From Gammaproteobacteria bacterium (GTDB taxonomy: Bacteria; Pseudomonadota; Gammaproteobacteria; Ga0077554; Ga007554): a DNA stretch of 64,000 bases. The position numbers were made by a program, and so were the translations under genes. The notes under the pieces are model-generated. The model did not search any database, had not been told where the DNA came from, and saw only the letters and a list, made by a program, of their open reading frames with translations. Shown piece after piece: positions 1-64,000 of the stretch (positions within the stretch are counted from its first letter, which is position 1; the number at the start of each line of letters is the position of its first letter). Location of the stretch: positions 11,196 to 75,195 of the forward strand of contig JAKFXX010000026.1 in assembly GCA_021731145.1 (NCBI GenBank), given 5' to 3'.

Positions 1-552
1 CTGGCGGTCGATCCATAACGGGGCGCCGCCGCGCCATACTTCGATGTTGCTCCGCCAATACCCGTGGTTGAAGCGTTCGCCGCATGCGCTGCGGCCAAAG
101 CGCGTAATGTCCCAGCCAATCCAGGTCGCGCCCGGCGCAAGTTCCACATGCGTCGTCTGATGCGCCACGGCGCCGTCGAACACGATGCTTTCCTGCGGCA
201 GCCACTCAAGGTGTGCGCCCGCCTCCACGCGCGCCAGCACAATTTGTTCCGCAACCGTACCGCTGCTGCGGTACCACTTGTTGGCCGCAGGCGTGGTGAG
301 CAATGCCTGTGTGCCGGGTTCGAGATGCAGCGCGATTTCCAGCCGGTCTCCGCTGGCCATACCGCCCGGTGGATGAAGGACGAGCGCATGGCATACGTCA
401 GCGCCCTCCGGGTAAAAGGGGCGCTGGATCGCCAACGGCATGCGTGCCTCGACGACTTGCATCACCGTGTCTGGGCTTTGGCTGAAACGTAGATCCAGGC
501 GCCCGCGCCACGTCGGGGTATCGTCCACCGGCGCAATGACATGACCGCTCAT
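1..552 (-). CDS. ureD: Urease accessory protein UreD, 5' part; the gene runs off the window start
   Basis: Manual minus-strand translation from the ATG at 550-552 gives MSGHVIAPVDDTPTWRGRLDLRF...QRPFYPEG...HPPGGMASGDRLEI, a typical UreD/UreH N-terminus. The ATG overlaps the urtE stop codon. It is absent from the ORF track because no stop codon lies inside the window. Confidence 0.7.
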   Translation of the reverse strand, partial: MSGHVIAPVDDTPTWRGRLDLRFSQSPDTVMQVVEARMPLAIQRPFYPEGADVCHALVLHPPGGMASGDRLEIALHLEPGTQALLTTPAANKWYRSSGTVAEQIVLARVEAGAHLEWLPQESIVFDGAVAHQTTHVELAPGATWIGWDITRFGRSACGERFNHGYWRSNIEVWRGGAPLWIDRQ

Positions 553-1238
553 ACTGCGATATGACGCCGCACCTGATCCGCCTCCATGTCCACACCGCTC
601 ATTACTATTTCGCCGCGCGACATTACCAGATACCTGTCCGCAAGCGCTCGCGCAAAATCATAGTACTGCTCCACGAGCAGGATAGCCATGTCGCCGCGTT
701 CGAGGAGCAGGCGGATGACGCGCCCGATATCCTTGATGACGGAGGGCTGAATGCCCTCGGTCGGCTCATCGAGAATGAGCAGCTTGGGTTCCATCAGCAA
801 TGCGCGGGCAATTGCGAGCTGCTGTTGCTGGCCGCCGGACAGGTCGCCGCCGCGCCGCCTGCGCATCTCCCCCAGTACCGGGAACATCTCGAAGGTCGCG
901 GCCGGAATCTCGCGCGGCGGGCGGTCATGCACGGCGAAGCCGGTGATCAGATTCTCTTCCACCGTCAGGCGCGGAAAAATGTCGCGCCCCTGTGGCACAT
1001 AAGCCATGCCGAGCCGGGCGCGAACATGGGGCGATGCAGTAGTGATGTCCTGTCCAGCGAAGGTAATGCGGCCGGAACGGCTCCGCTCCACGCCCATCAG
1101 GCACTTGAGGAGTGTCGTTTTGCCCACGCCATTTCGTCCCAACAGCGCGGCGCAGGTTCCCGGCTGGACTTCCAGCGAGATGTCGCGCAACGTATGGCTG
1201 CCGCCGTAATAATGATTGAGTTGTTCGATTACAAGCAT
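549..1238 (-). CDS. urtE: Urea ABC transporter ATP-binding protein UrtE
   Basis: Walker A motif GRNGVGKTT, ABC signature LSGGQQQ, Walker B LLILDEP. Trimmed to the internal start MLVIEQLNHYYGG, giving about 229 aa. It is the last gene of the urtABCDE order. Confidence 0.85.
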   Translation of the reverse strand: MLVIEQLNHYYGGSHTLRDISLEVQPGTCAALLGRNGVGKTTLLKCLMGVERSRSGRITFAGQDITTASPHVRARLGMAYVPQGRDIFPRLTVEENLITGFAVHDRPPREIPAATFEMFPVLGEMRRRRGGDLSGGQQQQLAIARALLMEPKLLILDEPTEGIQPSVIKDIGRVIRLLLERGDMAILLVEQYYDFARALADRYLVMSRGEIVMSGVDMEADQVRRHIAV

Positions 1239-1239
1239 C

Positions 1240-2067
1240 TCAGCGCCCCAGATACACTTCAATGACCTGTTCGTTGTTCTTGACATGCTCCATCGCGCCC
1301 TCCGCCAGCACGCGGCCTTCGTGCAGCACGGTGACCTTGCGGGCGATCGAGGCCACGAACTCCATGTCGTGCTCGACCACGATGAGGGAGTGCTCACCGG
1401 CAAGTGAGGTGAAAAGCTCTGCGGTTCGCTCGCGCTCGGCGTCCGTCATGCCCGCCACCGGCTCGTCCAGCAGGAGCAGTTTGGGTTCCTGCGCCAGCAG
1501 CATACCGATTTCGAGCCACTGCTTCTGGCCGTGCGATAGCGTGCCCGCCTCACGGCCCGCGAGCGCCGACAGGCCGATAAGATCCAGCGTTGCGGCAATG
1601 CGGTCCTTCTGCTCCGCGCCCAGCCGCCAGAACAGCGACGCCCAGATGCCCTTGTCCACCTTGATGGCGAGTTCCAGGTTTTCGAATACGGTGTGATGCT
1701 CGAACACAGTAGGTTTCTGGAATTTGCGGCCGATGCCGGTGCGCGCAATTTCGTGCTCGTTGAGGCGTGTCAGGTCAAGGGTCTGGCCGAAATAGGCGGT
1801 GCCGCTATCTGGCCGGGTCTTGCCCGTGATAACGTCCATCAAGGTGGTTTTGCCCGCGCCATTGGGGCCGATGATGCAGCGCAGCTCGCCGGCATCCACG
1901 GTGAGGGACAGTTCGTTGAGTGCGCGGAAACCATCGAAGCTGACGGTGACGGCATCCAGGTACAGCACCGTGCCGTGGCTCAGGTCCAAAGCTCCGGGCG
2001 TGGCGACGTGGGCCAGGCCCGTCACTTCGCTGCCGTCAATTTCAGAGGTTGTCAGCTCAGCTTTCAT
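1240..2067 (-). CDS. urtD: Urea ABC transporter ATP-binding protein UrtD
   Basis: Walker A motif GPNGAGKTT, signature LSHGQKQ, Walker B LLLLDEP. Start trimmed to MKAELTT (cat at 2065-2067). There is a 4-bp overlap with urtC. Confidence 0.85.
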   Translation of the reverse strand: MKAELTTSEIDGSEVTGLAHVATPGALDLSHGTVLYLDAVTVSFDGFRALNELSLTVDAGELRCIIGPNGAGKTTLMDVITGKTRPDSGTAYFGQTLDLTRLNEHEIARTGIGRKFQKPTVFEHHTVFENLELAIKVDKGIWASLFWRLGAEQKDRIAATLDLIGLSALAGREAGTLSHGQKQWLEIGMLLAQEPKLLLLDEPVAGMTDAERERTAELFTSLAGEHSLIVVEHDMEFVASIARKVTVLHEGRVLAEGAMEHVKNNEQVIEVYLGR

Positions 2068-3161
2068 GTGTTGCGTTTGGACCTCAGGCGTTGTGCGAGT
2101 CCCATCACGCCCTGTGGCAGGAACAGTGTCACCAGGATGAACAGCAATCCCAGGAAATACAGCCAGTATTCGGGAAAGGCAACGGTGAACCAGCTCTTCG
2201 CGCCATTCACCAGCGCGGCGCCGATGATCGGGCCGACGAGGGTGCCGCGCCCGCCGACTGCGGTCCAGATCGCGATTTCGATGGAGTTGGCCGGCGACAT
2301 CTCGCTGGGGTTGATGATGCCGACCTGCGGCACATACAGCGCGCCGGCAATGCCGCACAGCATGGCCGACAGCGTCCAGGCAAAGAGCTTGTAGGGCAGG
2401 GGATTGTAACCGCAAAACCGCACGCGGCTCTCGGTGTCACGGATGGCCGTGAGTACCCGCCCCAGCTTGGAGGTTACGATGTAGCGACACAGCAGCAGCG
2501 CCAGGATCAGCGTCACGCCGCTGGCGATGAACAGGGTGGCCTTGGTGGCGGGATCGGCCAGGGAAAAGCCCAGGATGCGCTTGAAATCGGTGAAGCCGTT
2601 GTTGCCGCCGAAGCCGGTATCGTTGCGGAAGAACAGCAGCATTGCCGCGAAGGTGAGGGCTTGGGTGATGATCGAGAAGTACACGCCCTTGATGCGCGAG
2701 CGGAAGGCGAAGTAGCCGAACACCAGCGCCAGCAGTCCAGGCGCCAGCACGATGAGCAATGCGCAATACCAGAACTGGTCAGTACCTGCCCAGTACCACG
2801 GCAATTCCTTCCAGTCCAGGAACACCATGAAGTCGGGCAACTCGCTGCCGGACTCACCCTCGCGCCCGATCATGCGCATCAGGTACATGCCCAGCGCATA
2901 GCCTCCCAGAGCAAAGAATAACCCGTGGCCGAGACTCAAAATGCCCGCGTACCCCCATACCAGATCCATCGCCAATGCCACCAGGGCGTAGCACATGATC
3001 TTGCCCAGCAGCGTGATGAGCCAGGCGGGGACGTGGAAGGGCGAGTCTTCGGGCACGGCGAGGTAAAGCGCGGGCATCAGCACGCACACCAGCGCGAGAA
3101 AGGCGGCGATAACCAACCAGCCCTTCGTGCCGTACAACTGCGGGAGACGTTCGATGATCAT
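2064..3161 (-). CDS. urtC: Urea ABC transporter permease UrtC
   Basis: A 365-aa polytopic membrane protein of the branched-chain amino acid (HAAT) permease type, lying between urtB and urtD. Confidence 0.8.
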   Translation of the reverse strand: MIIERLPQLYGTKGWLVIAAFLALVCVLMPALYLAVPEDSPFHVPAWLITLLGKIMCYALVALAMDLVWGYAGILSLGHGLFFALGGYALGMYLMRMIGREGESGSELPDFMVFLDWKELPWYWAGTDQFWYCALLIVLAPGLLALVFGYFAFRSRIKGVYFSIITQALTFAAMLLFFRNDTGFGGNNGFTDFKRILGFSLADPATKATLFIASGVTLILALLLCRYIVTSKLGRVLTAIRDTESRVRFCGYNPLPYKLFAWTLSAMLCGIAGALYVPQVGIINPSEMSPANSIEIAIWTAVGGRGTLVGPIIGAALVNGAKSWFTVAFPEYWLYFLGLLFILVTLFLPQGVMGLAQRLRSKRNT

Positions 3162-3168
3162 CGGCTAT

Positions 3169-4782
3169 CTATCCTTCCACCGCGCGGCCCTTGGCGGCGA
3201 ACAGCCCCTGCGGCCGCTTCTGGATGAACAGGATGATGAACACGAGCAGCATGATTTTGGCGAGTACCGCGCCCCAGTAAGGTTCGAGGAATTTGTTCAT
3301 CACCCCCAGCCCCAGCGCGGCGTACACCGTGCCGGCGATCTGGCCCACACCGCCCAGCACCACCACCATGAAGGAATCGACGATATACCCCTGGCCCAAC
3401 TCGGGTCCCACGTTGCCTATCTGCGAGAGCGCGCAGCCCCCCAGCCCCGCTACGCCCGCCCCCAGACCAAAGGCCAGCATGTCGGTGCGGCCGGTAGGGA
3501 TGCCCATGCAATCTGCCATGGCACGGTTCTGCGTCACGGCGCGCATATGCAGGCCCAATCGGGTGCGGGTGAACGCCAGCCACACTAGGCACAGCACCAG
3601 CATGGCAAAGACAATGATGACGATGCGATTGTAGGGAAGCACCAGACTGCCCAGCACCGTCACGCCGCCTGTCATCCATGAGGGGTTGGCTACCTCCACA
3701 TTCTGCGCACCGAACACTGTGCGCATGAGCTGAATCAGTATTAGCGAGATGCCCCAAGTGGCGAGCAGCGTTTCCAGAGGACGGCCGTAGAGATGGCGGA
3801 TCACGCCGCGCTCCAGCGCCATGCCCACCAATGCCGCCACGCCGAACGCCACTGGCACAGCGGCGATGAGATACAAATCCAGATACTGCGGCAGATGGGT
3901 CTTGAATAGATTTTGCACCACATAGGTCGCGTAGGCGCCGATCATCAGCAGCTCGCCGTGGGCCATGTTAATCACCCCCATCAGGCCATAGACGATCGCC
4001 AGCCCCAGCGCCGCGAGCAGCAGTATGCTGCCCAAGCTGATCCCGGTGAATACATGGCCTGCATATTCGGCAATCTTCAGACGTTGCTCGATAGCAGCGA
4101 TGGCCTTTGCCGCCGCCGCGCGCACATTGGCATCCGGCTCAGCAAACTGGCCCGCACCGTCTTTTTCCAGCAACTTCAGCAATCGGGTTTTGGTGGCTTC
4201 CTGAGCGCTGTTGGCCAGACTCTGAACCGCCGCCAGGCGCTGTTTCGAGTCATCGCTTTGCAGCGCCATGCCGCTTTGCGCCAACTCCAGCGCGGCGCGC
4301 ACCGCCGGGTCCTTCTCGCTGGTCAGCGCCTTTTGCACCAGGGGCAGTAATATAGGATCGCCCTCGCTCAATTGCTGCGCCGCTTCCAGACGCTTTGTGC
4401 TGTCCGGGGAAAAGAGTTTAAAGGCCACCAGCGCCGCGTCCAGCGCGCGCCGCACCCGGTTGTTGATGGTGATGCGCGCGGCATCTTTCGGTATGTTTGC
4501 CAAGGGTTGATTCGTGACGGCATCGGTCGCGCCGGCCTCCGTCACGATCAGTAATTGACCGGCGGGTGTCGCCTGCAAAGCACCGTCTTGCAATGCCTGG
4601 ATTACGGGCAAAGCCGCCACATCGCCCGCCACCACCAGCGCTTCAATTGCGGCGATCCTGGCGTCGTTGTCACCTGTGGCGAGGTTTTGCAGCGCCGTGG
4701 TGTCCAGGGCGTGGGCATTGCCCAGCCAGACGGCGAACAGCACAGCCATGTAATATCGGCACAGACGGCAGAGGTGTCTCAT
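3169..4782 (-). CDS. urtB: Urea ABC transporter permease UrtB with an N-terminal periplasmic domain (about 250 aa) of HEAT-like repeats
   Basis: The C-terminal 290 aa form a LivH-like permease. The N-terminal half is Ala/Leu-rich, with repeated DxxVRAAA.../ALxxL motifs following a signal peptide. The true start may be the internal Met at 4749. Confidence 0.8.
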   Translation of the reverse strand: MRHLCRLCRYYMAVLFAVWLGNAHALDTTALQNLATGDNDARIAAIEALVVAGDVAALPVIQALQDGALQATPAGQLLIVTEAGATDAVTNQPLANIPKDAARITINNRVRRALDAALVAFKLFSPDSTKRLEAAQQLSEGDPILLPLVQKALTSEKDPAVRAALELAQSGMALQSDDSKQRLAAVQSLANSAQEATKTRLLKLLEKDGAGQFAEPDANVRAAAAKAIAAIEQRLKIAEYAGHVFTGISLGSILLLAALGLAIVYGLMGVINMAHGELLMIGAYATYVVQNLFKTHLPQYLDLYLIAAVPVAFGVAALVGMALERGVIRHLYGRPLETLLATWGISLILIQLMRTVFGAQNVEVANPSWMTGGVTVLGSLVLPYNRIVIIVFAMLVLCLVWLAFTRTRLGLHMRAVTQNRAMADCMGIPTGRTDMLAFGLGAGVAGLGGCALSQIGNVGPELGQGYIVDSFMVVVLGGVGQIAGTVYAALGLGVMNKFLEPYWGAVLAKIMLLVFIILFIQKRPQGLFAAKGRAVEG

Positions 4783-4849
4783 AGTGTGCTTATGTGATTC
4801 TCTGGAATAAACCTCCCCGCCGTCGCGGCGGGGAGTGCGTAACGTTCAG

Positions 4850-6130
4850 TTACATATCTTTCTTTTTCTCGTTGCCCGGTATGAAGGGGCTCCATGGCTG
4901 TGCGCGCAGGGTCTTCTTCGTTTCCCATACGATGTCGAACTGGCCGTCGGGGCGGATTTCGCCGATCATCACCGGCTTCCACAGATGATGATTCTTTTCG
5001 TCCATCTTCAATTCATAACCGCTGGGCGCTTTGACCGTCTGGCCCGCCATGGCGATGCGCACTTTGTTTACATCGGTGGACTTCGCTTTTTCTGCGGCTT
5101 GCGCCCACATATGAATGCCAACATACGTCGCCTCCATGGGATCGTTGGTGACGCGCTTGTCGCCACCGGGAAGCTTTTGCTTCTTGACATAGTCCTTCCA
5201 TGTCTTAATGAACTTGTCATTTTCCGGGTTTTTCAGCGACATGAAATAATTCCACGCCGCCAGATGGCCGACCAGCGGTTTGGCATCGATACCGCGCAAC
5301 TCTTCCTCGCCGACCGAGAACGCCACCACCGGAATGTCCGTAGCCTTCACGCCCTGGTTGGACAGCTCTTTGTAGAAGGGCACGTTGGAGTCGCCGTTAA
5401 TGGTGGAAATTACTGCCGTCTTGCCGCCCGCCGCGAACTTCTTTACATCCGCCACAATGGTTTGATAATCGCTGTGGCCGAACGGCGTATAGATTTCCTT
5501 GATGTCGCCCTCTTTCACGCCCTTGGATTTGAGAAACGCGCGCAGAATCTTGTTGGTGGTGCGCGGATACACATAGTCCGTGCCCAACAGGAAGAAGCGC
5601 TTGGCTCCTCCGCCGTCCTTGCTCATCAGGTATTCCACCGCAGGGATCGCCTGCTGGTTGGGCGCAGCGCCGGTGTAGAATACGTTCTGTGACAGCTCTT
5701 CTCCCTCATATTGCACCGGATAGAAGAGCAGTCCGTTCAGTTCCTCAAACACCGGCAACACCGACTTGCGTGATACCGAAGTCCAGCAACCGAACACCAC
5801 CGCCACTTTTTCCTTCTGCAACAGCTCGCGCGATTTCTCGGCAAACAACGGCCAATTGGAAGCAGGGTCCACCACCACCGCTTCCAGCTTCTTACCCAGC
5901 ACACCACCCTTGGCGTTGATTTCCTCGATAGTCATCAACGCCACATCTTTCAGCGAGGTTTCGCTGATCGCCATGGTGCCGGACAGCGAATGCAGAATGC
6001 CGACCTTGATGGTGTCCGCAGCCTGCGTCGCAGTCGCAAATGTAATGCCTGCGGCGACAACGGCTGTTGTGAAGATGGAACGGGTGAGATGACTGCCTAC
6101 AGCAATACCCAGCAAACAAGACGACTTCAT
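4850..6130 (-). CDS. urtA: Urea ABC transporter substrate-binding protein UrtA
   Basis: A 426-aa periplasmic binding protein with a signal peptide and LivJ-like fold, typical of UrtA. It is the first gene of the urt operon. Confidence 0.85.
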   Translation of the reverse strand: MKSSCLLGIAVGSHLTRSIFTTAVVAAGITFATATQAADTIKVGILHSLSGTMAISETSLKDVALMTIEEINAKGGVLGKKLEAVVVDPASNWPLFAEKSRELLQKEKVAVVFGCWTSVSRKSVLPVFEELNGLLFYPVQYEGEELSQNVFYTGAAPNQQAIPAVEYLMSKDGGGAKRFFLLGTDYVYPRTTNKILRAFLKSKGVKEGDIKEIYTPFGHSDYQTIVADVKKFAAGGKTAVISTINGDSNVPFYKELSNQGVKATDIPVVAFSVGEEELRGIDAKPLVGHLAAWNYFMSLKNPENDKFIKTWKDYVKKQKLPGGDKRVTNDPMEATYVGIHMWAQAAEKAKSTDVNKVRIAMAGQTVKAPSGYELKMDEKNHHLWKPVMIGEIRPDGQFDIVWETKKTLRAQPWSPFIPGNEKKKDM

Positions 6131-6219
6131 GTTATCCCCCTTGGGTTAATCGTAGAAACGCTTATTAAATGTGAGAACCCTCCGAGCAGCGCCGAGAGGT
6201 TCCGTGGCCCATGAACCGC

Positions 6220-7317
6220 TCAAATCTGAAGCTGCACGCCAATCTTGAAGATGTTGGTATCCCGTGCCGCGCCCATGTTGTCATCGGTGTACACAGCAGT
6301 GACACGGGCGTTGTGACCGTCGATCACATAGTGCAATTCGAGATCGTAGCGATTGCGTTTCTCCGTGGCGCCATCGAGATCCAGACTCTGGAAGCGCACC
6401 TGCGGCATGAGCTTGCCGATGCCAACCTTGGTGTTGAAGAGATAACCGGCACGGGCCATATAGCCATTGCCCTGAAACAGTGCGGCATCGCTCACTTTGC
6501 TCGTGTCATAGCTGTAATACGCGCCCTCCAGCGACAGCGTGCCGACGCCGAGACTCTTCTCCATGAGCGCGTCAAAATTCCAGCCCGAGAAGTCGCCGGG
6601 TGTGGCGGCCGTCCCGGCGCCATTCTTCTGCGTCATCGCCGCCAGACCAAAGGCAAGGATCTGTTTTTCACCGTAGTAAGTGCTGCTGTTGTAATAACCC
6701 GGCTCCGGGTCCCACAGGTTGAGGGTCAGGCGGCCGGTGTATAGCAGGTCGTCTGCCCTGTTCGATGTGCTAGCGCCATTGCGTCCCTGAAAGGCGCCGA
6801 CCTGGTACTTGAACATGCCGCCGCCCGTCTGCCCCCATACTGCGGCGCCGTCATCCCGTCCGGCGAACTGGGCGGGATAGTTCTGCACGATGGGGAAATC
6901 CCAAGTGGCAATGTAGTAGGGGCCGGAGAGGTTGGAGCGGTCGCTGGGCGGCAGGAAGCGCCCGAGCCACACGTTGAATACATCCGACGGCTCGATCCGG
7001 ACAATGGCGTCGAGCACCCGCGCGGCGCTGTTGTTGCCCGAGTCTTTTTCGGTATTGAAGGTCAGCTTGATATCCTTATGCACTTGCCCGTTAAGGTAAA
7101 GCCGCACACTGTCTACCGCGAAATCGAGGGAACGGTCCAAGCCGTTCGGCGCAGCCTTGTCCTCGGAGATGAAGCTGCTCCGCAGCCCGCCGCCGATACT
7201 TATCCATTTTGTTTCATCGATTTTTAGTGTGGGTCCAGCCAGAACAGTGGCCGAAAATGCTGACAGGGTGAGAACAGAAACAGCGACAGACAAAACAGCG
7301 TTACGACCGTGTACCAT
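6220..7317 (-). CDS. Outer-membrane porin, possibly of the short-chain amide/urea (FmdC-like) type
   Basis: Signal peptide MVHGRNAVLSVAVSVLTLSAFSATVLA; a Gly/Tyr/Asn-rich beta-strand pattern; a C-terminal aromatic residue pattern (…KIGVQLQI). It lies immediately upstream of urtA on the same strand. Start trimmed to 7317. Confidence 0.6.
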   Translation of the reverse strand: MVHGRNAVLSVAVSVLTLSAFSATVLAGPTLKIDETKWISIGGGLRSSFISEDKAAPNGLDRSLDFAVDSVRLYLNGQVHKDIKLTFNTEKDSGNNSAARVLDAIVRIEPSDVFNVWLGRFLPPSDRSNLSGPYYIATWDFPIVQNYPAQFAGRDDGAAVWGQTGGGMFKYQVGAFQGRNGASTSNRADDLLYTGRLTLNLWDPEPGYYNSSTYYGEKQILAFGLAAMTQKNGAGTAATPGDFSGWNFDALMEKSLGVGTLSLEGAYYSYDTSKVSDAALFQGNGYMARAGYLFNTKVGIGKLMPQVRFQSLDLDGATEKRNRYDLELHYVIDGHNARVTAVYTDDNMGAARDTNIFKIGVQLQI

Positions 7318-7578
7318 GGTGATGCCCCCTTTGTTGTTGTGAAGAGACTGTTCCCACACGGACAGCAAACGTTGTGCCATGATATTTATTAATTGAAAAT
7401 TCAATATGTTGTATTATTTCATTGGCCCGCAAACGGGCGCCGACGCCCCATTATTGGGCGTCCCTTGCTATTTTCGCATTATTATGGCGCGTCATTGGTG
7501 TGCACCCTCGACTCTTTCAAAGAGGGGTGTTGCGGTGGTGTCAGGTTGTTGCTTTGAAATGCTCGGGGATAAATAGCT

Positions 7579-8064
7579 CTACTGGACGTCGAGCCAGTGT
7601 TTCATGGTATCCGCCTCCCCCTGGACAAGCGGTCTTCCCTGAGTGGCGATCAACGCCTGATAGGCGGCGATAACGACACTTCGCTCGCTCCAGGCAGTGA
7701 CGCTTGCGATCTCATCAGGGGCGAGCTCGGCCAAAGACGCAATGGCGTTATTCACCTCCTTCCTTGGCCCGTCAACTCGCTGCTGGCGAATGTTGCCGTA
7801 TATGGCGAACACCCAAAAAACGATGTACGGGGTGAAAAGGACGAGGGCTGTAACAATGGTGGGGCTGCTGTTTCCCAGCTCAAGGAGCGGACGCCCCACC
7901 GTCAGCGCCAGAATCAACAGCGCGGCCATGACCATGATCATCGCAAAAAAAAGTTTCCAGTCGAGGCGATCGAGGACAGCCTTCTCCTGCAAAAGACGCT
8001 CGCGCGCGGCTGCTATGTCGGTAGCTGTGGGTGGGATGCTTTGAATGTCAAATGTAATTCCCAT
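7579..8064 (-). CDS. Hypothetical small membrane protein with two TM helices
   Basis: The ORF has a good ribosome-binding site (GGAGAAG) before the ATG at 8064. Two hydrophobic helices are evident (LFFAMIMVMAALLILALTV and IVTALVLFTPYIVFWVFAIY). No recognisable family. Confidence 0.4.
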   Translation of the reverse strand: MGITFDIQSIPPTATDIAAARERLLQEKAVLDRLDWKLFFAMIMVMAALLILALTVGRPLLELGNSSPTIVTALVLFTPYIVFWVFAIYGNIRQQRVDGPRKEVNNAIASLAELAPDEIASVTAWSERSVVIAAYQALIATQGRPLVQGEADTMKHWLDVQ

Positions 8065-8280
8065 GCTTTCTTCTCCGATAACCCTCTGCGGATCGACCGC
8101 TCTCCGGCGAGCTTCATGAACGCCATGCGAGTGTCCCACATTTCAAGCTGCGTCAACAACTGAGGGCCGCCCGGCAGGGATCCCTCATTAAAAAATAGGC
8201 CGAAAATGTATAAAAATCTGTTATTTCAGGCATCTTCTGCGGGGAGGGTTACATCCTGTCGAGGAGCTCTTGCTGGCCAC

Positions 8281-8350
8281 CTTCTGTGGCATAATCCAAG
8301 CTCCGGACCCAACGAATCATAGTCTGGAGTAATGTTGGGCTTGGGTCCGT
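8281..8350. repeat. Palindromic repeat element, copy A (core caagctccggacccaac ... gttgggcttgggtccg)
   Basis: A 17-nt identical core and a partner arm are shared with the element at 51078-51256. Confidence 0.5.
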
Positions 8351-8526
8351 TTCGCCTGACACAGCCAAATTAACAACTACCGCCGCCCAACAATCTTAAA
8401 AACAGCGATTGGAATTCAGTGTATAATCCGCCGTTATTTTTCCATTCCATTACATCGTCCCCTCATTGCCACCTCATTGTCACCTTCATGGTGATTACGG
8501 TGGTCACGGGGAAAAAGGTTGAACAC

Positions 8527-9243
8527 ATGCGCCCCAGCGGTCGAGCTCCAGACGAATTGCGTCCTATTACACTGACCCGCCGCTACACCAAGCACGCTGA
8601 AGGCTCGGTACTGGTGGAGTTCGGTGACACCAAGGTCATTTGTAACGCCACCGTGGAAGAGAAGACCCCGCGTTTCCTGAAAGGTACCGGCAAGGGCTGG
8701 GTAACGGCGGAATACGGCATGTTGCCGCGCTCCACTGGTCAGCGCATGGGCCGCGAGGCGGCACAGGGCAAGCAGGGCGGACGCACCATGGAAATTCAGC
8801 GCCTCATCGGGCGCTCGCTGCGTGCCGTGGTGAATATGGAAGCGCTGGGTGAGCGCACCATCACGATAGATTGCGACGTCATCCAGGCGGATGGCGGCAC
8901 GCGTACTGCCTCGATCACCGGCGGCTACGTCGCCCTGGTTGACGCCATTGCTCATTTACGCAAACGCAACCTCATCAAAGGTAACCCTATTCACGGTTTT
9001 ATCGCCTCCGTGTCGGTGGGCATTTACCAGGGGCTGCCGGTGCTTGATCTCGATTACAAGGAGGATTCCGAGGCTGAGACCGACATGAATGTCATCATGA
9101 ACGAGGCGGGCGCTTTTGTTGAAATCCAGGGCACTGCCGAAGGTCACGCCTTCCGCATGGACGAACTGCTTGCCATGATCGATCTGGCCAAAACGGGTAT
9201 CAGCGAGTTGATAAAGAAACAACAGGCCGTCTTGCAGGCCTAA
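8527..9243 (+). CDS. rph: Ribonuclease PH
   Basis: Typical Rph sequence (GRAPDELRP..., [36 protein letters not shown]). Start trimmed to MRPSGR at 8527. Confidence 0.9.
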
Positions 9244-9258
9244 CCACGGAGCGTACAC

Positions 9259-9846
9259 ATGAAGCGCATTGTGCTGGCCAGCAACAACGCAGGCAAGGCC
9301 CGTGAAATCAGTGAAATGCTGGAGGGGCTGCACATCGAAGTGTTGCCCCAGTCGGCGTTTGGCGTGCCGGAAATAGAAGAGACGGGCCTGACCTTCGTCG
9401 AGAACGCTATCCTCAAGGCGCGCAACGCGGCACAACACACCGGACTGCCTGCCATCGCCGATGATTCGGGGCTGGAGGTGGACGCCCTCGATGGCGCGCC
9501 CGGCATCTATTCGGCGCGATATGCGGGGCCGGGCGCCGATGACCGCGCCAATCTGGAAAAGCTGCTGGCCGACCTTGCCGATGTCCCGGAACCGCAGCGC
9601 ACGGCGCGCTTCCAATGCTTCATGGTGTACATGCGGCACGCCCTCGACCCCACCCCGGTCATTTGCCAAGGCACCTGGGAAGGAAGCATTCTGTTCGCGC
9701 CACGCGGCACCCATGGCTTTGGTTACGATCCGGTGTTCCTCGTGCCACGGAGGAATTGCTCCGGCGCGGAGCTTGCGCCAGAGGTGAAAAACCGTTTAAG
9801 CCACCGCGGGCAAGCCCTGCGTCAACTGCTCAACGCTTTAACCTGA
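9259..9846 (+). CDS. rdgB: dITP/XTP pyrophosphatase (non-canonical purine NTP pyrophosphatase) RdgB
   Basis: Ham1-family motifs (ASNNAGKAREI, FVENAILKAR, ADDSGLEVDAL, FGYDP). It lies in the conserved rph-rdgB-hemW neighbourhood. Confidence 0.9.
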   Translation: MKRIVLASNNAGKAREISEMLEGLHIEVLPQSAFGVPEIEETGLTFVENAILKARNAAQHTGLPAIADDSGLEVDALDGAPGIYSARYAGPGADDRANLEKLLADLADVPEPQRTARFQCFMVYMRHALDPTPVICQGTWEGSILFAPRGTHGFGYDPVFLVPRRNCSGAELAPEVKNRLSHRGQALRQLLNALT

Positions 9847-9858
9847 CATGGCAGGCCG

Positions 9859-10908
9859 TCAGCCAAGCTTCGCCGTCCTGCTCGATGCGCGCAGCGCCTT
9901 GGTTTCTATCCATTTCTTCACGCGATTGGCATCACCAATACGCGTATACGTGCCCTGTGAATCGAGCAGCACGATAATCACCGGTTGCTGCGCTATCCGC
10001 GCCTGCATCACCAGACAGCGGCCCGCCTCGTTGATATATCCCGTTTTGCTCAGGCCAATGTCCCAGTTGTCGTTCTTTATCAGGGCGTTGGTGTTTCTGA
10101 AATGCGCGGGCAGAGAGTGCTCATTGAGCGCCACGTCGTAGGATTCTGAGGTGCTGAAGTGGCGGATCAGCGGATACTGGTAAGCGGCCTTGACCATTTT
10201 GACTAAATCCTGCGCAGTGGCGCTATTCTCGGCATGTAATCCGGTGGGGTCGATAAAGCGGCTTTGCGTCATCCCGATCTCGCGCGCCTTGCGGTTCATG
10301 GCCTCGACGAATGCGCGGCGGCCACCCGGATAGGCGCGTGAAAGCGCGGATGCGGCGCGATTTTCCGAGGACATCAGCGCCAGATGCAGCATGTCCTCAC
10401 GGCTGAGCACGGAGTCAACCGGCAATCTGGAACTCGATCCCCGCAGCATGTCGATATCATCCCCGGTGACCATCAGCGGCTCATTCATGGGCAGATTAGC
10501 GTCAAGAACGACCATCGCCGTCATCAGTTTGGTGAGCGAGGCGATCGGGCTTCTTACGTCAGAATGCTTGGCGTAAATGGTTTTCTCGTCCTCCTGGCCA
10601 ACCACTAGCGCCACGGATGACATCAGCACCAGGCTACCGTCATCACTGCGCGCAACCGCATATCTGTGCGATCTCGCCTTCCGCACATGCTTGACCCGCG
10701 TGACATGCCTGACGTCAGACTTGGCGTGGCGGACATGCTTTCGTTTTACAGCTTTAACCGCTACCTTTTTGACGGCGGGTTTATGATGACCCGTTGCAAC
10801 AACGGTGGGTTTCTTTACATGGGCATGTTTATGTGCGACAGCCTCGCCCGCCATAGAGAACGCGGATGCGCAGATCAACGCGACGGCAACCAACCATTTA
10901 GTGAACAT
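9859..10908 (-). CDS. D-alanyl-D-alanine endopeptidase (PBP7/PbpG-like serine hydrolase) with a His/Lys-rich N-terminal linker
   Basis: SxxK motif (ASLTK), SxN motif (SEN), KTG motif (SKTGYI). Signal peptide. An unusual basic low-complexity segment (about 70 aa, HKHAHVKKPTVVATGHHKPAVKKVAVKAVKRKHVRHAKSDVRHVTRVKHVRKARSH) sits between the signal peptide and the catalytic domain. Confidence 0.75.
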   Translation of the reverse strand: MFTKWLVAVALICASAFSMAGEAVAHKHAHVKKPTVVATGHHKPAVKKVAVKAVKRKHVRHAKSDVRHVTRVKHVRKARSHRYAVARSDDGSLVLMSSVALVVGQEDEKTIYAKHSDVRSPIASLTKLMTAMVVLDANLPMNEPLMVTGDDIDMLRGSSSRLPVDSVLSREDMLHLALMSSENRAASALSRAYPGGRRAFVEAMNRKAREIGMTQSRFIDPTGLHAENSATAQDLVKMVKAAYQYPLIRHFSTSESYDVALNEHSLPAHFRNTNALIKNDNWDIGLSKTGYINEAGRCLVMQARIAQQPVIIVLLDSQGTYTRIGDANRVKKWIETKALRASSRTAKLG

Positions 10909-11122
10909 AACCTGATACCCCTTGAATCCGCTGGCGCGCCCGTACCGGAACCTGCGAAAATACTTTGCAACTCGCGCCTAAGCACATTAAAAATCGAATA
11001 ATAAATTAATCTTAGCCTTACCTGGCAAGTCGCGCAATATACGCGCCTGACAAAATCAAAACAACATTCCCGCCCATTTCCCTGGCTTGCTACAATGTCT
11101 TGTATCAATACCTTGGATTACC

Positions 11123-12283
11123 ATGTTCAATTTCACCGCCCTGCCGCCGCTCTCCCTGTACGTACACATGCCCTGGTGCGTCCGCAAGTGCCCGTATTGC
11201 GATTTCAATTCACACGAGACCAAGGACGCCCTTCCCGAGGCCGAATACATCACGGCATTGATCGCCGATCTTGAGCAGGAGCTGCCGTCGGTGTGGGGGC
11301 GCTCTATTGAAAGCATATTCATCGGCGGCGGAACGCCCAGCCTGTTTTCGCCCGCAGCCTTCGACCGTCTGTTTTCTGAAATTCGCGCGCGACTGCCCTG
11401 TAAGCCCGGCATCGAGATCACCATGGAGGCCAATCCCGGCACTTGGGAATACGGCAAATTCCGCGAATTCCGCGCCGTTGGCGTCAATCGTTTGTCGCTC
11501 GGCATACAAAGTTTCGACACTGGAATGCTGCAAAAGTTAGGACGCATCCATGGCGCGCGCGAGGCGTTTACTGCTGCGGAAACCGCACATGCCGCCGGTT
11601 TTGACAACTTCAATCTTGACCTGATGTTTGGCCTGCCCGGCCAATCCATTGAGCAGGCGCTGGCCGACATCAGGAACGCCATCGCCCTGCAACCAGCGCA
11701 TATTTCCCTGTACCAGCTCACCCTTGAGCCGAATACCGCCTTTTACGTTAATCCCCCCGCATTGCCGGAGGATGACGCACTGTGGGATATGCAGGAACAA
11801 TGCCAAAGCCAGCTCGCAACCCACGGTTACCGGCAATACGAGGTATCCGCCTACGCCCAGCCCGGCCATGAATGCCGCCACAATCTGAATTATTGGCGTT
11901 TCGGCGATTACTTGGGCATAGGTGCAGGGGCGCATGGCAAGATCAGTGATGCGCAGCACCAACGCATCACCCGTAGCTGGAAAGTCAAAAACCCGCGAGA
12001 TTACTTGCTCAAGGCGGCCACCCCAGCGCGCATCGGCGGAACACAACCACTGAAGCGCAACGATGTCGGCCTGGAATTCATGATGAACGCCCTGCGCCTC
12101 ACTGATGGCTTTCCGGTGGCGTTATTTGCTGAGCATACCGGACAGCCGATTTCCATCGTGAAGCAAGGGTTGCAGCAGGCGGAAGAAAAAGGACTGATCG
12201 AATGGGACATCCACACCATCCGTCCCACTGAGCTGGGCAGGCGCTTTCTGAATGATTTGTTAGGTCTGTTTCTGATAGAGTGA
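11123..12283 (+). CDS. hemW: Radical SAM heme chaperone HemW (coproporphyrinogen III oxidase-like, YggW)
   Basis: CxxxCxxC radical SAM motif (CVRKCPYCDF) and the HemN-like fold. Start trimmed to MFNFTALPP at 11123. Confidence 0.85.
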   Translation: MFNFTALPPLSLYVHMPWCVRKCPYCDFNSHETKDALPEAEYITALIADLEQELPSVWGRSIESIFIGGGTPSLFSPAAFDRLFSEIRARLPCKPGIEITMEANPGTWEYGKFREFRAVGVNRLSLGIQSFDTGMLQKLGRIHGAREAFTAAETAHAAGFDNFNLDLMFGLPGQSIEQALADIRNAIALQPAHISLYQLTLEPNTAFYVNPPALPEDDALWDMQEQCQSQLATHGYRQYEVSAYAQPGHECRHNLNYWRFGDYLGIGAGAHGKISDAQHQRITRSWKVKNPRDYLLKAATPARIGGTQPLKRNDVGLEFMMNALRLTDGFPVALFAEHTGQPISIVKQGLQQAEEKGLIEWDIHTIRPTELGRRFLNDLLGLFLIE

Positions 12284-12320
12284 GAGACTGTTATATCATT
12301 TACGTTAACGAGGAGCGGGT

Positions 12321-12701
12321 ATGAGTTACAACATAACTCTCTCAGAAAATGAGAAGTACATAGTCTGCGTGGTGGCGGACCCGATGACTGTGGATATCGC
12401 GCGCGAGTTCACGAAGGAGCTGGACGGTTTAGGCCGCGCCAAAAATATCAAACGGTTTCTAACTGATGTTCGTAGCGCTCCAAACATGTCGAATACTTTT
12501 CAGAACTACGAATTTGCATATTTCGATATGAAAGGCCTTAACCTCCAGCGAGACGTGCGCGCTGTAATCCTGGCAGACCCAGCCGATAGAACTCATGACT
12601 TCGTGGAAACGACCACGCAAAACGCTGGGTACAATGTGCGAATATTTTATGACGAAAATGCCGCAATTGCATGGCTCAATGAGGAAATGAATGCCTCATA
12701 A
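12321..12701 (+). CDS. Hypothetical protein of 126 aa, compositionally atypical (roughly 45-48% GC by eye)
   Basis: An intact ORF with a Shine-Dalgarno-like gaggag 8 nt upstream. It is AT-rich relative to its flanks. No confident family, though it may have a STAS-like fold. Confidence 0.5.
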   Translation: MSYNITLSENEKYIVCVVADPMTVDIAREFTKELDGLGRAKNIKRFLTDVRSAPNMSNTFQNYEFAYFDMKGLNLQRDVRAVILADPADRTHDFVETTTQNAGYNVRIFYDENAAIAWLNEEMNAS

Positions 12702-12750
12702 GCCGCCCCTCTAAAAAATTGAAACGCGCCACATCAACATACAACATCTA

Positions 12751-13611
12751 ATGCCAACACAAACTATGTCTACTGTCATACTCCAAGGCTCCAATCTCAC
12801 CAAAGACACCGCCCGCGCCATCGCCGCTCAGCTACATTGCGACATTGACCATGGTAGCGGCTATTACAGGCTGCGTTCAGAAGCGCCCATTGCCGCCGAA
12901 GCCGTAGCGGCGCTGCGTGCCACTTCCAATATCGATATCAATTTACTGCCACAGGACTTCCGTCCCGATCAGGTGCGCCTGCTGGTCACCGATATGGACT
13001 CCACGCTGATCAACATCGAATGCATCGACGAGATCGCGGACTTCATTGGTGTCAAACCCCAAGTCTCCGCCATCACATCCGCGACGATGCGTGGCGAGAT
13101 CAATTTCGAGACCTCGCTCACCCAGCGTGTCGCTCTGCTGGCAGGCCTGCACGCAGATGCGCTGGAGCACGTCTACAACGAGCGCCTGAGGCCCAATCCC
13201 GGCGCTGAACAGATGATCGCCGGTCTGCGCGCCCAGGGCATCAAGATTGGCCTGGTCTCCGGCGGCTTCACCTTCTTCACCGAACGCCTCAAGGATCGCC
13301 TCAACCTCGACTATGCCCGCGCCAATGTGCTGGAGATTATTGATGGCCGCCTCACTGGGCGCATCCTTGGCGACATCACCGGCGCGGCAGGCAAGGCCGA
13401 ATTCCTGCTGGATTTGTGCAAGCAGCTCAACATCTCGCCCGCCCAAGCCGTGGCGGTGGGCGACGGCGCCAACGACCTGGAAATGATGAAAACCGCCGGA
13501 TTCAGCATCGCCTACCACGCCAAACCCACTGTGCAGGCACAGGCCGGGGCGGTGCTTAATCATTGCGGGCTGGAGGGGGTGCTGGGGTTGCTGGATATTG
13601 CGGATAGCTAG
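12751..13611 (+). CDS. serB: Phosphoserine phosphatase SerB
   Basis: HAD motifs DMDSTLI, GGFTFF and GDGANDLEMM, with an N-terminal ACT-like domain. Confidence 0.85.
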   Translation: MPTQTMSTVILQGSNLTKDTARAIAAQLHCDIDHGSGYYRLRSEAPIAAEAVAALRATSNIDINLLPQDFRPDQVRLLVTDMDSTLINIECIDEIADFIGVKPQVSAITSATMRGEINFETSLTQRVALLAGLHADALEHVYNERLRPNPGAEQMIAGLRAQGIKIGLVSGGFTFFTERLKDRLNLDYARANVLEIIDGRLTGRILGDITGAAGKAEFLLDLCKQLNISPAQAVAVGDGANDLEMMKTAGFSIAYHAKPTVQAQAGAVLNHCGLEGVLGLLDIADS

Positions 13612-13734
13612 GCGCCAGAGAATTGAGCATGCTGGCAAATGGCCGAGCTAATCGAGCTCGAAGCGGAGCGCCTTCGTATGCGTCAGTGGAAGTTCTCTGA
13701 CCCTGAGCCATTTGCCACGCTCAACTCAAGACCC

Positions 13735-13845
13735 AAGAGTCTTGCAGCAAGCCCGGATGGAGTAACACGCAATCCGGGATGCGACGGAGTGGCGATCCCC
13801 GGATTACGCTATCGCTTCATCCGGGCTACTCGCTGCTCGCTCCCC
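13735..13845. repeat. Cluster of nested inverted repeats (REP-like, CCGGAT/ATCCGG arms) between convergent serB and the ArsC-family gene; probably a bidirectional terminator region
   Basis: gcccggatgg ... catccgggct, and aatccgggat ... atccccggatt, are read directly in the sequence. The 69-aa ORF in the track over this region is not credible. Confidence 0.5.
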
Positions 13846-13857
13846 TGATAATCGAGA

Positions 13858-14211
13858 CTAAAGAATATCCAGCACAGCCTCCGGCGGGCGCCCCACCGCT
13901 GCCTTGCCATCAACCACCACGATGGGCCGTTCTATGAGGATGGGATGCGCAATCATGGCGGCAATCATCTCATCACGTGTCAACTCTGGATCATCCAGCC
14001 CCGCCTCCTTGTATACTGCCTCTTGCTTGCGCATCAAATCGCGCGGCGTCATGCCAAGGAGGGAAAGAATCTTTTTCAACCCGGTTGTGCTGGGTGGGTT
14101 TTTCAGGTATTCGATGACGAGCGGCTCGATGCCTTTGTCCCGCAAAAGCTGGAGCGTTTGTCGTGATTTGCTACAATGCGGATTATGGTAGATGGTGACG
14201 TCGGCGCGCAT
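13858..14211 (-). CDS. ArsC/Spx-family protein (arsenate reductase-like, glutaredoxin fold; YffB-like)
   Basis: N-terminal CxxS/R motif (HNPHCSKSRQTLQLL) and a length of 117 aa. Confidence 0.75.
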   Translation of the reverse strand: MRADVTIYHNPHCSKSRQTLQLLRDKGIEPLVIEYLKNPPSTTGLKKILSLLGMTPRDLMRKQEAVYKEAGLDDPELTRDEMIAAMIAHPILIERPIVVVDGKAAVGRPPEAVLDIL

Positions 14212-14278
14212 GGCGGTTATCCCGGAAGTTTGAATGGGTCATTTTATCAGGCGTGCCGCCCTTAGATGAGATAAGTTT

Positions 14279-14656
14279 ATGAGCAGTGATTACAACGTGC
14301 AGGTCCAGACGGAATCCTTCTACATCGAGGATCAGTCTATCCCGGAGCGGGATCAGTATGTGTTTGCCTACCGCATCACCATTCGCAATGCCGGGGAGGT
14401 GGCGGCCAAGCTCATGACCCGTCACTGGGTTATCACCGATGCCAATGGCAAGGTGCAGGAAGTACGCGGCGAAGGGGTGGTCGGCGAGCAGCCGCATCTT
14501 AAGCCGGGCGATGAATTCCAGTACACCAGCGGTGCGATTATCGAAACCCCGGTCGGCACGATGGAGGGTAGTTATCGGATGGTCGCCGATGACGGTGGGC
14601 GTTTCGACGCGGAAATTTCGCCATTCACGCTCGCCGCGCCACGCGTATTGCACTAA
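14279..14656 (+). CDS. apaG: ApaG (DUF525) protein
   Basis: Matches the ApaG family (FxYxIxIxN, GDEFQYTSG motifs), with a typical length of 125 aa. Confidence 0.85.
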   Translation: MSSDYNVQVQTESFYIEDQSIPERDQYVFAYRITIRNAGEVAAKLMTRHWVITDANGKVQEVRGEGVVGEQPHLKPGDEFQYTSGAIIETPVGTMEGSYRMVADDGGRFDAEISPFTLAAPRVLH

Positions 14657-14725
14657 AACATCCGGATTAAATGGACGAGGCCGTTGATTTCATGATAAAA
14701 ACCTTAACTCCCGCAGCGAATTGAG

Positions 14726-15034
14726 ATGACCATGCACAACTTCCCCTGCCCGCGCTGCCAAGCACACAGCATTACCCTCAAAGACAAGTTCCGTGCGGGG
14801 TTGTGGGTGCCTATCTTTTGCAGCAATTGTGGCGCGAAACTGACAGCGCTGCCGATTTTACTGGGGCTGCTGCACGCTATTTATGTCTGGAACGTTCTGT
14901 GGCTTTATGCCACCTACAAGTTCGACCTCACCGTATGGTGGTACCCCATCGTAATGGTGGAGTGGGCGGTACTTGAGCTGTTAAGCATCTGGTACATGCC
15001 ACTCGCCGTATTGCGATCCGAGCCCCGCCAATAA
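14726..15034 (+). CDS. Small membrane protein with an N-terminal zinc-ribbon (CPRC...CSNC)
   Basis: Two CxxC pairs are followed by two or three hydrophobic helices. Hypothetical. Confidence 0.45.
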   Translation: MTMHNFPCPRCQAHSITLKDKFRAGLWVPIFCSNCGAKLTALPILLGLLHAIYVWNVLWLYATYKFDLTVWWYPIVMVEWAVLELLSIWYMPLAVLRSEPRQ

Positions 15035-15048
15035 GCCCGTCCTGACCC

Positions 15049-15912
15049 ATGGCACGGATACTCGGTGTCGGCATCGCCACCCTGGACATTATCAATACCG
15101 TGGATGGCCTTCCCGCAGAAGATAGCGAGGTGCGGGCTTTAACCCAGCGTATATGCCGTGGTGGCAACGCCACCAATACCCTGGTAGTGCTGAGCCAGCT
15201 TGGGCACGCATGCGCCTGGGGCGGCGTGCTGGCGGACGAGCCCGACGGCACGCGCATCCTCGATGATCTCGCCCGTTACCGCATTGATACGAGCGCCTGC
15301 CGTTTGGAGGCGCAGGGCAAGGTGCCGACCTCGTACATTGCACTGAACCGGCGCAACGGTTCGCGCACCATCATCCATTACCGCGACCTCCCCGAATACA
15401 GCTTTGCTGACTTCAGCCGCATCGACCTGTCCGGTTTTGGCTGGCTGCACTTCGAAGGCCGCGCCGTTGATGAGGCACGTCGCATGTTGGAACTGGCCCG
15501 CGCGGAAGCGCCCCACACCCCGCGTTCGGTCGAGATCGAAAAACCACGGCCAGCCATCGAGAGTCTGTTTCCCCTTGCCGATGTACTGCTGTTTTCGCGC
15601 AACTATGCCCGGTCATGTGGCATTGAAGATGCCGGCGCCTTTTTGTATCACGCACGCGGTCTGGCACCCCATGCCGATCTGGTATGTGCCTGGGGCGATG
15701 AGGGGGCGTATGGCCTGACACGGGACGGAACGGCATACCACAGCCCTGCCTTTCCTCAGGCCGTGGTGGTTGACACTCTTGGCGCGGGCGACACCTTCAA
15801 TGCGGGCATCATTCATGCCCGCTTGAACGGTTTCATCTGGGAGCGAGCCTTACGATTCGCCTGCGAGCTTGCGGGCAAGAAGTGCGGACGGGTAGGGCTT
15901 GATGTTGGTTAG
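15049..15912 (+). CDS. PfkB-family carbohydrate kinase (ketohexokinase-like)
   Basis: Ribokinase-fold motifs, including a C-terminal DTxGAGD (DTLGAGDTFNAG). Confidence 0.7.
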   Translation: MARILGVGIATLDIINTVDGLPAEDSEVRALTQRICRGGNATNTLVVLSQLGHACAWGGVLADEPDGTRILDDLARYRIDTSACRLEAQGKVPTSYIALNRRNGSRTIIHYRDLPEYSFADFSRIDLSGFGWLHFEGRAVDEARRMLELARAEAPHTPRSVEIEKPRPAIESLFPLADVLLFSRNYARSCGIEDAGAFLYHARGLAPHADLVCAWGDEGAYGLTRDGTAYHSPAFPQAVVVDTLGAGDTFNAGIIHARLNGFIWERALRFACELAGKKCGRVGLDVG

Positions 15913-15969
15913 CCAGCCCCTTGAGAAACGCACGGGCTTGGCTAACCGGGCTTCAGCGTCTTCCTGCTG

Positions 15970-17301
15970 TTACTTCTGCGCAGCCGAGCGGCCCACGACT
16001 ACCGTCACCATCTTGTCAGGTTGAACGCGCCGCTTGAAGGCATCCTGAATTTGCGGCAGGGTGATAGCGTCCACCTTGGCGATAAAGGTATCCAGGTAGT
16101 TCAACGGCATGTTGTAGAAACCGATCATGCCGATGTAATCGACGATCTTTTTGTTGGTGTCGATGCGCAGCGGAAAGCCGCCAGTGATGTTTTTCTTTGA
16201 GGCTTCGAGTTCCTTGGCGGTGGGGCCTTTTTCCACGAAAGTACGCAGCGTGTCGCGCATCACCTTGAGCGCCTCATCGGCCTGATCGGAACGGGTTTGC
16301 AAGCCCATGGTGAACGGTCCCCGGTCGCGCATCGGCATGAAATAGCTGTAAGCGCTATATGACAAGCCGCGTTTTTCGCGGACCTCCTCGCTCAGGCGTG
16401 ACACCAGCCCGCTGCCGCCCAGTGTGTGGTTGCCCACGTACAACGCGAAATAGTCGGGATCATTGCGGCTCATGCCCGGCTGGCCGGAGAGGATATGGGT
16501 TTGCGCTGAAGGGTACTCGATGTTGATGGCTTGGGATGCAGTCAAATCGCTCACCTTGGGCAAGGCAGGTGCGGACTCGCCTTCCGGCAGTTTGCCCACC
16601 AGTGTATCGGCCAGCGCTTGCGCCTGGGCACGGTCCAGCGCGCCAACGATGGCCACCACGGCATTGCGCGCCACATAGTAGCGGCTGTGGTGGTTGACGG
16701 CGTCATCGCGGGTGAGCGCATTGAGCGACTCCTCGGTGCCCAGCGGTGGCGCGCCATAGGGGTGATCACCATACATGGCCTTGTCGAACGCCTTGTCGGC
16801 AATGGCGTCCGGTGATTGCTGCTGCTGGCGCAGGCCGATCAGCATGCGCTTGCGCACACGCTCGAATGCGTCCTGCGGAAAGGTGGGCTGGCGCAGGATC
16901 AGCGCCAGCGTGTCGAGGGCCGGTTGCAGCACCTCCGGTTTGCGCAGGCTGCGCAGGCTGACCGTGGCGCTGTCCAGCTCGGCGGCGGTGGCGAATTGCG
17001 CGCCCAGATCGCCGAAGCGCTCCGCAATCTGGTCAGCGTTCAGATCGCCAGCGCCATCGTTAAGCAGGCTAGTGGTAAGTTGCGCCAGGCCACCCTTGCC
17101 GCCATTGCGCGCGCCGCCTGCGTCGAACATGATGCGCACATCGACTATCGGCAGCTCCGGCGCGGGCACGAAATAGACGCGCGCGCCGTTGGCGGTCTGC
17201 CATTGCTGGATCGCGGGGGCGGCACTGGCAAAGGGTGCAGGCAACAGGCTGAATACCGCGACAACCGCAAATACAGCAATTTTTCTTGCATTGTTGAACA
17301 T
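15970..17301 (-). CDS. M16-family zinc peptidase-like protein (pitrilysin family; probably the non-catalytic partner)
   Basis: An M16 fold with no HxxEH motif and a signal peptide. Start trimmed to MFNNARK at 17301. It is tandem with a catalytic M16 gene. Confidence 0.75.
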   Translation of the reverse strand: MFNNARKIAVFAVVAVFSLLPAPFASAAPAIQQWQTANGARVYFVPAPELPIVDVRIMFDAGGARNGGKGGLAQLTTSLLNDGAGDLNADQIAERFGDLGAQFATAAELDSATVSLRSLRKPEVLQPALDTLALILRQPTFPQDAFERVRKRMLIGLRQQQQSPDAIADKAFDKAMYGDHPYGAPPLGTEESLNALTRDDAVNHHSRYYVARNAVVAIVGALDRAQAQALADTLVGKLPEGESAPALPKVSDLTASQAINIEYPSAQTHILSGQPGMSRNDPDYFALYVGNHTLGGSGLVSRLSEEVREKRGLSYSAYSYFMPMRDRGPFTMGLQTRSDQADEALKVMRDTLRTFVEKGPTAKELEASKKNITGGFPLRIDTNKKIVDYIGMIGFYNMPLNYLDTFIAKVDAITLPQIQDAFKRRVQPDKMVTVVVGRSAAQK

Positions 17302-17350
17302 GGGGCGTTGCTTCCTGGGCTGGATGGTCATGAAATTGATCGTATTGCGA

Positions 17351-18733
17351 TTAGCGGCCATGGCGACCTCCTCCGGCGGGCATCGCACCATGTGCCGGTT
17401 TATCACTCATCGGTTGCGGATCGAGCACTGCCACGGTAAGGCCGTCATCGACAAGATATTTGCGCGCCACCTGCTGGATCTGTTCAGGGGTGATGGCGCT
17501 GAGCTTGTCCACATACTCATCGAGCAGTTTGGGATCCAGCCCCACTGTGACCAGCGTGCCGATCTGCATGGCCTGGTAAAACGGCGAGTCCAGTTCGTAG
17601 ACCTTGCTGGCGATGACCTGCGCCTTGATGCGGGCAAGCTCCTGCGCGCTCACCGGCTCGTCCTGTAGGCGCTTGATCTGGTCACGGATCGCCTGTTCCA
17701 GATCCGCCACGCTGTGATCCTGGGATGGCGTACCGGCGAAGTTGAATACATCCGCGCCGCGGTTATACATGTTGTAGCCCGCACCCGCCTCGGCGGCGAT
17801 TTGTGATCCGCGCACCAGCTCCTTGGCGAAGCGCGCGCTGTCACCGCCATCCAGCACACCGGCCAGCATCTCCAGCGCATAGGGCTCCCAGCTTTCCTTG
17901 GCGGTCTTGATGACCGGCACCTTGTAGCCCATCAGCAAATAAGGCAGCTCCGCCGGGGCCTTGACGGTGACGCGGCGCACCCCCTTTTGTTCTATTTCCT
18001 GACGCGGCTTGGTGGGGGTTATCTTGCTGGGCTTGAGCGGCCCGAAATACTGCTTGGCCAGTTTAAATACCTCGTCGGCCTTCACATCACCCACCACCAC
18101 GACCGTGGCGTTATTCGGGGCATACCATTTCTGGTACCACTCTCGCAGGTCTTCGGTGCGCAGATTTTCCAGGTCATCCATCCAGCCAATTACAGGGTGA
18201 CGATAGGGGCTGTTGACGAAAGCGGCGGCGGTGAACTGCTCCTGGGTCAGGGACTGCGGTTCATCGTCGGTGCGCAGACGGCGCTCCTCCATCACCACCT
18301 TGATCTCTTTGGCGAATTCCTCCGGCTGCAGCAGCAGGTTGCGCATGCGGTCCGCTTCCAGCGCGAAACTCACCTTGAGGCGGCTTTTCTCCATTTGCTG
18401 GAAATAGGCGGTGTAGTCCTGGCCGGTAAAGGCGTTTTCACGCCCGCCGTTGGCGGCGATGATGCGCGAAAACTCCCCCGCCGGACGCTTGGGGGTACCC
18501 TTGAACATCATGTGCTCCAGCACATGGGATACGCCGGTGATGCCGTCGTTCTCGTAGCTGCTGCCTACCCTGTACCAGACTTGCGACACCATCACCGGGG
18601 CGCGATGATCCTCTTTGACGATCACTCGCAAACCATTGTCCAGCGTGGTTTCGCGCAAAGCGTTCTCCGCCTGCGCGGATGGCAGGAGAGACAGACTGAG
18701 AAAGGAGGTGAGTAACAGGAAGCGTATCTGCAT
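17351..18733 (-). CDS. M16-family zinc peptidase (pitrilysin-like, catalytic subunit)
   Basis: HxxEH inverted zinc-binding motif (HVLEHMMFKG) and a signal peptide. Start trimmed to MQIRFLLL at 18733. Confidence 0.8.
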   Translation of the reverse strand: MQIRFLLLTSFLSLSLLPSAQAENALRETTLDNGLRVIVKEDHRAPVMVSQVWYRVGSSYENDGITGVSHVLEHMMFKGTPKRPAGEFSRIIAANGGRENAFTGQDYTAYFQQMEKSRLKVSFALEADRMRNLLLQPEEFAKEIKVVMEERRLRTDDEPQSLTQEQFTAAAFVNSPYRHPVIGWMDDLENLRTEDLREWYQKWYAPNNATVVVVGDVKADEVFKLAKQYFGPLKPSKITPTKPRQEIEQKGVRRVTVKAPAELPYLLMGYKVPVIKTAKESWEPYALEMLAGVLDGGDSARFAKELVRGSQIAAEAGAGYNMYNRGADVFNFAGTPSQDHSVADLEQAIRDQIKRLQDEPVSAQELARIKAQVIASKVYELDSPFYQAMQIGTLVTVGLDPKLLDEYVDKLSAITPEQIQQVARKYLVDDGLTVAVLDPQPMSDKPAHGAMPAGGGRHGR

Positions 18734-18847
18734 ATGATGTGGTCCTTGTTGTTGTCTTGAAGCTGGCAGCTTGCCAGGCTGAAACCGGGGCATGAATGAT
18801 GTTAGAATGTCCTGCATCATCACGCCTGATCTCAGACACTGAGCTTA

Positions 18848-19891
18848 TTGACCGAGAATAACATGTTTGGTTTCCTGAAAAAAAAGGGCGACGATAAAAT
18901 TCCGCCCGATACGGCCGCCGCCCCGGACGTTGCAACGCCCGTTGAGCAGCCCGCCGGGCTATTTGATCGCCTGAAAAACCGCCTGACGCGCACCCGCCAG
19001 GGCCTGACCGAAGGTCTGGCCAGCCTGGTACTGGGCAAAAAGCAGATCGACGCGGAGGTGCTGGAAGACCTCGAAACCCGGTTGCTGAGCGCCGATGTCG
19101 GCGTGGACGCCACGCGCAAAATCATCGGTGATCTGACGGCACGGGTGGCGCGCAAGCAGCTCGCCGACGCCGATGCACTGTTTGGCGCGCTGCGCGAGGA
19201 TATGCTGGCGATTTTGCAGCCGTGCAGCACGCCCCTCGTGATTCCCGAGGGCGGCAAGACACCGTTTGTGCTGCTGATGGTGGGGATTAACGGCGCGGGC
19301 AAGACCACCACCATCGGCAAACTTGCCAAACGCTTTCAGAACCAGGGGCACTCCGTCATGCTCGCTGCGGGCGATACCTTCCGCGCCGCCGCAGTGGAAC
19401 AGTTGCAGGTCTGGGGTGAGCGTAACGGCATCCCGGTGATCGCCCAGAAACAGGGGGCCGATCCCGCCTCGGTGGCCTACGACGCCCTCCAGGCCGCCAA
19501 GGCGCGCGGCGTGGACGTGCTGATCGCCGACACGGCGGGCCGACTGCACACCCAGACCAACCTCATGGAAGAACTGAAAAAGATCAAACGCGTCATCGCC
19601 AAACTCGACCCCGACGCCCCTCATGAGGTGATGCTGGTGGTTGACGCCGGCATTGGCCAGAATGCGCTCAATCAGGCCCAGCAGTTCGGCCAGGCAGTGG
19701 GCCTGACCGGCATCACCCTCACCAAGCTGGACGGCACCGCCAAGGGTGGTATCATCTTCGCCATTGCGCAAAAGACGGGCCTGCCGATCCGCTTTATCGG
19801 CGTCGGCGAAGGCATCGACGATCTGCGCGAATTCGATGCCGCGGAATTTGTTGATGCGCTGCTGGGGGACGAAGGGGTGGCAAGAAAATAA
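18848..19891 (+). CDS. ftsY: Signal recognition particle receptor FtsY
   Basis: SRP GTPase NG domain (GINGAGKTTTIGKLA, DTAGR, TKLDG). The start may be the internal MFGF at 18863. Confidence 0.9.
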   Translation: MTENNMFGFLKKKGDDKIPPDTAAAPDVATPVEQPAGLFDRLKNRLTRTRQGLTEGLASLVLGKKQIDAEVLEDLETRLLSADVGVDATRKIIGDLTARVARKQLADADALFGALREDMLAILQPCSTPLVIPEGGKTPFVLLMVGINGAGKTTTIGKLAKRFQNQGHSVMLAAGDTFRAAAVEQLQVWGERNGIPVIAQKQGADPASVAYDALQAAKARGVDVLIADTAGRLHTQTNLMEELKKIKRVIAKLDPDAPHEVMLVVDAGIGQNALNQAQQFGQAVGLTGITLTKLDGTAKGGIIFAIAQKTGLPIRFIGVGEGIDDLREFDAAEFVDALLGDEGVARK

Positions 19892-19948
19892 AGATGGACC
19901 TGATAGCCCTCGGTTCTATTTCTTCGTTTACTTGCTACTTTTGAAAAC

Positions 19949-20602
19949 ATGATCCAGTTCACCAACGTCACCAAACGCTACCCCGGCGGCCATCAGGCTC
20001 TGAACAATGTCAGTTTCGAACTGAAGTCTGGGGAAATGGCCTTTCTCACCGGCCACTCCGGCGCGGGCAAAAGCACCCTGCTCAAGCTGATCACCTGTAT
20101 CGAGCGGCCCACCACTGGGCAGGTGATGGTCAACGGCAAGAATCTCGGCAAGCTGGGCCGTCGCCATGTCCCTGCGGTGCGGCGCCAGATCGGCATGATC
20201 TTTCAGGATCACAAGCTCATCAATGAGCGCACTGTGTTTGACAACGTGGCCCTGCCGCTGGTGATCGCCGGCCTGCACAACCACCCGGAAATCGCCCGCC
20301 GGGTGCGCGCCGCGCTCGACAAAGTGGGGCTGCTGGGCAAGGAAAAACAGTATCCGGTGACACTCTCCAGCGGCGAGCAGCAACGCGTCGGCATCGCCCG
20401 CGCTGTCGTCAACAAACCGGCGCTGCTGTTGGCCGACGAACCCACCGGCAACCTCGACCCCGATCTGGCGGCGGAGGTGATGGGATTGTTCGGGCAATTC
20501 AACCAGGTTGGCGTCACAGTGCTGATCGTCAGCCACAACGTCGACCTCATCACCCGCTTCCGTTCACGTATTCTGCACCTGGAAAAGGGCGGGCTGGTGT
20601 AG
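19949..20602 (+). CDS. ftsE: Cell division ATP-binding protein FtsE
   Basis: ABC ATPase motifs GHSGAGKST, LSSGEQQR and LLLADEP, located between ftsY and ftsX. Confidence 0.9.
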   Translation: MIQFTNVTKRYPGGHQALNNVSFELKSGEMAFLTGHSGAGKSTLLKLITCIERPTTGQVMVNGKNLGKLGRRHVPAVRRQIGMIFQDHKLINERTVFDNVALPLVIAGLHNHPEIARRVRAALDKVGLLGKEKQYPVTLSSGEQQRVGIARAVVNKPALLLADEPTGNLDPDLAAEVMGLFGQFNQVGVTVLIVSHNVDLITRFRSRILHLEKGGLV

Positions 20603-20649
20603 GGATGCCCACGCATTCTGCGACCAACAACTGAAAAGCCCATAACACA

Positions 20650-21573
20650 TTGATGCGCATAAAAAACTACTTTCTCAACCACCTCTACGCCTTCTTTTAC
20701 AGCCTGGGCCAGATCAGCCGTGCGCCACTGTCCAGCGTCATGACCGTAGTAGTGATCGGCATCACGCTGGCCTTTCCCGCCGGGCTGTATGCCGTGCTGA
20801 AAAATGCCCAGCAACTCAGCGCGGGCTGGGATGAGGTAGCGCAAATCTCGGTGTTTCTCAAAAAAGATGTGGGCGGACAGGCCTTGGACGATCTGGCAAA
20901 GCGTTTGCATGACAGGCCGGATATCGCCAAAATTACGACTGTCCCGGCGGCCAAGGCGCTGGAGGAATTCAGAAAACTTTCCGGTTTTGACGACGCCCTG
21001 CGCGCGCTGGAGGAAAATCCCCTGCCTTCTGTGCTGATAATCCAGCCGGCTGCGGGGTATGCTGACCCAACGGCCGTCGAACATTTACAGGTGTCGCTGC
21101 GAAAACTGCCGGAAGCGGACTTTGTCCAATTGGATCTCCAGTGGGTACAACGCCTGCACGCGGTGCTTGAAATTGCCAAACGCGGCGTGGAGATCCTCGC
21201 CGTGTTGCTGGGGCTGGCGGTGCTGCTGATTGTGGGAAATACCATCCGTTTGGGCGTCCAGAGCAACCGTGATGAAATCGCGATTACCAAACTGATCGGC
21301 GCCACCGATGGCTTCGTACGCCGCCCCTTTTTATATGCCGGGATCTGGTACGGACTACTGGGCGGTATCATTGCCTGGGGGCTGGTCAGTCTTGCGCTGC
21401 TGCTGCTCGATGAACCGGTGAGGAAGGTGTCGGCCCTGTATGACAGCACCTTCACCTTGGGTATGCTGGATGTCTGGACCACCCTGTTGCTGCTAACCTC
21501 GGGCACGCTGCTCGGCCTGCTTGGATCGTGGTTGGCGGTGGGCAAGCATTTGCGGGCGGTTGAACCTGATTGA
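20650..21573 (+). CDS. ftsX: Cell division permease FtsX
   Basis: A four-TM FtsX-like permease with a periplasmic loop, downstream of ftsE. Confidence 0.85.
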   Translation: MMRIKNYFLNHLYAFFYSLGQISRAPLSSVMTVVVIGITLAFPAGLYAVLKNAQQLSAGWDEVAQISVFLKKDVGGQALDDLAKRLHDRPDIAKITTVPAAKALEEFRKLSGFDDALRALEENPLPSVLIIQPAAGYADPTAVEHLQVSLRKLPEADFVQLDLQWVQRLHAVLEIAKRGVEILAVLLGLAVLLIVGNTIRLGVQSNRDEIAITKLIGATDGFVRRPFLYAGIWYGLLGGIIAWGLVSLALLLLDEPVRKVSALYDSTFTLGMLDVWTTLLLLTSGTLLGLLGSWLAVGKHLRAVEPD

Positions 21574-21726
21574 CGGTACATGGAACTTTTTCCGGGTTAG
21601 CACTCTAACGATGGGAGTGCTAATATTGGCGCCTACTTTGGGATTTATTGAGATAGATCAAATCATGGGACCGGAAAAACTGCTATATACACACCATAAC
21701 TCTAAAATGGAGAGGGGGGTACAGCA

Positions 21727-22584
21727 ATGAGCAAAACCATGCAGTTGGATTTAGTGTTGCCGCCAGTAGGCAGTATCGAGGCCTACACACAAGCGGTAGC
21801 ACGCATACCTATACTAACCGCGGAAGCTGAGCACGAACTCGCCCTGCGCCTGCGCAATGATAATGATCTGGATGCCGCCCGGCATCTGGTCATGTCGCAC
21901 CTACGCTTTGTAGTGCATGTCGCGCGCGGCTATAGCGGCTATGGCCTGGCGCAGGCGGACCTCATCCAGGAAGGCAACATCGGCCTGATGAAGGCGGTCA
22001 AACATTTTGACCCCACCATGAATGTGCGCCTGGTGTCGTTCGCCGTGCACTGGGTGCGCGCCGAAATGCACGAATTCATCCTGCGCAACTGGCGCATCGT
22101 GCGGGTGGCGACCACCAAGGCACAACGCAAGCTGTTCTTCAATCTGCGCAGCTCCAAGAAGCACCTCGGCTGGTTCAGCCGCGAGGAGGTCGATGCACTC
22201 GCCAAGAAATTGGACGTGAGTCCGGAAGTGGTGCGCGAAATGGAAATGCGCATGAACGGCTACGACGCCTCCTTCGACCCCTATACCGAGGATGAGGATG
22301 CCACATCTCCCAACATTGCCCCTGCGGCCTATCTGGCGGATGTGCAGTCTGACCCTTCGCTGATGCTGGAGAACAGCGATTGGGAGTCGAGCGGAACGGA
22401 GCGCTTGCGTAACGCCCTTACCGCGCTGGACAAGCGCAGCCAGGACATCCTTCAGCGCCGCTGGCTGGCCGATGACAAGGCCACTCTGCATGACCTGGCC
22501 GACAAATACCAGGTCTCGGCTGAGCGCATCCGCCAACTGGAAAAGAGCGCCATGAAAAAGCTCAAGCAGGCGCTGGAAGCTTAA
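21727..22584 (+). CDS. rpoH: RNA polymerase sigma-32 (heat-shock sigma factor RpoH)
   Basis: RpoH box QRKLFFNLR and sigma-70 regions 2 and 4. Conserved ftsYEX-rpoH synteny. Confidence 0.9.
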
Positions 22585-22686
22585 TCCACCCTCTCCCCAG
22601 CTCTCCCGCCTTGCGGGAGGGGGGAATATACACACCTGTGAATGGGAATCAGCATGACGCCGTAGCTTTGCCGTCATACTCCATAT

Positions 22687-22989
22687 TCACTCCAACCGTC
22701 CCGCCTCCAACACCGGCACCATCCAGTAGTGCAGGCCACTGCCGGCGAAATCACGTTTAAGCCCTTCGATAACTTCCCGCGCCACTTCCATGGGGAGGTG
22801 GCATCGAAACATCAGTTTGCGGCTTCGGCCTGTCACCTGTTCGGCCACGGTCAGGGGTTGATGTCCAGTACCGTGACCATTGACCTTCAGGCTCGTGAAA
22901 CCACTTACGCCCTCACAGGTAAGCAGCCAGTCCACCAGTGCGTCTTCGATTGCCGGGGTGGCGATAATCACAAGCAGGCATTCATTCAT
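22687..22989 (-). CDS. DUF3240-family small protein (P-II-like fold, associated with metal-efflux RND systems)
   Basis: About 100 aa, N-terminus MNECLLVIIATPAIEDALVDWLL, immediately downstream of the RND pump gene. Confidence 0.6.
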   Translation of the reverse strand: MNECLLVIIATPAIEDALVDWLLTCEGVSGFTSLKVNGHGTGHQPLTVAEQVTGRSRKLMFRCHLPMEVAREVIEGLKRDFAGSGLHYWMVPVLEAGRLE

Positions 22990-23101
22990 GATGTTTTCCT
23001 CAATCAATCAGGCACGGGATGTAGGGTGCGTCCCACGCCCCACAGGTGCCGTGGTGCGCACAGCGCACCCTACAGCACTGGAAAAGCGTGAGGCAAACAT
23101 T

Positions 23102-26100
23102 TCAGCGTGACTCTCCGAAGCGCCGGTACAAAATCGGCAGCAATACCAGCGTAAGCAGGGTGGATGTGATCAGTCCGCCGATCACTACAATCGCCAGTGG
23201 GCGCTGGATTTCCGAGCCGGGGCCGGTGGCGAATAGCAGCGGCGCGAGGCCGAAGGCGGTGATCGACGCGGTCATCATTACCGGCCGCAGGCGGCGCCTG
23301 GCGCCTTCCACCACTACCTGCGCGAGCGCCATGCCTTGGGTGCGCAACTGGTTGAAGTAGCTCACCAGCACCACGCCGTTGAGCACGGCGATGCCGAGCA
23401 GGGCAATAAATCCTACCGAAGCAGGCACCGAGAGGTATTCGCCCGACAGCCACAGGGCGAACACGCCGCCGATCATGGCGAATGGGATGTTGGACAACAC
23501 CAGTATCGACTGACGCACTGAACCAAACGTGGAAAATAGCAGCAGGAAAATCAGGCCTATTGCCACCGGCACCACGATGGACAGACGCGCGGCGGCGCGT
23601 TGCTGGTTTTCGAATTGACCGCCCCATTCCAGATGGTAACCATTGGGCAATGGCACCCGTTGCGTGACCACGCGCCGCGCCTCCTCGACAAAGCCCACCA
23701 GGTCGCGGCCCTGCACGTTGGCGATCACAACCACCATACGTGCGGCGCGCTGGCGATCCACCTTCACCGGGCCTTCCACGCGCGTGAGTTTTGCCACGGT
23801 GGCAAGCGGCACATTGTGGCCATCGGGCAGGGTAATGAGCAGGTTGGCGAAGGTGGCGGGCGAACCCACGCCTGTGCGCAGAATCAGCGGGGTGCGGCGC
23901 ATACCCTCGTGGATGGTGCCTACCCGGTTGCCTTCAAGCTGGGCGCGCAGCGTGTTTTCCAGCTCATCGACGGAAAGGCCAAGGCGGCCCGCCGCCAAGC
24001 GGTCTATGTCGATCTTGAGAAACTGCATGCCTGCATTGCGGGTAGTGTAGACATCCTGGCTGCCTTTAATGGAACGTACCGCAGTGGCGATTTCTTCGGC
24101 CTTTTTGTTGAGGGTGTCGATGTCGGTGCCGAACAGTTTGATCGCGAGGTCGCCGCGCACGCCGATAATCATCTCCGAGACGCGCATCTCGATAGGCTGC
24201 GTGAAGTTGTAGACCAGGCCAGGGATGCCATCCATCACTTTGCGCAGCTCCTCGATCAACGCCTCCTTGCTCTTCATGCGCCACTGCTCGCGCGGTTTGA
24301 GCACGAGAAAGGTATCTGTCTGATTGAGGCCCATCGGGTCGAGTCCAATCTCGTCCGATCCCACTCGCGCAACAATGCCGGTCACCTCCGGCACGCGCTT
24401 CATGATCTCCTGCTGGATCTTGAGGTCGAGGGCGGCGGATTGCTCAAGCGTGATCGACGGTAGCTTCTCCACGCCAATGATAATGTCACCTTCATCCATG
24501 GTGGGCATGAAGGTCTTGCCGATTTGGGTATAAACCACGGCGGTGAGCGCCAATGCGACCAGCGCCACAGTGACAACGGTGCGCGTATGGGCCAGAGACC
24601 AATCGAGCAGCGGCGTGTACAGCCGGGCAAGGGTACGCACCAGCCAGGGGTCGCCGTGCCCCGTGCTCTTGAGCAGGAACGAGGCAATGACCGGGATCAC
24701 TGTGAGCGACAGCAGCAGCGAAGCGCTCAGGGCAAATACAATGGTGAGGGCCACCGGGCTGAACAGCTTGCCCTCCAGCCCTTGCAAGGTGAGCAACGGC
24801 AGGAACACGGTGATGATGATCAGGATGCCGGCGGTAACCGGCACCGCGACCTCGCGCACCGAGCGGTAGATCACATGCAGGCGCGGCAGGCGCACGGCCT
24901 GTTCATGGGCGAGATGCGCGACGCTGTTTTCCACGACGACCACCGCGGCATCGACCAGCATGCCGATGGCAATCGCCAGTCCGCCCAGGCTCATCAGATT
25001 GGCGGACATGCCGAATTGGCTCATCAGGATAAACGTGACCAGCGCGGCCAGGGGCAGCGCGAGGGCCACTGTCACAGCGGCGCGCAGGTTGCCGAGAAAC
25101 AGCACCAGCAGGATCACCACCAGCGCGATGGCCTCCAACAGCGCTTTCGCCACGGTAGTGACGGCGCGCTCCACCAGGTGGCCGCGATCATAAAAGACCT
25201 GGAGGTTGACGCCTGGCGGCAGGCTGGGCTTGATCTCGTCGAGTTTGGCGCGCACCCCCGCCACCACCTGCCGGGCGTTGGCGCCGCGCAGCCCCAGCAC
25301 CAGTCCCTGCACCGTCTCACTCTGACCATTGCGTGTCACTGCACCATAGCGTGTGAGCGCACCGATGCGCACCTCGGCAACATCCGCAACACGCACCGGC
25401 ACACCACGGTCGTTTTTGACCACGATGGCACGCGCGTCGTCGAGGGTTTTGATACGGCCCTCGGCACGCACAAGCAACGCCTCCTCGCCATCATTTATGC
25501 GCCCCGCGCCGTCATTGCGGTTGTTCGCCTCCAGCGCCTGTTGCAGCATTTGCAGGGTGACGCCGCGCGCGGTCATGCGCACGTTGTCCGGCGCCACTTC
25601 GAAGACGCGTGCCAACCCGCCCAGCACGTTCACATCGGCCACGCCCGGCACGGTACGTAGCGCCGGGCGTATCACCCAGTCGAGCAGGCTGCGCCGCTCC
25701 ATCAGTGACAGACCGCCGCCCTCGATGGTGAACATGAACATCTCGCCCAGCGGTGTGGTCAACGGCGCGATGCCGCCGCTGATGCCGGGTGGCAGGTCAC
25801 CCCGCACACTGTTGAAGCGCTCGGTCACCTGCTGGCGCGCCCAATAGATATCTGTGCCATCCGCAAAGTCCACAGTGACGTCGGTGATCGCGTATTTGGT
25901 CTCCGAGCGCAGCATGGTCTGATGGGGGATGCCCAGCATTTCCACCTCGATGGGCGCAGTGATACGCGCCTCCACCTCCTCGGGCGTCATGCCGGGGGCC
26001 TTGATGATGATCTTGACCTGGGTGGAGGATACATCCGGGAAGGCGTCGATGGGCAGGTTCTTGACGGCCAGCGCTCCGCCGCCCACCAGCAGCGCCACCA

Positions 26101-26155
26101 CCAGCATCATCAGCAGGCGCTGGGTCAGTGCGAATTGGATCAGGCGTGACAACAT
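23102..26155 (-). CDS. czcA: Heavy-metal efflux RND transporter, CzcA/CusA family (HME-RND)
   Basis: 1017 aa with 12 TM helices and two large periplasmic loops. The N-terminus MLSRLIQFAL...IDAFPDVSSTQV is typical of the HME family. The start overlaps the adaptor-gene stop (ATGA). Confidence 0.85.
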   Translation of the reverse strand: MLSRLIQFALTQRLLMMLVVALLVGGGALAVKNLPIDAFPDVSSTQVKIIIKAPGMTPEEVEARITAPIEVEMLGIPHQTMLRSETKYAITDVTVDFADGTDIYWARQQVTERFNSVRGDLPPGISGGIAPLTTPLGEMFMFTIEGGGLSLMERRSLLDWVIRPALRTVPGVADVNVLGGLARVFEVAPDNVRMTARGVTLQMLQQALEANNRNDGAGRINDGEEALLVRAEGRIKTLDDARAIVVKNDRGVPVRVADVAEVRIGALTRYGAVTRNGQSETVQGLVLGLRGANARQVVAGVRAKLDEIKPSLPPGVNLQVFYDRGHLVERAVTTVAKALLEAIALVVILLVLFLGNLRAAVTVALALPLAALVTFILMSQFGMSANLMSLGGLAIAIGMLVDAAVVVVENSVAHLAHEQAVRLPRLHVIYRSVREVAVPVTAGILIIITVFLPLLTLQGLEGKLFSPVALTIVFALSASLLLSLTVIPVIASFLLKSTGHGDPWLVRTLARLYTPLLDWSLAHTRTVVTVALVALALTAVVYTQIGKTFMPTMDEGDIIIGVEKLPSITLEQSAALDLKIQQEIMKRVPEVTGIVARVGSDEIGLDPMGLNQTDTFLVLKPREQWRMKSKEALIEELRKVMDGIPGLVYNFTQPIEMRVSEMIIGVRGDLAIKLFGTDIDTLNKKAEEIATAVRSIKGSQDVYTTRNAGMQFLKIDIDRLAAGRLGLSVDELENTLRAQLEGNRVGTIHEGMRRTPLILRTGVGSPATFANLLITLPDGHNVPLATVAKLTRVEGPVKVDRQRAARMVVVIANVQGRDLVGFVEEARRVVTQRVPLPNGYHLEWGGQFENQQRAAARLSIVVPVAIGLIFLLLFSTFGSVRQSILVLSNIPFAMIGGVFALWLSGEYLSVPASVGFIALLGIAVLNGVVLVSYFNQLRTQGMALAQVVVEGARRRLRPVMMTASITAFGLAPLLFATGPGSEIQRPLAIVVIGGLITSTLLTLVLLPILYRRFGESR

Positions 26156-27318
26156 CACTCGTGCCCCCCGCTGCCGCCCAATCCCATCCACGCGCCTTTC
26201 ACCGCCGCCACGCCGCGCACTACGACGCGCTCATCGCCACGCAGCGCGCCTGCAATTACGCTACGGCCATGCTGTTCGCTGACGATCTGTACGGGTTGGG
26301 CGCGGAAGCCCTGCGCGGTCTGCACGAAAATCATACTCTGCTTCGCGCTACGCGCCACGGCTGTAACAGGTACGCTATAACGCTGCCCAGCAGTGGGGGC
26401 GGTCAACTGCGCCTCGATGAACTGGCCTGGCCGCAGACTATCAGTGCCACGTGTGATCTCGGTGCGCAGCAGCACAGTCTGGTTTTCGGGGTCCACGTCA
26501 CGGCCGATCATGATCAGACGGCCCGATGCACTTGTCCCCCGGAGGGGAGGCTGCGCGCTGCCCTTCAGGGTAGATGCAGCGGGCACTTCCACCCCTTGGC
26601 CAACGCTCAGTCCGTTGACCCGCTCCTGCGGCACGCGCAACTCCAGCCACAGCGTATCCAGCCGTGCCATGCGGTAGAGCGGTTCGAGGCGATCCACGCG
26701 CTGCCCGGCCACCACCTTTTGTTCCAGCACGATCCCGGTGATGGGCGCTGTTATGGTGAGCGTACCGCTCAGTGCGCGTGTCTGCTCCAAGCGGCGCAAC
26801 GCGGCTTCATCCATCCCTGCCAGGCGCAAGGTTTGACGATGCTCGTTGAGTGCCGACGCCAATTCCTCGTGGCGGCTTTTGGTGGTCAGATAACGGCGCT
26901 CAGCGATGATGCCGTCCTTGAACAACTGCTCATCGCGCGCCAACTCAGACTGCGCCAGCCGCACCTGGGTCAGCGCCTGGAGATAGCTGCCTTGTTCTGT
27001 GACAAGCTCCGTGCTGCGGAGAGTGGCAAGGGCTTGCCCCTTGTTTACCTTGTCACCCACAGCGACCAGCAGCGCCTCCACCAGCCCGCTTTGGGAAGCG
27101 CTGACCACGCGCTCCTGCGCTGGCGGAATCACCACACGCGCCGGGAAGCGGCTGCTCAACACCACCGACGCCGGTTCCAGCGGCGCAACCATGATGCCCA
27201 GTGTCTTGAGTTGAGCGGGAGTGAAATGGATATCGTCAGTGGCCTGCGCCGCAGGGGAGGTCACTGTAATGGCTAGCAAACACGTCATTAACAGATAACA
27301 GGCTATTATTTTTTTCAT
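26155..27318 (-). CDS. czcB: Efflux RND periplasmic adaptor subunit (CzcB/CusB family)
   Basis: Signal peptide, membrane-fusion-protein fold (coiled-coil hairpin, beta-barrel), 387 aa. Confidence 0.8.
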   Translation of the reverse strand: MKKIIACYLLMTCLLAITVTSPAAQATDDIHFTPAQLKTLGIMVAPLEPASVVLSSRFPARVVIPPAQERVVSASQSGLVEALLVAVGDKVNKGQALATLRSTELVTEQGSYLQALTQVRLAQSELARDEQLFKDGIIAERRYLTTKSRHEELASALNEHRQTLRLAGMDEAALRRLEQTRALSGTLTITAPITGIVLEQKVVAGQRVDRLEPLYRMARLDTLWLELRVPQERVNGLSVGQGVEVPAASTLKGSAQPPLRGTSASGRLIMIGRDVDPENQTVLLRTEITRGTDSLRPGQFIEAQLTAPTAGQRYSVPVTAVARSAKQSMIFVQTAQGFRAQPVQIVSEQHGRSVIAGALRGDERVVVRGVAAVKGAWMGLGGSGGHE

Positions 27319-28586
27319 GGTATTTCTCCAGCGGCCTGGTTATAGCGCGCGATATCTCTTTGTAATTGAAGTCCAAGCTGCTGTTCGCCGCGCTCTGCGG
27401 CAAATGCCAGGGTCTGCACGCGCAGCAGGGCCACCAGATCAATCTCGCCGATGGCAAAGGCCTTTTTCATCAGGCGCAGATTTTCCTGTGCCAGGCGGTT
27501 TTGCTCGACGGCCAGATCAAACTCGGCGCGCGCCAGCGCCAGGGCGTGCTCCGCCTCGTCCAGCGCCAGATCCAGCTCGCGCTTGAGCGCATCACGCGTA
27601 CTCTGTGCTTCGGATTGAGCTACCACCGAGGCGGCCAGCCGGGGGCCAGCATGAGCTGTGCTGTGCAGGGGCAGTGTCAGTGCGATGCCGACGCTGTCGT
27701 TACCCGCGCTTCTGAGCGTTGACTGCTCACGCCGGGCGCCCAGGGTAAGCAGGGGATTGCCGCGCCGCTCTTCCCTGGCCAGTTGTGTCTCGGCGGCGGC
27801 TTGCGCCACGCGGTTTTGACCATCGGCAAGCAAGGGGTGATCGTCAGTGACGGCGGTTTGCGTTGACGGGGCTTCGTTACGCTCCGCCGGCAACGCTTCG
27901 ACGCCTGTTAGCACCTCATAACGGTGCAGCGCGTGCTTGAGTTCGGTGTGGGCGCGCAGGTATTGCGCCTGGCGGCGTAGCGTTTCATCCTGTGCCAGCA
28001 ACAGATCGACCTTGGCCAGTTCGCCTGCCGTCATACGCTTGCGCACATCCTGCTCCAGCGCCTGTGCGGCACGCCATTGCTGCTCCGTCAGCGTCAGATC
28101 ATTTTCCATCAAGGCCACATCCCACAGGCGCTCGCGCACCTGCCCGGCCACCTCCAGCCGCAGGGCATGCTCCAAGGCCTTCAGCCCCATCCCCGCTTGA
28201 TCGGCGAGCGCCTTTCTCGCCTGTTTCTGTCCGAGCAGCCACAGCGGCATCTGGACGCCGCCCTCCCACTCGGTCAGCCCATCCCGGCTGCCTATCTGGT
28301 CGGTCTGGTGGCGCAATATCAACGCCGTGGGGCCTGCCAGCGGGTTGCCCGCCTGGCGGCGCAGCGCATCCACCTGCGCACCACGCGGCGCGATCACCTG
28401 CTGGCGCGGGTAACGCTCAAAGGCTTGCTGCGTCACATCATGCAGCGTCAGGCGCGGGTCCACCACCACACGGATGGCGTCTTCGGCAGGCACCACCGCC
28501 AAGGCATGTCCCGTCAGGCAGGCCCAAAGCACCATACCCCACATAGGGGCATACGACGTCGCGCCCCGCAAGGGCATCAATCGCAT
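27315..28586 (-). CDS. czcC: Outer-membrane efflux protein (TolC/CzcC family)
   Basis: A 423-aa outer-membrane-factor fold with duplicated coiled-coil repeats. The gene order C-B-A is of the czc type. Confidence 0.75.
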   Translation of the reverse strand: MRLMPLRGATSYAPMWGMVLWACLTGHALAVVPAEDAIRVVVDPRLTLHDVTQQAFERYPRQQVIAPRGAQVDALRRQAGNPLAGPTALILRHQTDQIGSRDGLTEWEGGVQMPLWLLGQKQARKALADQAGMGLKALEHALRLEVAGQVRERLWDVALMENDLTLTEQQWRAAQALEQDVRKRMTAGELAKVDLLLAQDETLRRQAQYLRAHTELKHALHRYEVLTGVEALPAERNEAPSTQTAVTDDHPLLADGQNRVAQAAAETQLAREERRGNPLLTLGARREQSTLRSAGNDSVGIALTLPLHSTAHAGPRLAASVVAQSEAQSTRDALKRELDLALDEAEHALALARAEFDLAVEQNRLAQENLRLMKKAFAIGEIDLVALLRVQTLAFAAERGEQQLGLQLQRDIARYNQAAGEIP

Positions 28587-28686
28587 AAAATCTCTCTCAT
28601 TAAATAAAATGAATTACCGCCGCCGCACCCGCAAGGTAACGGCAACACACCATCAGCAGGATATCCTGACAGAGGTTAAGGCAGGC

Positions 28687-29115
28687 TTAAATGAACGGGG
28701 GAGCGCGCGGCGCGCAAGGGGAGGTGTGAGGGCAGGGCCGGAATGACGGAACGTCGCTCAGGACAAGGTGTTGCAACACCACAGGAGCCGGAAACTCCGG
28801 AATGGAGGGAGGAATGCCAGCGGGTGGGTTCTTCTTGGCCTTGAACGGCGGAATCTCAGCCAGACCACCTTCGATGCCGATGGACATTCCGGCGGCGGCA
28901 GGCATTGCACCAATGGCTGAAGCATCAGCCGCGCTGACGCCATGGTCAACACCACCCTTTTTCAGATGGACAGGCAGCACATGGATATGCACCCCCATCG
29001 CAGAGGCCGGACCATCGCCGTCATCACCGCCCACATGCGCATGGACCAACGGAAACATCGCCTGGATGGCCACGATCCAGAAAATCAGAATCAAATTGGT
29101 GCAGCGTTTCAACAT
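28687..29115 (-). CDS. Putative small His-rich periplasmic protein (CzcI-like) upstream of czcCBA
   Basis: N-terminal hydrophobic signal-like segment, then His-rich HAHVGGDDGDGPASAMGVHIHVLPVHLKKGGVDHGV. The position matches czcI. The ORF boundaries are uncertain. Confidence 0.35.
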   Translation of the reverse strand: MLKRCTNLILIFWIVAIQAMFPLVHAHVGGDDGDGPASAMGVHIHVLPVHLKKGGVDHGVSAADASAIGAMPAAAGMSIGIEGGLAEIPPFKAKKNPPAGIPPSIPEFPAPVVLQHLVLSDVPSFRPCPHTSPCAPRAPPFI

Positions 29116-29178
29116 CGAATGCGTATCGCCTGGATGCCTTGGAACAAAGCGGATGCTTTACACTGTACCATAGCCACC

Positions 29179-29970
29179 CTATTTTAAAATAGGCAGACCA
29201 GCACCCGCCCCGGCAAGGGGCATTTCCAGGGTATGAATCTTGTTCGTATCCTTTTCCACCAGTTGCAGGCGCAACAGCTTGGCCGTAGCCGCTTCGCCAG
29301 GGAAGAAGATAAACCCGTAAGCGAGATCGCCAGGACGCACCGGCTTGTTCTGCAACGACTTGTCACGGAAGTCATCCATCACCCGGCCACGCGCCTCATC
29401 CGCCGAAGCCATGCCACCCGCACCTCCAAGCACCGCTCCCGCAGCTACGCCCGTTGCGGCACCTCTTCCGGCACTGCTGGCGACATCCTCACCCGTAACC
29501 ACGCCCACCGCAGCACCCACCAAGGCGCCCGCCACGCCGCCGAGAAAACCGCCGTAGGCACCTTCGCTAAAGATCTTTTTGGTCTGCGCATACTTGGTAA
29601 CCCGCTCGTAGGCGAAACGGTCCTGCAATACCGGCCAGAGCTTGCCATCGCCATCCACCAAAAAGGTCTGACCCGGATTAATCGCCAGCGGACTCGAACC
29701 CTTATTGTCAAACACCACCTGTACCGGCAGCAGACCCGCGCCGCGCACGTCGAACCCAAAGGCTTGCCCCGCCTTGTCCTTGTCAGCATAGGCCTCGGCA
29801 CCGACCGTCGCCCCGGCGACCACCGTGGCATTGGAATACTGGGAAGGCAAGAGAAAAGGCAACGGCTGGGCCTTATACGCTGTCGCGCACGCGGCAAGGG
29901 CTGCTGACAAACCCACCGCAATGAAAAATGAGAATCCTTTTCTTCCTAACGGCACATATCGCATGACCAC
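29179..29970 (-). CDS. Lipoprotein with a glycine-zipper region (hypothetical)
   Basis: Lipobox LAAC; a Gly/Ala-rich GxxxG-type stretch (GGFLGGVAGALVGAAVGVVTG). Confidence 0.55.
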   Translation of the reverse strand: MVMRYVPLGRKGFSFFIAVGLSAALAACATAYKAQPLPFLLPSQYSNATVVAGATVGAEAYADKDKAGQAFGFDVRGAGLLPVQVVFDNKGSSPLAINPGQTFLVDGDGKLWPVLQDRFAYERVTKYAQTKKIFSEGAYGGFLGGVAGALVGAAVGVVTGEDVASSAGRGAATGVAAGAVLGGAGGMASADEARGRVMDDFRDKSLQNKPVRPGDLAYGFIFFPGEAATAKLLRLQLVEKDTNKIHTLEMPLAGAGAGLPILK

Positions 29971-30057
29971 TCTCCTTTGGTATGAACATGACTTGCCACA
30001 GCATCTGGCGTGGAAGGCAAATGAAATCAGGGATGCACGCGAACCCCGGCTGCCGTT

Positions 30058-33750
<3,693 letters not shown>

Positions 33751-33842
33751 AAGTATTCAGTGTAGTTTGGCTCAAGCGGCACCATCCCCTTTTTTCAAAG
33801 GACGGAAGGGCAGGCAGAATGATGCAAGCCGCATATTATCGC

Positions 33843-34526
33843 CTATCTGCGCCGCAATATCGCTATCCAGCGCCACAGATTGAACAAACTGGCCAGCGAA
33901 CCGGCCACATAGGTGAGGGCGCACGCCCGCAGGATGCGGCGCGCGGCGCGTTCCTCCTGCGCCGAGATGTAGCCCCCGTCGCGCAACACCGGCAACGCCC
34001 GGCCAAAACTGGCGTCCCATTCCACGGGCAGGGTAACGAGATGAACGAGGGTCGACATGGCAAAACCGGCAAGACCCACGAGGAATAGCGCAAAACCCGC
34101 CGATGGGGAGCGCGCCAGCGCTGCCGCCACGGGTATCAGCAGCATCGCCAAGGACGCCAGCTTTTCAGTGCGCTGCGCAATCTGCACCAGGTTGCTGCGC
34201 ATCTTCAGGGGACCATATCCGGCCTGATCCTGCAATGCGTGCCCCACCTCATGCGCCGCCACCGCCACAGCCGTGAGCGATTTGCCATTGAGATAGGCAG
34301 GGCTGAGCCGCACGCGCTTGGCGAGGGGATCGTAATGATCGCCGCTGTCGGTTTGCTCCACACCCACATCAAACAGACCGTGTTTGTCCAACAGGTGCCG
34401 CGCCAATTGGCCGCCGGTGCCGGGCAATTCATCCTGGGTCTTGCTGTAACGCTTGAGAACGTGCCGCGCCCAGAATTGCAGGCCGAAGACGATGAGAATG
34501 CCAAGCAGGACAAGAACGATATACAT
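33843..34526 (-). CDS. Membrane-associated zinc metallopeptidase (HExxH; YpfJ/neutral zinc metallopeptidase family)
   Basis: HEVGH motif with an N-terminal TM helix. Start trimmed to MYIVLVLLG. Confidence 0.65.
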   Translation of the reverse strand: MYIVLVLLGILIVFGLQFWARHVLKRYSKTQDELPGTGGQLARHLLDKHGLFDVGVEQTDSGDHYDPLAKRVRLSPAYLNGKSLTAVAVAAHEVGHALQDQAGYGPLKMRSNLVQIAQRTEKLASLAMLLIPVAAALARSPSAGFALFLVGLAGFAMSTLVHLVTLPVEWDASFGRALPVLRDGGYISAQEERAARRILRACALTYVAGSLASLFNLWRWIAILRRR

Positions 34527-34576
34527 AAACACAGCCCCACGTTTGCCTGCCAGCAACCAAGGGAAGTTGTTGCAGC

Positions 34577-35083
34577 CTAAAGTGACGAAATCGGCTTTGC
34601 AACGCCGACCGCATGGAGTTTTGGGGCAGCCTCCTTGGCGCTGAATAAATCAACGCTTTCCGCGACGAAATACACGCCGCGAAACTCGCCATCCACAGGC
34701 TTGAGAACCAGGAAATAGGTCTGGCCGCCCGCAAAAGACCATTTCTTGTCTTTCGACATTTCCTTGATGGTCCAGTTCGGGCCGACAGCGGTCTTTGATT
34801 TCAGGGTCATCGTGGTGGTGGCGCGGGGCTTCAGGCGCAGCATGGTGTACTCGCCCTTGCCCAGCGTCAGCAGCCTTTCCTGATCCATCTCAATGGTCAG
34901 CGGATTATCGGGAAACCCCATGGCGCGCTCGGTGTTTGGGCGCAGAAAATAGACTGTGGCATAAGGTCCACTACCGCTTTTTTCCATCAATGGGTGATTT
35001 GACACAATCTTCGTCGATGCGCACCCGGACACGCCCAGTGCGGCCAGTGTCAGCAAAATACCGAAAAAAGCTTGTTTTTTCAT
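34577..35083 (-). CDS. Hypothetical lipoprotein (168 aa)
   Basis: MKKQAFFGILLTLAALGVSGCAS lipobox. The long N-terminal extension in the track is an artefact, so the start was trimmed to 35083. Confidence 0.6.
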   Translation of the reverse strand: MKKQAFFGILLTLAALGVSGCASTKIVSNHPLMEKSGSGPYATVYFLRPNTERAMGFPDNPLTIEMDQERLLTLGKGEYTMLRLKPRATTTMTLKSKTAVGPNWTIKEMSKDKKWSFAGGQTYFLVLKPVDGEFRGVYFVAESVDLFSAKEAAPKLHAVGVAKPISSL

Positions 35084-35195
35084 CACATTTCCCCCGCCAG
35101 GAAGTAAAATAGGCGTTTTAATGATAATCTCACTCTTTTGACTGCAATACAATGCGTTAAAATATCCTGCTTGAACCAAGGAACGCAATAACACC

Positions 35196-36413
35196 ATGTC
35201 CAAACTCGTAAAACCCCATGGCGGCGGGGAGCTCAAGCCGCTGCTGCTGCAAGGCGCAGAACGCGCCGCTGAACTTGCTCGCGCACAGGGCTTGCCCAAG
35301 GTGCGCATCAGCTCGCGCGAGGCTGGCGATCTGATCATGATGGGCATCGGCGGCTTCACCCCGCTGGAAGGCTTCATGACCCGCGCCGACTGGGAAGGCG
35401 TATGCGATGGCTTCCGCATGGCCAACGGGCTGTTCTGGCCGATCCCTATCACGCTCTCCACGGATAAAACCACCGCCGACAGTATCAAAACCGGTGCCGA
35501 AATCGCCCTGATCAGTGACGAAAGCGACGAAATCATGGCGACCATGTGCGTCACCGAGAAATACACCATCGACAAGGAGCATGAGTGCGTCATGGTGTTC
35601 AAGACCACCGACGCCGAGCACCCTGGCGTGCAGATGGTCATGGCGCAGGGCGATATCAATCTCGCCGGGCCGGTGAAAGTCTTGTCCGAGGGTGATTTCC
35701 CGACCCGCTTTGCCGATACCTACCTCACCCCTGCCCAGACCCGCGCCCAGTTTGAGGCCAAGGGCTGGTCAACGATAGCCGCTTTCCAGACACGCAATCC
35801 AATGCACCGCTCGCATGAGTATCTGGTGAAAATCGCGGTGGAGATCTGTGATGGCGTATTGGTCCACTCGCTGTTGGGCAAGCTCAAGCCCGGCGACATC
35901 CCCGCCGAGGTGCGCAGCAACGCGATCAGCACGCTGATCGACAAGTATTTCGTGAAGGACACCGTAATCCAGGCCGGTTATCCGCTCGACATGCGCTACG
36001 CCGGGCCACGCGAGGCGCTGCTGCACGCGCTGTTCCGCCAGAACTACGGCTGCTCGCACCTGATCGTGGGCCGCGACCACGCCGGGGTGGGCGACTACTA
36101 CGGTCCGTTCGACGCCCAACACATCTTCGACGAAATCCCCGCCGGGGCGCTGGAAACCAAACCGCTGAAGATCGACTGGACCTTCTGGTGCTACAAGTGC
36201 GGCGGCATGGCCTCGATGAAAACCTGCCCGCACGAGGCACAAGACCGCCTGCTGCTGTCCGGCAGCAAGCTGCGCAAAGCGCTGTCCGAAGGCGGCGAAG
36301 TCCCCGCCGAGTTCAGCCGTTCCGAGGTGCTGGCGATCCTGCGCGACTACTACGCCACCATCAAGGATGAAGATAAGGTAGAGGTAAAGTTAAGCGGGCA
36401 TTCGGCAAAATAA
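35196..36413 (+). CDS. sat: Sulfate adenylyltransferase (ATP sulfurylase, homo-oligomeric Sat type)
   Basis: QTRN and GRDHAG motifs ([27 protein letters not shown]). At 405 aa it has no APS-kinase or CysN partner domain. Confidence 0.9.
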
Positions 36414-36416
36414 TCC

Positions 36417-36453
36417 AAAGCAGGGGCGGGATTGAAAGCCGCCCCTGCTTTAT
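36417..36453. terminator. Bidirectional intrinsic terminator hairpin between convergent sat and the lipoprotein gene
   Basis: aaagcaggggcgg-attgaa-ccgcccctgcttt, a perfect 13-bp stem with flanking A/T runs. Confidence 0.7.
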
Positions 36454-36457
36454 TCCA

Positions 36458-36883
36458 TCATTTCATCTTGCCTTCCAGAGCCCGCACATCCCGCAGCTCA
36501 TCGGCGGAGTAGATTTCCTCCATCGCCACGCTCGAGCTGCGGTGCGGCATCAGCAGCAATTCGGCCAGATCCTTGGTATTTTGATCCGCCGCGTTTAGCG
36601 TGCCCTCAGCCATTTTGTGGAGAGTGACGGAATAGTTATAGCCGCCTTCCGCAAACACCATCTCAACAAACTTTTTGCGCGCGTCCGGGGGCAGGCTCAA
36701 CGGGGACATGGAAAGTTGCTGCTTCTCTTGCACGCTCTGATAAGCCTTGGCGAGCGCTTCCAGCGCGGCTTTGTCGCCGATGGGGGCGGCCGTTTTCGGG
36801 AGTCCCGCCATGTCGCATGCCGCAATGCTCATCAGAAGCACTGCCGCACCGGTCAATCTGGAAAATGTGCTAAATGTAATCAT
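36458..36883 (-). CDS. Hypothetical lipoprotein
   Basis: MITFSTFSRLTGAAVLLMSIAAC lipobox. Start trimmed to 36883. Confidence 0.5.
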   Translation of the reverse strand: MITFSTFSRLTGAAVLLMSIAACDMAGLPKTAAPIGDKAALEALAKAYQSVQEKQQLSMSPLSLPPDARKKFVEMVFAEGGYNYSVTLHKMAEGTLNAADQNTKDLAELLLMPHRSSSVAMEEIYSADELRDVRALEGKMK

Positions 36884-36954
36884 AACGAATGGACCCGGCT
36901 CTGTGGTCAAAAATAAAGATCATACGACAACACTCTTTCGTTTGCAGTTCCGGC

Positions 36955-37126
36955 TCTAAGAACCTGTTCACGATCTTGATCAAGGGATGCAGTGCAAGGC
37001 AAAATCGAACGAAAAAGCGGAGCATACACGAAGTATGTGAGCATTTTGAGTTCGATTTTCCTCGGTACCCCCTTGAGGGGTGAACGCCGCAATGCGCCCT
37101 TCAGCGAGATCGCGAACAGGTTCTAA
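36955..37126. repeat. Intergenic element of about 170 bp bounded by 17-19 nt imperfect inverted repeats (aagaacctgttcacgatc / gatcgcgaacaggttct), with an internal palindrome (aaaatcgaac...gttcgatttt)
   Basis: Read directly from the sequence. It lies between the ankyrin gene stop and the lipoprotein gene. Confidence 0.45.
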
Positions 37127-37131
37127 GCCGC

Positions 37132-37689
37132 CTATTCCTTCTTCTGCACCTTGTTAAGCAGGTTCGCAATGTCGGCATGATCCTCCTTGACCGCCATCAT
37201 CATTGCCGTCCAGCCTTCCTGATTTTTGATGTTCGGGTCAGCTCCGTGGGCCAGCAGCAGCTTCACGGTCTCGATGTATCCCCCGAACGCCGCCCAGTGT
37301 AAAGCTGTCCCGCCGCTGTCTTCCTGTGCGTTGATGTCGGCGCCATGCGCCAGCAGCGCTTCCACGATATCGGTATGCCCTTTCTGGGCAGCCCGCACCA
37401 AGGGGGTCCAGCCCATGTGATCCTTGACGTTAACCTGCGCGCTACTGGCGAGCAGCAGTTTGACCATGTGCAGATTTCCCGATCTCGCCGCGTGCGTTAA
37501 CGCCGTCCAATCGTATTTATTCTTTGCATTAACATCAACACCTTGCGCCAGCATCTGCTTGACTGCCGCTGCGTCGCCATCCATGACTTTTTCCATCAAG
37601 GGGGTATTCTTGTCGCCGCCCGCCACCAGCAAAATAATCAGCGCGGCAACCATAAAGGCAATGATGATGAAAATTCTTCGGCGAACCAT
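37132..37689 (-). CDS. Ankyrin-repeat protein with an N-terminal signal/anchor
   Basis: Four or five ankyrin repeats (TALTHAARSGNLHMVKLLL, TPLVRAAQKGHTDIVEALLAHGADIN, TALHWAAFGGYIETVKLLLAHGADPN), with an N-terminal hydrophobic helix. Confidence 0.8.
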   Translation of the reverse strand: MVRRRIFIIIAFMVAALIILLVAGGDKNTPLMEKVMDGDAAAVKQMLAQGVDVNAKNKYDWTALTHAARSGNLHMVKLLLASSAQVNVKDHMGWTPLVRAAQKGHTDIVEALLAHGADINAQEDSGGTALHWAAFGGYIETVKLLLAHGADPNIKNQEGWTAMMMAVKEDHADIANLLNKVQKKE

Positions 37690-37793
37690 ATTTTTCTGGT
37701 GTCTTTAGTAAAGCGGCCATGAGCAACCGCTTATGTTAGCAAGCACACCGGCAACCGCGCTACGTTGCCGGCGTAATGACAAACTTAAATAAG

Positions 37794-38726
37794 TTACAGG
37801 TGATAGCCAAAGCTATCCTTGAAACGGGCGTAAAATTCCTCGCGCTCGAAGCGGTGGTTCTGGGTGCCGTGATGCTCGATCTTGATCGCCCCCATGAGCG
37901 ACGCGACGCGGCCCGTGGTTTCCCAATCCATGCCGTTCATCAAGCCGTATAGCAGGCCGGCGCGGTAGGCATCGCCACAGCCGGTGGGATCCGCCACCGC
38001 CCTGGGTGCGGCGCAGGGGATGTCGATGCGCTTGTTTGCGGTATAGATGTGCGAGCCCTCGCCACCAAGCGTGATGATCAGCGCATCGACATGCTCGGCC
38101 AGTTCATGCGGTGACTTGCCGGTACGCTCCTGCATGAGCTGCGCTTCGTAGTCATTGAGCGTCACCCAGGTGGCCTGCTCGACGAACTTCATCAGGTCAT
38201 CGCCATCAAACATGGGCATGCCCTGGCCGGGATCAAAGATGAAGGGGGCGCCCGCCTCGGCAAACTGGGCGGCGTGTTGCAGCATGCCGTCGCGGCCATC
38301 GGGCGAAACGATGCCGAGAGTGACGCCTGTGGCGTTTTCAATCTGATTTTCATGGGAAAAATTCATGGCGCCGGGATGAAAGGCGGTAATCTGGTTGTCG
38401 TCCATGTCGGTGGTGATGAACGCCTGTGCGGTGTAGGTGTTGTCGATCACTTTGACGTGCTCAAGACCGACGCCGCAACGCCCCAGCCATTCGGCATAGG
38501 GGCCGAAGTCCGCCCCTACCGTCCCCATCAACGTGGGCTCGCCGCCCAGCAGCTTGAGGTTATAGGCAATATTGCCCGCGCAGCCGCCAAATTCGCGGCG
38601 CATGTTTGCCACCAGAAAGGACACATTCAGGATATGCACCTTGTCAGGCAGGATGTGATTCTTGAATTTGTCATGAAACAACATGATGGTATCATAGGCA
38701 ATGGATCCACAGATCAGGGCTGACAT
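37794..38726 (-). CDS. PfkB-family kinase (adenosine/sugar kinase-like)
   Basis: Ribokinase fold with a C-terminal DPTGCGDAYRAG motif. Confidence 0.7.
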   Translation of the reverse strand: MSALICGSIAYDTIMLFHDKFKNHILPDKVHILNVSFLVANMRREFGGCAGNIAYNLKLLGGEPTLMGTVGADFGPYAEWLGRCGVGLEHVKVIDNTYTAQAFITTDMDDNQITAFHPGAMNFSHENQIENATGVTLGIVSPDGRDGMLQHAAQFAEAGAPFIFDPGQGMPMFDGDDLMKFVEQATWVTLNDYEAQLMQERTGKSPHELAEHVDALIITLGGEGSHIYTANKRIDIPCAAPRAVADPTGCGDAYRAGLLYGLMNGMDWETTGRVASLMGAIKIEHHGTQNHRFEREEFYARFKDSFGYHL

Positions 38727-38969
38727 AGGTATTTTCCGGTTTGGTTTATAAGGATGTAAAAAGGGATTATACGGGGTTCCCGCACCGGTTTTCGAGTGCG
38801 GATGGATTAGTGCAAACCCGGGCAGGTTTCCGCTTGACTGATAACTCTGTGAATCTTGGCGGCTACGCCTGTCAAGAAAGTCCTCGATTTAGCCGATAAA
38901 CACCATGCCACTGAATCACAAACGCGCTGACTAGCGACCTGCCGCACGGGTGTTAAGGATGCACCAGAA

Positions 38970-39533
38970 ATGACAAGCATTACCAGGATAATCACGCTTT
39001 TACTTTTATGTCCACTCATGGTGGCGGGGATCGGCCACGCGCAGGAAATCTCCGCTGGCGCTACAGCACAAACATTGCGGGGCGAGCTTTTCTCCCTGGA
39101 CGATAAGGTGCAATCTCTCCAAAAATCGGCGGCGGACATAAACCGCGACCTCACGATCCTTGAGGAAGAGGCGCAATTTCCGGAAAAATCCCGCATCTCG
39201 GCTTTTCTGGGCATGGACCATCTGCCGCGTTTCGATCTGCACTCGGTTGATTTAAAGCTCGATGGCAAAACCGTGTCGGCGCATGCCTACACACCCGAGG
39301 AAAAATCGGCGCTGCGGCGTGGCGGCATGCACCGCATCCATATTGGCAAGCTGAGCACGGGGGAGCACAGACTGGTGGCGGCTTTCACAGGGAAAACCCC
39401 CACCGATCCGCAATACAGCAATACCGTGTCATTCAATTTCAGGAAAGAACAGAAACCCAAAGCCATTGTTCTGAACATTTCCGACCTATTGCAGGATGAC
39501 ATGCCGGAAATCACCGCGCGCGAAATACGCTAA
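38970..39533 (+). CDS. Secreted coiled-coil protein, first gene of the TPR/ExbBD/TonB operon
   Basis: Signal peptide MTSITRIITLLLLCPLMVAGIGHA, a coiled-coil segment and a beta-rich C-terminus. There is a 12-bp gap to the next gene. Confidence 0.55.
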   Translation: MTSITRIITLLLLCPLMVAGIGHAQEISAGATAQTLRGELFSLDDKVQSLQKSAADINRDLTILEEEAQFPEKSRISAFLGMDHLPRFDLHSVDLKLDGKTVSAHAYTPEEKSALRRGGMHRIHIGKLSTGEHRLVAAFTGKTPTDPQYSNTVSFNFRKEQKPKAIVLNISDLLQDDMPEITAREIR

Positions 39534-39544
39534 CAGATAATGCG

Positions 39545-40990
39545 ATGAAACAACGTGGCATAAAACATCAGATAGCTCAGTGGGCGTTATGGCTTGCCGC
39601 AAGCCTCGCCTTGCCGGCAGGCCATGCGGCGGACGATCTGCGCGACGACATCGCCTGGAAAGTGAACGACCCGCGCCTCGGCGAGGCCTTGTTCAGCTTT
39701 TACCAAGGCGATTATTTCTCCGCCATAACGCGAATCGAAGCCTCCCAGAAAACGCAGGCGCTGGCTGAACAGCAGGACGAGGGCGAACTGCTGCTTGGCA
39801 TGCTCTATCTTTCCTATGGCATGAGCAACGAGGCGCAGAAAACTTTTTCTCGCCTGTCCAGCAAGAACTCCTCCCCCGCCGGGAGCGCCGCCACACTCTA
39901 TCTTGCCCAAATCCTTTACCGGCGGGATGATCTTGCCGAGGCCGAAAAACTTGTCGCTAAAATCAACGAAAATCTCCCCCCCGGCCTGCGGGAAAAGCGG
40001 GATCTGCTGCTGGCCGATATCCTGATCGCAAAAAAACAATACGCCGAAGCCGAAAAGGCGCTGCTTCGCCTAAGTGATGACTCAGACGAGGGCTATTACC
40101 GCCGCCATAACCTCGCGGCAAACATGATCAAGGCGGGGCAAACTCAACAGGGCCTGGCACTGTTGAATAAAATCAGCAACACCTCTCCGGACAGAATCAG
40201 CAACAACCTCGAAATGAAAACGTTGCAGGACAAGGCCAACCTCGCGCTTGGTTACAGCAGCCTGCAGGCGAAAAAACCGGGGGAGGCAAAGGCCTATTTT
40301 AATAAAGTCCGCCTGGACGGTTATTTCTCGTCCAACGCATTGCTGGGCATGGGGCTGGCCGAGGCAGCGCTGGGCCAACGGCAACGCGCCATCATCCCCT
40401 GGATGGAGCTGCAAAAACGTGACGCCAGAATCCCGGAGGTGCAAGAGGCGCTACTCGCCGTGCCTGACGCCTTGTTCAAGCTCGAATCTTACAAAGAATC
40501 GCTACAGCATTATGAGAGCGCCGTCTCCGTATACAAAGCGGAAATTGAGCGCATCACCTCATCCATGGAGGCCATCCGCGCCGGGAAGATGCTGGACATT
40601 CTGGGCAAGGATGCGGCCAGTGAGTCACAGTGGCAGGCGGGCCTGCGCATGCTCAAGGATCAACGCGAAAGCCGTTATCTGCCGTGGCTGATGGAAAACC
40701 CGCTGTTCCAGAAGGCCATCACGCTCTACCGTAGCGCCCTCGCCCAGCAGGACATCCTGAAAGCACGACAAGCCAGCCTTGGACGGGACAACACCGCTGC
40801 GTTTGGTAGCGCCATCGCACAACAGTTGACGGAAGCACAGACGGTCATACAAAAAACCGGGACGTATCTTCAGGGGTTGGCCATGTCTGATCTGGAGCAG
40901 CGCAAGCAGCGCCTGGGCAACTATCTTGCCCAGGCGAATATCAGCGTGGCCCAGCTCTATCACAACGCCTCGGTGCGCGGGGATGAATAA
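39545..40990 (+). CDS. Periplasmic tetratricopeptide-repeat protein (481 aa)
   Basis: Signal peptide followed by multiple TPR-like helices (Y/A/L periodicity). Confidence 0.7.
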   Translation: MKQRGIKHQIAQWALWLAASLALPAGHAADDLRDDIAWKVNDPRLGEALFSFYQGDYFSAITRIEASQKTQALAEQQDEGELLLGMLYLSYGMSNEAQKTFSRLSSKNSSPAGSAATLYLAQILYRRDDLAEAEKLVAKINENLPPGLREKRDLLLADILIAKKQYAEAEKALLRLSDDSDEGYYRRHNLAANMIKAGQTQQGLALLNKISNTSPDRISNNLEMKTLQDKANLALGYSSLQAKKPGEAKAYFNKVRLDGYFSSNALLGMGLAEAALGQRQRAIIPWMELQKRDARIPEVQEALLAVPDALFKLESYKESLQHYESAVSVYKAEIERITSSMEAIRAGKMLDILGKDAASESQWQAGLRMLKDQRESRYLPWLMENPLFQKAITLYRSALAQQDILKARQASLGRDNTAAFGSAIAQQLTEAQTVIQKTGTYLQGLAMSDLEQRKQRLGNYLAQANISVAQLYHNASVRGDE

Positions 40991-40991
40991 C

Positions 40992-43900
40992 ATGAAACTC
41001 CGTCGCGGCCTGGTCACTTTGCCCCTGTTGGTGCTGGCGGCCTGCACCCAGGTTAAAGACGACAGCCAGACCCTGAAAAACCTCGAACATCGCAGCGTCT
41101 CCGTTACAAAAGATACCACCCTCCCGGACAGCCGCAGCAAGGCCATCGAGCAATATCAATCCATTGCAGGCACGACGAATGACAAATCCGTCCAGCGCGA
41201 GGCAAAACGCAAGATTGCCGATCTGGAAGTGGATAATGCGGAGGCCATTTTCCTGGAAAAGATCAAAAAATCCGAGCTGGACGCCCAAACCAGCGCGCCG
41301 CCGCCCCCCGTTGACAACCGCAATGCGATTAATTTGTACCAGGAGCTGTTGCAGGAGCAAGCACCCAAATCCGACGCTGAAAACACGCTGTATCAACTGG
41401 CGAAAGCGTATGAGCAAAGCGGCGATTATCAAAATACCCTGCAGACACTGACCCGCCTGGCCAATGCCTATCCCAAGATAGGCTACATGGATGAGATCCA
41501 GTTCCGGCGCGGGGAAATTCTGTTTACATTAAGGGACTATGCTCAGGCCGAGAAGGCCTATGCCTCCCTTTTGCCCATGAAAAAATCCCAGCTTTACGAG
41601 ATGGCGCTGTATAAACATGGCTGGAGCCTGTACAAGCAGGAACAGTATTTGCCCGCCCTCGATTCATTCTTTGCGATTCTGGACAAAAAATTTCCTGTGA
41701 ACAAGGCCGTAGCGGATGACTTTGTCTTGCCGCGCGGAGAACAGGAGTTTGTAAAAGATACGCTGCGCGTTATCAGCCTCAGCTTTTATCACCTCAATGG
41801 CGCGGGATCAATCACCTCGTATCTTTCTGCCAAAGGTTATCGCCCGTATGAACACCTCCTGTACAAATCCCTCGGTGACCTTGCCCTTGAGAAAGACCGT
41901 GTCAGCGACGCCGTAAACAGTTACAAAGCCTTCATCAAAACGCATCCAGGCCATCCCTACAGTGTGCTCATGCAGCAGAAAATCATCGACGCCTATAAAA
42001 GGCCTGAGTTCGCATCCTTGCTCCTGCCTGAAAAACGGGAGTTTGTCCGCGTTTACGATGAATACAATCAACGACGCATCAGCAACTCCACAAAAACATA
42101 TGCCGAACACCTGATTTACGGTGACAAAATCGCCCAAGACAAGATCACCTCCTATTTAAGGGTCATCCTTGAGGACTTGGCCCGTCATTATCATGCTGAA
42201 GCGCAAAAGAGCAAGGAGCGCGCGGCATACAAGGAAGCCATGGATTGGTATACAAAATTCCTGAAGAACTTTCCCGCGGATAACGACGCCCCAGGCATCA
42301 CTTTCCTGCTCGCTGAAAGCTTGTACGAAAATGGACGCTATGCCGATGCGGTAACGCGTTACGAAAATGTCGCTTATGATTTTCCCACCAATCAAAATGG
42401 TGCCGAAGCGGGCTACGCGGCCCTGATCGCCTATCAGAAACATGGGGAAAAACTCTCGGGCTATGAAAAAAATCTGTGGCGGCGCAATGCCGTGGTGAGC
42501 GCGCTGCGGTTCTCCGAAAAGTATCCCAAGGACAAACGGGTGCCCGCCATTCTGGCCTCCGCGATGGAAGAGCTGTTCTCTCTAAAGCAGTATGACAAGG
42601 CCGAATTCGCCGCGCGGCTCATTCTGAAAATGGAGCCACCCGCTGATATCAAGCAGCGCCGCATGGCGGCAACCATCATCGCGCACTCCGAGTTCGAACG
42701 GGATAATTTTGAACGCGCGGAGGCGAGCTATCGTGAGGTATTGAATCTGCTTCCCGCAGATGATCCCGGCAGAGTGGAGATCATGGAGCATCTGGCATCC
42801 GCAATATACCGGGAAGGTGAACAATCCCGTACTGCGGGCGACATGCCGACGGCTATCCAGCACTTCCTTCGGGTCGGCGTGGCGGCGCCTGCATCACCCA
42901 TCCGCCTCTCGGCGGAATATGATGCCGCTGTCGGCTATATGTCGCTAAACGACTGGAGTAACGCGCTGCGCATCTTCAGCCAGTTCCAGAAAGCCTATCC
43001 TGACAACGCCTTCCAGGCCGATGTGTCACGGCAAATCGTAACGGCCTACCTCCAGTTGGACCAGCCATCCAAGGCCGCTGCCGAACTTGAAAAGACGATT
43101 GCCAGCAACAAGGATGCCCCGGTTCGCCAAGACGCCGCGTGGCAAGCCGCAGAGCTTTATGAGAAAGCCAAGGATACCAAGAACGCTACCAGGGTCTATG
43201 GCTTGTATGTCCAACAGTTCCCCAGCCCGCTGGAGCAGGCCATCGAGGCGCGCCGCCGCCTTGCGGAAGCCTATAAACAAGACAATGACACGGGCATGCA
43301 AAATTATTGGCTGAAGGACATCATCAAGGCGGATCGGGAAGGTGGCGCGGAGCGCACACCGCGCACCCGCCAAACCGCAGCCCATGCCTCAATCACATTG
43401 GCGGATCTCGCCTATCAGGCATTTACTCAGGCACGGCTGATTGAGCCGTTGCAACAAAATCTGAAAATCAAAAAGGAAAAAATGGAAGCGGCCTTGCAGG
43501 CCTACGGCACTGCCGCAGAGTTTGGCGTGGCGGATGTAACAACTGCCGCGACGTACCAGATGGCAAAGATATACAGCGACCTCAGCCGAGATCTGCTTGA
43601 ATCCCAGCGCCCCGAAGGACTCACCCCCGAGGAGCGGGAGCAATATGATGTACTCCTGGAAGAGCAAGCCTTTCCGTTTGAAGAGAAGGCCATCCAGATA
43701 TATGAGTCGAATATCCGGCGCGTGTCCTCCGGCATCTATGACGAATCCGTCAGAAAAAGCTTTTCCGAACTGGGTAAACTATTGCCTGTGAAGTATGCAA
43801 AACACGAGAAAAGCGAACCCTTGACCGGCGTTACGTTGAGCAATGACGGCAAGGATGAAGACGAAAAGGCATTAATTAAAGCCACCGAACAAGTCCCGCC

Positions 43901-44183
43901 GAACATCGAGGCCTACAACCACCTTGGGATTCATTACCGCAACAGCGGGCGTTTCGATGACGCGCGCAATGCCTACGAAAAAGCCCTGTCCACCGACCCG
44001 AATCATTCATCAATCCACCTGAACCTTGGCATTCTTTACGATCTTTATCTGCGTGATGCCGTCAAGGCATTGGAACAGTATCGACTCTATCAAGGCCTGT
44101 TACCCGCCGCAGATAAACAAGTGGGGATGTGGATCTCGGATCTGGAAAAACGCAAAATTGGTGCGGAGGTGAAGGATAAATGA
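40992..44183 (+). CDS. Large TPR-repeat lipoprotein (1064 aa)
   Basis: Lipobox LLVLAACT, and more than 15 TPR-like repeats (e.g. YQLAKAYEQSGDYQNTLQTLTRL). The start is 1 nt after the stop of the upstream TPR gene. The C-terminus resembles canonical TPR (AYNHLGIHYRNSGRFDDARNAYEKAL). Confidence 0.7.
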   Translation: MKLRRGLVTLPLLVLAACTQVKDDSQTLKNLEHRSVSVTKDTTLPDSRSKAIEQYQSIAGTTNDKSVQREAKRKIADLEVDNAEAIFLEKIKKSELDAQTSAPPPPVDNRNAINLYQELLQEQAPKSDAENTLYQLAKAYEQSGDYQNTLQTLTRLANAYPKIGYMDEIQFRRGEILFTLRDYAQAEKAYASLLPMKKSQLYEMALYKHGWSLYKQEQYLPALDSFFAILDKKFPVNKAVADDFVLPRGEQEFVKDTLRVISLSFYHLNGAGSITSYLSAKGYRPYEHLLYKSLGDLALEKDRVSDAVNSYKAFIKTHPGHPYSVLMQQKIIDAYKRPEFASLLLPEKREFVRVYDEYNQRRISNSTKTYAEHLIYGDKIAQDKITSYLRVILEDLARHYHAEAQKSKERAAYKEAMDWYTKFLKNFPADNDAPGITFLLAESLYENGRYADAVTRYENVAYDFPTNQNGAEAGYAALIAYQKHGEKLSGYEKNLWRRNAVVSALRFSEKYPKDKRVPAILASAMEELFSLKQYDKAEFAARLILKMEPPADIKQRRMAATIIAHSEFERDNFERAEASYREVLNLLPADDPGRVEIMEHLASAIYREGEQSRTAGDMPTAIQHFLRVGVAAPASPIRLSAEYDAAVGYMSLNDWSNALRIFSQFQKAYPDNAFQADVSRQIVTAYLQLDQPSKAAAELEKTIASNKDAPVRQDAAWQAAELYEKAKDTKNATRVYGLYVQQFPSPLEQAIEARRRLAEAYKQDNDTGMQNYWLKDIIKADREGGAERTPRTRQTAAHASITLADLAYQAFTQARLIEPLQQNLKIKKEKMEAALQAYGTAAEFGVADVTTAATYQMAKIYSDLSRDLLESQRPEGLTPEEREQYDVLLEEQAFPFEEKAIQIYESNIRRVSSGIYDESVRKSFSELGKLLPVKYAKHEKSEPLTGVTLSNDGKDEDEKALIKATEQVPPNIEAYNHLGIHYRNSGRFDDARNAYEKALSTDPNHSSIHLNLGILYDLYLRDAVKALEQYRLYQGLLPAADKQVGMWISDLEKRKIGAEVKDK

Positions 44184-44449
44184 AGCCATCAGCGCTTTTG
44201 ATCATGGGAATTTTATATTTATCCGCAGGTGTTGCGGCGGCGGAGGACTCTATCGATTCCTCGGGCACAAAAATCATAGGCGATTCAGACATGCCAAAAA
44301 CGCTCTACATCATCCCATGGAAGAAACCGGAGCCTGCCCCGCCGCCAACCCGGTCAATGAGTGAGTTCGCCAACGCCGCCCTTGCAACACTGGAACGGGA
44401 TACCCTGTTACGCCAGATGCAATACCACGCGATTTTTAGTGCCAGATAA
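44180..44449 (+). CDS. Small secreted Pro-rich protein (89 aa)
   Basis: Signal peptide MKPSALLIMGILYLSAGVAAA. There is a 4-bp ATGA overlap with the TPR lipoprotein gene. Confidence 0.45.
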   Translation: MKPSALLIMGILYLSAGVAAAEDSIDSSGTKIIGDSDMPKTLYIIPWKKPEPAPPPTRSMSEFANAALATLERDTLLRQMQYHAIFSAR

Positions 44450-44536
44450 AGCAGCATTTCTTCTCATCAACCATCAAGATTATTGTCTGAAATGCCGAAT
44501 ACAAGGCAGGGCATGACGCAGCACTAGGAGATCAGT

Positions 44537-45190
44537 ATGGATTTTTTCAGTTCCTCAATCCGTTTTTTTCAAGACGGCGGTTTTATTATGTACCTCATCC
44601 TTGGGGTGTTCGCCCTGGGGCTCGCCATCGCCATCGAGCGCTATGTCTTCCTGACGTCCGCCCGCAACAAAAACCGGGAAATGTGGGACAAGCTGCTGCC
44701 GGTGCTAAAACGTGGCGAATACAAAGCCGCACAAGACATGATGTCGCAATCCAGCGCCGCCATCTGCAATATTTTATCTTACGGGTTGTCCCGCGTTGTT
44801 ACCAGCCGGCGGCATGACGATGTTGAAACTGCCATGGAAGAAGGCCTCCTGGAAACCGTTCCGCGCCTGGAAAAACGCACGCACTATCTCACCACCTTCG
44901 CCAATGTGTCCACCCTGCTGGGGTTGCTCGGCACGGTTATCGGCCTGATTGATGCGTTTACCGCCGTCTCCAGCGCCAACCCCTCCGAAAAGGCCGCGTT
45001 GCTTTCCGCCAGTATTTCCGTGGGTATGAACTCAACGGCATTCGGATTGATGGTGGCGATACCGCTGCTGCTGATTTATAGCGTGCTTCAGTCCAAAACC
45101 GTTGAACTGGTGGACAGCCTGGAAATGGCGTCCGTGAAAGTATTGAACATCATCAAGGAGCACTCCGACAAGCAAGGCTCACCCCAATGA
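44537..45190 (+). CDS. exbB: MotA/TolQ/ExbB-family proton channel protein
   Basis: Three TM helices and a conserved C-terminal region (FANVSTLLGLLGTVIGLIDAF...SVGMNSTAFGLMVAIP). Confidence 0.8.
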   Translation: MDFFSSSIRFFQDGGFIMYLILGVFALGLAIAIERYVFLTSARNKNREMWDKLLPVLKRGEYKAAQDMMSQSSAAICNILSYGLSRVVTSRRHDDVETAMEEGLLETVPRLEKRTHYLTTFANVSTLLGLLGTVIGLIDAFTAVSSANPSEKAALLSASISVGMNSTAFGLMVAIPLLLIYSVLQSKTVELVDSLEMASVKVLNIIKEHSDKQGSPQ

Positions 45191-45690
45191 GACGCCGCAC
45201 CCTTCTCGCACGGAACGAAGGTGACGAGCTGGACCTCACCGCCATGATCAACATGATGGTGATTCTGGTGTGCTTCCTGCTGACCTCGGCGGTATTTTCG
45301 CGCATCACGGTGCTGGAGCTGAATATGCCGCCTGCCGCTCAGGCATCATCCAGCAGCGCACCCCAACCGAAAAAGGAGCTTCTTCTGGAGGTTATCCTGC
45401 GCAAAAATGCCATTGAAATAAATGACAGGAACGGCAGCTTTTTTGAGCGGATCAATAATTTATCCGGCGGTTACGACATCAAATCCCTGGCGCAAAATCT
45501 TCATCAGTTAAAGGCACGTTTCCCGGAAAAACGGGACGCCTCCATCCTGCTGGAAGATGACATTCCCTATGACCTTCTGGTGCAGGTGATGGATGCGCTA
45601 CGCGAGGAAAGAAGCGGGGCGATGGGATCCGCCGAGCTTTTCCCTGAAATATCCATTGGCGACGCCCCTGCCGGCAAGAAAATAAAATAA
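45187..45690 (+). CDS. exbD: ExbD/TolR-family biopolymer transport protein (copy 1)
   Basis: N-terminal single TM helix (LTAMINMMVILVCFLL), an ExbD fold and an ATGA overlap with exbB. Confidence 0.75.
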   Translation: MRRRTLLARNEGDELDLTAMINMMVILVCFLLTSAVFSRITVLELNMPPAAQASSSSAPQPKKELLLEVILRKNAIEINDRNGSFFERINNLSGGYDIKSLAQNLHQLKARFPEKRDASILLEDDIPYDLLVQVMDALREERSGAMGSAELFPEISIGDAPAGKKIK

Positions 45691-45711
45691 CAAGGGATAC
45701 GGATAGTCGAT

Positions 45712-46200
45712 ATGAAAATGTCACGGCGCGCCAGACGCATGGAGCGGCACCACGCTCGAACAAAGCGGGGCGGCACACTCAACCTGATTGCCCTGGTGGA
45801 TATTTTCACCATCCTGGTGTTTTTTCTTGTGGTGGGCGCCTCCGAGGTGGAAACCTTGCCCAACACCAAGGTGGTAAAGCTTCCCGAATCCATAGTTGAA
45901 AAACAACCCAAGCAAACCATTCTGATCATGGTAAGTGGAACCGACATCATCATGCAGGGCCGCAAAGTGGCCTCCGTAAAAGACGCGCTGGACGCCCCCG
46001 AAGATGTCATCGCGCCACTGAAAAGCGAGCTTGAGCATCAGGCTGGGCGGCAAGACAGCAAAACCAGCAGTGATATCACCATCATGGGAGACCGGCAAAT
46101 TCCCTACAAACTTTTGAAGAAAATCATGGTTACATGTACACAAGCCAATTACAGCAACATTTTTCTCGCTGTGATGCAAAAATCAAGAACGGTGGAGTAA
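45712..46200 (+). CDS. exbD: ExbD/TolR-family biopolymer transport protein (copy 2)
   Basis: LNLIALVDIFTILVFFLVV TM helix with a periplasmic domain. It is a paralog of the upstream copy. Confidence 0.75.
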   Translation: MKMSRRARRMERHHARTKRGGTLNLIALVDIFTILVFFLVVGASEVETLPNTKVVKLPESIVEKQPKQTILIMVSGTDIIMQGRKVASVKDALDAPEDVIAPLKSELEHQAGRQDSKTSSDITIMGDRQIPYKLLKKIMVTCTQANYSNIFLAVMQKSRTVE

Positions 46201-46206
46201 TAAACG

Positions 46207-47235
46207 GTGGCGGTTCATTATCATTCCCCCGATCTGCCATGGGCAATGACCACCCAGGACGAACACCGTTTTCGGGTGATCCTGACATCGGTGCTGGTAG
46301 GCTTTCTGGTGATTTCGAGCGTCATCACGTTTATCCAGGTTCCAAAAATCACCCGGGAACAAGCCGAGGAGGTGCCGCCGCGACTGGCCAAGCTGGTGCT
46401 TGAGCGCAAGCAGCTCCCCCCGCCAGTCGCAAAGCCCTCGCCCGTAAAACCAGTGGCCACAAAGCCGGAACAAGCACCCAAGCCACTGCCTGCGCCGAAA
46501 GCCGAGCTGAAAATCACGCCCCAGCCCGAGAAAAAAATCGAGCCTGTGCAAGTGGCCAAACAAGAGCCCGCGCCAACACCGGCACCGCTGCCCGCAGAAC
46601 CGCCCAAGGTCAACATCGAGGCTGCGCGCAAGAAGGCGGCCAGCTCAGGCCTGCTGGCGTTAAGCAACGATCTGGCGGCATTGCGCGACAAGCCCGTCGT
46701 ATCCAGCACTCAAACGGACGAGAAGCTTATCCAGCCCACCAGGAACGAGCCCTTTGTGCAGCGCTCGATGATCACATCCGGTACGGCGCGCGGGGGCGAG
46801 GGGGTGAAAACTGCCAGCGCCAGCCGCAACATCAGTGGTACGCAACTGGCGGAACGGACGACGACACGCGTCAACAACCCGCAACCCACGGCGCGCCCTG
46901 GCGAGACTGTAGCGCCTAAACCGGCCACGCAAAAAGGCGGCGGCTCGCGCACCGACGATGAAATTCAGTTGGTGTTCGATAAGAACAAGGGGGCGCTGTA
47001 TTCGCTGTATAACCGCGCGCTTCGGCAAGATCCATCCCTGCAAGGCAAGGTAGTGCTCAAGCTGACCATCGAACCCTCCGGCAAGGTCAGCGCTTGCGAG
47101 GTGGTGTCCAGCGCGATGGAGGCACCCGAGTTGATACAAAAGATCGTGGCGCGGGTATTGCTTTTCGACTTCGGCGCCAAAGAAGCCGCCACCACCGTGA
47201 CCAAACTTCCCATCGACTTTTTGCCGTCGTCATAA
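46207..47235 (+). CDS. tonB: TonB-family energy transducer
   Basis: N-terminal TM helix, a Pro/Lys/Ala-rich spacer (PPPVAKPSPVKPVATKPEQAPKPLPAPK...) and a C-terminal TonB domain (YSLYNRALRQDPSLQGKVVLKLTIEPSGKV). Confidence 0.8.
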   Translation: MAVHYHSPDLPWAMTTQDEHRFRVILTSVLVGFLVISSVITFIQVPKITREQAEEVPPRLAKLVLERKQLPPPVAKPSPVKPVATKPEQAPKPLPAPKAELKITPQPEKKIEPVQVAKQEPAPTPAPLPAEPPKVNIEAARKKAASSGLLALSNDLAALRDKPVVSSTQTDEKLIQPTRNEPFVQRSMITSGTARGGEGVKTASASRNISGTQLAERTTTRVNNPQPTARPGETVAPKPATQKGGGSRTDDEIQLVFDKNKGALYSLYNRALRQDPSLQGKVVLKLTIEPSGKVSACEVVSSAMEAPELIQKIVARVLLFDFGAKEAATTVTKLPIDFLPSS

Positions 47236-47247
47236 GCCTCTCCTATG

Positions 47248-47607
47248 CTAGCCCAGCAACACCAGCCCCCACACCACCAGCACGTTGACATGAGAAACCA
47301 TTACAGCCGCTGAGCCCAGATCTTTCGCACGTCCAGCCAATGCGTTGAACTCCATACCGGTACGATCCACGGCCGCTTCCAGCGCGGAGTTGAGCAGTTC
47401 CATGATCAGCACCAGCATCAGGCAACCCACCAGCAGTGCCCGTTCCATGCCGCTATTGCCCAGCCAGATGCCAAGTGGGGCAAGAATCACGAATAGCGCA
47501 AGCTCGATGCGAAAGGCCACCTCAAAAGCTAGCGCCGCCTTGATGCCGTTGAGCGAATAACCCATCGCCCGGACGATATGGACGAGGGGTTTATCCTGGC
47601 TCGCCAT
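47248..47607 (-). CDS. dgkA: Diacylglycerol kinase
   Basis: 119 aa with three TM helices and a DgkA signature (NSALEAAVDR). Confidence 0.85.
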   Translation of the reverse strand: MASQDKPLVHIVRAMGYSLNGIKAALAFEVAFRIELALFVILAPLGIWLGNSGMERALLVGCLMLVLIMELLNSALEAAVDRTGMEFNALAGRAKDLGSAAVMVSHVNVLVVWGLVLLG

Positions 47608-47610
47608 GAA

Positions 47611-49065
47611 TCATCCTAACGGTTTCCAGGCAAGATCCAGTTCGCGTGCGGCCTTAACATCATCCAGGCGCCGCACGGGCAGGGTGTGGGGCGCTGCCTT
47701 GACGATCTCGGGTGTGGTTTGCGCCTCTGTGAGAATCTGTTGCATGGCGGTGATGAAGCGGTCCAGCTCTTCTTTAGCCTCGGTTTCGCTCGGCTCAATC
47801 AGCAGGCACTCCGGCACCAACAGCGGGAAATAGGTGGTGGGTGCGTGATAACCCAGATCGAGCAGGCGCTTGGCGACATCCATGGCGGTGATGCCCAGCT
47901 CCTTGGCCTGACGCTTGAGGGTGACGATAAATTCATGCGTGGCACGGCGCTCTGGAAAGGCCAGGTCATAGCCGCTCTGCGCCAGACGCGCCATCAGATA
48001 ATTGGCGTTGAGGGTGGCGAATTCGGCGACGCGATGCATGCCTTCCGATCCCAGCAGGCGCGCGTAGATATAGGCGCGCAGCAACACGCCTGCGTTGCCC
48101 GCGAAGGCCGAGAGACGGCCGATGGTTTGCGGCCGGTCCGCTTCGGTGAGGAAGCGGTAGGCCTTCCCGTCGCAGTCGACAATAGGTACCGGCATGAAGG
48201 GTAGCAGTCTTTCACTGACGCCCACCGGCCCGGCACCGGGGCCACCGCCGCCATGCGGGGTGGAAAAGGTCTTGTGCAGGTTCATGTGGATGACATCGAA
48301 ACCCATGTCGCCGGGCTTGACCTTGCCGAGAATTGCATTGAGGTTGGCGCCGTCGTAATACAGCAGTCCGCCCGCCTCATGCACGATCCGCGCAATCTCC
48401 ATGATGCGGCGCTCAAACACCCCCAGCGTGGAAGGGTTGGTGAGCATGATCCCCGCCGTGTGCGGACCGACCGCGCCCTTCAGCGCCTCGATATCCACGT
48501 CCCCCTGCGCATCGGTGGGGATCTCGCGCACCGTGTAGCCACACATCACCGCCGTGGCCGGGTTGGTGCCATGCGCCGCGTTGGGCACCAGAATTTCGGT
48601 GCGCTGCACATCATTGCGCGCGTCGTGAAAGGCGCGGATCATCGCCATGCCCGCGAACTCGCCCTGGGCACCCGCCATCGGCGTGAGCGATACGCCCTTC
48701 ATCCCCGTCACCTCCTTGAGCATCTCCTGCAACTCGTACATGCAGGCAAGAAACCCCTGGCTCAGGGATTCCGGCGCGTGGGGATGGCGCGCCAGAAAAC
48801 CCGGCAGCATCGCCAGCTTGTTGCAGGCACGCGGGTTGTACTTCATGGTGCATGAACCCAACGGATAAAAATGTGTGTCGATGGAGAAATTCTTCTGTGA
48901 CAGCCGCGTGTAATGCCGCACCGCCTGAAGCTCGGAAACCTCGGGCAGCAAGGGGCGTTTTTTGCGCCGGAATTTTTCGGGGATGGCCTTTAAATCCGCC
49001 GCTTTGTCTTGCGGGGCCTGCGAGGGATTGCGGCGAGCGGGGCGGGAGTGTTCGAAGATCAACAT
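47611..49065 (-). CDS. gcvPB: Glycine dehydrogenase (decarboxylating) subunit 2
   Basis: 484 aa, PLP fold typical of GcvPB ([24 protein letters not shown]). Confidence 0.9.
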
Positions 49066-49106
49066 GAGATGACTATTCTCTCTAAAAATACCATTCCAAA
49101 ATGCAA

Positions 49107-49125
49107 GGTGCGCACAGTGCGCACC
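49107..49125 (-). terminator. Hairpin (ggtgcgcac-agt-gtgcgcacc) followed on the minus strand by a T-rich tract, between tpx and gcvPB
   Basis: A perfect 8-9 bp GC stem, with TTGCATTTTGG downstream on the minus strand. Confidence 0.5.
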
Positions 49126-49132
49126 CCACAGC

Positions 49133-49633
49133 TTATTTCAGTGCCGCCAGCGCCTTCTCATAGTCCGGCTCCTGGGCGATTTCCGGCACGAGCTCGGTGT
49201 AGATCACGTTGTCACGCTCATCCAGCACCACCACGGCACGGGCGGTGAGGCCGGCAAGCGGGCCGTCCTGAATCAGCACGCCGTATTCCTTTGCGAAATT
49301 GCGGCCACGCATCATCGACAGCGGAATGACGTTGCTCAGCCCCTCGTTACCGCAAAAACGCTTCATGGCGAACGGCAGATCGGCGGAGATGATCAACACC
49401 ACCATGTCATCGCGGGTTTTGGCGAAGTCGTTGAACTTTTTGGTGGAGAGGGCGCACACAGCGGTATCAAGGCTGGGGACAATGTTGAGCAGCTTTTTCT
49501 TGCCTTTGAAGTCGGCAAACTCCTTGTCGCTCAAGTCCTCTGCCACCAATTTCAGGTACGGTGCCCTGCTGCCGGTTTTCGGCAGGTCACCGTTGGTGTT
49601 AATGGGATTGCCTTTCAGTGTGATCGTTGCCAT
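49133..49633 (-). CDS. tpx: Thiol peroxidase (atypical 2-Cys peroxiredoxin Tpx)
   Basis: Tpx motifs ([11 protein letters not shown]...C), 166 aa. It is inserted between gcvPA and gcvPB. Confidence 0.85.
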
Positions 49634-49651
49634 GACCTATCTCCTTGTGGA

Positions 49652-51019
49652 TTACTGCGGTTTTAGTATATCGCGCAAATGCTTGGCAAACAGTTCAAGA
49701 TCATCCGCATTTTTGGTCTCGGTAGCGCACACCAGCAGCGCGTTGCTCAATTCGGGATAATCGTCGCCGAGCTTGTAGCCGCCCAGCAGACCACGATCCG
49801 CAAGCTCACCCAGCACCTCGTCCACCGGGCGCGGTAGCTGTATCACAGCCTCATGGAACAGGGGCCGATCGAATAGCTTGGTAACACCGTCGATAGCGGT
49901 GAGCGCTTCGACCAGGGCCAGGGTATTGGCGTGGCATGCGGCCGCCACACGCTCCAAGCCATCGGGGCCGAGCAGCGCCATATGGATGGTGGCGGCGGTG
50001 ACTACCAGGCCCTGGTTGGTGCAGATGTTGGAGGTGGCCTTGGAGCGGCGGATATGCTGTTCGCGCGCCTGCAGCGTGAGCGTAAACCCTGGTTTGCCGT
50101 CGAGATCGACGGTGCGCCCCACGATGCGCCCCGGCATCTGGCGTACATGCTCCAATTTGCAGCACATGAAGCCGAAGTACGGCCCACCGGAGGACAGCGG
50201 TGCGCCCAGGGGTTGGCCCTCGCCACACACGATATCCGCGCCGTTTTCTCCCCATTCCCCCGGCGGGGTGAGCAACGCCAGCGAGACGGGGTTGGCCACG
50301 CCGATCACCAGCGCGCCGTGGCGATGCGCCCAGTCGGTGAGGGCATCCACTTCCTCCAACACGCCGAAGAAATTGGGCTGTGGGATTACCAGCGCGGCGA
50401 CATCGCCGCCGCTGTATCTTTCCAGCGATTCCGGAACGGTATGACCGCACTCCGTGCAATAGGGCAGCTCGATCAGCTCGATGTTCTGCATGGTGACGAT
50501 GGCGCGCACCACCTTGCGATAGGCCGGATGCACGGTGCCAGGCATCAGCACGCGCCTGGAAGATGACTTGCGGTTGGCGCGCACCGCCATCAACACCGCC
50601 TCGGCCAGCGCCGATGCGCCATCGTACAGCGAGGCATTGGAGACATCCATGCCGGTGAGGCTGGCCATCATGGTCTGGTATTCGTAAAGCAGTTGCAACG
50701 TCCCCTGGCTGGCCTCGGCCTGATAGGGGGTGTATGAGCTGTAAAACTCACCGCGAGTGGCAATCTCCCACACGGCGGCGGGAATGTGGTGGTCGTAGGC
50801 GCCCGCGCCGGCAAAGCACAACGGGCGTCCATCCTGTTCGGCGCGCTGCATCATCAGGCGCGTGACATCCATCTCACTCATTCCTGGAGGGATGGATTTC
50901 AGCGCCGCCGCAGCGCGCAACGCCTCGGGGATTTCGTCAAACAAATCCTCGATACCCGTCGCGCCGATGGCGGCGAGCATGTGCTGGATATCATCTTCTG
51001 TGTGCGGAATAAAAGGCAT
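49652..51019 (-). CDS. gcvPA: Glycine dehydrogenase (decarboxylating) subunit 1
   Basis: 455 aa, typical GcvPA N-terminus [15 protein letters not shown]. Confidence 0.9.
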
Positions 51020-51077
51020 GGGTTGTCTCTTTTATGTTTGTTAGCCACGGAGGCACAGGGGACACAGAGAAAACTAT

Positions 51078-51256
51078 GTAGGTGTAGGTTGGGTCAAGGA
51101 GCGCAAGCTCCGGACCCAACAAGCCATTGCTTCAGGCATTGCGCCCTTCACCGTAACCACCGTAATGCCCGTAAAGGGCACAATGAGGTGGCAATGCGGT
51201 GATAATGTCACGGGTACAATGTTGGGTCCGCTACGCTTGACCCAACCTACATTTAT
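51078..51256. repeat. Palindromic repeat element, copy B (about 180 bp, imperfect terminal inverted repeats of about 35 nt), between gcvH and gcvPA
   Basis: Left arm gtaggttgggtcaaggagcgcaagctccggacccaac, right arm gttgggtccgctacgcttgacccaacctac. It shares a 17-nt core with the copy at 8281-8350. Confidence 0.55.
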
Positions 51257-51286
51257 TATCTCTGTGCCTCCGTGGCAAAAACCAAA

Positions 51287-51682
51287 TCAATGCGCCTCGG
51301 CGGCAACCAGCTCGGCGTAGGCGTTCGCATCCAGCAGGTTGTCCAGCTCGGCGAGGCTGGAGGGCTTGATGTGCATCATCCAGCCTGCGCCATAGGCGTC
51401 TTTGTTTACCAGGTCAGGGCTACCGGCCAGCGCCTTGTTGACGGCGATGACCTCGCCGGAGACCGGACTGTAGACATCGGAAGCGGCCTTCACCGATTCC
51501 ACCACGGCGCACTCCTGGCCCGCCGTAACGCTGCGGCCCGGCTCCGGCAGCTCGACAAACACCATGTCACCCAGCAAATCCTGGGCGTGGTCAGTAATGC
51601 CGACGCGCAGCGTGCCGTCGCTCAACAATTCAACCCATTCGTGGCTCTTGGTGTATTTCAGATTGGCGGGGGTTTTGCTCAT
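51287..51682 (-). CDS. gcvH: Glycine cleavage system H protein (lipoyl carrier)
   Basis: Lipoyl-lysine motif ESVKAASD; start trimmed to [17 protein letters not shown]. Confidence 0.9.
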
Positions 51683-51692
51683 TTCACTATCC

Positions 51693-52880
51693 TCATTTTT
51701 GCTCAATACATGATGCGCCATGGCGCACAAACGGTGGTTTGACTATTCTTACGGCCAGCAGCTTGCCACGCACATCCACTTCAGCATGCTCGCCAGCCTC
51801 TGCCGAGACACGCGCAAAGGCGATGGCTTTGCCCAGTGTCGGCGAAAAACTGCCGCTGGTGATTTCACCGGCCTCGCGGCCATTGATAATGACTTTCTGG
51901 TGATTGCGCAGTACGCCCTTGTCGTCGAGCACCAGACCCACCAATTTGAATTTGGCTCCTTCACTACGTTGCGCCTCCAGCGCTGCTCGGCCGATAAAAT
52001 CGCGCCCGGCTGGCTCCCACGCCACGGTCCAGCCCAAGCCCGACTCCAGCGGGGTGGTGCCCTCGTCCATATCCGCGCCATACAGATTCATCCCCGCTTC
52101 CAGGCGCAACGTATCGCGCGCGCCCAGGCCGATGGGCTTAACACCGGCCTGGTGCAGCCGCTGCCAGAAATCGGCGGCCTGTGCGGCAGGCAACATGACT
52201 TCGTAACCATCCTCACCGGTATAGCCGGTGCGTGCAACGAACAGTTCACCCGCCATCACGGCATGAAACGGCCCCAGCGCGGCGGCCTGTGGCCCGGCGT
52301 CGCCCAGCAAGCCATGCACGGCATCGCGCGCAGCCGGTCCTTGCACGGCGATCATCGCCAGATCGTCGTGCTCTTTTACCGTCACGCCAAAGGCGTCCGC
52401 GCATCGTTTGATCCACGCCAGATCCTTGTCGCGCGTCGCGGCGTTCACCACCAGGCGAAACCACGACGCACACGGATGTGCTAGTGCCGCAGGAGGCACG
52501 ACTCCAGGGATGGAGAAGGTAGAATCGCGTCCGGAACGGCGATCGAGGATGCCGGGAGCGGCCATGAAGTAGACGATCAGATCGTCGATCACACCGCCAC
52601 GCTCATTGAGCATGCAGGTGTAGAGGGCCTTGCCCAACACGGTCAGCTTGTCCACGTTATTCGCCAGCAGATAACGCAAAAACTCGCGCACCCGCTCCCC
52701 TTCGAGATCAACAATGGTCATATGCGACACATCGAACATGCCCGCCGCGCGGCGCACGCTGTGATGCTCCTCGATCTGCGAGCCGTAATGCAGCGGCATG
52801 TCCCAGCCGCCGAAATCAACGATTTTCGCACCCATGCTAAGGTGCGCTTCATACAACGGTGTTCTTTTGCCCATATTCAC
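51693..52880 (-). CDS. gcvT: Glycine cleavage system aminomethyltransferase T
   Basis: GcvT fold ([10 protein letters not shown]), 395 aa. Confidence 0.9.
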
Positions 52881-52889
52881 CTCGGGTAG

Positions 52890-53831
52890 TTATATTTTCG
52901 CCAAAGAAGGCACGACACTAACCGGCCCCTGCTCTTCCTCCGCATGATACGATGAGCGCACCAGCGGCCCCGCTTTCACCCACGCAAACCCCAGCGCGCG
53001 CGCCTCTTGCTCGTAACTGGCGAAGGTCTCCGGGGTTATGTACTCTTTGACCGGCAGATGATGGCGCGTCGGGCGCAGATATTGACCCAGCGATACGCGG
53101 CTCACGCCTATGGCGCGCAGGTCACGCAGTACCTCGGTCACCTCCTCGCGGCGCTCGCCCAATCCCAGCATCAACGACGACTTGGCCGCCACGCCCGGCT
53201 GGCTGGCGGCCCGCTCCAGCAGACTCAACGAGCGCTCATAGCGGGAGCCCTTGCGCACGGTCTTGTATAAACCGGGGACGGTCTCGACGTTGTGCCCCCA
53301 CACCAGCGAGCCTGCTCCGTCCAACGCTGCGGTAATGGTCTGTATCGCCTGCTCCTGGCACTGCTGAAAATCCGGCGTCAGCAGCTCCAGGCCAATGCCG
53401 GGCTTGCGGCGGCGCAGCTCGCGGATGGTATCTGCGAATACTTTCGCCCCGCCGTCCGGCAGATCGTCGCGATTCACCGACGTTAGCACCACATACCCCA
53501 GGCCCATGTTGATGACGGCATTCGCCACGCGGCGCGGCTCGTCGAGATCATATGAACCGGGGCGACCGGCCTTCACCGCGCAGAAACCACAGGCGCGGGT
53601 ACAGGTATCCCCGAGCAGCATGAAGGTGGCCGTGCCGCGGCTCCAGCATTCGCCCCGGTTTGGGCAACGCGCCTCCTCGCACACCGTGTGCAACGCATTG
53701 CCGCGCACGGCATCCGCAGTCAGTGCGTATTGGGAATGATCACCGAGATGCTGGCGTATCCACTGCGGCATACGCCCTACATTGGGCTGTGCAGCGGTCT
53801 GATCAAAAACAGGCGTTATAGCTTGGGACAT
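52890..53831 (-). CDS. lipA: Lipoyl synthase
   Basis: Two Cys clusters (CEEARCPNRGEC and the radical SAM CTRACGFC), about 313 aa after trimming to MSQAITP. Confidence 0.9.
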   Translation of the reverse strand: MSQAITPVFDQTAAQPNVGRMPQWIRQHLGDHSQYALTADAVRGNALHTVCEEARCPNRGECWSRGTATFMLLGDTCTRACGFCAVKAGRPGSYDLDEPRRVANAVINMGLGYVVLTSVNRDDLPDGGAKVFADTIRELRRRKPGIGLELLTPDFQQCQEQAIQTITAALDGAGSLVWGHNVETVPGLYKTVRKGSRYERSLSLLERAASQPGVAAKSSLMLGLGERREEVTEVLRDLRAIGVSRVSLGQYLRPTRHHLPVKEYITPETFASYEQEARALGFAWVKAGPLVRSSYHAEEEQGPVSVVPSLAKI

Positions 53832-53854
53832 GGGTTTCCTGGAGCTGCAAAACA

Positions 53855-54070
53855 AAAAAAGGGCGGCAGATAAACCCCACGCTTATCTGCCGCCCCTCTG
53901 TCCTGTGTACCTGAGAGCTTGAGCCCCTTCGGCGGGCCTGTCCGGGCATGCCGGCGACCACTCTCCAGAGTCAACCCTCTCCCCCGGTCCTTTTGCCTGA
54001 GCGATTCCGGGCGGTTTGCGCCTTCGGCGTCCCGCATCTTAAAATGAGCGCGGGATCTCTTCCAGGGGAG
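53855..54070 (-). ncRNA. Tandem glycine riboswitch (two aptamers plus an intrinsic-terminator expression platform) upstream of lipA-gcvTH...
   Basis: Minus-strand reading shows aptamer 1 (GGAAGAG...ACGCCGAAGGCGCAA...CUCAGGCAAAAGGAC) and aptamer 2 (GGGGAGAGGGUUGACUCUGGAGAGU...GCCGAAGGGGCUCAAG...CUCAGGUACACAGGACAG). A terminator GGGCGGCAGAUAA-loop-UUAUCUGCCGCCC and U7 follow, about 25 nt before the lipA ribosome-binding site. Confidence 0.8.
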
Positions 54071-54212
54071 GGATGTTGAAGCGATAATATACTATGACTG
54101 TGCCAGCGACGCCAGAGCGACGCAACATTTGGGGCCAGAACATAAGTAGTATTAAATATGCTATAACCACTACTACACAACACCTATCAAACAGGCCGCC
54201 AAGGTTACCCGA

Positions 54213-56750
54213 ATGCGCTTTGACACTATCTTCGAGCACGCCCCGTTCAGCATCCAGGTGTTCTCACCGGATGGCGAGACCATCCTCGCCAATCGCGCCT
54301 GGATGGAGCTATGGCACATCTCACTGGAAAGAATAAAGGGTTACAACATCCTGCGTGACCCGCAACTGGTCGAAAAGGGGGTGATGCCCTATATCCAGAG
54401 GGCTTTTTCGGGGGATGCCACCGTGATTCCCGCTATCTGGTATGACGCCGAGAGGGTTGATCCTAACTGCGTACCACCACGCTGGGTACGCGCGTTCATG
54501 TATCCCATCAAGGACGGCGCGCGGATCACCGAGGTGGTCATCATGCACGAGGACCTTACCGCTCAAAAGCTCGCCGAAGATGAATTGCTCAAAACACGCG
54601 ATGAGCTGGAACAAAGGGTACATGAGCGTACCATCGAGCTCGAAAAGGCCAATGCCGCGTTGCGGGCGGAAATCGCGGAGCGGAAATTGGTCGAAGGTGC
54701 ACTGTTTACAAGCGAAGAGCGCCTGGCACATTTTTTCACGGCCTCTTACGAGGGATTGCTGTTCCACGATAATGGCGTCATTCTCGACATTAACCCTGCC
54801 ATCACCGAGCTCCTCGGCTCTCCTCCGGAACAAATCATCGGCAAGCACATCCTGGAACTTGTCGCGCCGGAGTCCCTCAAAAAGGTGGTTGCCAACATGC
54901 AGGCCGGAGAGGAAGGGCCCTATGAGGTGATCGTCCAGAGAAGTGACGGCTCGACTATCCCCGCAGAAGTGCGCGCTAAAAATGTCGAATACCAGAGCCG
55001 CACGATCCGGGTAGTGGCTGCACAGGACATCCGGGAACGCAAAAAAGCCGAAGAAAAACTGCGTCAAGCCGCCACGGTTTTCGACAACACCAGCGAAGCC
55101 ATTGTCATTACCGACGCCGAACACGGTATCGTTGCCGTCAACCGGGCTTTCAGTGAAATCACCGGTCATGAGGCGCCCGAGGTGCTGGGCAAAACACCGC
55201 GCGTCTATCAATCAGGCAGGCGTAACAAGGCCGTGCTCGCCGATCTGCAAAGTTCGCTGCAAACCCACAGCCAGTGGCGGGGTGAAATCTGGAACCGGCG
55301 CAAGAACGGCGACGTCTACCCTGCCTGGGAATGCGTGACGGAAATAAAGGATGAACATGGCCGTGTTACCAACACCGTGAGGGTGTTTTCGGACATAAGC
55401 GCCATGAAAGAGTCGGAAAAAAGACTCCATTACCTTGCCCACCACGACGCGCTTACTGGCCTTCCCAATCGCCTGCTGTTCCAGGAAACCCTCAATCAAG
55501 CGTTACGCCGCGCCAAGCGGCACAAGCAGCGCGTCGCGCTGCTGTTTCTGGACCTGGATCGATTCAAGATCATCAACGACACCCTGGGGCATGCCTGCGG
55601 CGACCGGCTGTTGCAAGAAACCGCCTTGCGCTTGCGCAAGGCGGTGCGGGCCGAAGACATGGTGGCACGGCTGGGAGGCGATGAATTCACCATTATCCTG
55701 TCTGATATTGCTCACCCCGAGGACGCGGCGATACTCGCCAAGAAACTCATCAACGCCGTCGCCGAACCAATCGTTACCGACGGACACGAGATCACCACAT
55801 CCACCAGCATGGGCATCAGCATCTATCCCGACGACGCCGAAGACAGCGAAGGCCTTGCCAAAGCGGCCGATGCGGCCATGTACCGCGCCAAGGAGCATGG
55901 CAGGCACAATTATCAGTTCTACGCAGCAGAACTGACCACGAAGGCTTTCGAACACCTCTCCCTTGAGCAGGGTTTGCGGCAGGCCCTGGCCCGGGACGAG
56001 TTCATTTTGCACTATCAACCGCAATTTACGCTCAAGGACAACCGCCTCTATGGCGTAGAGGCCTTGATTCGCTGGCAGCATCCCACGCTCGGACTGGTGA
56101 CGCCAAGCAAATTCATGCCCGTAGCCGAGGAAACCGGACTCATTGAACCCATCGGCGAGTGGGTGCTACGCACCGCCTGCAATGACGCCAAGACCTGGCA
56201 CGAGGCTGGCCTGCCGTGGGTACGGATCGCGGTCAATATCGCGGGGCGACAAATCCTGCGCGGCAATATCCTGAACACACTGCGTACCATCCAGGAGGAA
56301 GCCGGATTGCGCCCCGGCGAGTTGCAGCTTGAACTGGAAATTACCGAGAGCGATCTTGAGGTCGCGGAGCACAGCATCGAGTTGCTAAGAAGCCTTAAAT
56401 CGCTGGGCGTGACGCTCGCCATTGACGACTTCGGCACAGGTTACTCCTCCCTGAGCCGCCTGAAACACCTGCCGATCGATACCCTCAAGATCGACCGTTC
56501 GTTTGTACAGGATATCCCTCACGACGCGGATGATGTCGCCATCACCAACGCGATTATCGCCATGGCCCACAGCCTGAAATTGAGCGTCATTGCCGAGGGC
56601 GTGGAAACCGCTGAGCAGCTCGCATTCCTGCGGGCGCAGCGGTGCGATATCGTGCAGGGATATTTCTTCAACAAACCGATGCCTGCCGACGAAATACTGA
56701 CACTGCTATCGAATCCGGCTTCTGCCCGGGAAGGTCTTGGATGGCCATGA
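54213..56750 (+). CDS. Signalling protein with three PAS domains, a GGDEF domain (RLGGDEF) and an EAL domain (EALIRW; DDFGTGYSS)
   Basis: Domain motifs read directly; 845 aa, no TM segment. Confidence 0.85.
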   Translation: MRFDTIFEHAPFSIQVFSPDGETILANRAWMELWHISLERIKGYNILRDPQLVEKGVMPYIQRAFSGDATVIPAIWYDAERVDPNCVPPRWVRAFMYPIKDGARITEVVIMHEDLTAQKLAEDELLKTRDELEQRVHERTIELEKANAALRAEIAERKLVEGALFTSEERLAHFFTASYEGLLFHDNGVILDINPAITELLGSPPEQIIGKHILELVAPESLKKVVANMQAGEEGPYEVIVQRSDGSTIPAEVRAKNVEYQSRTIRVVAAQDIRERKKAEEKLRQAATVFDNTSEAIVITDAEHGIVAVNRAFSEITGHEAPEVLGKTPRVYQSGRRNKAVLADLQSSLQTHSQWRGEIWNRRKNGDVYPAWECVTEIKDEHGRVTNTVRVFSDISAMKESEKRLHYLAHHDALTGLPNRLLFQETLNQALRRAKRHKQRVALLFLDLDRFKIINDTLGHACGDRLLQETALRLRKAVRAEDMVARLGGDEFTIILSDIAHPEDAAILAKKLINAVAEPIVTDGHEITTSTSMGISIYPDDAEDSEGLAKAADAAMYRAKEHGRHNYQFYAAELTTKAFEHLSLEQGLRQALARDEFILHYQPQFTLKDNRLYGVEALIRWQHPTLGLVTPSKFMPVAEETGLIEPIGEWVLRTACNDAKTWHEAGLPWVRIAVNIAGRQILRGNILNTLRTIQEEAGLRPGELQLELEITESDLEVAEHSIELLRSLKSLGVTLAIDDFGTGYSSLSRLKHLPIDTLKIDRSFVQDIPHDADDVAITNAIIAMAHSLKLSVIAEGVETAEQLAFLRAQRCDIVQGYFFNKPMPADEILTLLSNPASAREGLGWP

Positions 56751-56925
56751 ACGTCGTGAGCCTTCACCCTATAAACGGCAGTTGAACCGCAGAGGACGCA
56801 GAGAACACAAAGAAATTCGGACGATTAGCGTAATGCACACCCAATCGGGTGACTCGGTACACAAGCCAAGATCTTGTTTTTCCTCTGTGTGCCCCGCGTC
56901 CTCTGCGGTGAATTGCTGTTTTAGT

Positions 56926-58542
56926 TCACCTCGCCGAACGCCTCACCAGCAAAATCACCGGGATCAACCCCACCAGCACCAGCGTCAGCGCAGGCAAGGC
57001 GGCGGCTTCCCATTCGCCCTCCGAGGTCATCTCGAAGATGCGGATCGCCAGCGTGTCCCAATCGAACGGGCGCAGCAGCAGGGTAGCGGGCAACTCTTTC
57101 ATCACATCCACGAACACCAGCAGCGCGGCGGTGAGCAGACCAGGGCGCAGCATGGGGAGGTAGATGCGCCACAATATCTCGCGGTTACCCGCCCCCAGGC
57201 TACGGGCGGCCTGCTGGATGGAGGGGGTAATGCGCTCCAGCCCGCTCTCCACCGGACCATGCGCCACGGCGAGGAAACGCACCAGATAAGCAAACAACAG
57301 GGCGATGACGCTGCCGCTGAGCAGCAACCCGGTTGAGACGCCAAACCAGCGCTGCGCCAGCACATCAACACCCTGATCCGTCCAGGTGAAAAACAACATG
57401 ATGCCCACCGCCAGCACCGAGCCTGGCATGGCGTAACCGAGTGTCGCCATGCGTACCGCCAGCCCGGTCATCTTGCCCGGCCAGAGCTTGTTTACATAGC
57501 CAAGCAGCAGCGCGCCGCTTACCGTGAGTAGCGCGGCGAGCACACCCAGCATCACGGTATGGGTTACAAACTCCCAATAGCGCTCATCCAGATCGGCAAG
57601 CGCCGTGCCGGACGCCCAGATCGCCAGTTGCGCCACCGGGATCAAAAAGGCCAGCGCCAGCACCAGCGCGGCCGCCGCCGTGGCAGACCACGCGCTCAGG
57701 CCTTTCAGCTTATAGCGGAATTCGGAGGCGCGCCTGCCGCTGCTGTAAAAACGCGCCCGGCCCCGCCAGCGCCGCTCGCCATACAGCGCAAGGGCGACAA
57801 ACAGCAGCAGCAGGGTAGAAAGCTGCGCTGCGGCGTGGATGTTGAATAAACCGAACCAGGCCTTGTAGATGGCAGTGGTGAAGGTATCGTAATTGAAGAT
57901 CGCTACCGCGCCAAAATCCGCCAGCGCCTCCATCAAGGCCAAGGCAACGCCCGCAGCTATCGCCGGACGCGCCATGGGCAGGCAGATGCGCAAGAACACC
58001 TGCCACGGCGCAAGGCCGAGGATGCGCCCGCTCTCCAGCATGTTGCGCCCCTGGCCGAGAAAGGCCGCGCGCGCCAGCATGTACACATAGGGATACAGCG
58101 CCAGCGCCAGCACCGCGATAACCCCGCCCTCGGAGCGGATCGGCGGAAACCAGACATTATCCGGCCCAAGCAATTCTCGCAGGCCACTCTGCACCGGTCC
58201 GCTGAAATCCAGCAGGCCCACCGCAACAAACGCCAGCACGTAGGTGGGAATACCCAGTGGCAGCATCAGCGCCCAGTCGAAGACGCGGCGCCCCGGAAAC
58301 TCGCACATTGCCGTCAGCCATGCCAAGCCCACGCCGAGCAGCAGCACACCAAAACCGACACCGATGACCAGTACGGCGGTGTTGCGCAGCAGCTCACCCA
58401 GCACCGTATCGGCCAGGTGCCGCCACACCTCGCCTTCCGCTACCAGCCAGGCGGGCAACAGCGTCAGGAGGGGGATTGTTACCAGCAATGCGACGGTCAG
58501 GCTGGCCAGCCGCCACCCGCCGCCGCTGGCGGCAAAGTTCAC
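56926..58542 (-). CDS. fbpB: Iron(III) ABC transporter permease (FbpB/HitB-like, duplicated 6+6 TM)
   Basis: A 538-aa fused permease with two EAA-like loops (MEALADFGAV / MKELPATLLLRPF). Confidence 0.75.
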   Translation of the reverse strand: MNFAASGGGWRLASLTVALLVTIPLLTLLPAWLVAEGEVWRHLADTVLGELLRNTAVLVIGVGFGVLLLGVGLAWLTAMCEFPGRRVFDWALMLPLGIPTYVLAFVAVGLLDFSGPVQSGLRELLGPDNVWFPPIRSEGGVIAVLALALYPYVYMLARAAFLGQGRNMLESGRILGLAPWQVFLRICLPMARPAIAAGVALALMEALADFGAVAIFNYDTFTTAIYKAWFGLFNIHAAAQLSTLLLLFVALALYGERRWRGRARFYSSGRRASEFRYKLKGLSAWSATAAAALVLALAFLIPVAQLAIWASGTALADLDERYWEFVTHTVMLGVLAALLTVSGALLLGYVNKLWPGKMTGLAVRMATLGYAMPGSVLAVGIMLFFTWTDQGVDVLAQRWFGVSTGLLLSGSVIALLFAYLVRFLAVAHGPVESGLERITPSIQQAARSLGAGNREILWRIYLPMLRPGLLTAALLVFVDVMKELPATLLLRPFDWDTLAIRIFEMTSEGEWEAAALPALTLVLVGLIPVILLVRRSAR

Positions 58543-58555
58543 GGGTACTCCGCCG

Positions 58556-59563
58556 TCATTTATACCCGGCCCGGTCCATCAACATCACTGCTTTGGCCTG
58601 CAACTTGCCGGCTTCTGCGACGCTAATGCTGTCCTGCTTGAAGCTGCCCCAGGCTGCGACGAGCGGATCAGGCTTGACCTTGGGGTTCACCGGGAACTCC
58701 AGGTTGGCGTCGGCGAAGAGGTTCTGCGCCTTGGTGGAAGACAGCCACTCCAGGAACTTCACTGCGGCTTCGGGATGCTTGGCATGCTTGGTCACGCCCG
58801 CGCCCGACACGTTGACATGAACACCGCGGTCATTCTGGTTGGGCCAGAAAATACCCATTGGCGCCTTGGGATTCTTGCGTATAAGACGGCCATAGTAATA
58901 ACTGTTGACGATGCCCACATCGCACTGCCCCGCCGCCATGGCATCCAGCAGGTTCTCATCGTCCGAGAAGGGCGGGGTCGCCAGGTTTTTCACCCACGAC
59001 TTCACGATCTCTTCGCTCTTCGCCTCGCCCAGCTCAGCGATCATCATTGCCACCAGCGACTGGTTATAGACCTTCTTGGAGCTGCGCAGACACAACCGGC
59101 CCTTCCATTTGGCATCACCCAGCGCCTCGTAGGTGGACAGATCACCCGGTTTGACCTTCCTGGTGTTATAAATAATCGTGCGGGCGCGCACCGACAGGCC
59201 ATACCACTGACCGTCCGGATCACGCAGATGCGCAGGGATATTGTCGTTGAGAACTTTCGAGTCCACCTTCGCCAGCAGCCCGCTTTGCTCCGCTTGCCAC
59301 AGATTGCCCGCGTCCACCGTGATCAACAAATCCGCAGGCGTCTTCGCCCCTTCGGCCTTGAGACGCTCCAGCAGCGGACCTTCCTTGCCCGTCAACAGCT
59401 TGATATGCGTGCCCGTTTCTTTTTCATAGGCGTTCACCAGCGGTTTGACCAATTTCTCAATACGTGCGGAATACACCACCAGCTCCTCCGCAGCCTGTGC
59501 GACCGGCTGGAAGGCGAATATTGCGAACGCAACGAAAGGGGCGGCGCGTTTGGTGAGTGGCAT
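58556..59563 (-). CDS. fbpA: Iron(III) ABC transporter periplasmic binding protein (FbpA-like)
   Basis: Signal peptide, 335 aa, ferric-binding-protein fold. Confidence 0.75.
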   Translation of the reverse strand: MPLTKRAAPFVAFAIFAFQPVAQAAEELVVYSARIEKLVKPLVNAYEKETGTHIKLLTGKEGPLLERLKAEGAKTPADLLITVDAGNLWQAEQSGLLAKVDSKVLNDNIPAHLRDPDGQWYGLSVRARTIIYNTRKVKPGDLSTYEALGDAKWKGRLCLRSSKKVYNQSLVAMMIAELGEAKSEEIVKSWVKNLATPPFSDDENLLDAMAAGQCDVGIVNSYYYGRLIRKNPKAPMGIFWPNQNDRGVHVNVSGAGVTKHAKHPEAAVKFLEWLSSTKAQNLFADANLEFPVNPKVKPDPLVAAWGSFKQDSISVAEAGKLQAKAVMLMDRAGYK

Positions 59564-59614
59564 GTTTGTCTCCGGGATATTCCCTTGTCTGGGGTAGGGG
59601 GTTCATTTTGAAGT

Positions 59615-59640
59615 TAATGGTAATGATTATCATTAGTAAA
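59615..59640. promoter_or_regulatory. Fur box upstream of fbpA (divergent from the Ig-like lipoprotein gene)
   Basis: The minus-strand reading TAATGATAATCATTA matches the GATAATGATAATCATTATC consensus at 15 of 15 aligned positions. Confidence 0.7.
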
Positions 59641-59791
59641 TGCAACTGCCTTTGCCCTCCCTCGTCATCCTCCTAAAGATACACGCCCCTGCCGATACTC
59701 CTTTCGCACGACCACAACGCAAAGGAAGGCCTTTACCGCTCCGGGCTGCCGTGGTCACCGCCGCAAGAATATGAATGGAGAAATAGAAGTC

Positions 59792-61414
59792 ATGCACAAT
59801 ACCGTGAAGAAACTGTGGGCCTTGTTGCTGGTCGCCGCGCTGGCGGGGTGTGGCGGAGGGGATAATGCGTTCAAGGGTCCCGGCACATCCACGGGGACGG
59901 TACCAATTACTAGCACTCCGACAGTTCAGATGTCCCTGGCAGTGGGTGTAACGACGCTTTCTGCCGGGGGTAGCACGGGCATTACCGCCAAACTGTCAGA
60001 TGCTAACACGGGCGCGCCTTATACTACCGAAATTGATGTCACTTTCACCTCGGTCTGCGCGGGGACGCAGGGCGCCACGCTGATTTCACCCGTCAAATCT
60101 GCGAATGGTACTGCCATAAGCACCTATGTCGCCAAGGGAGGATGTGAAAGCAGCGACACCATTACTGCGACGGCCACGGCACCCAACGGGACGATCACCG
60201 CCAGCGCCACCATTAATGTATTGCCTGCCGTGTTGGGCTCCATCCAATTCGTATCCGCTATACCCTCCAGTATTGCATTGAAAGGAACGGGTGGTGCGGG
60301 ATTGTCTGAAACTTCCATCATCGCATTCAAAGTGTTAAATTCGGTTGGGGGGGTAGTGCCGAACAAGGATGTGATTTTTTCCCTGGATACCGATGTGGGC
60401 GGGTTGAGCCTTTCCCCGCTCACAGCCAAAACCGACGCCAACGGTCAGGCTCAGACCATTGTGCAGGCTGGCACCATCCCTACACCTGTGCGCGTGACAG
60501 CAACCATCATCGGCTCCTCCCCTGTCATCAGTACGCAGTCGGATCAGTTGGCGATTACCACCGGCATACCGGATCAGGATAGCATTTCACTTAGCGCGGA
60601 AACCCTGAACCCGGAGGCCTGGCATGTCGATGGAGTAACGGTAAAAATAACCGCCCGATTTGCCGATCGATTTAACAACCCGGTGCCGGATGGAACCGCC
60701 GTCACCTTCACGACCGAGGGCGGATCAATAGGTGGGTCGTGTAATACTGTGAAGGGCGCCTGTTCGGTGGATTGGGTGAGCCAAGAGCCGCGCCCTTCCG
60801 ATGGCCGGGTGACAATCTTGGCAACAGCCATCGGCGAAGAAAGCTTTGGGGATGCCAACAGCGACGGCAAGTTTGGCAATGGCGACAGCTTCCCGGCCTC
60901 TAACGACCTACCGGAAGCGTTTCGTGATGACAACGAAAATGGTCTGCGGGATGCCACCGAGTTCTCTGTGGATTTCAACCGTAACGGTATCTATGATGCC
61001 AAGGATGGCAAATTCAACGGTATCCTGTGCGAACACAGCACGTTGTGCGGTTCGACAAAAACACTAAATGTGCGCGACTCTACGGTGCTGGTGATGGCGG
61101 ATTCGTTTGCAAAAATCGTTATCAATCCCGGCGGCATCGACGTCTCAGGCGGGCCGCAGACAGTGATGATTACAGTAGGGGATTTTGCGCATAACCAACC
61201 CATGCCGAAAGGCACGACCATCAATATCGCTACGGATAACGGCAAGTTGTCAGGGCCAACAAGCTACACCGTGGGAAACACCAGCTTCAATGGGCCGCTG
61301 GTCTACGAGATAAATGTTGCCACTGACGGAACATCGAGTAGTGGTACGCTGACGGTAACGGCGACAGCACCGGGCGGCGACACAAGTTATGCAACGATAA
61401 GCGTCCAAGACTGA
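59792..61414 (+). CDS. Lipoprotein with tandem bacterial Ig-like (Big_1/invasin-like) domains
   Basis: Lipobox LAGCGGG; repeated Thr/Ala/Val/Gly-rich beta-strand motifs (ITATATAPNGTITASATINV; VRVTATIIGSSPVIS; LTVTATAPGGDTSYATISV) and a central Asp/Asn-rich segment. Good ribosome-binding site (ggag) upstream. Confidence 0.7.
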   Translation: MHNTVKKLWALLLVAALAGCGGGDNAFKGPGTSTGTVPITSTPTVQMSLAVGVTTLSAGGSTGITAKLSDANTGAPYTTEIDVTFTSVCAGTQGATLISPVKSANGTAISTYVAKGGCESSDTITATATAPNGTITASATINVLPAVLGSIQFVSAIPSSIALKGTGGAGLSETSIIAFKVLNSVGGVVPNKDVIFSLDTDVGGLSLSPLTAKTDANGQAQTIVQAGTIPTPVRVTATIIGSSPVISTQSDQLAITTGIPDQDSISLSAETLNPEAWHVDGVTVKITARFADRFNNPVPDGTAVTFTTEGGSIGGSCNTVKGACSVDWVSQEPRPSDGRVTILATAIGEESFGDANSDGKFGNGDSFPASNDLPEAFRDDNENGLRDATEFSVDFNRNGIYDAKDGKFNGILCEHSTLCGSTKTLNVRDSTVLVMADSFAKIVINPGGIDVSGGPQTVMITVGDFAHNQPMPKGTTINIATDNGKLSGPTSYTVGNTSFNGPLVYEINVATDGTSSSGTLTVTATAPGGDTSYATISVQD

Positions 61415-61474
61415 GGTTTCCCAGGGGCGGCACTAAAAACCCCAGAGCGCCTTTTCACCCCCACCATCAGCACA

Positions 61475-61508
61475 CCCTAAAACCGGCCATCCCCGCCCGG
61501 TTTTAGGG
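61475..61508 (+). terminator. Hairpin terminator after the Ig-like lipoprotein gene
   Basis: ccctaaaaccgg-ccatccccgc-ccggttttaggg. Confidence 0.5.
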
Positions 61509-61514
61509 TAATAT

Positions 61515-62045
61515 TTGCCCATGGCTAAATCCGACAACATTTTCCTGATCGGCCCGATGGGCGCGGGCAAGACCACCATCGGGCGGCAGATCGCCAAGAA
61601 CCTGGGCGTGGACTTCGTGGACAGCGACCATGAGATTGAGCAGCGCACCGGGGCGAGCATCCCCCTGATCTTTGAAATCGAGGGCGAGGAAGGTTTCCGC
61701 AGGCGCGAGCGGGAGGTGATCGACGACCTGACGCGCCGCAAAGGCATCGTGCTGGCCACCGGCGGGGGTGCCGTGCTGGACCCCGCCAACCGCAATCATC
61801 TGGCCGGGCGCGGCACCGTGATCTATCTGCGTGCCTCGCTGGATCACTTGCTCAAGCGCACCGCGCGGGATCGCAACCGCCCACTGCTGCACACCGAAGA
61901 CCCGCGCGCCCGGCTGGAAGGAATCATAAAAATACGCGACCCCCTCTACCGTGAAATCGCCGATATCATTATCGACACCGACAGCAACACCGTGCGCTCT
62001 ACGGTGCGGATGATTGAAGACCAGCTTCAGACGTCGAGCAATTGA
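61515..62045 (+). CDS. aroK: Shikimate kinase
   Basis: Walker A motif [11 protein letters not shown], about 175 aa. Confidence 0.9.
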
Positions 62046-62076
62046 AGATTACAGTAACCCGCTGGACTCACGCACC

Positions 62077-63159
62077 ATGAAAACATTACACGTTGAACTT
62101 GGGCCACGCAGCTACCCGATCCATATCGGCAGCGGTTTGCTGGGGCGCGCCGATTTATTGAAGCCCTGCATCGCAGGCAAACAGGTAATGGTCGTGACCA
62201 ACGAGACGGTCGCCCCCCTCTATCTGGACAAAACACTCGCCGCTCTGAGCGACTATCAGTGCGAATCGGTGATCCTGCCGGACGGTGAGCAGTATAAGAC
62301 CCTGGACGTGCTGAACCACATTTTCGACGCCTTGCTGCGCAAGCATCTCGATCGCCGTGTCACGCTGGTGGCGCTCGGTGGCGGGGTGATCGGCGACATG
62401 ACGGGCTTTGCCGCCGCCTGTTATCAGCGCGGCGTGGATTTCATCCAGATCCCCACCACGCTGCTATCCCAGGTGGACTCCTCGGTGGGCGGCAAGACCG
62501 GTGTCAACCACCCGCTGGGCAAGAACATGATCGGCGCGTTTCATCAGCCACGTTGCGTGATCGCCGACACCGATACCCTTAACACCTTGCCGGATCGTGA
62601 GCTGAGCGCGGGCCTTGCCGAGGTGATCAAATACGGTCTGATCCGCGACCCGGCCTTTTTCGACTGGCTGGAGATCAACATGGACAAACTGCTGACCCGC
62701 GACACGCAGGCGCTGGTCTATGCCATCGAGCGCTCCTGCACCAACAAGGCCGACGTGGTCGCACTCGATGAACGCGAGGGCGGTGTGCGCGCCACGCTCA
62801 ACCTCGGCCATACCTTCGGCCACGCCATCGAAACCGGCATGGGCTACGGCGTGTGGCTGCACGGCGAGGCGGTTGCGACCGGCATGTGCATGGCGGCAAG
62901 AATGTCTGCACGCCTGGGTTGGCTGGATGATGCCGACGTGACTCGCGCCGAAGCACTGATCAGACAAGCCCGCCTGCCCGTCCGTGCCCCGCGCGCGCTC
63001 GACACCACCCGTTTCATCGAACTGATGGGCGTGGACAAAAAGGTGCAGGACGGCAAAATCCGCCTGGTGCTGCTCAAGGCCATCGGCGAGGCAGTGGTGA
63101 CCGATGATTTCCCGCCCGCCCTGCTGCGCGAAGTGATCGAGGCGTGCACATCAATGTAG
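62077..63159 (+). CDS. aroB: 3-dehydroquinate synthase
   Basis: [14 protein letters not shown] and HTFGHAIE motifs; start trimmed to MKTLHVELG. Confidence 0.9.
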
Positions 63160-63237
63160 GGCGGGTTAGCGTATTTTGCGTAACCCGCCAGGTGTGCGAA
63201 GCACACAACATGCTTTTAATGGCCTGAGGATAAACCA

Positions 63238-64000
63238 TGAACTCATCTCTCGATCTGGCCCCTTATGCCGCCGTCCCTGACCGTTCGCGCGGGCGGCGCT
63301 TCTCCGAACCGTCACCCACCTATCGCAGCGAATACCAGCGCGACCGCGACCGCATCGTCCACTCTGCGGCGTTCCGTCGCCTTGAATACAAGACCCAGGT
63401 ATTCGTCAACCACGAGGGCGACATGTTCCGCACGCGCTTGACGCACTCCATCGAAGTGGCGCAGATCGGCCGCTCCATCGCGCGCGTGCTGCGGCTCCAC
63501 GAGGATCTCGTCGAGGCCATCGCACTGGCACACGACGTGGGCCACACTCCCTTCGGCCACGCCGGGCAGGATGCGCTCAATCACTGCATGGGCGAATACG
63601 GCGGTTTCGAGCACAACCTGCAATCGTTGCGCGTGGTGGACGAGCTTGAGGAAAAATACGCCGAATTTCCCGGCCTGAACCTCACCTTCGAAACGCGCGA
63701 GGGCATCCTCAAGCACTGTTCGCCGCGCAAGGCTGCGGAGCTGGGAGAAGTCGGGCAGCGCTTTCTGGACAAGCAACAGCCCGGCCTGGAGGCGCAACTC
63801 GCCAACCTGGCGGACGAGATCGCCTACAACAATCATGATGTAGACGACGGGCTGCGCGCCGGATTGATCGACGTAGCACAGTTGTGCGAGGTAACAGCGT
63901 TCCGCGAGCAGTATGCGACTGTCAAAAACACCTACCCTGATCTACCCGAGCGGCGCACCATACACGAGGTGGTGCGGCGCATGATCAACCGCCAGGTGAT
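63238..64000 (+). CDS. dgt: dGTPase-like HD-domain phosphohydrolase (Dgt), 5' part; the gene runs off the window end
   Basis: Manual translation gives [56 protein letters not shown]...[14 protein letters not shown]...[11 protein letters not shown], with an HD motif. Conserved aroK-aroB-dgt synteny. Confidence 0.75.

Follow-up and report, generated by a model that had tools for sequence, protein, structure and literature searches.

Which machine do eight co-directional genes encode when a MotA/TolQ/ExbB-type channel, two ExbD-like proteins and a TonB-like transducer lie behind large TPR proteins? Such a cluster occupies positions 38970-47235 of the window, the whole 64,000-nucleotide stretch of gammaproteobacterial DNA analysed here. 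The original prediction implied an undescribed layout. This was not borne out: the genes form a rearranged version, with gene order and size classes kept, of a core complex that was reported in 2011 and described as ancestral to the gliding machine of Myxococcus (Luciano et al., PLoS Genet 7:e1002268, PMC3169522). As laid out in that paper, the core complex consists of the Group B genes gltC, gltD, gltE, aglR, aglQ, aglS and gltG plus one small gene, the latter an extra component without Myxococcales homologues. Its carriers there are Gamma- and Betaproteobacteria, Geobacter and Fibrobacter, and it is common in Gammaproteobacteria.

Gene content, homology, domain folds and the conservation of gene order are shown directly by the analysis. 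We consider the cluster likely to be an Agl-Glt-like core complex, a unit that stands alone but is related to two Myxococcus machines, for gliding (Agl-Glt) and for the spore coat (Agl-Nfs). In it, a proton-driven motor of the inner membrane and a TonB-like arm would act on a TPR scaffold. The cluster does not coincide with a characterised system of known substrate; the function of the core complex in non-gliding bacteria is still called unknown, and no later functional study of it was found in the literature searched.

Gene layout and conservation

All eight predicted open reading frames were recovered on the + strand (Table 1). Spacings from gene 1 to gene 8 are 11, +1 (or -8), -4, 87, -4, 21 and 6 bp; the tight coupling by 1-12 bp gaps or ATGA overlaps claimed earlier thus fails at two junctions (87 and 21 bp). 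The 87-bp spacer is the largest intergenic gap of the cluster, and the scaffold/motor gap is also the largest in related loci L004-L008 (42, 84, 95, 129 and 211 bp); an internal promoter or an uncoupling of translation would be candidate roles for this module boundary. Gene 3, previously given as 1064 aa, encodes 1063 aa from the ATG at 40992, identical to database protein P0001, or 1066 aa from the ATG at 40983. Signal peptides (genes 1, 2 and 4) and the gene 3 lipobox were read directly from the sequence.

Table 1. Features of the cluster, in window coordinates
Feature	Coordinates	Strand	Description
Gene 1	38970..39533	+	187 aa; secreted accessory protein, signal peptide
Gene 2	39545..40990	+	481 aa; periplasmic GltC-like TPR protein, signal peptide
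Gene 3	40992..44183	+	1063 aa; TPR lipoprotein, GltD-like body and GltE-like C-terminal module
Gene 4	44180..44449	+	89 aa; small secreted protein, corresponding to the extra gene of the core complex
Spacer	44450..44536	none	87 bp between Glt-like scaffold and Agl-like motor genes
Gene 5	44537..45190	+	217 aa; MotA/TolQ/ExbB-family proton-channel subunit, AglR-like
Gene 6	45187..45690	+	167 aa; ExbD/TolR paralog 1, Asn variant
Gene 7	45712..46200	+	162 aa; ExbD/TolR paralog 2, transmembrane Asp kept
Gene 8	46207..47235	+	342 aa, GTG start; GltG-like TonB-family transducer
Divergent-allele segment	39291..41090	+	3' half of gene 1, whole of gene 2, first ~33 codons of gene 3

The eight other loci all keep the gene order, even where identity falls to 33-45%, and vary only by fusions and fissions. 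Linkage between TPR and motor genes is obligate, the two being adjacent in each of the eight. GltD- and GltE-like parts are fused in the window, L001-L003, L005 and L006, and L007 joins the TPR part of GltC to GltD (1518 aa). L004 has the canonical eight-gene cluster (720, 940, 211, 98, 216, 173, 163 and 311 aa), equal in sizes and order to the Table S3 rows GltC/GltD/GltE/(locus-tag gap)/AglR/AglQ/AglS/GltG of PMC3169522, where the matching rows are Marinobacter, Saccharophagus, Shewanella, Hahella, Cellvibrio, Teredinibacter, Thioalkalivibrio and Methylibium. The four non-motor parts of the window cluster match L004 by BLASTP at E values of 1e-24, 1e-78, 2e-27 and 2e-16.

The link to GltC, GltD, AglR, AglQ and AglS is taken from the tables of PMC3169522 and not from an alignment or tree of our own; NCBIfam has no models for these five proteins. 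Equivalog models for GltE, GltG and GltJ score 27-41 bits against cut-offs of 225-650, and the proteins concerned are therefore distant relatives rather than orthologs in the NCBI sense.

Scaffold and small secreted proteins

Pfam confirms TPR repeats in both genes 2 and 3, as predicted. The supposedly novel scaffold of two giant TPR proteins resolves, however, into a GltC-like protein and what sequence matches mark as a GltD+GltE fusion in the window's lineage. Gene 2 (TPR_16, TPR_19 and TPR_14) aligns with residues 178-709 of the 720-aa protein that occupies the GltC position in L004 (37% identity, E 1e-78), and its position and size class fit the GltC-like (MXAN_2541) column of Table S3 in PMC3169522. 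Gene 3 carries the lipobox LLVLAAC; the non-fused GltD-like proteins examined all have a lipobox as well. Its GltD-like part runs from residue 1 to ~945 and its GltE-like TPR module from ~947 to 1055. In L004 the GltD-like gene is followed by a separate gene for a 211-aa TPR lipoprotein, to which residues 947-1055 of gene 3 are 46% identical (E 2e-27); these residues also match the NCBIfam GltE model weakly. Homologs of gene 3 form two classes, of ~930-950 aa (86-89% query cover) and ~1055-1100 aa (97-100%).

The two small secreted proteins of the original prediction, genes 1 and 4, are members of conserved families. Gene 1 had been described as a secreted coiled-coil protein; the signal peptide bears out secretion, but the AlphaFold2 model is more than a coiled coil, with a long helix (residues 29-69) followed by an eight-stranded beta-sandwich (75-186). 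It has no Pfam match, and hence no DUF3450. In L004 this module and the GltC-like part form a single protein, and in other loci it is a free gene; it was not found listed as a core-complex component in the available part of PMC3169522. A gene 4 counterpart is found at its position in all loci, including the 98-aa protein of L004 (37% identity, E 2e-16). An exhaustive search at E <= 1e-3 gave 427 representative clusters, mostly of 85-170 aa, and the family sequences share the motif G-N/D-x-E/D-L/M-P-K-x-L-Y-I-V/I-P-W-K, with a helix-like segment after it at the C-terminus.

A second new minor point, besides that of the motor described below, concerns a divergent GltC-like allele. Segment 39291..41090 is 59-60% identical in nucleotides to L001-L003, which are 86-90% identical to one another across this region, whereas the flanking segments are 88-95% identical. 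At the protein level, gene 2 shows 52-53% identity, compared with 89-99% for genes 3, 5, 6, 7 and 8. The GltC-like module of the window is a divergent allele that has probably recombined.

Motor and transducer

The predicted channel and ExbD paralogs are recognised by Pfam as MotA_ExbB in gene 5 (PF01618, 96.8 bits) and ExbD in genes 6 and 7 (PF02472, 62.1 and 48 bits). Gene 5 reaches neither equivalog, scoring 62.8 bits for TolQ (cut-off 221) and 46.2 bits for ExbB (cut-off 206); its best solved relative is TolQ (E 7e-8), spanning the full three-helix topology. What had appeared as a duplicated ExbD is the AglQ/AglS pair. In the HMMER alignment of gene 6 to E. coli ExbD, 'aMINmm' stands over 'pfIDvm', placing Asn at the D25 position; alignment of gene 7 to ExbD shows a transmembrane Asp in LVDIF. 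Asn at the proton-binding Asp position of paralog 1 and Asp in paralog 2 were each found in 7/7 loci checked. According to a review (PMC9389320), AglQ and AglS both carry Asp here; the motor chemistry may therefore differ, a point that counts against the core-complex reading. The constant Asn in one ExbD paralog is the other new minor point.

Gene 8 begins with a short cytoplasmic N-terminus (conserved YHHSPxLPW) and a transmembrane helix (16-42). It further has a linker rich in Pro and Lys, two periplasmic segments that are conserved, and a C-terminal domain of the AgmX/PglI type (250-338). Its GTG start is supported by the conserved blocks and by the motif at the N-terminus. It passes NCBIfam NF033768 (AgmX/PglI C-terminal domain; 61.2 bits, cut-off 40), a model built on Myxococcus GltJ/GltG tails, and NCBI names its relatives 'AgmX/PglI C-terminal domain-containing protein'. 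Matches to the GltJ (41 bits) and GltG (39 bits) equivalogs and to Pfam TonB_C (20.2 bits against a gathering score of 24.6) are weak. The predicted TonB-like character is seen in the modelled fold: the C-terminal domain (AlphaFold2, pLDDT 84-91) has a TonB/TolA fold, and its top 21 Foldseek PDB matches are all TonB, HasB, FusB or TolA C-terminal domains.

Could this be a divergent Tol-Pal-like system, with the motor and arm pulling on TPR lipoproteins of the outer membrane (counterparts of CpoB/YbgF and Pal) for membrane attachment or constriction? Gene 5 is slightly nearer TolQ than ExbB (62.8 against 46.2 bits; PDB E 7e-8 against 2e-7), TolR is the first match of both ExbD paralogs, and TolA C-terminal domains are among the fold matches of gene 8. 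Gene 3 also exceeds the tol_pal_ybgF cut-off (101 against 90.1 bits), and NCBI names some of its homologs 'tol-pal system YbgF family protein'. However, it is several repeated TPR stretches that produce this score, and the protein has four times the appropriate length; TolQ and TolR scores fall well under their equivalog cut-offs. Pfam and flanking-gene scans found neither TolB nor a Pal/OmpA-like gene in the cluster, gene 8 is a member of the AgmX/PglI domain family, and the genes present are precisely those of the Agl-Glt core complex. We therefore regard a Tol-Pal-like system as unlikely.

Even less credit is due to a specialised TonB system that would energise TonB-dependent transporters encoded elsewhere, with TPR accessories as in Vibrio TonB2/TtpC/TtpD. 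In its favour are the TonB fold of the gene 8 C-terminal domain (best matches HasB, H. pylori TonB and FusB) and the relatives of gene 8, some of which pass PF03544 or TIGR01352 and many of which are 'TonB family protein' in JGI annotation. Yet the gene 8 transmembrane helix lacks the His that TonB has in its SHLS motif, a profile of the gene 8 family reaches E. coli TonB at no better than E 0.06, and the homologous Myxococcus domain is modelled on GltD and not on a receptor plug (PMC11761067). As originally proposed, the cluster is neither a canonical TonB-ExbBD system (the ExbB, ExbD, TolQ and TolR equivalogs score far below cut-offs) nor of the Vibrio TonB2/TtpC type, having a single MotA/ExbB gene and no DUF3450. 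The predicted lack of a receptor gene also holds, with none in or adjoining the cluster in 9/9 loci; around the window cluster, none was seen among the flanking genes (~9 kb upstream and 6 kb downstream) or the larger open reading frames beyond.

Genomic setting

The flanks consist of housekeeping genes unrelated to the cluster, which argues that the unit is self-contained. The cluster has a GC content of 54.6%, compared with 57.9% and 59.6% for its two 10-kb flanks and 59.2% for the remaining window; its GC3 is 0.58-0.71 against 0.69-0.80 in the flanks. The dip is real but modest: the cluster is indeed the lowest-GC 8-kb stretch of the window, but the flanks lie at ~58-60% and not at the ~63% estimated earlier. 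Recent transfer was rejected as its meaning, since the 55%-identical L006 has its cluster in the same pfkB / cluster / dgkA-gcvP neighbourhood.

That the cluster is itself a gliding or surface-translocation motor might be suggested by its homology to the Myxococcus gliding motor and periplasmic transducer, by the many sulfur-oxidising Gammaproteobacteria among its carriers and by Pseudomonadota such as Beggiatoa, Thioploca and Lysobacter that glide by unknown means (PMC13104615), but it is very improbable, as no outer-membrane barrels, adhesin or cytoplasmic platform were found in the cluster or the neighbouring genes scanned, and the FHA domain that GltG has on its cytoplasmic side is missing from gene 8.

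Proposed mechanism

For the core complex we infer stoichiometry, contacts, outer-membrane localisation and output, the contacts and a 5:2 motor by analogy. In the Myxococcus AlphaFold model (PMC11761067), AglR5-AglQ-AglS is combined with the GltG transmembrane helix, GltG wraps along GltD, GltE sits on the GltD C-terminus, GltC touches GltD, and GltF bridges GltC and GltG. The GltE contact fits the C-terminal D+E fusion of the window. A pentameric gene 5 proton channel would surround a heterodimer of the gene 6 and 7 paralogs, of which only gene 7 would offer a protonatable Asp. The gene 8 transmembrane helix would dock onto this motor and its linker would span the periplasm, so that the middle segments and TonB-fold domain could bind the gene 3 lipoprotein, itself probably anchored in the outer membrane. 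Gene 3 would be joined to gene 2, the gene 1 beta-sandwich protein and the gene 4 strand-plus-helix protein, which may bridge as GltF does in Myxococcus. Proton flow would then exert force or movement on an outer-membrane-proximal TPR scaffold rather than a TonB-dependent receptor. An output other than siderophore import, as first suggested, is the most reasonable reading; as a working guess, some component of the outer membrane or the cell surface would be positioned or moved by the machine.

Comparison with known systems

The Vibrio TonB2 cluster is TtpB-TtpC-ExbB2-ExbD2-TonB2-TtpD. Both are Ton-like motor clusters that also encode TPR protein and additional partners, secreted or in the membrane, but the window cluster lacks TtpC (a second MotA/ExbB-family protein) and a DUF3450 protein, has two ExbD genes instead of one, and carries much larger TPR genes, placed upstream. 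With TolQ-TolR-TolA and ExbB-ExbD-TonB it shares the PF01618/PF02472 motor superfamily, a transducer that spans the membrane once and has a Pro-rich linker, and the TonB/TolA fold at the C-terminus. It differs in a presumably heterodimeric ExbD paralog pair in place of a homodimer, in lacking a TolB/Pal or receptor partner, in a transducer of the AgmX/PglI domain family and in an obligately linked TPR scaffold of > 1500 aa.

Closer are the Agl-Glt and Agl-Nfs (spore-coat polymer transport) machines of Myxococcus xanthus (PMC3169522; PMC3858216; PMC11761067). Shared are the PMF motor of AglR with an AglQ/AglS pair, the TonB-like transducer (GltG/NfsG), the periplasmic TPR lipoproteins GltD and GltE, the TPR protein GltC and the proposed logic of a motor pulling on an outer-membrane-linked scaffold. 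The window cluster has no GltA/B/H/K barrels, CglB adhesin, GltI, GltJ, AglZ or MglA link; Myxococcus GltC requires the GltA/B porins, and their absence counts against the core-complex reading. Gene 8 is also shorter than GltG (342 against 650 aa) and without its FHA domain, an unrelated-looking 89-aa protein fills the GltF position, one stator paralog has Asn instead of Asp, and the equivalog models are not passed.

The closest match is the core complex itself, equally self-contained and alike in gene families, order and size classes: one MotA/TolQ/ExbB gene, two ExbD/TolR genes, three TPR modules, one small secreted protein and a ~310-370-aa TonB-like protein with an AgmX/PglI tail. The window cluster departs from it in the fused GltD+GltE (1063 aa), the short GltC-like protein (481 aa), the helix and beta-sandwich module encoded as a separate gene, and a GltC-like module that diverges from those of its close relatives.

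Assignment of the cluster to the Agl-Glt core complex

The cluster is a rearranged instance of a gene family described in 2011, the Agl-Glt core complex, as set out in the main text and Table S3 of Luciano et al. (PMC3169522). The first lead came from a scan against NCBIfam, in which the gene 8 product, a TonB-like transducer, passed NF033768 ('AgmX/PglI C-terminal domain') with 61.2 bits against a cut-off of 40. Its ortholog in L004, an Acidiferrobacterales MAG contig with the canonical layout, scored 69.7 bits. GltJ and GltG, the TonB-like proteins in the gliding machinery of Myxococcus, were formerly called AgmX and PglI, respectively. The dedicated models match weakly: on gene 8, the GltG model gave 39 bits (cut-off 650) and the GltJ model 41 bits (cut-off 450), and the GltE model (cut-off 225) gave 26.6 bits on the C-terminus of gene 3 and 50.4 bits on the GltE-like protein of L004.

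According to Luciano et al., gltC, gltD, gltE, gltG, aglR, aglQ and aglS lie in one cluster, accompanied by one extra gene without a Myxococcales homologue (PMC3169522). The carriers listed there for the seven-gene cluster are Gammaproteobacteria, one betaproteobacterium, Geobacter and Fibrobacter; the unit is named the 'core complex', its function is stated as unknown, and it is put forward as the minimal ancestor from which the gliding and spore-coat machines of Myxococcus arose (PMC3169522). Table S3 of that paper gives GltC-like (550-692 aa), GltD-like (933-1016 aa) and GltE-like (162-263 aa) proteins, then one skipped locus tag, an AglR-like protein (205-272 aa), two ExbD/TolR proteins (162-188 aa) and a GltG-like protein (321-334 aa), a layout with which the sizes and order in the window agree (PMC3169522). 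NCBIfam holds no models for GltC, GltD or AglRQS; these assignments are based on the tables of PMC3169522 and on exact agreement in composition, order and size.

Pairwise BLAST and tblastn mapped the eight genes one-to-one onto the parts of the canonical L004 cluster (see the table). Thus, the window has the same parts, except that the GltD- and GltE-like proteins are joined in one chain and that a separate gene encodes what is elsewhere the N-terminal module of a GltC-like protein. When the eight window proteins were searched by tblastn, all parts were adjacent, in order and co-oriented in each of the eight other loci (L001-L008), at 33-99% protein identity across the eight genes; the sole gap was gene 1 in L005, at a contig end. 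The eight forward-strand ORFs lie where the original prediction had placed them. Its linkage of TPR to motor genes, which it would have given up had the TPR genes occurred independently, is kept in 8/8 other loci. Its reading of the layout as a novel TonB variant gives way to the existing family, as Luciano et al. delimit it (PMC3169522).

Features of the cluster and its surroundings, with positions in the window
Feature	Position	Strand	Description	Spacing to next gene (bp)	Counterpart in L004
Gene 1	38970-39533	+	Secreted, helix and beta-sandwich; no Pfam match	11	Residues 9-180 of 720-aa protein (E 1e-24, pairwise BLAST)
Gene 2	39545-40990	+	GltC-like; Pfam TPR repeats	+1	Residues 178-709 of 720-aa protein (E 1e-78, pairwise BLAST)
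Gene 3	40992-44183	+	GltD- and GltE-like; Pfam TPR repeats	-4	940 aa and 211 aa
Gene 4	44180-44449	+	Small secreted protein; no Pfam match	87	98-aa extra gene (E 2e-16, pairwise BLAST)
Gene 5	44537-45190	+	AglR-like; Pfam MotA_ExbB	-4	216 aa
Gene 6	45187-45690	+	ExbD/TolR paralog 1; Pfam ExbD	21	173 aa
Gene 7	45712-46200	+	ExbD/TolR paralog 2; Pfam ExbD	6	163 aa
Gene 8	46207-47235	+	GltG-like transducer		311 aa
Spacer	44450-44536		Largest intergenic gap of the cluster		
Divergent segment	39291-41090		3' half of gene 1, all of gene 2, first ~33 codons of gene 3		
Upstream neighbours			metH, Zn peptidase, ATP sulfurylase, ankyrin protein, PfkB kinase		
Downstream neighbours			dgkA, glycine-cleavage genes		
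Further out: RND efflux operon	23102-28586	-	Complete: outer-membrane factor, HlyD-type adaptor, AcrB-family pump		
Further out: PAS-GGDEF-EAL protein					
Tandem glycine riboswitch	53888-54074	-	Two RF00504 aptamers, 63.5 and 34.9 bits		
Radical-SAM gene	52890-53855	-	Downstream of riboswitch		
ORF, 263 aa	29179-29970	-	No Pfam match at E <= 1e-5		
ORF, 547 aa	59771-61414	+	No Pfam match at E <= 1e-5		

Fusions and fissions of the scaffold genes

The most likely start of gene 3 is ATG 40992, which yields a 1063-aa product with the lipobox LLVLAAC, identical to the database protein P0001. Its homologs fall into two main length classes, ~930-950 aa (86-89% query cover) and ~1055-1100 aa (97-100%), and its residues 947-1055 correspond to the separate 211-aa TPR lipoprotein of L004 (46% identity, E 2e-27, BLAST). 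The GltD-GltE fusion of the window recurs in L005 (2079-5243) and L006. All of the non-fused GltD-like and stand-alone GltE-like proteins examined carry a lipobox lacking Asp at position +2, which under the E. coli sorting rule suggests that these lipoproteins are anchored in the outer membrane. A tblastn search of plasmids with gene 3 returned no match. GltD-like homologs appear at JGI under the names 'cellulose synthase operon protein C', 'TolA-binding protein' and 'BamD', which are generic TPR carry-overs.

Genes 1 and 2 align to the two parts of a single L004 protein (6842-9004), where beta-sandwich module and GltC-like protein form one chain. That the pair is a GltC pseudogene, broken or frameshifted, is ruled out, as each gene has its own signal peptide and the split is kept in L001-L003, L006, L007 and L008, fusion being confined to L004. 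L007 and L008 encode the gene 1 module as a free protein, of 176 aa in the former and 202 aa in the latter (44% identity, E 3e-38). In L007, the TPR part of GltC is instead fused to GltD in a 1518-aa protein (9001-13557) that has lost the GltD lipobox. Gene 1 is thus better seen as a ninth, sometimes fused, module than as a broken gene. Its structural model consists of a long helix and a beta-sandwich (pLDDT 78), and a fold search returned only generic Ig/transthyretin-like matches; the fold, a generic beta-sandwich, is not diagnostic. A word-indexed search with gene 1 recovered 10 close relatives only; the link to GltC-like proteins came from pairwise BLAST. One gene 1 homolog, P0246, a secreted protein of 187 aa with the helix and beta-sandwich, is named 'AraC family transcriptional regulator' at NCBI, almost certainly a misannotation.

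The gene 4 family comprises 427 representative clusters at 50% identity in an exhaustive search, mostly of 85-170 aa. Its members (P0251-P0400) are almost invariant over the stretch LPKxLYIVPWK and conserve the segment DR(D/E)VF.R...Y at the C-terminus, and the Pro-rich patch by which the protein was originally characterised is not conserved among them. One apparent match, the repetitive 2393-aa protein P0253, is spurious.

Motor and transducer

The nearest solved structure to the gene 5 product is TolQ (E 7e-8), the three-helix topology being common to both. Equivalog models place the motor proteins far from the classical families: gene 5 scored 62.8 bits with TolQ (cut-off 221) and 46.2 with ExbB (206.2), and on the cluster the ExbD models reached 18-23 bits (cut-offs 123-216) and the TolR model 24.6 and 29.9 bits (127.3). 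These scores bear out the earlier view that the system falls outside the classical TonB type.

The two ExbD/TolR paralogs are only 24% identical to each other. In HMMER alignments to E. coli ExbD, an Asn of paralog 1 falls on the proton-binding Asp25, whereas paralog 2 keeps the transmembrane Asp, and this pairing holds in 7/7 loci (the window, L001 and L004-L008). A review credits both of the Myxococcus paralogs, AglQ and AglS, with the conserved Asp (PMC9389320). Judged from these alignments and, on the Myxococcus side, from that review, the paralog 1 Asn may be a feature specific to this gammaproteobacterial clade.

A 40-sequence alignment of the gene 8 family begins with a conserved cytoplasmic YHHSPxLPW motif, which supports the GTG start of the gene. 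The motif is followed by a transmembrane helix, a Pro/Lys-rich linker, two strongly conserved periplasmic segments (ARKKAASSGLLAF..LA.LRD and QRS.ITSG..GINTA.LSR) and a C-terminal domain. AlphaFold2 models the helix with pLDDT 92 and the alpha-beta-beta-alpha-beta C-terminal domain with pLDDT 84-91, the linker being disordered. The TonB C-terminal models stay below threshold on gene 8 (PF03544, 20.2 bits against 24.6; TIGR01352, 21.2 against 27.1), and E. coli TonB was reached by sequence only at E 0.06. In a Foldseek search of the PDB, the top 21 matches to this domain were all TonB, HasB, FusB or TolA C-terminal domains, with probability 1.0 and TM-scores of 0.56-0.63 (normalised to target length) for TonB, HasB and FusB.

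Gene layout and genomic context

The tight coupling originally claimed for the genes holds at most junctions and gives way at the 87-bp spacer between the scaffold and motor genes. The gap at this position is the widest of the cluster in L004-L008 as well (42-211 bp) and marks the boundary between a scaffold module and a motor module. Promoter and terminator scans of the locus gave results at or near chance level.

The neighbours are housekeeping genes unrelated to the cluster. The cluster, as originally noted, contains no gene for a TonB-dependent receptor, and none turned up among the neighbours scanned in the window. Downstream of the cluster, the tandem glycine riboswitch is sited 5' of a radical-SAM gene; gcvT, a split gcvP1/gcvP2 and dgkA come next on that strand, and dgkA abuts the cluster. 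The predicted dip in GC content is real and smaller than first stated: 54.6% in the cluster, 57.9% and 59.6% in the flanks, and 59.2% in the rest of the window. Recent horizontal transfer is ruled out as its cause by L006, a 55%-identical relative with the same layout and the same pfkB / cluster / dgkA-gcvP context, which indicates that the cluster was inherited vertically in this lineage.

One part of the cluster probably has a different history. Compared with the close relatives L001-L003, the window shows nucleotide identities of 94-95% for pfkB, 88-91% for most of the cluster and 59-60% for the divergent segment (~39291-41090), across which L001-L003 are mutually 86-90% identical. This pattern suggests allelic replacement or recombination, by which the GltC-like module would have been exchanged for a divergent allele in one lineage. 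The module is possibly the variable, partner-specific end of the machine, and the locally replaced allele likely marks its specificity-determining part.

A proposed mechanism

The structure of the machine can be sketched by analogy with Myxococcus. There, a two-hybrid assay detects an interaction of AglR with GltG (PMC3169522, PMC11761067). A published AlphaFold model (PMC11761067) places five AglR subunits around an AglQ-AglS heterodimer and GltG along a groove of GltD, with GltE on the GltD C-terminus, GltC touching GltD, and GltF bridging GltC and GltG. By this analogy, we propose three functional units: (i) a 5:2 proton motor formed by genes 5, 6 and 7; (ii) a TonB-like arm, gene 8, that would be driven by the motor and would grip the lipoprotein TPR scaffold of gene 3; (iii) an outer end that would comprise the GltC-like protein, the beta-sandwich protein and the small protein. 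The stoichiometry and contacts are carried over from the Myxococcus model. Two features of the cluster fit it. The natural D+E fusion agrees with the contact between GltE and the GltD C-terminus (PMC11761067), and gene 4 occupies the position of gltF with a comparable strand-then-helix layout; the likeness of gene 4 to gltF is limited to these two features, and homology is not claimed.

As to output, the suggestion of Wartel et al. is a 'basal transport machinery' that possibly serves sugar polymers, proteins or lipids (PMC3858216); our literature search turned up no subsequent functional work on the gammaproteobacterial cluster. Core complexes are widespread, as judged from the 427 small-protein clusters and from more than 2200 clusters (90% identity) of the transducer family, the latter from a word-filtered search with 8000 candidates scored. 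The window adds a rearranged instance, without a function, and offers a few new testable details. Which parts touch is indicated by the natural GltD-GltE fusion and by a beta-sandwich module that may be free or fused, and the invariant Asn/Asp stator asymmetry is a direct mutational handle on proton use by a heteromeric 5:2 motor.

A bolder reading, which we consider improbable, is that the stand-alone core complex joins Ton and Tol as a third general class of machine that transmits force across the envelope. It would have an intrinsically asymmetric Asp/Asn stator dimer and, as its output, movement of an outer-membrane-tethered TPR scaffold, with a fast-evolving, recombining GltC-like and beta-sandwich module setting the surface cargo (polymer, lipoprotein or adhesin). 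If so, the core complex could account for surface transport or gliding in some sulfur-oxidising Gammaproteobacteria where these activities lack an explanation.

Comparison with known systems

Pfam and NCBIfam scans place the cluster outside the canonical TonB, Tol-Pal and Vibrio TonB2 systems. Of the alternatives to a core complex, a Tol-Pal-like role in envelope integrity is functionally possible, and TolQ is the nearest structure to gene 5. Membership in Tol-Pal fails, however: that system gathers TolQ, TolR, TolA, TolB, Pal and CpoB in one locus, whereas the cluster has no TolB or Pal/OmpA-like gene, its scores are sub-threshold, and it exceeds the YbgF model solely through repeated TPR stretches.

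A TonB system serving unlinked receptors is unlikely, despite the TonB-like fold of the gene 8 C-terminal domain, since receptor genes are absent at all nine loci, gene 8 belongs to a different domain family, and its transmembrane motif is missing. Canonical TonB carries a conserved Ser/His (SHLS) motif within the transmembrane helix; across the 40 aligned sequences, the gene 8 helix lacks SHLS and has no conserved His, the conserved His and Ser of the family sitting in the cytoplasmic YHHSP motif. Canonical ExbB-ExbD-TonB systems also consist of ExbB and ExbD equivalogs, and the cluster falls below both cut-offs. Vibrio TonB2 has a second MotA/ExbB protein (TtpC) and a DUF3450 protein (TtpB), whereas the cluster has one PF01618 gene and a gene 1 without a Pfam match.

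Gliding driven by the cluster alone is likewise unlikely, for the reasons its discoverers give (PMC3169522). The Myxococcus Agl-Glt machine includes the outer-membrane barrels GltA/B/H, GltK and the CglB adhesin, none of which is found in the cluster or the neighbouring genes scanned in the window. Myxococcus GltG has a cytoplasmic FHA domain, and GltJ/GltI form a cytoplasmic platform; gene 8, in contrast, has no FHA domain and places only ~15 residues ahead of its transmembrane helix.

Follow-up and report, generated by a model that had tools for sequence, protein, structure and literature searches.

A lipoyl synthase gene lies between a tandem glycine riboswitch and the glycine cleavage genes in sulfur-oxidising Gamma- and Betaproteobacteria

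The gcvT-gcvPA-gcvPB operon of Bacillus subtilis reportedly stands behind a tandem glycine riboswitch. The locus described here, on the minus strand of a 64-kb stretch of DNA (the whole of which we call the window), resembles that operon in its neighbouring pair of RF00504 aptamers, an intrinsic terminator beside helix P1 of aptamer 2, a split P protein and, by prediction, induction of glycine cleavage. The B. subtilis operon is said to contain no lipA, gcvH, tpx or dgkA, whereas in the window the regulated genes would begin with lipA, and helix P1 shares only 4 to 5 nt with the terminator.

According to a survey (PMC12452182), the Pseudomonadota have gcvPA/gcvPB operons under tandem glycine riboswitches. 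The proteobacterial gcvT-gcvH-gcvP and gcvT-gcvH-gcvPA-gcvPB operons behind contiguous glycine riboswitches (PMC12452182; Sun et al. 2013, PMC3766115) share riboswitch class, phylum and core genes with the window, which differs from them in having lipA between the riboswitch and gcvT; lipA, lipoyl synthase and tpx do not figure among the genes under glycine control in either paper, supplementary text included. Glycine cleavage genes are found together with a lipoylation enzyme in the Thermacetogenium phaeum cluster gcvT-gcvH1-gcvPA-gcvPB-lpd-lplA1 (PMC12674515). There, however, the enzyme is the salvage ligase LplA, located at the cluster end with lpd and with no riboswitch described in front, whereas in the window the cluster is headed by LipA, the synthase that inserts sulfur, and has no lpd. 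In Streptomyces griseus, gcv riboswitches activate glycine cleavage genes in glycine detoxification (Tezuka and Ohnishi 2014, as cited in PMC12452182 and PMC12674515); the gene content relayed by these citing papers, gcvT-gcvH, gcvP, glyA and sdhA, differs from that of the window and includes no cofactor-maturation or peroxidase gene. Our literature search found no link of a glycine riboswitch to lipA, lipoyl synthase or lipoate and no mention of a lipA-gcv-tpx cluster, and the layout seems to be undescribed.

Genes of the string and their leader

The features of the locus are collected in Table 1, with gene names drawn from curated equivalog models and backed by catalytic motifs. LipA carries Radical_SAM and LIAS_N domains, two Fe-S cluster motifs (CX4CX5C at residue 51 and CX3CX2C at residue 77) and RSSY at residue 292; its start is most likely the ATG at 53831, behind AGGAAA, rather than the TTG at 53855, and an exact-sequence look-up of the protein returned no record. 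GcvH has the ESVKA lipoyl-lysine motif, Tpx keeps its peroxidatic and resolving cysteines (Cys60 and Cys94), and the scores of the T, H, PA and PB proteins all exceed their equivalog cutoffs. The matches to NF001696, NF001808 and NF003346 agree with the sequence-only reading of this DNA, which had proposed a split P protein with tpx between its two subunit genes. That reading had delimited the unit as 47611-54070; the genes within are as stated, and the string runs on beyond this range to dgkA, after which the next gene is convergent. The L protein gene, lpd, is absent from the cluster.

The genes are tightly spaced, with intergenic gaps of 10 nt for gcvT-gcvH, 18 nt for gcvPA-tpx, 67 nt for tpx-gcvPB and 3 nt for gcvPB-dgkA, while the 267 nt between gcvH and gcvPA are wholly occupied by a repeat element. 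The 9 bp earlier given for lipA-gcvT hold if gcvT starts at the GTG at 52880; with the ATG at 52874, which is the more likely start and has a GAGG ribosome-binding site 7 nt before it, the gap is 15 nt.

Table 1. Features of the lipA-gcv locus, in order of transcription (coordinates within the window)
Feature	Position	Strand	Basis
Putative sigma-70 promoter	54085..54115	-	-35 CTGGCG 54115-54110, 18-nt spacer, -10 TATATT 54091-54086
Glycine riboswitch aptamer 1	53975..54074	-	RF00504, 63.5 bits, E 8e-11, full model
Glycine riboswitch aptamer 2, short P3b arm	53888..53974	-	RF00504, 34.9 bits, E 0.0027
Intrinsic terminator, expression platform	53847..53899	-	Terminator scan, fold -32.6 kcal/mol
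lipA, lipoyl synthase, 313 aa, first gene after riboswitch	52890..53831	-	TIGR00510, 363 bits (cutoff 310)
gcvT, aminomethyltransferase	51693..52874 (or start GTG 52880)	-	TIGR00528, 434 bits
gcvH, lipoyl carrier H protein, 131 aa	51287..51682	-	TIGR00527, 162 bits
REP/MITE-like nested palindrome, 267 nt, gcvH-gcvPA gap	51020..51286	.	Inverted repeats I8 + I12
gcvPA, glycine dehydrogenase subunit 1	49652..51019	-	NF001696, 619 bits
tpx, thiol peroxidase, between gcvPA and gcvPB	49133..49633	-	NF001808, 242 bits (cutoff 123)
REP-like hairpin GGUGCGCA-CUG-UGCGCACC	49107..49125	-	Sequence and fold
gcvPB, glycine dehydrogenase subunit 2	47611..49065	-	NF003346, 737 bits
dgkA-type prokaryotic diacylglycerol kinase, last in string	47248..47607	-	PF01219, 108.7 bits

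Both RF00504 matches span model positions 1-94, exceed the Rfam gathering score of 32 and abut head to tail at 53975/53974; beyond them, no Rfam match reached its gathering score across the 64 kb. The tandem glycine riboswitch previously read upstream of lipA was thus recovered on the minus strand, with a terminator hairpin and U-run after it. This hairpin (53899-53857), directly 3' of aptamer 2, has 19 pairs, 9 of them G-C, and is followed by TTTGTTTTGC in the terminator scan. Its core stem is GGGGCGGCAGAUAA / UUAUCUGCCGCCC, then U7GU4, and in its extended form the stem takes in the 3' strand of helix P1 of aptamer 2, AGAG. Upstream of the aptamers, a CATAGTATATTA box (54096-54085) is invariant in the window and three relatives (L001, L002 and L003), with diverging flanks. 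The leader promoter is tentative because the consensus scan made no call at 54085 to 54115.

Conservation across related loci

We compared the window with the 80 closest LipA loci (L001-L080), which belong to sulfur-oxidising Gamma- and Betaproteobacteria. In all 76 loci with downstream sequence gcvT adjoins lipA, at a median gap of about 20 nt; in 18 of the 78 loci measured the two genes overlap by 1 to 14 nt, which leaves no space for a separate promoter region. The order lipA-gcvT-gcvH-gcvPA-(tpx)-gcvPB-dgkA is kept on a single strand in every sufficiently long locus of the set, with tpx between gcvPA and gcvPB in 40 of 58 loci and dgkA after gcvPB in 50 of 53. An MBL-fold protein is also seen as an alternative occupant, replacing Tpx. 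The same gene order, with aptamers upstream of lipA, recurs in L081 (whose LipA is the protein that carries the name Candidatus Tenderia electrophaga in a source) and L083 (Ectothiorhodospiraceae bacterium 2226, CP054689.1), and in both pfkB comes after dgkA. A decayed pfkB downstream of dgkA in the window was ruled out; the gene is intact 9 kb away (37797-38726).

A clade model detected aptamers upstream of lipA in 71 of the 77 loci with enough upstream sequence (71 of 80 overall), in tandem in most of them, and none before gcvT, before gcvPA/PB or elsewhere in the cluster in any locus; with Rfam, all of the 20 loci scanned have aptamers ahead of lipA. Together with the gcvT adjacency and the tight gaps, this survey of lipA placement favors the earlier proposal that lipA and the cleavage genes sit behind one leader, which would sense glycine. 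At least 70 sulfur-oxidising species in two proteobacterial classes have this layout. It is the rule in a large clade and not peculiar to the source genome, and we rejected the arrangement as an oddity of this genome alone given gcvT beside lipA in every locus that could be scored. The departure from the textbook riboswitch-gcvTHP order claimed in the sequence-only reading is therefore real, with lipA at the head, and typical of the clade.

Among the 82 clade aptamers, pairing held in 96.7% of cells, compensatory cells numbered 327 against 107 in shuffles, double changes were seen at 11 of 17 pairs, and the covariation score reached 0.626, whereas shuffles gave 0.174 and slid partners no more than 0.142, all in an alignment that was fitted to the model and is therefore biased towards structure. 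The leader RNA (54074-53888) is predicted to bind glycine and to change expression.

Aptamer 2 lies scarcely above the Rfam threshold, and six related loci (L009, L016, L019, L020, L032 and L058) hold the gene cluster after losing the aptamers, both of which would suit a leader that is a decaying relic in front of a constitutive operon. We find this scarcely credible. The short P3b arm of aptamer 2 is the clade-wide form, with the same truncation kept in other loci, and clade model R1 gives this aptamer 50 bits (89.4 bits for aptamer 1). All invariant core positions are retained, and the terminator is perfect in the window and degraded where aptamers have been lost: in L009, the terminator remnant has a mismatched stem and its U-run is gone, a decay consistent with a terminator that must be overcome for expression. 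Neither nhmmer nor a filters-off covariance search found aptamers in L009, L016, L019, L020 and L032, so that their absence is real there; L058 was searched by clade model R1 and nhmmer only, with the same outcome, and in the leaders of L009 and L016 no credible family emerged from Rfam scans by E-value. Since these six loci keep the cluster, the riboswitch is dispensable for gene linkage.

Proposed glycine response and transcription of the string

We consider it likely that the promoter, the tandem riboswitch with its terminator, lipA, gcvT, gcvH, the repeat, gcvPA, tpx, gcvPB and dgkA form a single minus-strand transcription unit that glycine induces. When glycine is scarce, transcription would end at the terminator; when glycine accumulates, both aptamers would bind it and RNA polymerase would read through, so that glycine cleavage proteins T, H and P, thiol peroxidase and lipoyl synthase would all be made, the latter converting octanoyl-H protein to active lipoyl-H protein. 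A cofactor-maturation enzyme would in this way be produced with its apoprotein client, which we infer to be the rationale of the arrangement. Glycine riboswitches before gcv genes activate expression in S. griseus and Burkholderia, according to the work cited in PMC12452182 and PMC12674515, and the leader of the window would likewise be an ON switch.

How the leader would act on the terminator is less simple. Helix P1 of aptamer 2 has 5 Watson-Crick pairs only, the terminator core starts immediately after it and the shared segment is limited to AGAG(G); with both P1 helices forced in RNAfold the terminator core hairpin still forms, and no straightforward contest between aptamer P1 and terminator emerged from thermodynamic folding. 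In 26 of the 68 loci with aptamers a crude scan detected no terminator, and control may be translational there; the UUGAC...CAGAG-GGGGCG flanks are invariant. These observations would fit a leader that turns expression OFF, acts on translation or only weakly tunes the terminator through AGAG:UUUU stem extension, in place of a transcriptional activator, a set of readings that we judge very unlikely. Repression of glycine catabolism at abundant glycine would be physiologically senseless, and the homologous gcv leaders whose tests are relayed in PMC12452182 and PMC12674515 are activators. An equivalent hairpin and U-run are moreover found in 42 of the 68 aptamer-bearing loci, where the GGGGCG/CGCCCC base is kept and the stem interiors are unrelated, which indicates compensatory change and a conserved terminator.

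A single glycine-inducible unit would also require that the whole string be co-transcribed, and the signs of an operon are there: one strand, short gaps and an order kept across distant species point to a spanning transcript. In operons of other bacteria, REP-type hairpins cause upstream and downstream genes to be expressed unequally. The 267-nt palindrome between gcvH and gcvPA folds on the mRNA strand into a very stable hairpin (-126.5 kcal/mol) that could stop, pause or process transcripts, and the 67-nt gap before gcvPB has a GC-rich hairpin with a T-rich tail. The string might thus be split into at least two transcription units, with the riboswitch governing lipA alone or lipA-gcvT-gcvH and the palindrome or internal promoters separating gcvPA-tpx-gcvPB-dgkA. 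We regard such a split as unlikely, since no U-run comes after the palindrome, no minus-strand promoter or terminator was called inside the cluster, an aptamer belonging to gcvPA/PB is missing from every locus and the same genes are contiguous in relatives, as in L003 with about 25 nt between gcvH and gcvPA.

Both repeats, moreover, are recent additions, because the central ∼90 nt of the palindrome occur in the window only (its ends are kept in L001 and L002) and the small hairpin is found only in the window and its closest relative, L002. A search of the window for copies of the repeat arm returned just the two arms and one 2-mismatch match at 33761. The small hairpin has a perfect 8-bp stem, a 3-nt loop and the tail UUGCAUUUU; we rejected it as a conserved terminator given that the terminator scan made no call there and L001 does not have it. 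The repeat and hairpin that had been taken to punctuate the operon are both present, and they look like REP/MITE-type repeats, poorly shared by relatives, rather than conserved regulatory punctuation.

Implications for glycine regulation and lipoylation

The lipoamide-dependent AhpC/AhpD system of mycobacteria is an analogue for a bolder reading, speculative and in our view quite improbable, in which the cluster would serve autotrophic sulfur oxidisers as a redox module centred on the H protein. Glycine would induce LipA, GcvH and Tpx jointly, Tpx or its MBL-fold replacement would take electrons from dihydrolipoyl-H protein and glycine oxidation would drive peroxide removal without L protein; the glycine could come, for example, from 2-phosphoglycolate salvage upon RuBisCO oxygenation. 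In the same vein, were the lipA of the window the sole gene for lipoyl synthase, every protein lipoylation in these bacteria would be glycine-gated.

The arrangement is a real, conserved and sensible extension of the textbook regulon, of modest novelty, and established knowledge of the riboswitch and the enzymes is not overturned. For annotation, it provides a rule for the clade, in which the riboswitch precedes lipA and not gcvT. Where glycine cleavage or reductive glycine pathways are engineered and the H protein has to be lipoylated, it can also serve as a design precedent from nature, and it raises the questions of why a peroxidase lies between the P-subunit genes and whether lipoylation is gated by glycine.

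The layout is fixed broadly among sulfur-oxidising Gamma- and Betaproteobacteria, and therefore selection, not accident, holds these genes together. The glycine riboswitch regulon would thereby be widened from catabolic enzymes and transporters to cofactor maturation (LipA) and an antioxidant enzyme (Tpx).

Riboswitch leader and the genes behind it

Scanning the whole 64-kb window with Rfam at gathering thresholds returned exactly two matches, both to the glycine riboswitch aptamer (RF00504) and abutting each other on the minus strand, where the sequence-only reading had placed them. They are followed by a 19-pair hairpin in a region that reads GGGGCGGCAGATAA...TTATCTGCCGCCC and then T7GT4, so the proposed tandem glycine riboswitch with terminator and U-tract upstream of lipA is borne out. 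Ahead of the aptamers, the box CATAGTATATTA (54096-54085) is invariant across the window, its two closest relatives (L001 and L002) and L003, and the flanking sequence is divergent. This box holds a -10-like TATATT with CTGGCG 18 nt before it, which makes a transcription start a few bases ahead of aptamer 1 plausible.

Open reading frames were named by curated NCBIfam and Pfam models, with matches well over cutoffs, and on the minus strand the leader is followed by lipoyl synthase, GcvT, GcvH, GcvPA, the thiol peroxidase Tpx and GcvPB. This agrees with the six gene identities first proposed and with a split P protein whose subunit genes are separated by tpx. LipA carries the auxiliary-cluster CX4CX5C, radical-SAM CX3CX2C and C-terminal RSSY motifs, GcvH carries the ESVKA lipoyl-lysine motif, and both Cys60 and Cys94 are present in Tpx. 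Since Rfam, the terminator scan, the curated models and the motifs all agree, the original description of the unit is correct. With AGGAAA and GAGG ahead of the respective start codons, lipA probably starts at ATG 53831 and gcvT at ATG 52874. The gap of 9 bp claimed between these two genes holds if gcvT starts at GTG 52880, whereas the probable ATG start gives 15 nt; gcvH starts at ATG 51682, with a gap of 10 nt to gcvT.

Features of the riboswitch-lipA-gcv unit in the window
Feature	Position	Strand	Details
Aptamer 1	54074-53975	-	RF00504, 63.5 bits, E 8e-11
Aptamer 2	53974-53888	-	RF00504, 34.9 bits (gathering score 32)
Terminator hairpin	53899-53857	-	19 pairs, then TTTGTTTTGC (terminator scan); immediately 3' of aptamer 2
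Nested palindrome, 267 nt	51020-51286		Fills gcvH-gcvPA gap; outer arms GCCACGGAGGCACAGAG, inner arms TGTAGGTTGGGTCAAG
Hairpin	49107-49125		Perfect 8-bp stem
dgkA-type diacylglycerol kinase gene	47248-47607	-	Begins 3 nt past gcvPB stop codon

dgkA belongs to the same gene string, and the gene past it is convergent, a 342-aa ORF at the end of an exbB-exbD-exbD unit. In two further loci, L081 (the locus of a LipA that one source names Candidatus Tenderia electrophaga) and L083 (the complete genome of Ectothiorhodospiraceae bacterium 2226, CP054689.1), a pfkB-family kinase gene lies directly after dgkA. In the window this gene is 9 kb off (37797-38726, minus strand) and the convergent exbB-exbD-exbD unit with the 342-aa ORF (44537-47235) abuts dgkA in its place, so a local rearrangement has taken place. 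Divergent from the riboswitch promoter region, a PAS-PAS-GGDEF-EAL gene (54213-56750, plus strand, 845 aa; DibA-like at 717 bits, under the cutoff) sits between the lipA leader and ABC-transporter genes at 56926-59563, counterparts of which lie directly upstream of lipA in L083.

Conservation of gene order and leader among relatives

An exact-record look-up of the window LipA returned no record, and its best database relatives, 93-95% identical, come from uncultured Gammaproteobacteria. One genome per GTDB species was scanned to give the best 80 LipA loci, whose sources are both gammaproteobacterial (Thiohalomonadaceae, Thiohalophilus, Thioalkalispiraceae, Acidiferrobacterales, Ectothiorhodospiraceae, and Chromatiales) and betaproteobacterial (Thiobacillus, Sulfuriferula, Hydrogenophilales, and Tepidiphilus). 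When the window proteins were searched by tblastn, every sufficiently long locus of these 80 showed lipA-gcvT-gcvH-gcvPA-(tpx)-gcvPB-dgkA in this order on one strand, and gene calls with Pfam labels gave the same lipA-to-dgkA order in L081 and L083. gcvT follows lipA in all 76 of the best 80 loci with downstream sequence, the median gap being ∼20 nt with overlap in 18 of 78 loci, and dgkA follows gcvPB in 50 of 53. Two contigs of one MAG (JALSHD01; L033 and L038) each carry riboswitch-lipA-gcvT in similar, not identical, sequences, which could mean that the bin mixes strains or that the locus is genuinely duplicated.

At the gathering threshold, Rfam identified glycine aptamers immediately upstream of lipA in all 20 short loci. 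A covariance model built from 31 aptamers of these loci, searched against all loci, located aptamers ahead of lipA, at a distance of 50-340 nt, in 71 of the 80, and none between lipA and gcvT or elsewhere in the cluster; aptamers precede lipA in L081 and L083 as well. Three of the 80 have too little upstream sequence for the aptamer test and six are without aptamers, five of these confirmed by covariance search with filters off. For 82 clade aptamers, 96.7% of cells in the model helices are paired, with 327 compensatory cells versus 107 in shuffles and a covariation score of 0.626 versus ≤0.142 for slid partners. The low Rfam score of aptamer 2 is explained by its short P3b arm, a form that is conserved in the clade. 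The terminator is under selection: a hairpin and U-run follow aptamer 2 in 42 of 68 loci, and the stem interiors are unrelated while the GGGGCG/CGCCCC base is conserved.

L009, without aptamers, retains a decayed aptamer-2 3' end and terminator (GGACAGCGGGGCGACGAAGGG..CTTTCGTTGCCTCATCATTTC; 9860-9970) with a broken stem and no U-run; the remnant lies behind an ABC-transporter operon, with a REP sequence (TGTAGGAGCCGAC..GTCGGCGAAC) just upstream of it. Here the riboswitch has been lost and the terminator inactivated. L016 has, in place of glycine aptamers, a different leader of ∼250 nt (3280-3510) that ends in a terminator-like hairpin (GGCGACAC..GTGTCGCC) and a T-run; as it matches no Rfam family, it could be an undescribed leader ahead of the same lipA-gcv cluster. 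L017, from a Sulfuriferula MAG, has a near-duplicate of aptamer 1 and a second aptamer (147-348) 1.17 kb upstream of a further aptamer that precedes lipA (1520-1608), and the one intervening ORF scanned has no Pfam match. The riboswitch here seems to have been duplicated or to have received an insertion.

Variable slot and intergenic repeats

Of the 58 loci carrying both P-subunit genes, 40 have tpx between the two and 12 have them adjacent; in 6 an MBL-fold gene of ∼325 aa occupies the slot, and in 4 tpx is accompanied by a further gene, e.g., DSP-phosphatase-like or MBL-fold. The slot is variable, holding tpx, the MBL-fold hydrolase, a 177-aa DSP-phosphatase-like protein, tpx with one of these, or nothing (examples are L009, L019, L040, L047, L053, L072, and L083, with further sites at L004 14590-15120 and L005 7434-7964). 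The MBL-fold identity comes from Pfam or gene calls in L019, L040, L053, and L083 and is presumed from insert size elsewhere.

A repeat and a terminator-like hairpin had also been said to punctuate the operon. Both are present. The 8-bp hairpin occurs in L002 as well, is missing from L001, and is not called by the terminator scan. The 267-nt palindrome folds at -126.5 kcal/mol on the mRNA strand with no U-run afterwards; its ends are kept at the same site in L001 and L002, and the central ∼90 nt occur in the window only. In other species, the longer lipA-gcvT gaps are taken up by similar palindromes whose arms consist of tandem 7-9-mers. Palindromes recur, from species to species, in varied intergenic gaps of the same cluster (lipA-gcvT in L006, L007, L012, L013, L019, L032, L051, and L063), with arm repeats such as CACGGAG-GCACAGAG, GCAAAGG-CGCAAAGGA, and CGCAGAG; in the window and these eight loci they fold at -29 to -126 kcal/mol on the mRNA strand without a U-run. 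We read the palindromes and the 8-bp hairpin as REP/MITE-type repeats settled in intergenic gaps. Such repeats may affect how stable the mRNA is, or how strongly the genes on either side are expressed relative to each other, and they are not a conserved part of the regulatory design.

Proposed glycine control of lipA and gcv

LipA converts the octanoyl-H protein to the lipoyl-H protein. Given this established biochemistry, producing LipA along with GcvH would pair the maturation enzyme with its client. Tpx and dgkA are conserved members of the string.

By physiological logic and by analogy with tested gcv leaders, cited as precedent for glycine activation in PMC12452182 and PMC12674515, the leader is expected to end transcription early when glycine is low and to permit read-through when glycine is high. 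Aptamer-2 helix P1 is short, with five Watson-Crick pairs (CUCUG/CAGAG), and the terminator core starts right after it. Forcing both P1 helices in RNAfold does not prevent the core hairpin, and the overlap of P1 and terminator is limited to AGAG(G), whose pairing partners are the first Us of the U-run. Given this geometry, we infer the ON direction, and the switch could instead act by a modulating or kinetic mechanism. Since the cluster has no other aptamer and gcv operons in related bacteria are under riboswitch control (PMC12452182), any control by glycine over gcvT, gcvH, gcvPA, and gcvPB in this clade must run through the lipA leader.

The feature is real and its first reading is supported, with conventional components: the riboswitch is an ordinary RF00504 member, and the core genes form the proteobacterial gcvT-gcvH-gcvPA-gcvPB set already known, for which a 2025 survey gives regulation by tandem glycine riboswitches (PMC12452182). 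Neither lipA, lipoyl synthase, nor tpx is mentioned in the searched texts and supplements of this survey and of the 2013 regulon reconstruction (Sun et al. 2013, PMC3766115), and a literature search found no paper that combines the term "glycine riboswitch" with lipoyl synthase, nor any that pairs it in a relevant way with lipA or lipoate. The closest precedent in concept is the gcv cluster of Thermacetogenium phaeum, at the end of which lie lpd and lplA1 (PMC12674515). The lipA-gcv layout extends the glycine regulon in a conserved way; it is visible in public genomes and, as far as we have seen, undescribed. To a specialist, co-regulation of lipA and gcv would be sensible, not surprising; the interest lies in the breadth of conservation, in lipA as the first regulated gene, in the variable redox-gene slot within the gcvPA-gcvPB pair, and in the switching geometry.
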